DNA of 34,470 bases from contig NIVC01000091.1 of the NCBI GenBank assembly GCA_002269645.1, positions 1 through 34,470 on the forward strand, read 5' to 3'. A program made the position numbers and the translations under genes. This document shows, piece after piece, positions 1-34,470 of the stretch. Each line of letters begins with the position of its first letter. The first letter of the stretch is position 1. The DNA comes from Macrostomum lignano. Taxonomy: Eukaryota. The notes below the pieces were generated by a model that was not told the DNA's origin, searched no databases, and saw nothing but the letters and a program-made list of their open reading frames with translations.

Positions 1-450
1 CTAAGCCTTGACATTTGTGGATTCCTTCTTTAAGAATCACAGCACATAACGATTTCCACCAAGCTTTGACATCGTAGGCAATTCCCAAAGGAATCTTTTA
101 ACTTCGACATGACTCTTCTTTTACATATACATAGTGCTACTTTTATTTTTTACATGACTCTTCTTCTATCAGCGCCCCCCCCTGTGGCGAGCCAACAAAG
201 AATGTAATAAAAAATTGAGTAAAGTAGATGAACTTTGAAGTAGCTTCTGACTTTTGCTTTGACATCTCAGAAACCCCACCCCGTAATCTCAGTTATTCTT
301 TGTGAGCCTTGACGTCTCAGTTTTTCTCCCTAGCCCAGCACTATAGCTTCATTTAATTTTTACATGACACCCTTCATGTCTGACATGACGCTTCTTTTAT
401 TCTACCATGATGCTTCTTAATTTTTTAAATGACACTTTCATTAGTTTTTA

Positions 451-2180
451 ATGAGGCTTCTATGATTTTTCTTGACGCTTCTATGATTGTTTACATGACG
501 CTTCTATGATTTTTACATGACGCTTCTATGACTTTTTAGATGACGCTTCGATGATTGTTTACATGACGCTTCTATGATTTTTTCATGACGCTTCTATGAT
601 TGTTTACATGACGCTTCTATGATTGTTTACATGACGCTTCTATGACTTTTTAGATGACGCTTCGATGATTGTTTACATGACGCTTCTATGATTTTTTCAT
701 GACGCTTCTATGATTGTTTACATGACGCTTCTATGATTGTTTACATGACGCTTCTATGATTTTTAGATGACGCTTCGATGATTGTTTACATGACGCTTCT
801 ATGATTTTTTCATGACGCTTCTATGATTGTTTACATGACGCTTCTATAATTGTTTACATGACACTTCTATGATTTTTACATGACGCTTCTATGATTTTTT
901 ACATTACGCTTCTATGATGGTTTACATGACGCTTCTATGATTTTTTTAAATGACGCTTCTATGAGTTTTATATGACGCTTCTATGATTGTTTACATGACG
1001 CTTCTATGATTTTTTACATGACGCTTCTATGATTTTTTACATGACGCTTCTATGATTTTTTATATGACACTTCTATGATTTTTACATGACGCTTCTATGA
1101 TTGTTTACATGACGCTTCTATGATGGTTTACATGACGATTCTATGATTGTTTACATGACGCTTCTATGATTTTTATAGGACGCTTCTATGATTGTTTACA
1201 TGACGCTTCTATGATTTTTTTACATTACGCTTCTATGATTGTTTACATGACGCTTCTATGATTTTTTACATGACGCTTCTATGAGTTTTATATGACGTTT
1301 CTATGCTTTTTACATGACGCTTCTATGATTGTTTACATGACGCTTCTATGATTGTTTACATGACGCTTCTATGATTGTTTCATGACGCTTCTATGATTGT
1401 TTCATGACGCTTCTATGATTGTTTACATGACGCTTCTATGATTTTTTACATGACGCTTCAATGATTTTTTAAATGACGCTTCTATGATTTTTTACATGAC
1501 GCTTCTATGATTGTTTATATGACACTTCTATGATTTTTACATGACGCTTCTATGATTTTTTACATGACGCTTCTATGATTTTTACATGACGCTTCTATGA
1601 TTTTTTACATGACACTTCTATGATTTTTACATGACGCTTCTATGATTGTTTACATGACGCTTCTATGATGGTTTACATGACGCTTCTATGATTGTTTACA
1701 TGACGCTTCTATGATTTTTTACATGACGCTTCTATGATTTTTATGGACGCTTCTATGATTGTTTACATGACGCTTCTATGATTTTTTACATTACGCTTCT
1801 ATGATTGTTTACATGACGCTTCTATGATTTTTTTACATGACGCTTCTATGAGTTTTATATGACGTTTCTATGCTTTTTACATGACGCTTCTATGCTTTTT
1901 ACATGACGCTTCTATGATTGTTTACATGACGCTTCTATGATTGTTTACATGACGCTTCTATGATTGTTTCATGACGCTTCTATGATTGTTTCATGACGAT
2001 TCAATGATTGTTTACATGACGCTTCTATGATTTTTACATGACGCTTCAATGATTTTTTAAATGACGCTTCTATGATTGTTTACATGACGCTTCTATGATT
2101 TTTACATGATGCTTCTATGATTGTTTCATGACGCTTCTATGATTTTTTACATGACGCTTCAATGATTTTTTACATGACGC
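451..2180. repeat. ~23-bp minisatellite (ATGACGCTTCTATGATTGTTTAC), ~75 copies
   Basis: Direct tandem units of 22-24 bp varying in the T-tract. Degenerate TGAC(A/G)CTTC copies extend upstream to about position 110. Confidence 0.97.
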
Positions 2181-2230
2181 CTTTTGTCCTTTATTTGTCC
2201 TTGAATAAAAGCTTTTAATAAAAAACTTTT

Positions 2231-2296
2231 CACTACTAAGATTCGAACCCAGGTCGCTGCATTTGCAGTCCAGTCTGTTCACATCTAGGCTAGCTC
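2231..2296 (-). mobile_element. tRNA-derived SINE head relic
   Basis: The reverse strand has an A-box-like TAGCCTAGATG (2292-2282) and a B-box GGTTCGAATC (2249-2240) at tRNA spacing. Stems do not form a full cloverleaf. Confidence 0.55.
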
Positions 2297-2669
2297 TTAT
2301 CGAATTTATAAATCAACACTCACATATAATTCAACACTCACTCACGAAGCAGTTATGACATAATCAATTTCCCAGGCAAGTCAGTATCAGTCTCAATTAA
2401 AGTTGAGAATATGGTTACGCAATCTAAATCAAGTCTGGTGCTACGCTTCCACACTGCATTTTCAATACTGTGACGCAATTCAAGTTGGAGTTACAATTCA
2501 GTTATGATGCAATCTATTTCAGAATCAGAATTCAACCAGTCAGTTTTTTCTCTAGCATTATTACAATGCATTTCAAGTCGAAAAGTTTGCTTGACCTTTG
2601 CAAAAAAGCATGTTTTTCGAATATTTAATCGCTTTAACATGGAGCAATTTCTTAGCCAAGATGCATGTA

Positions 2670-2747
2670 CCGTCACGGGAAAATTTCTGATCGAATGGTG
2701 CAAGTTCGAAGAAAATCGGTCCAGCCATTTTTTCTCTAATCGATCAC

Positions 2748-2788
<41 letters not shown>

Positions 2789-2820
2789 CATAGACAGACC
2801 ATTTTTAGTATATAGGATTT
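2670..2820. mobile_element. Microsatellite-bearing non-autonomous repeat relic (Lep1/DINE-1-like Helitron-type) with (GATA)n at 2749-2799
   Basis: CAAGTTCGAAGAAAATCGGTCCAGCCATTT followed by GATA/GACA repeats and TATATAGGAT resembles, from memory, invertebrate microsatellite-associated Helitron-like elements. The (GATA)n tract is certain; the family is not. Confidence 0.35.
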
Positions 2821-4653
2821 TTGTCTAGTCTTCTCTAGCTTGTCAGTGCCTCATGGGAATGCTACTTGCAAAACAATGAGCAAACCTATTAACAAATAAG
2901 CACTATAAACTTTCTATCAAGGTAATTGATGCATGCCTTTGGCATTGACATTGGGTTAATAACAGAATACTTAAGCAACTAGCTGAGCATGTCTAGCAGT
3001 TGAAGCAGTTGAGGCAGTTGCCTATTATTGAAGCTTGATTGGCAAAACTAAAGAATTTTGTAACAGTATATTTATAGTCACCTGGTGCCACCTGTTGAAG
3101 GTCTAGAAATGACCTAGGTGAAGGCCAGTGACCAACAAAGTGCAAATGCAGACATATGTAGTTGACACATTAATAGAATTTGGAGGCTTGGCAAGGCTAG
3201 ATTGAGGTGCAATGCTAATTGGCACTGATGGATTTCAGTTTCATAGAAATGTTTTTATAGTTTTTAGTTTTATTGAAAGGATTTTTATAGGGGCCTACTC
3301 ATAAATTTTAGTTTCATAAAGGCTCTTCATATTGTTCTAGTTCTAGAACCAGAACCAATTTGTAAAGTATAACTTTCTGTCTCTAAACTAGAGGGATATT
3401 AGTGCTTTAAAATTGTGATTATTAAATGGCAATAGCCAAGAAGAAAGTAAAAAATTGTGCAAAGTGAGGCTGTTAAGGCAGCCAAACAACGAATTCACTA
3501 CTAACTACTTCTTCAACAACTTCAACAAACTACTTCAACAAAGTTAAATAGTTATACTGCTTTTTTATTGGAAATCCGAACCAATTTTGGTTTGAGAATC
3601 AGTTGCCATGAAGAAGTTCATAGAGAGAAAATTGATAGATTGCAGTCTACGATAAAATTGATAGATTAGTTTTATCTATATATATTATCAACACTAGATA
3701 GGCCATTCTAATTAATTTTCATTACACATTTGTTTATTCTATTCTTTGCTTAGTAGTAATATAAACATTTTAGTGTTTTTTATATTTTAAAAACTAGAAC
3801 CAATGAGTACAATGCTGCAATTGTATTATTGTGCTAGGGGTGTTCCCGTACAATACCAAATCCTACCGCTGTAACCAAAGTTGTTGCAGGGCTTACTTCT
3901 GTCCTCCAATTATCCCACTATTGCCACCAAAGTTGTACTAGGCCTTTTAGCTCTCTCTAGAATTTATACTGCTGGTACTAAATTCTGCCTTTGGTAGGCC
4001 TATTTCTAACTGTTTCTTAGAATTTCATTTGGATATGCTGGTAGCGTTTTTATGTATTAGTCTGGTAGCGTCTTATGTATTAGTCTGGTAGCATTCTTAG
4101 TATACATGTATGGCCTGAGCGGTCTTACTGGTATATGTACTTTCTCTCTCTAGTCTGGGCATTACCGAGATTAGAGGGTCACAGCAATTACTCTTGGTAC
4201 TACTCTTTGCATGAATCCCGATTGCAACCTCCAACTTTCTTTACAATACTCTTAGAAATGAATAATGATCTGAGAACAATTTATCGAACACATTTTGAGC
4301 TTATAGCTATTGAACGAGTGTTAATTTTCCTACCTCCAACTTCGCTCCTATTTATACCATCTCGACTGTGTATATTTATAACAAACGTAAAATATTAGGA
4401 ATATTTTGCAAATTAAAACAAAACATAGTTTTTGCGTAATTTTAGAAATAAGGTTTCCTAGAAAACAGTAACCGCTTCTACATTATAACTTTATATGCAA
4501 ATATAAACTTATAATTATATTTTCCACAGTTAAAAGCAGCAGTTTAAATGCTTTAGATTGCATTGAAGGCTATATTGTTATATTTAACTATATTTAGCAA
4601 ATATGAGATATTATATACATGATATTCATATAGCTAAATAGAAAGATTTCTTA

Positions 4654-5971
4654 TCAATTAATCAGTTTGTCAATTTGTGAAACTTTTTTAATGTGCTGAT
4701 TTTGCTTGCCTTTGCTTATAGGCTTTTTATCTTGTAAGGGTGCCAATGATGCAGTTGAAACCATGCAAACATGCTGCATATTTGACATTACACATGTGTA
4801 GTATGTAAGCTGCATGCTAATGATGCAACTGCTGCAGCTATGAACACAGCAGCCAATTGTTTAGCTACAAGTAAAACTGGGAAATAATGCTATGAAAGCA
4901 GCCTCCATCTTGCAGAACTCACCCAAAGCCACGAACAAAAGGTGTATGAGGCTAATGACTATGTGGGCCAGATAATGACTATAATGTTGCATGTAATAGC
5001 TAGACAGATCTGAAACTTTGTAGTTGATGCAGTCCAATATACCACTTATTTTAAGCACACAGCCAGCAAGATATTCAGTGGCCTTGTTTAGTACTGCATT
5101 GCCTTGGTCAGTAATTTAGTCTTCTATCAGTTTGTGCAATAGCATGATAGCTGCTTCATTGGAGTTGCTGCCAGAGGCTTTATTTGATGGTGTTAGGTCA
5201 CTAGTTGTAGCATTGTTGTCGTCTTGCAAAAGCAATCCCCAGTAACAGCCAATAAGCAACAAAACTCTTGTGGTGCAGCTGCAATGATCTATTGATGGCA
5301 TCCTTTGACTAGCATAGCCCTTGACTGCAAGTGTCCAGTTGACTATTAGAAGCTGCCCCTAGCCACACTGTCATGGATGCATGCCTGCATTGCACTAGCC
5401 TTGTCCCTCAAGAATAGCTTCTGCAGCCACTTTATTATTGCCTCTTTCACTTGGAATTGGCTGCAAAGGTGAGAGCTCTCAGTCGCAACAGCTGTTCTTT
5501 GCACAGCATCTGGTAGCTGATAGTTGCTTTGCCATAGCAGTGGTAGCTGGCAGGTTGCAGGCTTGGCTACAGGCAGATTGCTAATTGGCTCTAGCATTAG
5601 AGGGTAAATGTTGTCCAGCTCTTTATCAGTCCCTTGCACAGATAGTAGCTGGTCTAATCAAATAAGCAAGGTAGCACAAGCTCTTGGTATTGGATTGCAT
5701 CCTAGCAAATATGGGTGTCTTGTTTGTGGCACTTTGTAAAGCAATTGTAGGCCTCATCCATCAAGTGCAAGCTGCACACATGTAGGCCCTATAATTTAAC
5801 TGTTTGCAAGTGAATATCCAGCTCTAGTAGCTACTGCCAGCACTTTGCTGCAGTGTCATCTTTTGAAAATCTATGCATTTGCACCAGATTTCCTTTCTTG
5901 TGTGGTGATAAGCACAAAGCTTGTGCAAGTGGAAGCATTGCAATACATTTCAAAGAGCATTGGAACTTCAT
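4654..5971 (-). pseudogene. Decayed THAP-domain / P-element-like (THAP9-type) transposase relic, apparently lacking the catalytic core
   Basis: From ATG 5971: MKFQCSLKC...GNLVQMHRFSKDDTAAKCWQ*LLE...LHVCSLHL...DAI matches the THAP C2CH pattern (C..C, HRFPxD, W, VCSxHF, DAVP). Downstream EYLAGCVLKISGILDCINYK and GCCVH...YY resemble the YIAGY/CxxC/CxxH C-terminus of P-element transposases. Several in-frame TAG/TAA stops and frameshifts. Confidence 0.6.
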
Positions 5972-6804
5972 TGCTTATCTACCTATAGCATTTCAAAAAC
6001 AATTTGCAATCATATATCATAGTACTTTGCAAGGAAACACATTGAGAAATGTTGAAAGAAAATTGGTGGTTGAAAAAATGTTAGGGTCTAATCTTTAAGA
6101 AATCAAAAATATTTTGTTTAATGAAGAGTTTAATGACTAGTAATGCCCATCTTTTTATCAAAATATTCTCATGATATTTTCATGGTGTCTTTAATAAACT
6201 ACAAAAACACAAGCCATAACATGATTTAAATAGCTTTTTTCTTGGCTATCTACCCATGCCAAGTAGCTATAAATCTTTTTTCTTGCTATTTTCCAGACAA
6301 AATACATGTCTATTGCTGATTATAGCAATGCTGTTGCATCAAGAATAAAGGTAGGAATAAATATATTGATATTTGTTTAATTTCATCATTAAAGCTCTTG
6401 CTTTGAATAAAAAAAGACTAATAGATTGATAGTTATTTTTGGTAAAATTATTGCATAACTACTTTTAATCCTTTGGCCTACAGGCTTTTATGTGCAATGA
6501 AGGAGAAAATGTCTCTTTTGAATATTCTAGAATGATGTTGCAGGTAAGAGATAGATATAAAATTGGTGTCTAAATTTATTTTTTGGCAATGAAGTGTACT
6601 TACTCACTTTGCAATTGGAATGGTCACTTTTTTATTTTGCAGTTGTCTGCTTGCTTTTGCTCATTAATTATAGAATAACAATATTAGCAATCTTCGCCCC
6701 CCGATGGGGGACATCTGGTTAGAATCCTTGTTCTTTACAAATAACAAATAGACAGCGAACTAAAGCCTTCAAAAAACAACAACAGACATTCCCTCCAAAA
6801 ACAA

Positions 6805-7268
6805 AACATCCCAAGACAGCAAGCATCCTCAGACAGCATTCAAGCATCGATCCCAAAATAGCAAGCATCCCCCAGGTAGCAAGCATCCCCCCGATAGCAA
6901 GCAACCCCAGATAGCAAGCATCCGCAGATAGCAAGCATTCCCCCAGACCCCAGATAGCAAGCATCCCCCAGGTAGCAAGCATCCCCCGATAGCAAGCAAC
7001 CCCAGATAGCAAGCATCCCCAGATAGCAAGCATTCCCCCAGACCCCAGATAGTAAGCATCCCCCAGATAGCAAGCATCCCCCAGATCGCAAGCATCCCCC
7101 AGATCGCAAGCATCCCCAGATAGCAAGCATTCCCCCAGACCCCAGATAGTAAGCATCCCCCAGATAGCAAGCATCCCCCAGATCGTAAGCATCCCCCAGA
7201 TCGCAAGCATCCCCCAGATCGCAAGCATCCCCCAGATAGCAAGCACCCCAAATAATAAGCATCCACCA
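6805..7268. repeat. ~18-bp minisatellite (AGCAAGCATCCCCCAGAT) with length variants
   Basis: Tandem units seen directly. Explains track ORFs 6719-7273, 6829-7269 and 6840-7262. Confidence 0.95.
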
Positions 7269-7419
7269 TACAATAAGTAAAGTAGCTAGTGCTACAATTT
7301 CCTTAGCTCTATAGTGGCTCCTTTAAAATTGGCATGACGCTTACTTTTACGTTTGAAATTGTGTAAATTTTATGTTTGACATGGTGGCTCTTTAATGTTT
7401 GACATGGTAATAAATAACT

Positions 7420-7421
7420 AA

Positions 7422-7459
<38 letters not shown>
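7420..7459. repeat. (AAAT)n microsatellite
   Basis: Seen directly. Confidence 0.9.
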
Positions 7460-7460
<1 letters not shown>

Positions 7461-7784
7461 CAATATTTATTTAGAAAAATGTCTGCATGTTTAAACTATT
7501 TTAGCTGAGCCATTCATGCTGTTATTTTATTTTATTTATAATTGAATATTTTTAGCAAAAAGAATCAAAGAATCCTAATTATTAGTACAGCTACTTCTGA
7601 TAGTAGTATTGATAGTATCTAATAGGGTGCTCGAGAGTGAAGACGGTCACGCCAGAGTCATAAGAGAAATGAATTGGTTTTGCATCCCTGTTGCTGGCAA
7701 CCATTTCTAATTTCTAATCAAAGATGTGCCTAATCCAGTTTTTAGCTTTCTAATTTGAAAAATCCACTGTTTTAGCTGTCTTTT

Positions 7785-8100
7785 ATCAAAGTGGACTACA
7801 TTGGTGTTGCAGCTTACAGGTTAGAACATTGAAGGTTGGGGGTTCGATTCCTGATCCCAACTGGAGCAATTTGTGTATTTAAGCAAGATACTTAACTCTG
7901 CATTGCTTCTGTTCACCCAGCTATAAAATGGGTGCCAGCATTAGCTGGGATAATTGAAGGTGTGTGTGGCGACCCCCCAGTGCTTGGACTGAACAGCCGT
8001 ACGCAGCCTTCAGATGCGCCGTGCAATAGCTGCGGCTAAGCTGTCGGTTGTACATCTGCCCATTGTTGCAAGTCTAATCAGTTTTTATTCTTATTATAAA
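7785..8100 (+). mobile_element. tRNA-derived SINE with conserved central domain (MetaSINE/Deu-like)
   Basis: B-box GGTTCGATTCC at 7841-7851, then AGCAAGATACTTAACTC...CACCCAGCTATAAAATGGGTGCC and a TATTCTTATTAT tail. The core 7899-7997 is ~90% identical to 12524-12626. The superfamily name is from recall. Confidence 0.7.
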
Positions 8101-8216
8101 CAATTCAATTAGAGTGAAAAATAAATAAACGATTTTAGATCAAATTTCCATTTATTGCTACTGTTAGTAGCATATACAATTAATAAAGCTATTTTAATCA
8201 TTTACTTTTAACACAG

Positions 8217-8664
8217 ACCGACAACACTGTACAATGGTCTCAACTGACCGGGCCAACACCATTTAACGGCACCTTTGCTCCAGATGATTCTGATGAAGAG
8301 CAGAGTCTTCTGGATAGTGCCGATCAGCCTCAACCATTGGGCCGTTGGAAACAGGCCTGCGCCCTGTTAAATGGCTGGCTGTATGTACACGGCGGTCGGC
8401 GAGGTCGGCAACCATTGAAAGACGCTTGGCGTTGGCGCTCGGACGCAGGCTGGGAGCGGCTGAGCCTGACTGGTTGCGCGCCACCTCATTTAGACGGTCA
8501 CACAATGACTGGCGCAAATGGCAGGCTGTACCTGTTTGGCGGCACCCACGGAGGCTATCCGGACTGTCCTTTGTGGATTGTGTCGCCGAGACTGCGGCTT
8601 AGCAGGCAGTGGCAGCCTGGTGGGGTAGCGGTGGTTGATCAACTGACAGCGCCTGCGGCTGCTG
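8217..8664 (+). CDS. Kelch-repeat protein, exon A (upstream start exon not identified)
   Basis: Acceptor TTTTAACACAG/8217. Open frame TDNTVQW...GRWKQACALLNGWLYVHGG...GHTMTGANGRLYLFGG (two kelch blades). Donor G/GTGAGT at 8665, phase 1. An in-frame stop at 8184 and no ATG before the blades imply an earlier exon. Confidence 0.85.
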
Positions 8665-8715
8665 GTGAGTGTCTGTATGCCTGTTCCATCTAAAGATTGT
8701 AAGCCAGTCTTAACT

Positions 8716-9281
8716 TGGGAATCTCAGTCCATCTCACCTAGAGAATCTCAGTCCATCTCACCTTGAGATTTCCAGTCTATCATATCTAGGGAATCTTAGT
8801 CCAACTCTCCTTGAGAATCTCAGTCCATCTCACTTTGAGAATCTCAGTCCATCTCACTTTGAGATTCTCAGCCAATCTCACCTCGAGAATTTCAGTCCAT
8901 CTCACTTTGAGAATCTCAGTCCATCTCACTTTTAGATTCTCAGCCAATCTCACCTCGAGAATCTCAGTCCATCTCACCTTTAGATTCTCAAACAATCTCA
9001 CTTTGAGAATCTCAGTCCATCTCACCTTGAGAATCTCAGTCCATCTCACTTTTACATTCTCAGCCAATCTCACCTCGAGAATCTCAGTCCATCTCACCTT
9101 TAGATTCTCATTCCATCTCACCTGGAGAATCTCAGTCCATCTCACCTTGAGATTCTTATTCCATCTCACCTGGAGAATCTCAGTCCATCTCACCTTGAGA
9201 ATCTCACTCCATCTCACCTTGAGAATCTCAATCCATCTGACCTAGAGAATCTCAGTCCATCTCACCTTAAGAATCTCAATT
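8716..9281. repeat. 24-bp intronic minisatellite (GAGAATCTCAGTCCATCTCACCTT), ~23 copies
   Basis: Fills most of the kelch intron 8665-9361. Explains ORFs 8786-9217 and 8811-9245. Confidence 0.95.
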
Positions 9282-9361
9282 CAGATTACATGATTAATCT
9301 AACTGTAACCAGTGTTTACAACAATTCCCAGCTAAAAAATCCCCTTAACAACTGACCGCAG

Positions 9362-9919
9362 TTCCATCTGGCCGCCTGTCGCCAGTGCAGCAGCACCTGC
9401 AGCAGCATCATCAGCAGCAGCATCAGCCCCAGCCAAGCAGCCGCCGCAATCACAGCGCAGTGCTTCACAGCCGCTACCTGTACATCTTTGGCGGTTACGC
9501 TGACAAGCCTACTCAAGAACTGTGGCGATTCGATCTGAAATCGGAGGAATGGCATCTGGTCTGGCCGAGCTGTCCGGCTGGCCAGCTGTCCGACACCGGG
9601 TCGGACGGTTCGCACGGTTCTACTGGTTTAACTTCAATCCATAGCGATTCGAATAGTTCGTCGGACGCTTATTTCGGTCCGAGTGCTCGGTTCGGACACA
9701 CGGCCTGCGCCCACGACTGCGGCATGTACGTGTTCGGCGGCTATGGCGGCCTGTACCTCTGCCAGCCCGACCTGTGGCGCTGGAGCTTCCGTATTGGCCA
9801 GTGGTCCCGGATTCGAATCCCGACGGATGGAAATCAGTCAAGTAGCGGTCACGTTAGCGAGTTAACGGCTAATGGAGGGCCTCAAGCTGTTGCATTTCAT
9901 TCGGCCTGTATTGTGCAGG
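9362..9919 (+). CDS. Kelch-repeat protein, exon B
   Basis: Acceptor CTGACCGCAG/9362 with phase 1 matching exon A. Q/H-rich linker, then RRNHSAVLHSRYLYIFGG, ARFGHTACAHDCGMYVFGG and AVAFHSACIVQ. Donor G/GTGAGT at 9920, phase 1. Confidence 0.92.
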
Positions 9920-9939
9920 GTGAGTGCTGCTGTTTAGAG

Positions 9940-10265
9940 CGTTCATAGCTAGCGAGAGGCATTGCTGCCCCCATTCCGCCGACTCCCCTGAGCAGGCACA
10001 CAAGCGCGGGGATACGTACGCAGTCATACGCACAGGCACACACTCACACAGGAGTGTACAGCGGCCCTAACTTTATTTATCGTTAGGCATGTACACTTCA
10101 CTGTGCCTTGGGGGTTGGCCCTCAAGCTGAGCGTTAATTGCACGAGCAGAGCCAAGCCGAGATTCCAATTTAGCCCCAAATTAATGTGACTGCACTTGGA
10201 ATCGAGCCTGGGCCGCTGGCACATCGGAGCGCCTAGCTAGACCACTGGGCTACGCACAGCCGGCC
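9940..10265 (-). mobile_element. tRNA-derived SINE (second family), antisense in the kelch intron
   Basis: The reverse strand has an A-box TAGCCCAGTGG (10252-10242) and a B-box GGCTCGATTCC (10208-10198). A body fragment recurs inverted at 12647-12676. The 3' limit is uncertain. Confidence 0.6.
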
Positions 10266-10936
10266 TTCCTTAGATAGTCATTCAGTTAGTGTCAATTTAC
10301 GAGTACAAGAGGTGGATAAATTGAAAGAAGCATTTTTTTATTAGAAAGTAACAAACAGATTAATAATAATGGAATCCAAGTATGATTATTCAATTTTTTT
10401 AAATAATACAATGCATAGCATATGCTTTTTGATAGCCTGGCTGATAGAGATGTGAAAGAAACACCATTTTCACTTTTCAAGTCAAATGGTCACCTATGTG
10501 TGTGTCTATGTGTGTGTCCTGAATCCTTGATTGGATCCTTAATCGAAAAATTCACTTCTTAAGCTTTGTCTCTAACTCTCAACAAAGAAGAATCTTAATT
10601 TAGAAAAGATTTAAAGCGAATAAATATTCTAAAAACAGGGAATTCATTTGTTGTTAATCTGTTATTGGCACAGCAATTTCAAAGCTTTAATTATAGTTAT
10701 TAAAATTAACGAGGATTTGAGTCTTTTCTACTGAGGAAATTAGTTTTTTTCGCTTTTGACACTGATGCCACTGTGAGATCAAGGGATGCCTATTTAGGTA
10801 AATTTCAATTGAAATTTTATAAGCTTCTTTTCGCAGCCATGATTCTGTCTGCCTTTGTTTTATAGTCAGCGGATTTAACAAAAAATAGCTGCTTTTAAAC
10901 GCTGTTTGTGGTCATATAAATAATTTTAAGGGTTGA

Positions 10937-12078
10937 ATAGTGGCACTCTGCTGCAGTTCACATCATTTGTGATAGTGGCACTCTGGTGCAGTTCACATCA
11001 TGTGTGATAGTGGCACTCTGGTGCAGTTCACATCATGTGTGATAGTGGCACTCTGCTGCAGTTCACATCATTTGTGATAGTGGCACTCTGGTGCAGTTCA
11101 CATCATGTGTGATAGTGGCACTCTGCTGCAGTTCACATCATGTGTGATAGTGGCACTCTGCTGCAGTTCACATCATTTGTGATAGTGGCACTCTGGTGCA
11201 GTTCACATCATGTGTGATAGTGGCACTCTGGTGCAGTTCACATCATGTGTGATAGTGGCACTCTGGTGCAGTTCACATCATGTGTGATAGTGGCACTCTG
11301 GTGCAGTTCACATCATGTGTGATAGTGGCACTCTGCTGCAGTTCACATCATGTGTGATAGTGGCACTCTGCTGCAGTTCACATCATGTGTGATAGTGGCA
11401 CTCTGGTGCAGTTCACATCATGTGTGATAGTGGCACTCTGGTGCAGTTCACATCATTTGTGATAGTGGCACTCTAGTGCAGTTCACATCATGTGTGATAG
11501 TGGCACTCTGGTGCAGTTCACATTATGTGTGATAGTGGCACTCTGGTGCAGTTCACATCATGTGTGATAGTGGCACTCTGGTGCAGTTCACATCATGTGT
11601 GATAGTGGCACTCTGGTGCAGTTCACATCATTTGTGATAGTGGCACTCTGGTGCAGTTCACATCATGTGTGATAGTGGCACTCTGGTGCAGTTCACATCA
11701 TGTGTGATAGTGGCACTCTGGTGCAGTTCACATCATGTGTGATAGTGGCACTCTGGTGCAGTTCACATCATGTGTGATAGTGGCACTCTGGTGCAGTTCA
11801 CATCATTTGTGATAGTGGCACTCTGGTGCAGTTCACATCATGTGTGATAGTGGCACTCTGGTGCAGTTCACATCATGTGTGATAGTGGCACTCTGGTGCA
11901 GTTCACATCATGTGTGATAGTGGCACTCTGGTGCAGTTCACATCATTTGTGATAGTGGCACTCTGGTGCAGTTCACATCATGTGTGATAGTGGCACTCTG
12001 GTGCAGTTCACATCATGTGTGATAGTGGCACTCTGGTGCAGTTCACATCATGTGTGATAGTGGCACTCTCACATCATT
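10937..12078. repeat. 35-bp intronic minisatellite (GATAGTGGCACTCTGGTGCAGTTCACATCATGTGT), ~32 copies
   Basis: Highly homogeneous tandem units inside the kelch intron 9920-12728. Confidence 0.97.
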
Positions 12079-12395
12079 TCAAATTCTGCTAATAGCAGAA
12101 ATTCAATTTGCATAAGAAAAACTGATCTGATTTGTATTCTGATTCGGATAGGTAATATAATTATTAAATAAAAAACTGGGAGAGTCAAGAATATACACTT
12201 CACTGTTGCACTTTTCTATATTATTGATTCTGCATGATGATTCTAATGCACTTTGTGCCTAGCCTGATGGGACTTCTTTTAAATTTAATACTATATATTT
12301 TACCGAATATATTTAATTATACGTTATAATATGATATAGAATAGATTGAATTGTTTGGATTTGCTTTAAAGTGGCAGACATATAATTTACAACTT

Positions 12396-12474
12396 TCGGT
12401 CGAGAATCGAACCACCGACCTTCAAGTCGTGACTCCGACGCTCTGACCACTAGGCTACAACCCCTCCGGTGATA
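12396..12474 (-). mobile_element. tRNA-like SINE head
   Basis: Reverse strand GTTGTAGCCTAGTGGTCAGAGCGTCGGAGTCACGACTTGAAGGTCGGTGGTTCGATTCTC has clear A and B boxes. T and acceptor stems pair poorly. Confidence 0.65.
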
Positions 12475-12523
12475 TTGAGGAATGCTCTGTTATAAAGAGC
12501 AGCGTTTTCTATTTATTTATAGA

Positions 12524-12640
12524 TGCATTGCTTCAGTTCACCCAGCTGTAAAATGGGTGCCAGCATTAACTGGGGTAATTGAGGCTGTGTGTGTGGCGAC
12601 CCCCCCCAGTCCTTGGACTGAACAGCAATATAATAATAAT
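12524..12640 (+). mobile_element. 5'-truncated copy of the 7785-8100 SINE core
   Basis: About 100 bp at ~90% identity to 7899-7997, followed by a (TAA)n tail. Confidence 0.75.
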
Positions 12641-12728
12641 GTGCAACCAACCCCCAAGACACAGAGTGTACATGCCCGACATGCTTTGTTGCGCCAGGTT
12701 GTAAACAAAATCTTTTATACCCTGCCAG

Positions 12729-13309
12729 GTCACATGCTAATATTTGGCGGCGAAACTCGAGACCAACGGACCACAGACCAGCTGTGGTCATTGCGACTGA
12801 CCTCGGAGACTTGGACTCCGGTACGATCTGTACAGCAGCAGCGCCAGCAACGGCCAAGAGGCACGGTGCATCACAGTCTGCTGTCATTATTTCCGCACTA
12901 TACTAAGCCATCTATTCAACAAGTTAATAGTCGGTCTAACAACGAAGGTCGCGAGTTCGAATCTTCTCATTATAATCGTCATCAATGTTCCGGAGCGGAA
13001 ATTGAATTGGCAACAATTAGGCAGCCGGGTGGAGGACCAGTTGATGCGGCAGCGACTTCGGCAGCTGACCCCGTCTCGTGGGCGTTCGCTAATCCGTCTC
13101 TGTCCGTTTCGTCGAGCTGCGGTTCTACGGTTGGCGGCGCTTCTGCGGCTTCCATCGGCGCTGACGATAATGAACTCGACGCTGAACCCGCTGCTGTTGA
13201 TGGCAGCGGCGGCGAGTTTGGCGCCTCGGTGCTGTGCCTTGGCGCCCAGGAGACCGGATTCAAACGTAGCCCGTTAGCTATCTGGCGAGGTTGTTTCAGT
13301 TTAACCTGA
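12729..13309 (+). CDS. Kelch-repeat protein, terminal exon C
   Basis: Acceptor TTTTATACCCTGCCAG/12729. The phase-1 join gives FHSACIVQ-G-HMLIFGGETRDQRTTDQLWSLRLTSETW, one intact kelch blade across the intron. Stop TGA at 13309, AATAAA near 13425. Confidence 0.88.
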
Positions 13310-13482
13310 AATTGTTGATCTGGGTGTTTTTTTTTAAAATACAAGTATATAAGATTCAAAAAGATTGTCAGTTAAATATTATAAATTGCTGATCAATTGA
13401 TCCATAAATTAATCAATCTTGCTCAATAAATTAAGGCAAAGTATTAACTGTGGGAGGCTTTCTTAGAATGCACGTGGTCGTG

Positions 13483-14287
13483 TCATGCTAAAAATCGATG
13501 GGGTCATGCTAAAAAAAGATGGAATCATGCTAAGAATAGATGGAATCATGCTAAGAATCGATGAGGTCACGCTAAAGAATAGATGGGGTCATGCTAAGAA
13601 TAGATGGGGTCATGCTAAGAATAGATGGGGTCATGCTAAGAATCGATGGGGTCATGCTAAGAATAGATGGGGTCATGCTAAGAATCAATGGGGTCATTTT
13701 AAGAATCAATGGGATCATGCTAAGAATCGATGAGGTCATGCTTAGAATCGATGAGGTCATGCTAAGAATCGATTAGGTCATGCTAAGAATAGATGGGGTC
13801 ATGCTAAGAATCGATGGGGTCATGCTAAGAATCAATGGGGTCATTTTAAGAATCAATGGGATCATGCTAAGAATCGATGAGGTCATGCTTAGAATCGATG
13901 AGGTCATGCTAAGAATCGATTAGGTCATGCTAAGAATAGATGGGGTCATGCTAAGAATCGATGGGGTCATGCTAAGAATCAATGGGGTCATTTTAAGAAT
14001 CAATGGGATCATGCTAAGAATCGATGAGGTCATGCTTAGAATCGATGAGGTCATGCTAAGAATCGATTAGGTCATGCTAAGAATAGATGGGGTCATGCTA
14101 AGAATGGATGGGATCATGCTAAGAATAGATGGGGTCATGCTAAGAATGGATGGGGTCATGCTAAGAATCGATTAGGTCATGCTAAGAATCGATTAGGTCA
14201 TGCTAAGAATCGATGGGTTCATGCTAAAAATCGATGAGGTCATGTAAAAAATTGGTGAGATCATGTCAAGAATCGATGGTGTCATGT
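13483..14287. repeat. 21-bp minisatellite (CATGCTAAGAATCGATGGGGT) with a 147-bp (7-unit) higher-order repeat
   Basis: The diagnostic variant CATTTTAAGAATCAATGGGAT occurs at 13695, 13842 and 13989. Confidence 0.95.
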
Positions 14288-14596
14288 ATTTTAGTGCACA
14301 TATTCCCTACGGATTATGTTTTAGTCGTTTTTTGTCACAAAAAGTCAAGTGCATGTATGCCCATATGTGTATTGATATATCGTATCATGAAATTGTAAAG
14401 TGGAATTTTATGCATATACATTGTGCCATCTTGATGCCATTTCCATAATTTACTGCTTAATTGCCTTAATTGCTATCTTAACGTGTGGCTAAATGTACTT
14501 AGTTTAAATGGCCAAGTGATTTGCGATTGAACTATGCATAAAGTAGCTCCTACTTGCACTCCAAATGAAGCTGGTGCTTCTACTTAATATCGTTTA

Positions 14597-14833
14597 TTGA
14601 ATTCCATCAATCACTGGGGGAATTCCATCAAGCAATGGGGGAATTCCATCAAGCACCGAGGGAATTCCATCGAGCAATGGGGGAATTCCATCGAGCAATG
14701 GGGGAATTCCATCGAGCAATGGGGGAATTCCATCGAGCAATGGGGGAATTCCATCGAGCAATGGGGGAATTCCATCGAGCAATGGGGGAATTCCATCGAG
14801 CAATGGGTAAATTCCATCAAGCACCGGGGGAAT
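14597..14833. repeat. 21-bp minisatellite (GGGGGAATTCCATCGAGCAAT), ~11 copies
   Basis: Seen directly. Explains four overlapping track ORFs. Confidence 0.95.
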
Positions 14834-15335
14834 CGCACACAATTGTTCACAAGTTATTAAAATTGGCCAATTAAACGTTTATTGCTTTTCTTGTGCCTTG
14901 TGTTATTGTGCAATAGCCCGATTATATAATATATAAGCGCGTAAAATTTTCAGTATTTTATATCGAAAGTGAATTATTTGTATTAACTTTTTGTTTTAAT
15001 TTTGCACATTTGCTAAGAACCTAAAGACAGCAAATTCTTTTTAAGTGATGTAAATGCTTCTAGAATAATTATTTACTGTAATAAAATCAGTTTGAAATTG
15101 TTCTGCTAAGAGGAAATTAAAAAAGAACAATTATTCATTAAATTATTTTCATCTCTTCAAATCGCCTATCTCAGGTTATGTCAGATGATCTTTTTAATTG
15201 ACTTAACACGATTCTTTGTTAAATTAATTCTTTATACTGTTTGTAAATACAATTTGACCTCCTTTTATGCAAAACTTTTACTGTAGAGTTTCTATTTTGC
15301 AAAAAAGACTTAATGAGTCTTTCTGTCCTTCTACA

Positions 15336-15370
<35 letters not shown>
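15336..15370. repeat. (GTCT)n microsatellite
   Basis: Seen directly. Confidence 0.9.
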
Positions 15371-15371
<1 letters not shown>

Positions 15372-15586
15372 TTTGGCCACTGCAACTTTTTAATTGAATC
15401 ACGTTTTTCCACAATAAATGATTTTTGCGTAATTCAAAAAATTATAATTCGTATATAAGATTGTTGATAAATATTTTCACTTTTTCTACTGTTGCCTTTC
15501 TGTTCAATTAATTCGGTTGTTATTATTGTAATAGCAGGTCTTACCATTCCCTATTCTATGCTCACTACCATCGGCTGTTATCTCAG

Positions 15587-15970
15587 TCTCCAGTTGCTGG
15601 GTCAGCCTCCCAGATCCTCAGTTGCTGGGCCACCAGCCTCCCAGATCCTCAGTTGCTGGGCCACCAGCCTCCCAGATCCTCAGTTGCTGGGCCACCAGCC
15701 TCCCAGATCCTCAGTTGCTGGGCCACCAGCCTCCCAGATCCTCAGTTGCTGGGCCACCAGCCTCCCAGATCCTCAGTTGCTGGGCCACCAGCCTCCCAGA
15801 TCCTCAGTTGCTGGGCCACCAGCCTCCCAGATCCTCAGTTGCTGGGCCACCAGCCTCCCAGATCCTCAGTTGCTGGGCCACCAGCCTCCCAGATCCTCAG
15901 TTGCTGGGCCACCAGCCTCCCAGATCCTCAGTTGCTGGGCCACCAGCCTCCCAGATTCTCAGATGCTGGG
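15587..15970. repeat. 31-bp minisatellite (GGGCCACCAGCCTCCCAGATCCTCAGTTGCT), ~12 copies
   Basis: Near-perfect tandem units ending ~70 bp upstream of the MRPL53 ATG. The unit length is not a multiple of 3. Confidence 0.95.
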
Positions 15971-16042
15971 TAGCAACTAAGCCCATAACACTAACTTTTG
16001 AATCGCTGCTGTATTCATGAGAATCCAATTTAAACAGTCAGC

Positions 16043-16459
16043 ATGGCAACTCGTTGGGGCTCCCTGCGACCGCACAAGACGGTGCCTTTTATCAAGTATT
16101 TTCGTAATCGCCTATCGGAGAATGACCAACAGATATCTCGGGACAAGCTGCGAAAATTCAATTTAAAACCAATTTCCGGCTTTCGATTCGAATACGACCC
16201 GTTTAATCCGCAGTCGGCTTCTTTAAGAAAACTGTGCAGCGTATTGCACACGCCGCGATGGCGAGCCAGCAATCTGGAGTGTCCCTGTCAGGTTGTCATT
16301 CGGGGCGATCGATCAGAGCCGACCCTTCTCGTCTCGTATTTCGACGGCCAGTCGCTGTTAGTTAAGACAGGCAATTTCAGTCTGGCAGATTTGGTGGAGT
16401 TAATTCAACGCCAGACTGATCTGCACGTGACCGATGCTGCTTCGCCTGCTTCTAGTTGA
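16043..16459 (+). CDS. MRPL53: 39S mitochondrial ribosomal protein L53 (mL53), single coding exon
   Basis: NLKPISGFRFEYDPFNPQSASLR...ASNLECPCQVVIRGDRSEPTLLVSY...LVKTGNFSLADLVELI matches the mL53 pattern (NLKxV..I.F.FDPF...S.R...TN..C......DRS.P). Start context GCATGG. Confidence 0.85.
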   Translation: MATRWGSLRPHKTVPFIKYFRNRLSENDQQISRDKLRKFNLKPISGFRFEYDPFNPQSASLRKLCSVLHTPRWRASNLECPCQVVIRGDRSEPTLLVSYFDGQSLLVKTGNFSLADLVELIQRQTDLHVTDAASPASS

Positions 16460-16536
16460 CTTCTTTGCAACTTGATATGATGCTTTCTTGCTTACATTTG
16501 TGCGTTTGCTATCCTTGTTTGCGATACTGGTTTGGT

Positions 16537-16712
16537 GTCCCATCTGTAGATCATTGGGTATGTTACACTGTCCCATCTATAGATCATTGGGTATGTTACA
16601 CTGTCCCATCTATAGATCATTGAGTATGTTACACTGTCCCATCTATAGATCATTGAGTATATTACAGTGTATAATCTATAGATCATTGGGTATGTTACAC
16701 TGTCTAATCTAT
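16537..16712. repeat. 33-bp minisatellite (GTCCCATCTATAGATCATTGGGTATGTTACACT), ~5 copies
   Basis: Seen directly, just 3' of MRPL53. Confidence 0.9.
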
Positions 16713-17126
16713 AGGCCATTACAGTGCTCTTCTATGCTAGAGTTTTTGTTCAAAAATACACCGACTAAATTAATTTTGGTGAAGCATTTTGTCATCTAAC
16801 AAAGTCCTAATAGTTGGTTTTCATACTGAAATTTATGTTTTTGTGTTTATTTAAAACCTCCTTTTATTTACTTTTTATACAGATGGGTACAGCTTAAGTT
16901 TATAATGTTGTACGCGGTTAGGTAGAATGTATGCTTGTCTTCTCTCTGTCTTCAGGTCATCGAAAAGTATCAAGTACGACCTAGAAAATGTCGATTATAA
17001 TTTGTTTTCATTTAAATTTACTGTTTTCGACAAAATTCATGAGGCCATCAACTTTTAATGACGTCACAATGACCTCGTGAATCGTCACCTGCGGAAAGCA
17101 GAGAATAATTAATAATCAAAGACACG

Positions 17127-18080
17127 ATGGCTCGTCGTTCAGACTGTTTTATAGGCACGATTCTGTGCCTCAACATCCTGGTATCCGTAGCCATTGTTGG
17201 CGTTAACAAATACGTCTATACGCATTACGGCTTTCCCAATTTGACTCTAACAATGATACACTTTGTTGTCACTTTTCTTGGCCTGCTAATCTGCAGATTG
17301 TTTGGCATTTTCCGCCCGAAAAATCTCCCGGTGCTTCGTATGCTGCCTCTGTCCCTCACCTTCTGCGGCTTTGTCGCCTTGACAAATCTTAGTCTGCAAT
17401 TCAACACTGTGGGCACCTATCAGGTGTTAAAGACTTTAACTACGCCCTGCATTATGACTATTAATGCCGTAGCTTATGGCAAACCATCATCCTGGCGTCT
17501 GCGTCTCACTTTTTTACCGGTTGTTGTTGGTGTTGCTTTGAATTCGCACTACGATTTAAAATTTAGCCCAATAGGTATGGCATTTGCCGCGGCTGGCGTG
17601 CTTGTGACGTCGCTTTACCAAATCTGGGTTGGCACTTTCCAGTCTAATTTGCAGTGCGACTCTGCTCAGCTGCTGTTCTATCAGGCGCCTTTGTCTGCTC
17701 TGCTTCTACTGCCACCGATTGCTTATTTTGAGCCACCATCGAGTGTCAGTTTGACTCTGAGCAGTCAGGCTGTCGGCATGGTTGGCCTGTCGGCTGGCAT
17801 CGCCTTCCTTGTTAATTTGTCCATCTATTGGATCATTGGCAATACGTCAGCTCTAACCTATAATATGGCCGGACATCTGAAATTCTGTTCGGCTCTCACT
17901 TTGGGCTACCTGATATTTAACGATCCAATATCGTTAGAACAAGTCATGGCTATACTACTAGTCTGCTTAGGTGTGTTCGCTTACTCTTGGGTTAAACTAC
18001 GAGAGGACATCGTTGCTAAGGCGGCTACCCAGCTGCCCACGACAGCATTGGGTCAGCAGTCAGTGAAGTCTGCTGCTTGA
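17127..18080 (+). CDS. SLC35E3: Solute carrier family 35 member E3 (nucleotide-sugar/TPT-family transporter), single coding exon
   Basis: 317 aa with ~10 hydrophobic segments. Motifs NKYVY...GFPNLTLTMIHF, FCGFVALTNLSLQFNTVGTYQVLK, QLLFYQAPLSA, LVNLSIYWIIGNTSALTYNMAGHLKF. Confidence 0.95.
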   Translation: MARRSDCFIGTILCLNILVSVAIVGVNKYVYTHYGFPNLTLTMIHFVVTFLGLLICRLFGIFRPKNLPVLRMLPLSLTFCGFVALTNLSLQFNTVGTYQVLKTLTTPCIMTINAVAYGKPSSWRLRLTFLPVVVGVALNSHYDLKFSPIGMAFAAAGVLVTSLYQIWVGTFQSNLQCDSAQLLFYQAPLSALLLLPPIAYFEPPSSVSLTLSSQAVGMVGLSAGIAFLVNLSIYWIIGNTSALTYNMAGHLKFCSALTLGYLIFNDPISLEQVMAILLVCLGVFAYSWVKLREDIVAKAATQLPTTALGQQSVKSAA

Positions 18081-18177
18081 TTGTGACGCGATTGCCTTGC
18101 AATTTATCTTATCCGAGAGCAACAAGTAGCTAAAGAGGGCGTAACGCACAGAAACGATTGACAATCATTTGAAGGTC

Positions 18178-18285
18178 TGATAGATAGATTAAGGTAGATA
18201 GATAGATAGATACATAGATACAGAGATAAATAGATAGATAGTTAGATAGATAGACGTATGGATAGATAGATGAACGGATAGATAA
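18178..18285. repeat. Degenerate (GATA)n microsatellite
   Basis: Seen directly. Confidence 0.85.
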
Positions 18286-18875
18286 ATACTTACTTTGCCT
18301 CCTTTGCTGTGTCTTCTTGATCCTTGAAGCTGTGTAATCACTATATGCATAGCACTCTGTATGCTTTTTTATCTGTAAAGCTTTGGTAGTTATTTCTTTG
18401 TTCATGTTTATTAACTTAAAGATTTTTTTCTGTTTTCGGATTCAAAAAACAATTCAGACTTCTACAGCTCAAGTATTAATCTTATTATAAAGTTTTAGTT
18501 GAAATGCTATAAAACTTTTATTTGACGTTAGAATTGAAGGTTCAGTGCCAATGGTTATTGGTTTCGCAAAGTATATTTCCTTGTATGTGTTCATTGTCAT
18601 GCTAATTAATTGTTAAAAGATAGTTTTTGGGATTTTTATCGATGTTTCCTCTCTTTATTGGGAATTCATTCTGTTGCTTTTCAACTGTCTTTTAGTCTGG
18701 GTTGTTGTTTTTACGAGTATATAATTTTTCCGACAAAACTCAAAGTTTGAACATTATATGACTAAAATAAAATATATATGCGCCTCTTTCTTACGTTTGT
18801 CATTTTGTTATAGATTAATCAAAAAAATGCATAGCATTTCGTTGGCTCTTATTTAATTTGATTATAAAGCAATAG

Positions 18876-18948
18876 TTAATTATCATTAGATTTCAGCACT
18901 TTAGCAGTATATGACGTCAGTAACACGTTTATTTCGTCACAGAAACTG
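18876..18948 (-). CDS. Small secreted protein, coding exon 4 (terminal)
   Basis: Tandem AAG/CAG acceptors (exon start 18948 or 18945), phase 2, reading (N)SFCDEINVLLTSYTAKVLKSNDN* with TAA ending at 18876. Confidence 0.65.
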
Positions 18949-19014
18949 CTTTTCAAAAGATCGTGAGTTCGTGTTATGCTTAGTCTTAAACTAAATCAAT
19001 ACCTGGATTCTTAC

Positions 19015-19073
19015 TTAATGGAATTTTCGAAATGGCAATAGACTTTCTCTTCCAATTCATCATAAAGAATGTT
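19015..19073 (-). CDS. Small secreted protein, coding exon 3
   Basis: Acceptor TTCTTTACAACCAG, NILYDELEEKVYCHFENSI, donor AA/GTAAGA. Phase 0 in, phase 2 out. Confidence 0.72.
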
Positions 19074-19098
19074 CTGGTTGTAAAGAAGTTACTTTTTG

Positions 19099-19965
19099 AA
19101 ACGGATTCCGTCAGACAGCCACTTCTTGGCACGGATTCCATGCGACAGCCACTTCTTGGCACGGATTCCATGCGACAGCCACTTCTTGGCACGGATTCCA
19201 TGCGACAGCCACTTCTTGGAACGGATTCCATGCGACAGCCACTTCTTGGCACGGATTCCATGCGACAGCCACTTCTTGGCACGGATTCCATGCGACAGCC
19301 ACTTCTTGGAACGGATTCCATGCGACAGCCACTTCTTGGCACGGATTCCATGCGACAGCCACTTCTTGGAACGGATTCCGTCAGACAGCCACTTCTTGGC
19401 ACGGATTCCATGCAACAGCCACTTCTTGGCACGGATTCCATGCGACAGCCACTTCTTGGAACGGATTCCATGCGACAGCCACTTCTTGGAACGGATTCCA
19501 TGCGACAGCCACTTCTTGGCACGGATTCCATGCGACAGCCACTTCTTGGAACGGATTCCGTCAGACAGCCACTTCTTGGCACGGATTCCATGCAACAGCC
19601 ACTTCTTGGAACGGATTCCATGCGACAGCCACTTCTTGGAACGGATTCCATGCGACAGCCACTTCTTGGCACGGATTCCATGCGACAGCCACTTCTTGGA
19701 ACGGATTCCGTCAGACAGCCACTTCTTGGCACGGATTCCATGCAACAGCCACTTCTTGGCACGGATTCCATGCGACAGCCACTTCTTGGCACGGATTCCG
19801 TCAGACAGCCACTTCTTGGCACGGATTCCATGCAACAGCCACTTCTTGGCACGGATTCCGTCAGACAGCCACTTCTTGGCACGGATTCCGTCAGACAGCC
19901 ACTTCTTGGCACGGATTCCGTCAGACAGCCACTTCTTGGCACGGATTCCGTCAGACAGCCACTTC
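19099..19965. repeat. 30-bp intronic minisatellite (ACGGATTCCATGCGACAGCCACTTCTTGGC), ~29 copies
   Basis: Occupies almost all of the 903-nt intron 19976-19074. Explains the five long track ORFs at 18986-20010. Confidence 0.97.
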
Positions 19966-19976
19966 GACTCGCTTAC

Positions 19977-20035
19977 AATTCCCAACTCGTCCATTGAATC
20001 TGTGACATAGTGAGCCTCAGACTCAAGCCCCAGTG
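19977..20035 (-). CDS. Small secreted protein, coding exon 2
   Basis: Acceptor CTAACTCATTTCAG, (A)LGLESEAHYVTDSMDELGI, donor ATT/GTAAGC. Phase 1 in, phase 0 out. Confidence 0.72.
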
Positions 20036-20127
20036 CTGAAATGAGTTAGTGATGTAAAACTCATTTGTGTTATTAAAAAACGTGACTAAATCATTTAGTA
20101 TCAAATGTACTTTTTTGCTTTACTCAC

Positions 20128-20173
20128 CGCTAAAAGCAGAGATGAGCAACAAAGTGGCGAAAACAAAGTTCAT
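20128..20173 (-). CDS. Small secreted protein, coding exon 1 (signal peptide)
   Basis: ATG 20173 MNFVFATLLLISAFS with an in-frame TAA upstream and donor G/GTGAGT. A candidate 5'-UTR intron spans 20307-20211 (GTAAGA...TCTTTAG). Confidence 0.72.
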
Positions 20174-20722
20174 ATTGCTTTTGGGCAAGATTTATAATGA
20201 TCTCGCTATCCTAAAGATGATGATTTGCGGTCTTTTTATGTCGATAATACTTATTGGGGAAATTCTACAGCATTGAATGGTGACAAAATGTATAATTTTA
20301 CTCTTACTTCGTCTCAAATCGTCTGTTGCCAGATTCTGCAAAGCTCAAGCTGCATTATTGTACGCTGTCTAAATATATTTTTTTCAGTTGATTCTGCCAC
20401 AGTTATTAACTATAAGCCGTTTCATTGGGTCTCTCGCTCTACCTTAAAAGAGTGTTTCTCGTTCTATCATTGGCCAATCAGAATTCTCCAGACACTTTAG
20501 GTTTGCAGCTCCTAAATTCTGACTACATTTAGATACTCGTATGTGTCAGTTATTGATTTTAGTCGATCGTATACAATCGTATAAATCATTAGTTATACGA
20601 GTACCGTAAACTGGTAACTTCGGTACATGTATCTAGTAGGATTCTGTAATTCTGTTGAAACGGCTTATTGATACGCACTGCATCGCTATTCAAAAACATT
20701 TTAGTGTGTTTACCTGTCGCTT

Positions 20723-22079
20723 AGTCAATTGAAATGGCACTCAGTCAAATTGAAATGGCATTCAGTCAAATGAAATGGCACTCAGTCAATTAAAGTGGCA
20801 CTCAGTCAATTGAAATGACACTCAGTCAATTAAAATGGCACTCAGTCAAATTGAAATGGCACCCAATCAAATAAAATGGCACTCAGTCAAATGAAGTGGC
20901 ACTCAGTCAAATGAAATGGCATTCAGTCAAATGAAATGGCACTCAGTCAAATTGAAATGGCATTCAGTCAAATGAAGTGGCACTCAGTCAAATTGAAATG
21001 GCACTCAGTCAAATGAAATGACACTCAGTCAATTGAAGTGGCACTCAGTCAAATGAAATGGCACTCAGTCAAATGAAATGACACTCAGTCAATTGAAGTG
21101 GCACTCAGTCAAATGAAATGGCACTCAGTCAAATGAAATGACACTCAGTCAATTGAAGTGGCATTCAGTCAAATGAAATGGCACTCAGTCAAATGAAGTG
21201 GCACTCAGTCAAATGAAATGGCACTCAGTCAAATGAAATGGCACTCAGTCAAATGAAATGACACTCAGTCAATTGAAGTGGCACTCAGTCAAATGAAATG
21301 GCACTCAGTCAAATGAAATGGCATTCAGTCAAATGAAATGGCACTCAGTCAAATGAAATGACACTCAGTCAATTGAAGTGGCACTCAGTCAAATGAAATG
21401 GCACTCAGTCAAATTGAGTGGCACTCAGTCAAAAAAATGGCATTCAGTCAAATAAAATGGCATTCGGTCAAATAAAATGGCACTCAGTCAAACAAAATGG
21501 CACTCAGTCAAATGAAATGGCACTCAGTCAAATGAAATGACACTCAGTCAATTGAAGTGGCACTCAGTCAAATGAAATGGCACTCAGTCAAATAAAATGG
21601 CATTCAGTCAAATTGAGTGGCACTCAGTCAAACAAAATGGCACTCAGTCAAATGAAATGACACTCAGTCAAATAAAATGGCACTCAGTCAATTGAAGTGG
21701 CACTCAGTCAAATGAAATGGCACTCAGTCAAATGAAATGGCCCTCAGTCAAATAAAATGGCACTCAGTCAATTGAAGTGGCACTCAGTCAAATGAAATGG
21801 CATTCAGTCAAACAAAATGGCACTCAGTCAAATTGAAATGGCACTCAGTCAAATTGAGTGGCATTCAGTCAAACAAAATGGCACTCAGTCAAATAAAATG
21901 GCACTCAGTCAATTGAAATGGCACTCAGTCAAATTGAGTGGCACTCAGTCAAACAAAATGGCACTCAGTCAAATAAAATGGCACTCAGTCAATTGAAATG
22001 GCACTCAGTCAAATGAAATGGCACTCAGTCAATTGAAATGGCACTCAGTCAATTGAAGTGGCACTCAGTCAAATGAAAT
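20723..22079. repeat. 20-bp minisatellite (GAAATGGCACTCAGTCAAAT), ~67 copies
   Basis: Seen directly. Confidence 0.97.
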
Positions 22080-22125
22080 GTACCGGGGACTGATATATAT
22101 ATATACAATAATTTCTATTTTGCAG

Positions 22126-22713
22126 GTAATGCCATGTGCAACAAGTTCTTTTACAAAGGACGCTAAAACACCTCAACTTCAAAACACCTCAACAAGCTTC
22201 AACGATCTTCTCAAAGGAAGAATGCGAGATACGTGTGGATATCTAGCTCGTTGCAAGTAGCTAATTTGTTTTATCACCCCATCAACCATGCATGCCAGTA
22301 AGACATGAAAGTTCTGGAAAAATTTCACAAAACTTAAACAATATTTCGGTCGTATTACTTAGGCTCTTCCGCCTGTCAACAATATTCCATGTTATAATTC
22401 TATTGAATAAAACTTTCGTTGCATTCAGAGGTGGGAAGCACTGTTGTCTGAAATAGAATTAGGTGACAGTGACATCTTGTAAGCACGCAGATGGGTGGTT
22501 GAGCTCGTGTCGAAGTGCTCAAGCTACTTCTCTATATCGCGATATCCCCCCCTAGCTCATTCAGGCCTGACTCAAGAGGGCTTCAATCGATCTTACCTGC
22601 ATGGACTCCGAACAGGTGAATATTGTGTACGAGCGTAGCTCCCCAATGCATAGCTAATCTATTTATAATGCATTCATACACGCAGTTTCACATGCTCATA
22701 TAACTGTTCGTGA
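22126..22713 (+). other. Possible small spliced transcript (three short GT-AG introns)
   Basis: Candidate introns 22298-22428, 22479-22564 and 22616-22685 give a phase-consistent 44-aa ORF from ATG 22292. There is also a strong acceptor at 22125. No homology recognised. Confidence 0.25.
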
Positions 22714-22834
22714 ATGGGTCAACTTATGATTAATCAGTGATAATCGGTCTCAGATCGTGAATTGGTCAACACAATCAGTGATGATTGGTACGTGTGTACA
22801 TGAGTAAATTCCTACATGTAAATTATTTCCGAAT

Positions 22835-23135
22835 CAGTGTTGTCGAAGTGCCTGTTGCCCCCCCCCGCGTGCTCATTTTTGCGCCGCAGGCACTCATTTT
22901 TGCGCCGCAGGCACTCATTTTAGCGCCGCAGGCACTCAGTTTAGCGCCGCAGGCACTCATTTTAGCGCCGCAGGCACTCATTTTAGCGCCGCAGGCACTC
23001 ATTTTTGCGCCGCAGGCACTCATTTTAGCGCCGCAGGCACTCATTTTAGCGCCGCAGGCACTCATTTTTGCGCCGCAGGCACTCATTTTAGCGCCGCAGG
23101 CACTCATGTTGGTCCCCCCGGTGGCGACGCCCCTG
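22835..23135. mobile_element. MITE-like insert carrying a 21-bp array (GCGCCGCAGGCACTCATTTTA, ~11 copies)
   Basis: The right end GGTGGCGACGCCCCTG is an imperfect inverse of the left CAGTGTTGTCG. The insert separates 41-bp satellite units at 22732-22790 from the main array. The array is certain; the element identity is not. Confidence 0.4.
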
Positions 23136-24995
23136 TAATCAGTGATAATTGGTCTCAGATCGTGAATTGGTCAACTTAATCAGTGATAATTGGTCTCAGA
23201 TCGGGAATTGGTCAACTTAATCAGTGATAATTGGTCTCAGATCGGGAATTGGTCAACTTAATCAGTGATAATTGGTCTCAGATCGGGAATTGGTCAACTT
23301 AATCAGTGATAATTGGTCTCAGATCGGGAATTGGTCAACTTAATCAGTGATAATTGGTCTCAGATCGGGAATTGGTCAACTTAATCAGTGATAATCGGTC
23401 TCAGATCGGGAATTGGTCAACTTAATCAGTGATAATTGGTCTCAGATCGGGAATTGGTCAACTTAATCAGTGATAATTGGTCTCAGATCGTGAATTGGTC
23501 AACTTAATCAGTGATAATTGGTCTCAGATCGGGAATTGGTCAACTTAATCAGTGATAATTGGTCTCAGATCGGGAATTGGTCAACTTAATCAGTGATAAT
23601 TGGTCTCAGATCGGGAATTGGTCAACTTAATCAGTGATAATTGGTCTCAGATCGGGAATTGGTCAACTTAATCAGTGATAATTGGTCTCAGATCGGGAAT
23701 TGGTCAACTTAATCAGTGATAATCGGTCTCAGATCGTGAATTGGTCAACTTAATCAGTGATAATTGGTCTCAGATCGGGAATTGGTCAACTTAATCAGTG
23801 ATAATTGGTCTCAGATCGTGAATTGGTCAACTTAATCAGTGATAATTGGTCTCAGATCGGGAATTGGTCAACTTAATCAGTGATAATTGGTCTCAGATCG
23901 TGAATTGGTCAACTTAATCAGTGATAATTGGTCTCAGATCGTGAATTGGTCAACTTAATCAGTGATAATTGGTCTCAGATCGGGAATTGGTCAACTTAAT
24001 CAGTGATAATTGGTCTCAGATCGGGAATTGGTCAACTTAATCAGTGATAATCGGTCTCAGATCGGGAATTGGTCAACTTAATCAGTGATAATTGGTCTCA
24101 GATCGGGAATTGGTCAACTTAATCAGTGATAATTGGTCTCAGATCGGGAATTGGTCAACTTAATCAGTGATAATTGGTCTCAGATCGTGAATTGGTCTAC
24201 TTAATCAGTGATAATTGGTCTCAGATCGGGAATTGGTCAACTTAATCAGTGATAATTGGTCTCAGATCGGGAATTGGTCAACTTAATCAGTGATAATTGG
24301 TCTCAGATCGGGAATTGGTCAACTTAATCAGTGATAATTGGTCTCAGATCGGGAATTGGTCAACTTAATCAGTGATAATTGGTCTCAGATCGGGAATTGG
24401 TCAACTTAATCAGTGATAATTGGTCTCAGATCGGGAATTGGTCAACTTAATCAGTGATAATTGGTCTCAGATCGGGAATTGGTCAACTTAATCAGTGATA
24501 ATTGGTCTCAGATCGGGAATTGGTCAACTTAATCAGTGATAATTGGTCTCAGATCGGGAATTGGTCAACTTAATCAGTGATAATTGGTCTCAGATCGTGA
24601 ATTGGTCTACTTAATCAGTGATAATTGGTCTCAGATCGGGAATTGGTCAACTTAATCAGTGATAATTGGTCTCAGATCGGGAATTGGTCAACTTAATCAG
24701 TGATAATTGGTCTCAGATCGGGAATTGGTCAACTTAATCAGTGATAATTGGTCTCAGATCGGGAATTGGTCAACTTAATCAGTGATAATTGGTCTCAGAT
24801 CGGGAATTGGTCAACTTAATCAGTGATAATTGGTCTCAGATCGGGAATTGGTCAACTTAATCAGTGATAATTGGTCTCAGATCGGGAATTGGTCAACTTA
24901 ATCAGTGATAATTGGTCTCAGATCGGGAATTGGTCAACTTAATCAGTGATAATTGGTCTCAGATCGGGAATTGGTCAACTTAATCAGTGATAATT
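23136..24995. repeat. 41-bp minisatellite (AATCAGTGATAATTGGTCTCAGATCGGGAATTGGTCAACTT), ~45 copies
   Basis: Very homogeneous. The TCTACTT variant recurs 410 bp (10 units) apart near 24198 and 24608. Confidence 0.97.
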
Positions 24996-25676
24996 GTTTG
25001 CACACCGTAAATGTTCAATCCTTAAGGAATTGCTCCGAGCTAAATAAAAATTAGAGACAACGTATAGTAGCTTGATAGATAAAATTTGGTATAATTTTTA
25101 TATGATTCTAGCTCTAAGTTTTATTGATGGAAACAAGAATCTAACAAATGTAATGCATTTTTAAGCATATTGATCACATACTCGTACAATACGCAAAAGT
25201 GCACAGCAAAACTGCAGTTTGTGGTTAATGGCTGCATGCGATTATGAAAAAAAACAAAAAAAATAGTATTGTAAAATGTTTATTAGTTTAAGTACGAGCT
25301 ACTACGGTTAATCATTTAGACATGCTAAATTTTGTCAGTTAAAAGAATTGTAAAATAGTAAATTTTAGGAGCAAAGACAGCAGGGTGTCTCAAATATTTT
25401 CTTTATTTATATATAGCTAGGAAATTAATTGATTTTGATTTTTTTTAATTGGAAGAAAAGATTTTAGAAATCGATGAATGCTGCGTTACTCCAAAAATTT
25501 ACTATTGACCAAAAATACAAATTTCAAACGTAAATAATAAGCAGCTATTGTGGTATAATATAAATAGTAATAACAATCATAATAACAGTGTAAAATTGTA
25601 GCAAAATAAATATATTCCAATCCTTGAAATTAGCTCGTCACATTATAACGAATTGTCAAGTAATCGGTAGTGCTGC

Positions 25677-25718
25677 TCAGTGCTTTTTTTGGCTTAGGAA
25701 TGCCTCGACACTGGGGTA
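25677..25718 (-). CDS. Giant repeat protein, probable terminal coding exon
   Basis: Acceptor TTTCCATTGCAG/25718, phase 0 matching the donor at 26216, reading YPSVEAFLSQKKH*. An AT-rich 3'UTR-like stretch follows. Confidence 0.6.
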   Translation of the reverse strand, partial: YPSVEAFLSQKKH

Positions 25719-25786
25719 CTGCAATGGAAATATTGTTTGGCATCGTTATTTACACCAATAAGATCAGTCTCGCCAAAATCACGATC

Positions 25787-26140
25787 CATGTCTCACCAAG
25801 CCAATCCATGTCTCACCAAGTCAGTCCATGTCTCACCAAGCCAATCCATGTCTCACCAGGCCAATCCATGTCTCACCAAGCCAATCCATGTCTCACCCAG
25901 GCCAATCCATGTCTCACCAAGCCAATCCATGTCTCACCCAGCCAATCCATGTCTCACCAAGCCAATCCATGTCTCACCCAGGCCAATCCATGTCTCACCA
26001 AGCCAATCCATGTCTCACCCAGCCAATCCATGTCTCACCAAGCCAATCCATGTCTCACCAAGACAATCCATGTCTCACCAAGCCAATCCATGTCTCACCC
26101 AGCCAATCCAGGTCTCACCAAGCCAATCCATGTCTCACCA
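25787..26140. repeat. ~20-bp intronic minisatellite (CCAAGCCAATCCATGTCTCA), ~18 copies
   Basis: Lies in intron 26216-25719. Explains ORFs 25670-26258. Confidence 0.95.
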
Positions 26141-26216
26141 AGTATTACACTCCTCGCTTACCAACAGAAATACGTATAGAAAAGCATTTAAAAGATCAAA
26201 AGCTCGAGAAGCTCAC

Positions 26217-26955
26217 CTGACCCGTCCTTGTATGCCGCCCGATTGTCATGCGCGCTGACTGCGGAGTCACCACGCCGCTGCCGCCGTACATCGACTGTTG
26301 AGCAGTCGCAGCTGACGTTGGCAGAGACTGAGGCTGCTGCTGATAGTAATGCATGTGGTGCTGCTGCAACGACGGCGGCTCGTAACTGCCGGTTCCAAAA
26401 CCGCTTGGTCGGGGTCTCAGGTGAATCGAAGGCGACAGTAGTTGGCCGCCACCGGTTGGCGTTGGCGGACTCAGTAGGTTGATGGAGTGATGCTGATGTT
26501 GCGACTGCAAGTGCTGCGAATGATGAAGTGAGCCGTGATGGGGAAACATCGACATCATCTGGTCCTCAGCTAGATCGTCTCCGGCTACAGAGGAGGCCAA
26601 GGAAGGCGGCTGCGACGGCACGTAACGTTCGACGTTCGACTGCGAGATGACAACGCTGCCGCGGTCCCCGAGCAGCACCGAGCCGTCCTCAGCTTCGAAA
26701 CGCCACTGGCCGCTGAGGCGCAGCTCCTGATGCTGCTGGTCATCAGTCGATAACGTCTGGACGCTGGCATCCGCAACGCGTCTGAGCTGGCGAATCACCT
26801 GGGTGAAGCTATCCGCCCCGATCACCTTGACCATCGTGCGAACGTCGAATTCAAAATTGCCCTCTTGCAGGCGAAGCATGCGCCAAACGTTTGAATTGTA
26901 CTTTAAGTCCGTCTGCACAGCCACCTCAGCGCGGTTTTTGCTCAGATTGTCCAAC
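26217..26955 (-). CDS. Giant repeat protein, penultimate exon (unique and H/Q/P-rich low-complexity region)
   Basis: GC-rich 246-codon open frame. Acceptor CTAACAAAG/26955 (phase 2), donor CAG/GTGAGC at 26216 (phase 0). No family recognised. Confidence 0.8.
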
Positions 26956-27692
26956 CTTTGTTAGATTGCAGATAGTAATTAAGTATTTAATTCACAGCTA
27001 CAGCTAGTCTAACCCAGACCAATTAGGTTTTGGGTCTCTTCTCAGCTCTCTTCTCTCATCTCTCATCTCCTCTTTCCTCTTCTCTCTCCTTTATTCCAGC
27101 TCGCTTAATAAACATTTATAAGAATGAAGGAATGAACGAACATCAAATATTTAATAAAGCAGTCGATGAACATTTTGGTTATTTTCAGGGCAGCTTGTAG
27201 AGATTTTTAGATTGACAGCCAGTTATATTTGTATTCGAGAGCAACACGCCTTTGTCCTGGCCTCTAAAGTGTTCAGTGGGCTCAAGACGGCGGGAATCAA
27301 TAATCATAAACTAGTCCAGAGGGTTGCTGTTACAACATGAATAAGACGTGAGCAGGTGTTCTTGGATGGCTGACCGTGTAGTGTACAAGTCTCGCTTGGT
27401 TTCCCCTATGTAGGGCATACTCTGGTCCCGATAGAGCGCTGAAACTTATAAACGATCACTTCAGTAATTGGTCGAGGAACTGTCTGTCTATCTAAACATC
27501 TCCGCAAGCTGCCCCTGAAGCTGACCAAAATGCTCGAAATGCATTTGCATAATGTTTTGTGTAAATAATATTTGACGTTTGTTCTTTCTTTCGTCATAGG
27601 ATGATCCGTCACCAGATTTTTCTAAATATGGACAGTTTTTGAAGTTTATTAAAAAAGCGCTTGAGTGTAACAAACAGCAATCAGACCCAAAC

Positions 27693-30600
27693 CTGAATCC
27701 GGAGATTTTTCCAATATTTAAACGATCCGAGATGGCTAGCAGGTCGGCCTCCGATTCAGTGTCAGTCTGGAACTCCGATTCTGTCATGGCATCCTCAGCG
27801 TGCTGCCCAGCACGCGGTAGCAGGTCCGGCGCAACGAGTCCCTCGGCTCCGGTCTCCGAAATCGAAATCGACGCCAGCGAAGGGCGACTAAAATTTGAGG
27901 CCGCTGGACGCCGAGAGACAGTCGTTGAGTCCGCCGAATCTGCCGACATCAGGCCGGAAAAAGTGAACGAGGCGCCGCGACTGATCTCCTCAGACTGCTC
28001 AGCTTGAGGCGAAGACGTCTCAAAAAATGTGCCACTTTCCACAGCTTTAGACACGCTGATTTGAGTGCCGCGGCTAAACAAACGCTTCACACCTTCAGCT
28101 CCAGAGTCTGTGACAAACGGACGAGACGGTTGCCCTGATCCATCAACGAAGGAAGCACTACTAGCAGTGCACGGAGTGCTGAATTGCACAACACTCTCGC
28201 CATCATTTCTTTCTCGGAAGCAACCGCTAGCTACAGCAAAATTCTCTAAGCACACTTTGACACAGGACTGATCCAGACTAAACTCCTTACAACAGCCGCT
28301 AACAGCTAGACGAGATTCCTCCTTGAATCGAACTATACTCTCCGAGGAAACAAGTTCACGGAAGCAACCATCAGAAACTACTGTCTTACTGTCCACATCC
28401 AAGAAAGACCGCATCTCGCTTTCAACGAAAACTTTTTCCCTAAAGAAACCACTGCCAGTGACAAGGGCCTCATCTTTAAACTGAACTCTACTCACGCTCA
28501 GGTGTGACTCTTTGTAGCAGCAAGTCGAACTGATTGCAACAGTTTGATCGTGATGCACCTGGCTTTGTAAAAACGCGGTCTCTCTGAAGCAACCGCTTCC
28601 GGTCACGGTGATCTCCTCCTTGAACTGCACTCTGCTCTCGTTGTAGCTCGTCTCTCTGAAGCAACCGCTTCCGGTCACGGCGATCTCCTCCTTGAACTGC
28701 ACTCTGCTTTCATTGAGACTCATCTCTCTGAAGCAACCGCTTCCGGTCACGGCGATCTCCTCCTTGAATCGCACTCTGCTCTCGTTGTAGCTCGTCTCTC
28801 TGAAGCAACCGCTTCCGGTCACGGCGATCTCCTCCTTGAATCGCACTCTGCTCTCGTTGTAGCTCGTCTCTCTGAAGCAACCGCTTCCGGTCACGGCGAT
28901 CTCCTCCTTGAACTGCACTCTGCTTTCATTGAGACTCATCTCTCTGAAGCAACCGCTTCCGGTCACGGCGATCTCCTCCTTGAACTGCACTCTGCTTTCA
29001 TTGAGACTCATTTCTCTGAAGCAACCGCTTCCGGTCACGGCGATCTCCTCCTTGAATCGCACTCTGCTCTCGTTGTAGCTCGTCTCTCTGAAGCAACCGC
29101 TTCCGGTCACGGCGATCTCCTCCTTGAATCGCACTCTGCTCTCGTTGTAGCTCGTCTCTCTGAAGCAACCGCTTCCGGTCACGGCGATCTCCTCCTTGAA
29201 CTGCACTCTGCTTTCATTGAGACTCATTTCTCTGAAGCAACCGCTTCCGGTCACGGCGATCTCCTCCTTGAATCGCACTCTGCTCTCGTTGTAGCTCGTC
29301 TCTCTGAAGCAACCGCTTCCGGTCACGGCGATCTCCTCCTTGAATCGCACTCTGCTCTCGTTGTAGCTCGTCTCTCTGAAGCAACCGCTTCCGGTCACGG
29401 CGATCTCCTCCTTGAACTGCACTCTGCTTTCATTGAGCTCGTCTCTCTGAAGCAACCGCTTCCGGTCACGGCGATCTCCTCCTTGAATCGCACTCTGCTC
29501 TCGTTGTAGCTCGTCTCTCTGAAGCAACCGCTTCCGGTCACGGCGATCTCCTCCTTGAATCGCACTCTGCTCTCGTTGTAGCTCGTCTCTCTGAAGCAAC
29601 CGCTTCCGGTCACGGCGATCTCCTCCTTGAATCGCACTCTGCTCTCGTTGTAGCTCGTCTCTCTGAAGCAACCGCTTCCGGTCACGGCGATCTCCTCCTT
29701 GAATCGCACTCTGCTCTCGTTGTAGCTCGTCTCTCTGAAGCAACCGCTTCCGTCACGGCGATCTCCTCCTTGAACTGCACTCTGCTCTCGTTGAGACTCA
29801 TTTCTCTGAAGCAACCGCTTCCGGTCACGGCGATCTCCTCCTTGAATCGCACTCTGCTCTCGTTGTAGCTCGTCTCTCTGAAGCAACCGCTTCCGGTCAC
29901 GGCGATCTCCTCCTTGAATCGCACTCTGCTCTCGTTGTAGCTCGTCTCTCTGAAGCAACCTTCCGGTCACGGCGATCTCCTCCTTGCACTGCACTCTGCT
30001 CTCGTTGTAGCTCGTCTCTCTGAAGCAACCGCTTCCGGTCACGGCGATCTCCTCCTTGAACTGCACTCTGCTTTCATTGAGACTCATTTCTCTGAAGCAA
30101 CCGCTTCCGGTCACGGCGATCTCCTCCTTGAATCGCACTCTGCTCTCGTTGTAGCTCGTCTCTCTGAAGCAACCGCTTCCGGTCACGGCGATCTCCTCCT
30201 TGAATCGCACTCTGCTCTCGTTGTAGCTCGTCTCTCTGAAGCAACCGCTTCCGGTCACGGCGATCTCCTCCTTGAACTGCACTCTGCTTTCATTGAGCTC
30301 ATTTCTCTGAAGCAACCGCTTCCGGTCACGGCGATCTCCTCCTTGAATCGCACTCTGCTCTCGTTGTAGCTCGTCTCTCTGAAGCAACCGCTTCCGGTCA
30401 CGGCGATCTCCTCCTTGAATCGCACTCTGCTCTCGTTGTAGCTCGTCTCTCTGAAGCAACCGCTTCCGGTCACGGCGATCTCTCCTTGAACTGCATCTGC
30501 TCTCGTTGTAGCTCGTCTCTCTGAAGCAACCGCTTCCGGTCACGGCGATCTCCTCCTTGAACTGCACTCTGCTTCATTGAGCTCATTCTCTGAAGCAACC

Positions 30601-33600
30601 GCTTCCGGTCACGGCGATCTCCTCCTTGAATCGCACTCTGCTCTCGTTGTAGCTCGTCTCTCTGAAGCAACCGCTTCCGGTCACGGCGATCTCCTCCTTG
30701 ATCGCACTCTGCTCTCGTTGTAGCTCGTCTCTCTGAAGCAACCGCTTCCGGTCACGGCGATCTCCTCCTTGAATCGCACTCTGCTCTCGTTGTAGCTCGT
30801 CTCTCTGAAGCAACCGCTTCCGGTCACGGCGATCTCCTCCTTGAAATGCACTCTGCTTTCATTGAGACTCATCTCTCTGAAGCAACCGCTTCCGGTCACG
30901 GCGATCTCCTCCTTGAATCGCACTCTGCTCTCGTTGTAGCTCGTCTCTCTAAGCAACCGCTTCCGGTCACGGCGATCTCCTCCTTGAACTGCACTCTGCT
31001 TTCATTGAGACTCATCTCTCTGAAGCAACCGCTTCCGGTCACGGCGATCTCCTCCTTGAATCGCACTCTGCTCTCGTTGTAGCTCGTCTCTCTGAAGCAA
31101 CCGCTTCCGGTCACGGCGATCTCCTCCTTGAATCGCACTCTGCTCTCGTTGTAGCTCGTCTCTCTGAAGCAACCGCTTCCGGTCACGGCGATCTCCTCCT
31201 TGAATCGCACTCTGCTCTCGTTGTAGCTCGTCTCTCTGAAGCAACCGCTTCCGGTCACGGCGATCTCCTCCTTGAACTGCACTCTGCTTTCATTGAGACT
31301 CATTTCTCTGAAGCAACCGCTTCCGGTCACGGCGATCTCCTCCTTGAATCGCACTCTGCTCTCGTTGTAGCTCGTCTCTCTGAAGCAACCGCTTCCGGTC
31401 ACGGCGATCTCCTCCTTGAACTGCACTCTGCTTTCATTGAGACTCATTTCTCTGAAGCAACCGCTTCCGGTCACGGCGATCTCCTCCTTGAATCGCACTC
31501 TGCTCTCGTTGTAGCTCGTCTCTCTGAAGCAACCGCTTCCGGTCACGGCGATCTCCTCCTTGAATCGCACTCTGCTCTCGTTGTAGCTCGTCTCTCTGAA
31601 GCAACCGCTTCCGGTCACGGCGATCTCTCCTTGCACTGCATCTGCTCTCGTTGTAGCTCGTCTCTCTGAAGCAACCGCTTCCGGTCACGGCGATCTCCTC
31701 CTTGAACTGCACTCTGCTTCTTGTACTCGTTTCTCTGAAGCAACCGCTTCCGGTCACGGCGATCTCCTCCTTGAATCGCACTCTGCTCTCGTTGTAGCTC
31801 GTCTCTCTGAAGCAACCGCTTCCGGTCACGGCGATCTCCTCCTTGAATCGCACTCTGCTCTCGTTGTAGCTCGTCTCTCTGAAGCAACCGCTTCCGGTCA
31901 CGGCGATCTCCTCCTTGAATCGCACTCTGCTCTCGTTGTAGCTCGTCTCTCTGAAGCAACCGCTTCCGGTCACGGCGATCTCCTCCTTGAATCGCACTCT
32001 GCTCTCGTTGTAGCTCGTCTCTCTGAAGCAACCGCTTCCGGTCACGGCGATCTCCTCCTTGAATCGCACTCTGCTCTCGTTGTAGCTCGTCTCTCTGAAG
32101 CAACCGCTTCCGTCACGGCGATCTCCTCCTTGAACTGCACTCTGCTCTCGTTGAGCTCGTTCTCTGAAGCAACCGCTTCCGGTCACGGCGATCTCCTCCT
32201 TGAATCGCACTCTGCTCTCGTTGTAGCTCGTCTCTCTGAAGCAACCGCTTCCGGTCACGGCGATCTCCTCCTTGAACTGCACTCTGCTCTCGTTGTAGCT
32301 CGTCTCTCTGAAGCAACCGCTTCCGGTCACGGCGATCTCCTCCTTGAACTGCACTCTGCTTCGTTGAGACTCATCTCTGAAGCAACCGCTTCCGGTCACG
32401 GCGGCGATCTCCTCCTTGAATCGCACTCTGCTCTCGTTGTAGCTCGTCTCTCTGAAGCAACCGCTTCCGGTCACGGCGATCTCCTCCTTGAACTGCACTC
32501 TGCTTTCATTGAGACTCATCTCTCTGAAGCAACCGCTTCCGGTCACGGCGATCTCCTCCTTGAATCGCACTCTGCTCTCGTTGTAGCTCGTCTCTCTGAA
32601 GCAACCGCTTCCGGTCACGGCGATCTCCTCCTTGAATCGCACTCTGCTCTCGTTGTAGCTCGTCTCTCTGAAGCAACCGCTTCCGGTCACGGCGATCTCC
32701 TCCTTGAATCGCACTCTGCTCTCGTTGTAGCTCGTCTCTCTGAAGCAACCGCTTCCGGTCACGGCGATCTCCTCCTTGAATCGCACTCTGCTCTCGTTGT
32801 AGCTCGTCTCTCTGAAGCAACCGCTTCCGGTCACGGCGATCTCCTCCTTGAACTGCACTCTGCTCTCGTTGTAGCTCGTCTCTCTGAAGCAACCGCTTCC
32901 GGTCACGGCGATCTCCTCCTTGAATCGCACTCTGCTCTCGTTGAGACTCATTTCTCTGAAGCAACCGCTTCCGGTCACGGCGATCTCCTCCTTGAATCGC
33001 ACTCTGCTCTCGTTGTAGCTCGTCTCTCTGAAGCAACCGCTTCCGTCACGGCGATCTCCTCCTTGAACTGCACTCTGCTTTCATTGAGACTCATCTTCTC
33101 TGAAGCAACCGCTTCCGGTCACGGCGATCTCCTCCTTGAATCGCACTCTGCTCTCGTTGTAGCTCGTCTCTCTGAAGCAACCGCTTCCGGTCACGGCGAT
33201 CTCCTCCTTGAATTGCACTCTGCTCTCGTTGTAGCTCGTCTCTCTGAAGCAACCGCTTCCGGTCACGGCGATCTCCTCCTTGAATCGCACTCTGCTCTCG
33301 TTGTAGCTCGTCTCTCTGAAGCAGCCGCTTGCGGTCACGGCGATCTCCTCCTTGAAATGCACTCTGCTTTCATTGAGACTCATCTCTCTGAAGCAACCGC
33401 TTCCGGTCACGGCGATCTCCTCCTTGAATCGCACTCTGCTCTCGTTGTAGCTCGTCTCTCTAAAGCAACCGCTTCCGGTCACGGCGATCTCCTCCTTGAA
33501 CTGCACTCTGCTTTCATTGAGACTCATCTCTCTGAAGCAACCGCTTCCGGTCACGGCGATCTCCTCCTTGAATCGCACTCTGCTCTCGTTGTAGCTCGTC

Positions 33601-34470
33601 TCTCTGAAGCAACCGCTTCCGGTCACGGCGATCTCCTCCTTGAATCGCACTCTGCTCTCGTTGTAGCTCGTCTCTCTGAAGCAACCGCTTCCGGTCACGG
33701 CGATCTCCTCCTTGAATCGCACTCTGCTCTCGTTGTAGCTCGTCTCTCTGAAAGCAACCGCTTCCGGTCACGGCGATCTCCTCCTTGAACTGCACTCTGC
33801 TTTCATTGAGACTCATTTCTCTGAAGCAACCGCTTCCGGTCACGGCGATCTCCTCCTTGACTGCACTCTGCTTTCATTGAGACTCATTTCTCTGAAGCAA
33901 CCGCTTCCGGTCACGGCGATCTCCTCCTTGAATCGCACTCTGCTCTCGTTGTAGCTCGTCTCTCTGAAGCAACCGCTTCCGGTCACGGCGATCTCCTCCT
34001 TGAATCGCACTCTGCTCTCGTTGTAGCTCGTCTCTCTGAAGCAACCGCTTCCGGTCACGGCGATCTCCTCCTTGCACTGCACTCTGCTCTCGTTGTAGCT
34101 CGTTTCTGAAGCAACCGCTTCCGGTCACGGCGATCTCCTCCTTGAACTGCACTCTGCTTTCATTGATACTCATTTCTCTGAAGCAACCGCTTCCGGTCAC
34201 GGCGATCTCCTCCTTGAATCGCACTCTGCTCTCGTTGTAGCTCGTCTCTCTGAAGCAACCGCTTCCGGTCACGGCGATCTCCTCCTTGAATCGCACTCTG
34301 CTCTCGTTGTAGCTCGTCTCTCTGAAGCAACCGCTTCCGGTCACGGCGATCTCCTCCTTGAATCGCACTCTGCTCTCGTTGTAGCTCGTCTCTCTGAAGC
34401 AACCGCTTCCGGTCACGGCGATCTCCTCCTTGAATCGCACTCTGCTCTCGTTGTAGCTCGTCTCTCTGAA
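27693..34470 (-). CDS. Giant repeat protein, large repeat-containing exon (5' end outside window; apparent frameshifts above ~29436)
   Basis: One frame runs from the 24-aa repeats through diverged repeats and a Ser-rich unique region to candidate donor AG/GTTTGG at 27692, phase 2, matching the next exon. The donor is weak. Repeated 1-2-nt indels occur above ~29436. Confidence 0.7.
28579..34470 (-). repeat. 72-bp coding tandem repeat, ~82 copies, unit ESRV(R/Q)FKEEIAVTGSGCFRE(TSY/MSL)N
   Basis: Exact 72-bp period with two interspersed unit variants. About 6 diverged units continue at 28150-28578. The array runs off the window end. Confidence 0.97.

What the first reader, a model, noticed from the sequence alone, without database searches (positions are those of the whole stretch)
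18876..20360. Hidden four-exon gene for a small secreted acidic protein
Four short exons (46, 59, 59 and 73 nt) with canonical splice sites and matching phases (1, 0, 2) join to MNFVFATLLLISAFSALGLESEAHYVTDSMDELGINILYDELEEKVYCHFENSINSFCDEINVLLTSYTAKVLKSNDN*. It has a clear signal peptide, an acidic mature part (13 D/E, 3 K), two Cys and three DE[LI] motifs. It lacks dibasic sites, so it is not a classical neuropeptide precursor. It is masked by spurious minisatellite ORFs and matches no family I recognise. It could be a lineage-specific secreted effector (pheromone, seminal, mucus or adhesive component).
Basis: partly seen in the sequence, partly recalled or inferred. Interest (0 to 1): 0.7.

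Follow-up and report, generated by a model that had tools for sequence, protein, structure and literature searches.

The report
Secreted peptide-repeat gene, not four exons

Summary
The window is contig NIVC01000091.1 of Macrostomum lignano (flatworm). The gene is on the minus strand.

**Observation.** The four exons, their splice sites, phases and 78-aa translation are exactly as described.

**Exons 1-2 are supported.** They match coding sequences annotated on two duplicate contigs, with the same ATG and the same 92-nt intron.

**The annotated sequences differ after exon 2.** They read in frame through the 30-bp minisatellite to a TAA at 19091-19089. The product is a signal peptide, an acidic spacer, then 15, 17 or 29 copies of K-WLS[D/H]GIR[A/S]-K.

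**The repeat frame looks coding.**
- A paralogous M. lignano array (KKWLSDGFRN) differs at 9 of 30 bases yet keeps 8 of 10 residues.
- In that frame pS is 0.81 and pN is 0.17. The other two frames show no such bias.
- The chance of this pattern under random substitution is about 0.001.

**Exons 3-4 are weak.**
- They have non-coding base composition and no homologue.
- One duplicate carries an in-frame TAG in exon 3.
- A chain of this quality arises in 2.7% of shuffles, so an alternative isoform is not excluded.

**Best reading.** This is an orphan secreted decapeptide-repeat polyprotein, possibly cleaved at its conserved RxKK sites. RNA junction reads would settle the gene structure.

The parts
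20128..20173 (-). Coding exon 1 (46 nt). It encodes MNFVFATLLLISAFS plus the first base of the Ala codon, that is, the signal peptide. It is followed by a phase-1 intron.
   Evidence: hydrophobic core; in-frame TAA 6 codons upstream. The coding sequences called on the duplicate contigs L002 and L003 use the same ATG.
20036..20127 (-). Intron 1, 92 nt. It runs GTGAGT ... CACTAAC ... TTTCAG and is 27% GC.
   Evidence: The called coding sequences of 210 aa (725-nt range) and 190 aa (665-nt range) each need exactly 92 nt removed. This is the only GT-AG interval that joins the ATG to their stop.
19965..20035 (-). First part of coding exon 2. It holds the end of the signal peptide and the acidic spacer ALGLESEAHYVTDSMDELGIVSES.
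   Evidence: The spacer motif LES..H.V..D is shared with M. lignano paralogues P0010, P0035 and P0009, in the same frame as their arrays.
19095..19964 (-). Coding minisatellite of 29 units of 30 bp (AAG TGG CTG TCT GAC GGA ATC CGT GCC AAG). It encodes K-WLS[D/H]GIR[A/S]-K. Six unit types give the peptides WLSDGIRA, WLLHGIRA, WLSHGIRA, WLSDGIRS, WLSHGIRS and a terminal WLSDGIRF.
   Evidence: TRF finds 19101-19965, period 30, 28.8 copies, 0% indels. Unit map. Frame-specific conservation against the paralogous unit: pS 0.81, pN 0.17, P about 0.001. The frame is open in all three duplicates with 29, 17 and 15 units.
19089..19094 (-). Last Lys codon and the TAA stop of the read-through ORF. The stop lies in a decayed repeat unit (TGG changed to TAA).
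   Evidence: The position coincides with the end of the called coding sequences in L002 and L003.
19074..19976 (-). GTAAC TTCTTTAC AACCAG. It is almost wholly the minisatellite. It may be used as an alternative, exitron-like intron.
   Evidence: No RNA evidence is available here. No in-frame GTRAG is possible in the spacer of paralogue P0035 (inferred from its protein sequence).
19015..19073 (-). It is most likely 3' UTR.
   Evidence: GC content is like the non-coding flanks. In L002 it has a 3-nt insertion giving an in-frame TAG, plus an N-to-H change at the exon 3/4 junction codon (its changed base lies in exon 3) and two silent changes.
18949..19014 (-). CTCAC ... TCTTTTGAAAAG(CAG).
   Evidence: Unverified.
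18876..18948 (-). It is most likely 3' UTR.
   Evidence: Identical in all three copies, as is the following sequence up to the poly(A) signal. There is no homologue.
18852..18857 (-). ATTAAA poly(A) signal. The probable transcript end is shortly downstream.
   Evidence: Differences between the copies are concentrated 3' of this point. For L003 there are none in about 273 columns before it and 6 events in about 140 columns after it.
20191..20196 (-). TATAAA motif 23 nt upstream of the ATG. It is too close to serve as a classical TATA box for this ATG. A second TATA-like CATAAAAAG lies at 20240-20232.
   Evidence: Sequence motif only.

Best explanation
This is a gene with two coding exons on the minus strand of Macrostomum lignano contig NIVC01000091.1.

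**Structure (shown).**
- Exon 1 (20173-20128) encodes a signal peptide.
- After a 92-nt phase-1 intron, exon 2 (20035-19089) encodes a 21-residue acidic spacer.
- Exon 2 then continues in frame into a 30-bp coding minisatellite of 29 decapeptide units, K-WLS[D/H]GIR[A/S]-K.
- The ORF ends at a TAA in a decayed terminal unit. The product is 330 aa.
- Also shown: the signal-like N-terminus, the annotation of the same model on two duplicate contigs, and frame-specific constraint on the repeat unit.

**How it works (inferred).**
- The protein enters the secretory pathway.
- Each unit carries the conserved motif R-x-K-K followed by Trp. The array is probably cut at these sites by a proprotein convertase and trimmed by a carboxypeptidase.
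- This would release about 29 copies of a non-amidated octapeptide (WLSDGIRA, WLSHGIRA and variants). It would be a multi-copy bioactive-peptide precursor.
- Unequal exchange in the array changes the peptide dose between copies (29, 17 and 15 units).
- The role of the peptide (neural, antimicrobial, pheromonal or reproductive) is unknown.
For: 1. The organism and duplicates are identified. The window is NIVC01000091.1 of GCA_002269645.1, and its neighbours are BOX15_Mlig proteins.
2. Coding sequences called on duplicates L002 (11995-12719, 210 aa) and L003 (12550-13214, 190 aa) start at the same ATG. They end at the TAA just after the array. They fit only if the 92-nt intron 1 is removed and the array is read through. 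That annotation was built from RNA-seq with StringTie/TACO plus TransDecoder (PMC5730564).
3. Three M. lignano UniProt models carry the arrays KKWLSDGFRN or KKW[IL]GDGFRS behind a related spacer. They are A0A1I8FXQ2 ('Secreted protein'), A0A1I8FF56 and A0A1I8IJ38.
4. P0009 reads its array in all three frames, which fixes its DNA unit uniquely.
5. Against the window unit, 9 of 30 bases differ but 8 of 10 residues are kept. In this frame pS is 0.81 and pN is 0.17. The other two frames keep 4 of 10 residues each, with pN at least about as high as pS. The chance of keeping 8 of 10 residues after 9 random substitutions is 0.001.
6. The columns invariant across paralogues are K, W, D, G, R and K-K.
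7. The read-through ORF is intact in all three copies, whereas the 4-exon ORF has a stop in L002.
8. Exons 3-4 have non-coding GC content.
9. No compact fold is predicted: a long low-confidence helix with pTM 0.24. This is compatible with a precursor.
Against: - Minisatellites are everywhere in this contig. A 35-bp array lies within the 5.7-kb range of the neighbouring Kelch gene, whose coding sequence is only 546 aa, and is probably intronic.
- Two of the three frames on this strand are open across the array, so read-through alone proves nothing.
- TransDecoder picks the longest ORF. By its default minimum length (from memory, not checked here) it would ignore a 78-aa ORF, so the annotation cannot tell a retained intron from a true exon.
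- The constraint test rests on one 30-nt unit pair. The paralogue was found by a protein search in this frame, which introduces some selection bias.
- Variation between units inside the array is not biased towards silent sites.
- Against processing: there is no Gly for amidation, KK is a less favoured convertase site, and at 330 aa the protein is longer than typical flatworm prohormones (criterion in PMC2953531).
- No RNA or peptide data could be examined.
Confidence: 0.6

Rival explanations
1. Two isoforms exist. The array-containing mRNA gives the decapeptide-repeat protein. An alternative use of the GTAAGC donor removes the array as an exitron-like intron of 903 nt, and intron 3 is also spliced. 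That isoform gives the reader's 78-aa acidic protein.
For: Both signals are individually unlikely by chance. The frame-specific constraint on the array has P of about 0.001. A well-formed splice chain has GTAAGC, then GTAAC-polyY-CAG, then GTAAGA, then CTCAC-polyY-AAG/CAG with phases kept. Such a chain arises in 2.7% of shuffles for the 3' part alone. Exon 4 and the sequence up to the poly(A) signal are identical in all three copies.
Against: Exon 3 has an in-frame TAG in L002. Exons 3-4 have non-coding composition and no homologue, even among the paralogues. No GTRAG can sit in frame in the spacer of paralogue P0035. Conservation up to the poly(A) signal is equally expected of a UTR.
Confidence: 0.2
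2. It is a four-exon gene for a 78-aa acidic secreted protein. The 30-bp array is a non-coding intronic minisatellite, and the annotated read-through ORFs are retained-intron artefacts.
For: Canonical splice sites and matching phases are present. With a single unit, intron 2 would be about 63 nt, similar to introns 1 (92 nt) and 3 (66 nt). A 35-bp array lies within the range of the neighbouring Kelch gene and is probably intronic. Two of three frames are open across the array by construction. A 78-aa ORF would fall under TransDecoder's usual length limit (for the method; the limit is from memory).
Against: The silent-site excess and the 8 of 10 residues conserved with a 30%-diverged paralogous unit occur only in the frame joined to exon 2. 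The spacer and array stay in one frame in three paralogue types despite length differences. There is a stop codon in exon 3 of L002. GC content is non-coding. No homologue exists.
Confidence: 0.07
3. The gene structure is the same as in the best explanation, but the repeat protein is not cleaved. It acts as an intact, basic, amphipathic repetitive secreted protein, for example a component of mucus, adhesive, eggshell or seminal fluid.
For: The gene encodes a signal peptide plus a long regular repeat. AlphaFold draws one continuous helix, though at low confidence. There is no amidation signal. KK is a weak convertase site. The protein is longer than the <200 aa criterion used for planarian prohormones. 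Repetitive secreted proteins are common in flatworm secretions (general knowledge).
Against: The invariant residues include the full R-x-K-K-W context, which is typical of processing sites. Structural repeats usually have a biased composition rather than a defined 8-residue motif. An acidic pro-region precedes the basic array, as in peptide precursors.
Confidence: 0.25
4. Neither long product is functional. The locus is a decaying or non-coding transcript, and the apparent coding signal in the array is a chance or selection-biased result.
For: The constraint test uses only 9 differences in one unit pair. The paralogue was found through a protein search in this frame. P0009's array is frameshifted repeatedly. 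No homologue was found outside M. lignano.
Against: The ORF is intact in three copies with 61 units in all. The signal-peptide exon and intron 1 are identical or nearly identical in the three copies. Two independent paralogue types keep the peptide motif.
Confidence: 0.08

Closest known systems
Coding sequences annotated on the duplicate contigs NIVC01003752.1 (L002 11995-12719, 210 aa) and NIVC01000090.1 (L003 12550-13214, 190 aa) of M. lignano assembly Mlig_3_7
   Same: This is the same gene. The ATG, signal peptide, 92-nt intron, spacer, repeat unit and stop are shared. The flanks are 94-100% identical, with the same SLC35/TPT and mL53 neighbours.
   Different: The unit number is 17 and 15 against 29 in the window. 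No gene is listed at this spot for the window contig.
M. lignano UniProt models A0A1I8FXQ2 ('Secreted protein'), A0A1I8FTA2, A0A1I8FF56 and A0A1I8IJ38 (P0035, P0156, P0009, P0010)
   Same: They carry tandem decapeptides K-K-W-[LI]-[SG]-D-G-[FI]-R-x. These follow a related spacer (H-x-V-x-D/G ... acidic) in the same frame.
   Different: The units are KKWLSDGFRN and KKW[IL]GDGFRS, with 30% DNA divergence for the first. The N-termini differ. The long models are evidently poor predictions: they run through other repeats, and P0009 changes frame inside its array. Their DNA could not be fetched.
Multi-copy neuropeptide or peptide-hormone precursors, such as FMRFamide-type precursors and the planarian prohormones of Collins et al. 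2010 (PMC2953531)
   Same: They share a signal peptide, a pro-region, and many tandem copies of a short conserved peptide, each flanked by basic residues. The peptide is more conserved than the spacer.
   Different: There is no sequence homology. The sites are KK only (with Arg at P4). There is no C-terminal Gly for amidation. At 190-330 aa the protein is at or above the <200 aa working limit. No cDNA, mass-spectrometry or expression evidence exists.
Non-coding intronic minisatellites of the M. lignano genome (simple and tandem repeats make up 15% of the assembly, PMC5730564)
   Same: It is a 30-bp array with no indels between units. Copy number differs between duplicates and there is higher-order structure. 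It lies among 13 other arrays in this 34-kb contig.
   Different: It is joined in frame to a signal-peptide-bearing exon. It also shows frame-specific conservation against a diverged paralogous array.

Membership tests
Peptide prohormone (working criteria of Collins et al. 2010, PMC2953531) | N-terminal signal sequence | tested here: met
   The hydrophobic core at residues 3-17 has a Kyte-Doolittle mean of 2.0-2.5. A-L-G before L19 fits the -3/-1 rule (plus inspection). SignalP itself was not available.
Peptide prohormone (working criteria of Collins et al. 2010, PMC2953531) | Basic cleavage sites flanking the predicted peptides | tested here: met
   Every unit is bounded by K-K with Arg at P4. 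K, K and R are invariant in the paralogue alignment. Actual cleavage was not tested.
Peptide prohormone (working criteria of Collins et al. 2010, PMC2953531) | Precursor shorter than 200 aa | tested here: not met
   The window copy is 330 aa and L002 is 210 aa. Only L003 (190 aa) passes (criterion).
Peptide prohormone (working criteria of Collins et al. 2010, PMC2953531) | Gene model verified by cDNA, and peptides seen by mass spectrometry | not testable with these tools
   No reads, cDNA or peptidome data were accessible. The annotation on the duplicates was RNA-seq guided, but its exon evidence could not be inspected.
   It is intact in the window and L003. L002 has an AAT insertion giving E-E-stop in exon 3.
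   GC is 0.32 and GC3 is 0.37, like intron 3 and the flanks. No hit has E <= 10, and there is nothing similar in the paralogue models.
   No RNA-seq access. The relevant public runs are named in PMC5730564 (SRP082513, SRR2682326).
M. lignano KKW-decapeptide repeat proteins (A0A1I8FXQ2 group; informal family) | Tandem 10-residue unit K-W-x-x-D-G-x-R-x-K preceded in frame by an acidic H-x-V spacer | tested here: met
   The alignment A2 invariant columns are H24, V26, K40, W41, D44, G45, R47, K49 and K50. A profile search returns P0035 at E = 1e-32. phmmer gives E = 8.5e-40 for P0010 and 4.3e-40 for P0009, although repeats inflate these values.
Non-coding (intronic) minisatellite | No reading-frame-specific constraint between diverged copies | tested here: not met
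   Frame B has pS 0.81 against pN 0.17 and keeps 8 of 10 residues. The other frames keep 4 of 10 each, with pN at least about as high as pS. P is 0.001. The caveat is that this is one unit pair.

The most novel reading that the evidence does not exclude
A coding minisatellite acts as a copy-number dial for a lineage-specific secreted octapeptide, with 15, 17 and 29 copies in three duplicates. The same array can also be spliced out as an exitron-like intron. One gene would then switch between a basic multi-peptide precursor and a small acidic protein with a different C-terminus.
Probability: 0.12. Interest if true: 0.6.

Novelty: new member of a known kind. Interest (0 to 1): 0.35.

Why it matters
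In a genome where simple and tandem repeats make up 15% of the DNA, repeat arrays are routinely masked or treated as introns. This locus shows that at least some of them are translated. Masking them hides secreted peptide-repeat genes or leads to wrong gene models.

If the KK-flanked octapeptides are really released, this would be an uncharacterised bioactive-peptide family in a genetically tractable regenerating flatworm. The peptide dose would differ between duplicated gene copies.

For the scan itself, the lesson is practical. A neat chain of short exons around a repeat should be tested against in-frame read-through of the repeat before it is called a hidden gene.

Tried and rejected
- **Protein searches.** The 78-aa and the 210-aa products found nothing with the word-indexed search. 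The index seems blind to this repeat. The exhaustive phmmer search gave 267 hits. Among the 150 listed, only P0009, P0010 and P0035 carry the motif; the rest are repeat-against-repeat artefacts.
- **Paralogue DNA.** It could not be fetched for P0035, P0009 or P0010, because no gene record exists. I therefore reconstructed one paralogous unit from the three frames present in P0009.
- **Exact look-ups.** The 330-, 210-, 190- and 78-aa products are not in the protein collection. No locus tag or expression data could be tied to the gene.
- **Codon usage.** Usage relative to the two neighbouring genes did not discriminate.
- **Unit variation inside the array.** It shows no silent-site bias and is not informative.
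- **Pfam.** Only sub-threshold noise.
- **AlphaFold, single sequence.** A low-confidence long helix, not decisive. No fold search was run on it.
- **Literature.** Searches for the peptide strings, and for M. lignano neuropeptide or secreted-repeat genes, found nothing specific.
- **Bacterial-style promoter and terminator scans, tRNA and Rfam tools.** Not used, as they do not apply to this eukaryotic locus.
Full report
**Where we are.** The window is the whole contig NIVC01000091.1 of assembly GCA_002269645.1. Its neighbouring proteins cluster with GenBank entries named BOX15_Mlig... from Macrostomum lignano. This is a free-living flatworm. Its assembly is known to be redundant and more than half repetitive, with simple and tandem repeats making up 15% (PMC5730564). 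The contig fits that description: TRF finds 14 separate minisatellite arrays in 34 kb. Recognisable genes around the finding are:
- a Kelch-repeat gene;
- mL53 (16043-16459, + strand);
- a single-exon SLC35/TPT transporter (17127-18080, + strand);
- a BspA-type LRR repeat gene at the right end.

**Checking the observation.** The candidate lies on the minus strand.
- The exons are 20173-20128, 20035-19977, 19073-19015 and 18948-18876 (46, 59, 59 and 73 nt).
- The donors are GTGAGT, GTAAGC and GTAAGA. The acceptors are TTTCAG, AACCAG and GAAAAG.
- The phases are 1, 0 and 2, and the 78-aa translation matches.
- The N-terminus is a convincing signal peptide by hydrophobicity. An in-frame TAA lies six codons upstream of the ATG.
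- An ATTAAA signal follows the last stop at 18857-18852.
- Intron 2 (903 nt) is almost entirely the 30-bp minisatellite at 19101-19965, with 28.8 copies.

**Independent support for the first half.** The SLC35 protein is also encoded on two other contigs of the same assembly: L002 (NIVC01003752.1) and L003 (NIVC01000090.1). Both carry the whole locus at 94-100% identity.
- In both, a coding sequence is called on the minus strand just downstream of SLC35: 11995-12719 (210 aa) and 12550-13214 (190 aa).
Both run in frame through the minisatellite to a TAA immediately after it.
- In the window the same model gives 330 aa. It comprises the signal peptide, the spacer LESEAHYVTDSMDELGIVSES, and then 29 units K-WLS[D/H]GIR[A/S]-K, with the stop at 19091-19089.
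- The annotation was made from RNA-seq with StringTie/TACO and TransDecoder. Transcription and intron 1 therefore have RNA support.
- The annotation cannot settle whether the array is exon or retained intron. It keeps the longest ORF, and two of the three frames on this strand are open across the array anyway.

**Is the array coding?** The word-indexed protein searches found nothing. An exhaustive phmmer search with the 301-aa ORF (window 19089-19994, minus strand) found three proteins that share the actual decapeptide, among many repeat artefacts. These are P0035, P0009 and P0010.
- All three are M. lignano UniProt models (A0A1I8FXQ2 'Secreted protein', A0A1I8FF56, A0A1I8IJ38). A fourth, P0156, appeared in a profile search.
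- Their units are KKWLSDGFRN and KKW[IL]GDGFRS.
- In front of the arrays, in the same frame, lies a related acidic spacer. Compare LESSSHEVSGYDDDERLTKKW... with LESEAHYVTDSMDELGIVSESKW... in the window.
- Their DNA could not be fetched.
- However, P0009 slips through all three frames of its own array (KKWLSDGFRN, SGSPMASGTR, VALRWLQEQE). This determines its 30-nt unit uniquely as AAG TGG CTC TCC GAT GGC TTC AGG AAC AAG.
- The window unit is AAG TGG CTG TCT GAC GGA ATC CGT GCC AAG. Nine bases differ between the two.
- Four differences are silent third-position changes (Leu, Ser, Asp, Gly). Two more convert CGT to AGG, both Arg. Only Ile-to-Phe and Ala-to-Asn change the peptide.
- By Nei-Gojobori counting, pS is 0.81 and pN is 0.17 in the frame joined to exon 2. 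In the other two frames pN is at least about as high as pS, and only 4 of 10 residues are kept in each.
- Nine random substitutions keep at least 8 of 10 residues in 0.1% of trials.
- The invariant columns across the paralogues are K, W, D, G, R and K-K.

This is the signature of a translated, selected peptide, in a frame that was fixed in advance by the signal-peptide exon. There are two caveats. The test rests on a single unit pair. The paralogue was found through a protein search in this same frame.

**What this does to exons 3 and 4.** Several observations weaken them.
- Their GC content (0.32; GC3 0.37) matches intron 3 (0.33) and the flanks (0.26-0.36). Exons 1-2 have 0.46 and the neighbouring coding sequences 0.48.
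- They have no homologue anywhere, not even in the paralogue models.
- In L002, exon 3 has gained AAT, which creates an in-frame TAG (…DELEE*). L002 also has an Asn-to-His change at the exon 3/4 junction and two silent changes. The read-through ORF is intact in all three copies.
It falls in a 5-codon stretch that the P0035-type paralogue lacks. No in-frame GTRAG is possible in that paralogue's spacer (inference from the protein sequence).
- The identity of exon 4 in all copies extends through the 3' sequence up to the poly(A) signal. Differences then accumulate. That is what a UTR would also show.

- A two-exon completion of this quality occurs in only 2.7% of dinucleotide shuffles of the sequence after the array.
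- GTAAGC, GTAAC-polyY-CAG and GTAAGA are good signals.
- With one repeat unit, intron 2 would be about 63 nt, like introns 1 and 3.
- A 35-bp array lies within the 5.7-kb range of the 546-aa Kelch gene next door and is probably intronic.

**Mechanism.**
- Shown: the gene structure up to the array, the signal-like N-terminus, the in-frame array, its constraint, and its copy-number variation. The unit maps are AAAABACBDCEEBDCEECBDCECCECCCF, AAAABACBDCDCECCCF and AAAAAABACECCCCF.
- Inferred: secretion, and cleavage at the conserved R-x-K-K sites to release non-amidated octapeptides.
- By the working criteria used for planarian prohormones (signal sequence, basic sites flanking the peptides, <200 aa; PMC2953531), the first two are met and the third is not.
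- No amidation Gly is present, and KK is a weak convertase site.
- An uncleaved basic repeat protein therefore remains a serious alternative (about 0.25). AlphaFold gives only a low-confidence continuous helix, and Pfam gives nothing.

**Novelty and verdict.**
- The family is uncharacterised. No paper in the library contains the peptide strings.
- It appears restricted to M. lignano in the databases searched.
- The gene itself is already annotated as a coding sequence on two duplicate contigs. Secreted tandem-peptide polyproteins are a known kind.
- The finding is real as a gene and wrong in its second half. It is of moderate interest, and a few minutes of RNA-seq mapping would resolve the gene structure.

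Noticed in passing
window 28578-34470 (minus strand; ORFs from 27488): A 72-bp array of 82 copies encodes 24-residue BspA-type leucine-rich repeats (Pfam LRR_5, E = 2e-17). It appears to belong to a called gene of 983 aa that starts near 25677 and runs past the end of the fetched locus (window 28080), while the array runs off the contig end. The frame is broken many times along the array, with ORFs in several frames and 2% indels. Either long-read errors or decay could explain this. It is a second, much larger coding minisatellite in the same contig.
   Followed up: partly
window 18700-20500 versus L002 11610-13046 and L003 12167-13541: The copies relate to each other as a mosaic. Upstream of the array the window is 100% identical to L002 (535 nt), while L003 has 3 mismatches. 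Downstream of the array the window is closer to L003 (97%, with all differences 3' of the poly(A) signal) than to L002 (94%). The array seems to be a recombination or gene-conversion breakpoint, or else an assembly join.
   Followed up: partly
window 16043-18080 (+ strand): The mL53 and SLC35/TPT genes are both single-exon, lie on the same strand and are about 670 nt apart. On the duplicate contig they carry tags g2 and g3 of one transcriptional unit (BOX15_Mlig012542). This suggests a trans-spliced polycistronic unit, which PMC5730564 describes as common in this species.
   Followed up: no
window 383-26142 (14 arrays); L003 1-14500: Minisatellite density is extraordinary, with periods of 23, 18, 24, 35, 21, 21, 31, 33, 30, 20, 21, 41, 20 and 72 bp. 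Copy numbers differ between duplicate contigs, for example 32 against 49 copies for the 35-bp array. Eight of the 14 periods are multiples of 3. Apart from the 30-bp and 72-bp arrays, none was tested for coding.
   Followed up: no
P0009 (UniProt A0A1I8FF56), residues about 55-300: This paralogous gene model reads one 30-bp array in all three frames in turn. The underlying ML2-type sequence therefore has several frameshifts inside the array. These could be assembly errors or a decaying paralogue. The long UniProt models P0009 and P0010 ('ANK_REP_REGION domain-containing') look like run-on predictions through several unrelated repeats.
   Followed up: partly
Both AGs keep the frame, so the 4-exon model has a 77-aa variant lacking one Ser.
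   Followed up: yes

Follow-up and report, generated by a model that had tools for sequence, protein, structure and literature searches.

A tandem array at one end of a Macrostomum lignano contig raises the question of whether this flatworm encodes a giant protein that engages PP1 through dozens of RVxF-type docking motifs, or whether the motif merely accompanies a repeat with another role. Eighty or more PP1 docking sites in one protein would be remarkable, but the evidence speaks against that idea. Our preferred reading, to which we assign a probability of roughly 0.6, is that the array encodes the central repeats of a plakin-domain cytolinker that is very large and uncharacterised. The repeat would have been amplified recently and would form a beta-strand rod or spacer, its RVxF match being incidental and its indels artefacts. 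The window, meaning the whole stretch of DNA analyzed, is the entire contig NIVC01000091.1 (34,470 bp) of the M. lignano assembly Mlig_3_7 (GCA_002269645.1), which was built from PacBio CLR reads with Canu and Pilon. Because the window is the whole contig and the contig ends inside the array, the array runs past the window edge. The features of the locus are as follows, in the order in which the gene is read.

28578..34470, minus strand: 72-bp tandem array of 82 units, cut by the contig end (TRF, unit-by-unit parsing, motif and frame counts, coding-frame test).
28137..28577, minus strand: six diverged units, sharing the frame of the final 12 clean array units (translation and unit alignment).
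27693..28136, minus strand: unique Ser/Thr/Ala-rich and acid-rich tail of the array exon (sequence; its downstream continuation matches gene models P0001 and P0002).
26217..26955, minus strand: next coding exon, acceptor ..caaag/G and donor CAG/GTGAGC (sequence and frame; identical to P0001).
25784..26142, no strand: 20-bp minisatellite in the last intron of the gene, outside the protein (TRF and exon coordinates).
25677..25718, minus strand: last coding exon, YPSVEAFLSQKKH followed by a stop codon (peptide located; the annotated minus-strand gene of the contig, of 983 residues, starts at this point).

Across 28578-34470, TRF reports a period of 72 bp, 82.2 copies, 93% matches and a score of 10289. 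Translation of the minus strand yields the 24-residue unit TGSGCFRE[TSY/MSL]NESRV[R/Q]FKEEIAV, confirming both the unit and the main TSY-to-MSL and R-to-Q variant described in an earlier note on this DNA. Unit A reads TGSGCFRETSYNESRVRFKEEIAV and the main variant B reads ...REMSLNESRVQFKEE...; the two are interspersed, and 39 of the 82 units are identical in DNA. The predicted tryptic peptides of the unit are ETSYNESR and EEIAVTGSGCFR, with EMSLNESR for variant B. The translated diverged units at 28137..28577 are GCFRETAFLQSQVHHDQTVAISST, CCYKESHLSVSRVQFKDEALVTGS, GFFREKVF..., GCFRELVSSESIVRFKEESRLAVS, GCCKEFSLDQSCVKVCLENFAVAS and GCFRERNDGESVVQFSTPCTASSA, and the RVQFKDE, IVRFKEE and VVQF cores that the earlier note had read there are all present. 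Its further claim that every unit carries S-R-V-[R/Q]-F went too far, as only 76 intact SRV[RQH]F motifs (50 RVRF, 24 RVQF and 2 RVHF) occur among the 82 units. The array exon ends at a splice donor, CAG/GTTTGG, with the GT at 27692-27691. The exon that follows encodes a conserved segment, QTDLKYNSNVWRMLRLQEGNFEFDV..., which aligns to the paralogue P0005 and is followed by a Gln/His/Pro-rich region; the AF2 model of this conserved domain has a mean pLDDT of 43.7, too low to be informative. The M. lignano gene models P0001 and P0002 match the end of the array and the 3' exons. Automatic UniProt names attached to fragments ('FHA domain-containing', 'HTH La-type' and 'Fibronectin type-III') were disregarded because Pfam scans did not reproduce them.

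The RVxF frame is the coding frame, as established by synonymous variation and in-frame flanks. Of the six frames, it alone stays open in both unit variants. Of 24 recurrent single-base variants, 12 are synonymous in this frame, versus 3-6 in the other frames. One antisense frame that shares the same third positions also gives 12/24, but a stop interrupts it in the A variant. We rejected an antisense coding strand, as the open antisense frame reaches only 5/24 and the splice sites and gene models lie on the minus strand. At all three array boundaries seen, the RVxF frame continues unbroken into unique coding sequence. The array thus combines a period divisible by 3, one open frame, coding-type variation and in-frame junctions with unique exons, the properties of a coding minisatellite, with frame breaks in the assembled interior.

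The gene context comes from a sister contig, NIVC01000090.1, on which the protein P0003 (PAA91320.1, BOX15_Mlig024865g2) carries a plakin domain running into the same repeat units. This domain scores 42.8 bits on Pfam SH3_10 (cut-off 22.8) and matches the structures of desmoplakin (3R6N, E=4e-11) and plectin (3PE0, E=1.7e-10). The sister locus holds about 195 units across 14 kb. P0030, which derives from another assembly or copy, consists of the N-terminus, 44 units, a linker and more units, and the first array differs in copy number by assembly or copy, with 44 units in P0030 versus about 195 at the sister locus. Querying with the linker peptide 3' of the first array, in search of more of the sister contig, returned no match. 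The window is probably the 3' part of the sister-contig gene, or of an allele or duplicate of that gene; the link to the plakin N-terminus is drawn across two separate contigs from the common repeat sequence and the architecture of the paralogues. The orders of A and B units in P0030, L001 and the window differ and therefore represent separate copies or separate parts. Among 1.8 billion representative proteins, the repeat unit was found only in M. lignano paralogues, and a literature search on plakins in Macrostomum or on the locus tag found nothing relevant. We appear to be dealing with an uncharacterised, Macrostomum-restricted subfamily of plakin-domain proteins, whose middle region of 24-25-residue repeats belongs to no described family.

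The array itself would have arisen through unequal recombination, which very recently multiplied one 24-residue unit into near-identical copies numbering tens to hundreds. The amplified unit probably derives from a repeat family that is older and degenerate, and whose framework, G-C-[FY]-x-E ... S-x-[VA]-x-F ... S, is common to units of the window gene and of its paralogue. Among 19 diverged units, conservation along this framework is G 16, C 14, F 12 (plus 3 Y), E 17, S 14, V 12 (plus 5 A), F 12 and S 15. Hydrophobic residues alternate at i and i+2 (V-x-F, I-x-V), and this conserved hydrophobic pattern suggests structure. The unit would most likely form beta-strands, with V-x-F as an inward-facing hydrophobic pair, and the array would bridge the N-terminal plakin domain and a C-terminal domain in the manner of an extended rod or spacer. 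AF2 places RVRF in a beta-strand of a solenoid with 24 residues per turn and 3-4 strands per 24 residues. Confidence exceeds a pLDDT of 90 over perfect units and falls below 50 over natural diverged units, and AF2 is known to over-predict solenoid-type folds on perfect repeats (PMC11795689). A Foldseek search of the repeat model against the PDB returned generic beta-helices only, at TM-scores of at most 0.34, with TibA, Ag43 and pentapeptide proteins as the best. Weak sequence matches likewise go to beta-solenoid families (LRR_5, bactofilin and pentapeptide), and Pfam scans assigned no family at threshold to the repeat region. A structural, beta-rich rod or spacer repeat would best account for these observations. 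The fallback offered in the earlier note, a structural, beta-rich, Cys-containing repeat with an incidental motif match, is accordingly the option favoured by the wider framework conservation. The more specific proposal that the G-C-F-x-E...S-x-V-x-F unit represents a beta-solenoid-type repeat not described before, forming the rod of a flatworm-specific plakin subfamily, is tentative, and we consider it possible rather than probable, though likelier than a PP1 platform.

The alternative that survives best, although we regard it as unlikely, is that the repeat is disordered. It would then act as a flexible charged spacer or entropic spring, or would present another short motif, for example SGCF[RK]E, many times to a partner, perhaps a cytoskeletal filament. 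With about 37% charged residues, the unit could be disordered, and a hand Uversky-type estimate places it on the border between order and disorder. In addition, the spacing of GxFxE-type motifs (SG[CV][FY][RK]E) varies irregularly from 24 to 80 residues, both in the N-terminal flank, which is rich in Ser/Thr/Gln, and in a third paralogue, a poor fit to a compact solenoid. The collapse of AF2 confidence over diverged units and the lack of a Pfam family at threshold in the scans of the repeat region are also consistent with disorder. Nevertheless, in the window gene as in the paralogue, eight positions across the whole 24-25-residue unit are conserved and recur at a constant period, and this argues against a single short motif because such a motif would free the remaining residues to vary. 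The V-x-F and I-x-V alternation is typical of strands, and the weak HMMER matches all fall in folded beta-repeat families.

A translated, structured repeat must also be weighed against the state of the assembled array, which is not one open reading frame. It contains 28 indel events (24 deletions and 4 insertions), the frame that bears the motif switches 15 times between the three frames of the minus strand, and one unit holds two in-frame stops. The longest open stretch covers 754 residues (29752..27491) and 13 motifs. If these frameshifts were real, the array interior would be untranslated, either as a decaying pseudogene, with this copy being a haplotig or a duplicate in a line that is partly polyploid, or as a runaway minisatellite that began in a coding exon. 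The sister array, with about 45 frame changes, would fit this scenario, as would the 0% indels in ten of the other minisatellites on NIVC01000091.1, the 15% of the M. lignano genome made up of simple and tandem repeats, its large duplications, and public gene models that are all partial or skip frameshifts. We nonetheless judge it quite improbable, given how the indels are distributed. They cluster at positions that distinguish variant A from variant B (16 of the 28 fall in such zones, P=0.005) and in multiply hit units amid identical ones, seven units being A/B chimeras with 2-3 deletions each; this is unlike independent mutation. The 12 units adjoining the unique flank are free of indels, and the synonymous excess is confined, among open frames, to one. 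The other arrays measure at most 1.9 kb and could be spanned by single PacBio reads, whereas the window array is at least 5.9 kb, and P0030 reads through 20 and 17 units without a frame break. The frameshifts of the assembled array thus look mostly like long-read consensus errors rather than genuine mutations, and continuity of the reading frame through the interior is plausible on the basis of the sequence. The giant protein envisaged in the earlier note remains plausible in turn, although a continuous giant reading frame is not borne out in the window as assembled.

In the PP1 proposal, the units would be exposed and each RV[RQ]F would dock one PP1 catalytic subunit, so that the protein concentrates or sequesters the phosphatase on a cytoskeletal linker. 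Several observations are compatible with it. RVRF and RVQF fit the loose consensus [RK]x0-1[VI]{P}[FW] and are followed by K-E-E, 76 intact copies lie in the window, the charged and polar-rich unit could take up an exposed, extended conformation, and the AF2 solenoid is untrustworthy for perfect repeats. Against this, the loose (Wakula) consensus is reported to arise randomly in about 25% of proteins (PMC4794898), and chance matches arose in 7-9% of shuffles of the unit composition, compared with about 3% for a 24-mer of average composition. None of the 21 distinct units matches the high-specificity consensus [KR][KR][ACHKMNQRSTV]V[CHKNQRST][FW] (PMC4794898), and the residues that precede R-V are the non-basic E-S. 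The conservation comparison, which covered diverged units and paralogues within M. lignano, shows that the motif is not conserved. Of 19 diverged or paralogous units, 2 retain the basic anchor R, which is among the most variable positions, and the loose motif as a whole is likewise matched by 2 of the 19. V and F are conserved, but within a wider framework that includes G-C-F-x-E and the flanking Ser outside the motif; R is not. Furthermore, the arrays of paralogues amplified units that lack RVxF and have SSAKF, SVTCDW or SVRYKEE in its stead. Recurring 80-fold, the motif stands for a single amplified unit rather than for 80 motifs that arose independently, and the copy number reflects one amplification event rather than selection for many motifs. 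Judged from these alignments, the RVxF match looks incidental, a property of whichever unit was amplified. A multivalent PP1 scaffold or sink is therefore very improbable, and there is scarcely more than a marginal chance that a fully translated array with exposed RV[RQ]F would turn the plakin-like cytolinker into a platform or sink at which PP1 catalytic subunits dock in numbers reaching the hundreds.

If such a platform did exist, it would imply a lineage-specific concentration of phosphatase activity at cytoskeletal attachment sites. Under the preferred reading of a structural cytolinker repeat, the relevance is modest and concerns the cell biology of flatworms (attachment of epidermis and muscle, adhesion organs) and the evolution of repeat proteins, with one member of the subfamily having expanded its repeat to hundreds of near-identical copies. 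The locus also offers two cautions. Amplification of one unit can make a chance match to a short motif seem an overwhelming signal. Early long-read assemblies can corrupt long coding arrays, resulting in fragmented or chimeric gene models.

Among known systems, RVxF-type PP1-interacting proteins resemble the locus in that the amplified M. lignano unit has R-V-[RQ]-F followed by K-E-E. In known interactors, however, the motifs number one or a few, sit within disordered segments and are retained by related proteins, whereas the corresponding M. lignano residues appear to be part of the repeat framework. The BspA-type or TpLRR repeats (LRR_5, PF13306) have a similar period, 23-25 residues, and align in the register V-T-G-S-G-C-F...S-N-x-x-V-x-[FI]. 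The LRR_5 protein P0007 aligns with the repeat at 33-36% identity over four units, with E-values inflated by repetition, and keeps G-x-G-C-F, S, N, V-x-[FI] and I/V. The V-x-F of the repeat falls opposite V-x-I, the core beta-strand of the LRR unit. Relative to the LRR_5 consensus L..V.I..V..IG..AF..C.., three core hydrophobics are replaced in this alignment by the polar residues E, T and T. Three perfect and six diverged units score 24.8 bits (E=2e-5) on Pfam LRR_5, below the gathering threshold of 27.7, and the Pfam scan of P0003, P0005 and P0006 gave no LRR_5 match. Membership in LRR_5 was rejected on this sub-threshold score; the match is not specific, because those to bactofilin, pentapeptide, NHL and Laminin_G are equally weak. 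Carriers of LRR_5 are typically surface proteins, unlike the cytoplasmic metazoan plakin-like context seen here.

Coding minisatellites are known from VNTR exons, such as those of mucins and involucrin. The M. lignano array shares with them a period that is a multiple of three, near-identical DNA units, two interspersed variants, degenerate edge units and a varying copy number. Unlike them, it lies in a cytoplasmic plakin-like protein and not in a secreted Ser/Thr/Pro-rich glycoprotein. Plakins (desmoplakin, plectin and epiplakin, and the spectraplakins Shot and VAB-10) provide the remaining comparison. The M. lignano protein departs from them in that Pfam scans of P0003, P0005, P0006 and the C-terminal exons in the window detected no plakin-repeat, calponin-homology (CH), GAR or EF-hand domains, and in that its 24-residue unit has no Pfam family. 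Plakins are very large proteins with a long repetitive middle or C-terminal region. The M. lignano gene is likewise very large, without an obvious signal peptide and with a long repetitive middle and C-terminal region, and the N-terminus of P0003 on the sister contig has the SH3 embedded in spectrin repeats that plakins share.

A 72-bp tandem array, coding on the minus strand, was by far the strongest of the more than 12 arrays that Tandem Repeats Finder recovered in the window. The window comprises all 34,470 bp of contig NIVC01000091.1 (GCA_002269645.1, Mlig_3_7), and this contig stops within the array. Its 24-residue unit reads TGSGCFRETSYNESRVRFKEEIAV in variant A and ...REMSLNESRVQFKEE... 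in variant B, and 39 units are identical in DNA sequence. The description of the array in the earlier note was largely correct, as the unit, both variants, and the diverged units downstream were recovered; taken as a whole, the observation is confirmed in part.

Features of the repeat-bearing gene in the window
28578-34470, minus-strand coding: 72-bp tandem array (Tandem Repeats Finder: 82.2 copies, 93% matches, 2% indels, score 10289)
28137-28577, minus strand, downstream of the array: six diverged units, containing RVQFKDE, IVRFKEE, and VVQF
27693, minus strand: 3' end of the repeat exon, splice donor CAG/GT
26955-26217, minus strand: next coding exon, in frame, same as in P0001
25718-25677, minus strand: last coding exon including the stop, in frame, same as in P0001

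Among proteins, the array end and the downstream exons matched best to the Macrostomum lignano gene models P0001 (A0A1I8HLM2) and P0002. The repeat exon and both downstream exons are all in frame and identical to P0001, and the annotation places a 983-residue minus-strand gene from 25677 upward. Within exon 26217-26955 (minus), the segment QTDLKYNSNVWRMLRLQEGNFEFDV... is conserved with the paralogue P0005 (BLASTP E=2e-8); it matched no family in a Pfam scan, its AF2 model is of low confidence, and it is an uncharacterised C-terminal domain. When 1.8 billion representative proteins were scanned in full, strong matches to the diverged-unit region were confined to M. lignano.

The other end of such a gene is represented by the protein model P0003 (PAA91320.1, BOX15_Mlig024865g2, contig NIVC01000090.1), whose unique 1,150-residue N-terminal part continues in frame into A and B units. 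This N-terminus carries Pfam SH3_10 (42.8 bits vs a cut-off of 22.8) and aligns to plakin domains solved by crystallography, those of desmoplakin (3R6N, E=4e-11) and plectin (3PE0). At this sister locus, the array (20187-34197) comprises ~195 units over 14 kb with ~45 frame changes and is followed at 34198-34441 by an in-frame unique linker, FCFELDFISANVV...DEYVQ, which ends at a GTGAAG splice donor; the plakin-domain gene therefore seems to hold two array-bearing exons. A further model, P0030 (UniRef/MetaClust, 4,429 aa), joins the plakin N-terminus to 44 units, after which come the same linker and more units. Its start is retrotransposon-like (reverse-transcriptase/RNase H-like, judged by eye), its gene model skips array frameshifts via tiny introns, and it is a chimeric annotation. 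We infer that the window would hold the 3' part of the plakin-domain gene or of an allele or duplicate of it, and that its array would be the second one, cut off by the contig end.

The remainder of the contig is rich in unrelated minisatellites (383-26142; periods 18-41 bp, up to 1.9 kb and 79 copies), mostly between or within genes.

Examples of minisatellites (Tandem Repeats Finder)
383-2180
10937-12069
13482-14286
19101-19965
20723-22080
23136-24996

Exons of a Kelch-repeat (beta-propeller) gene lie at 8337-13309 (plus; Pfam Kelch_1, KLHDC2/LZTR1-type propeller), with 24-bp and 35-bp minisatellites in its apparent introns. Two publicly annotated plus-strand genes follow: a mitochondrial ribosomal protein L53 homologue at 16043-16459 (Pfam MRP_L53) and a single-exon triose-phosphate/nucleotide-sugar transporter family gene at 17127-18080 (Pfam TPT). 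At 19101-19965, at least four reading frames across both strands stay open through a 30-bp array; the resulting mechanical ORFs (18986-20010) are 300-320 aa long and probably an artefact of a non-coding minisatellite. Contig NIVC01003752.1 carries a second, identical copy of the transporter gene and ends ~8.9 kb past it; the array in the window begins ~10.5 kb past the same gene, so this contig stops short of the expected array. The copy is consistent with duplication or haplotigs plus assembly breakage in the region.

Two paralogue groups share the architecture of the plakin-domain gene, P0006/P0031/P0005 and P0035/P0036/P0037. In the first, a plakin N-terminus is combined with diverged units of 24-25 residues, an amplified double unit of 49 residues, and a C-terminal segment homologous to exon 2 of the window.

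The repeat unit is probably beta-rich and structural. In single-sequence mode, AF2 folded perfect units into a beta-solenoid of one coil per 24 residues (pLDDT >90), with RVRF as a strand; AF2 is documented to yield beta-solenoids from arbitrary perfect repeats (PMC11795689), and on the natural diverged units pLDDT was <50. Foldseek searches with the repeat model returned nothing more specific than generic beta-helices (TibA, Ag43, and pentapeptide proteins; TM-scores ≤0.34). The Pfam BspA-type LRR (LRR_5) scored 24.8 bits on the repeat, below its threshold of 27.7, and bactofilin, pentapeptide, NHL, and other beta-repeat proteins matched as weakly. When the repeat is aligned pairwise with a true LRR_5 protein, its V-x-F falls on the V-x-I of the LRR unit; three core positions of the LRR, however, are occupied by polar residues in the Macrostomum repeat, and a Pfam scan found no LRR_5 match in the paralogues. 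A disordered spacer is a serious rival to the structural reading. Separately, a sponge protein of ~50-residue repeats (P0004, Ephydatia muelleri Em0004g1215a) contains ...DPVTGSGRYRHSSMSLQQSTLEGEEVE..., similar to VTGSGCFREMSLNESRVQFKEE (E=1.7e-18, inflated by repetition); its likeness to the unit is probably due to chance.

The array also behaves like a coding minisatellite; simple and tandem repeats make up 15% of the genome (PMC5730564). The window and the sister locus together gave 210 clean units, among which 24 single-base variants recurred in at least three units; 12 of these 24 were synonymous in the RVxF frame, and 3-6 in other frames. One antisense frame sharing the third positions of the RVxF frame also reached 12/24 but has a stop in variant A, leaving the RVxF frame alone among the six in being both open in A and B and enriched for silent variation. 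It runs unbroken into unique coding sequence on both sides of the first array and likewise at the 3' end of the array in the window. In the assembled sequence, the array does not form one uninterrupted ORF: alignment to a perfect array revealed 28 indel events, of which 24 are deletions and 4 are insertions, the motif-bearing frame switches 15 times between the three frames of the minus strand, two stops fall inside one unit, and 76 copies of SRV[RQH]F remain intact (50 RVRF, 24 RVQF, and 2 RVHF). The longest open stretch, 754 aa (29752..27491), runs from the last 12 clean units through the diverged units and across the unique tail. These indels look like consensus errors. Sixteen of the 28 lie within the 23 of 72 positions that distinguish A from B (binomial P=0.005), seven units are A/B chimeras with two or three separate 1-2-bp deletions each amid otherwise identical units, and clean units adjoin the unique flanks. 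Shorter arrays on the contig (≤1.9 kb) are mostly free of indels. Mlig_3_7 was assembled with Canu from PacBio CLR reads and then polished with short reads (PMC5730564), and arrays too long for reads to span are presumably error-prone in assemblies. Less probably, the frameshifts in this copy are real.

The earlier note had suggested that the recurrent RVxF may mark a multivalent PP1-docking scaffold or sink, an interpretation left unsupported here. The unit does fit the original consensus, [RK]x0-1[VI]{P}[FW], which reportedly occurs at random in ~25% of proteins; for this reason, screens use the stricter [KR][KR][ACHKMNQRSTV]V[CHKNQRST][FW] (PMC4794898), which no repeat unit meets because E-S precedes R-V. 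When units were shuffled at constant composition, 7-9% of trials yielded the loose motif, and its 80-fold recurrence is one match, amplified. The most direct test was of conservation, assessed in 19 non-amplified units from both array flanks and one paralogue (alignment A1).

Conservation of unit positions among 19 diverged units (A1)
G: 16/19
C: 14/19
F of G-C-F: 12/19, plus 3 Y
E: 17/19
S: 14/19
R of RVxF: 2/19
V of RVxF: 12/19, plus 5 A
F of RVxF: 12/19
Final S: 15/19

R falls in one of the most variable columns, the loose motif is satisfied by only 2/19 units, and at the equivalent place the paralogues have SSAKF or SVTCDW in amplified units, or SVRYKEE. V and F are thus kept only within a framework spanning the whole unit, the pattern of a structural repeat and unlike that of a short docking motif. 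The fallback offered in the earlier note, in which a structural repeat happens to match the motif, is favoured, and true multivalent PP1 docking by the array is highly improbable.

The repeat unit matches no described family in Pfam and is not mentioned in the literature searched, and no plakin repeats or spectraplakin modules were detected by Pfam in the parts of the gene scanned. The gene would work like plakin-type cytolinkers, combining a giant repetitive middle with the plakin domain of that family.
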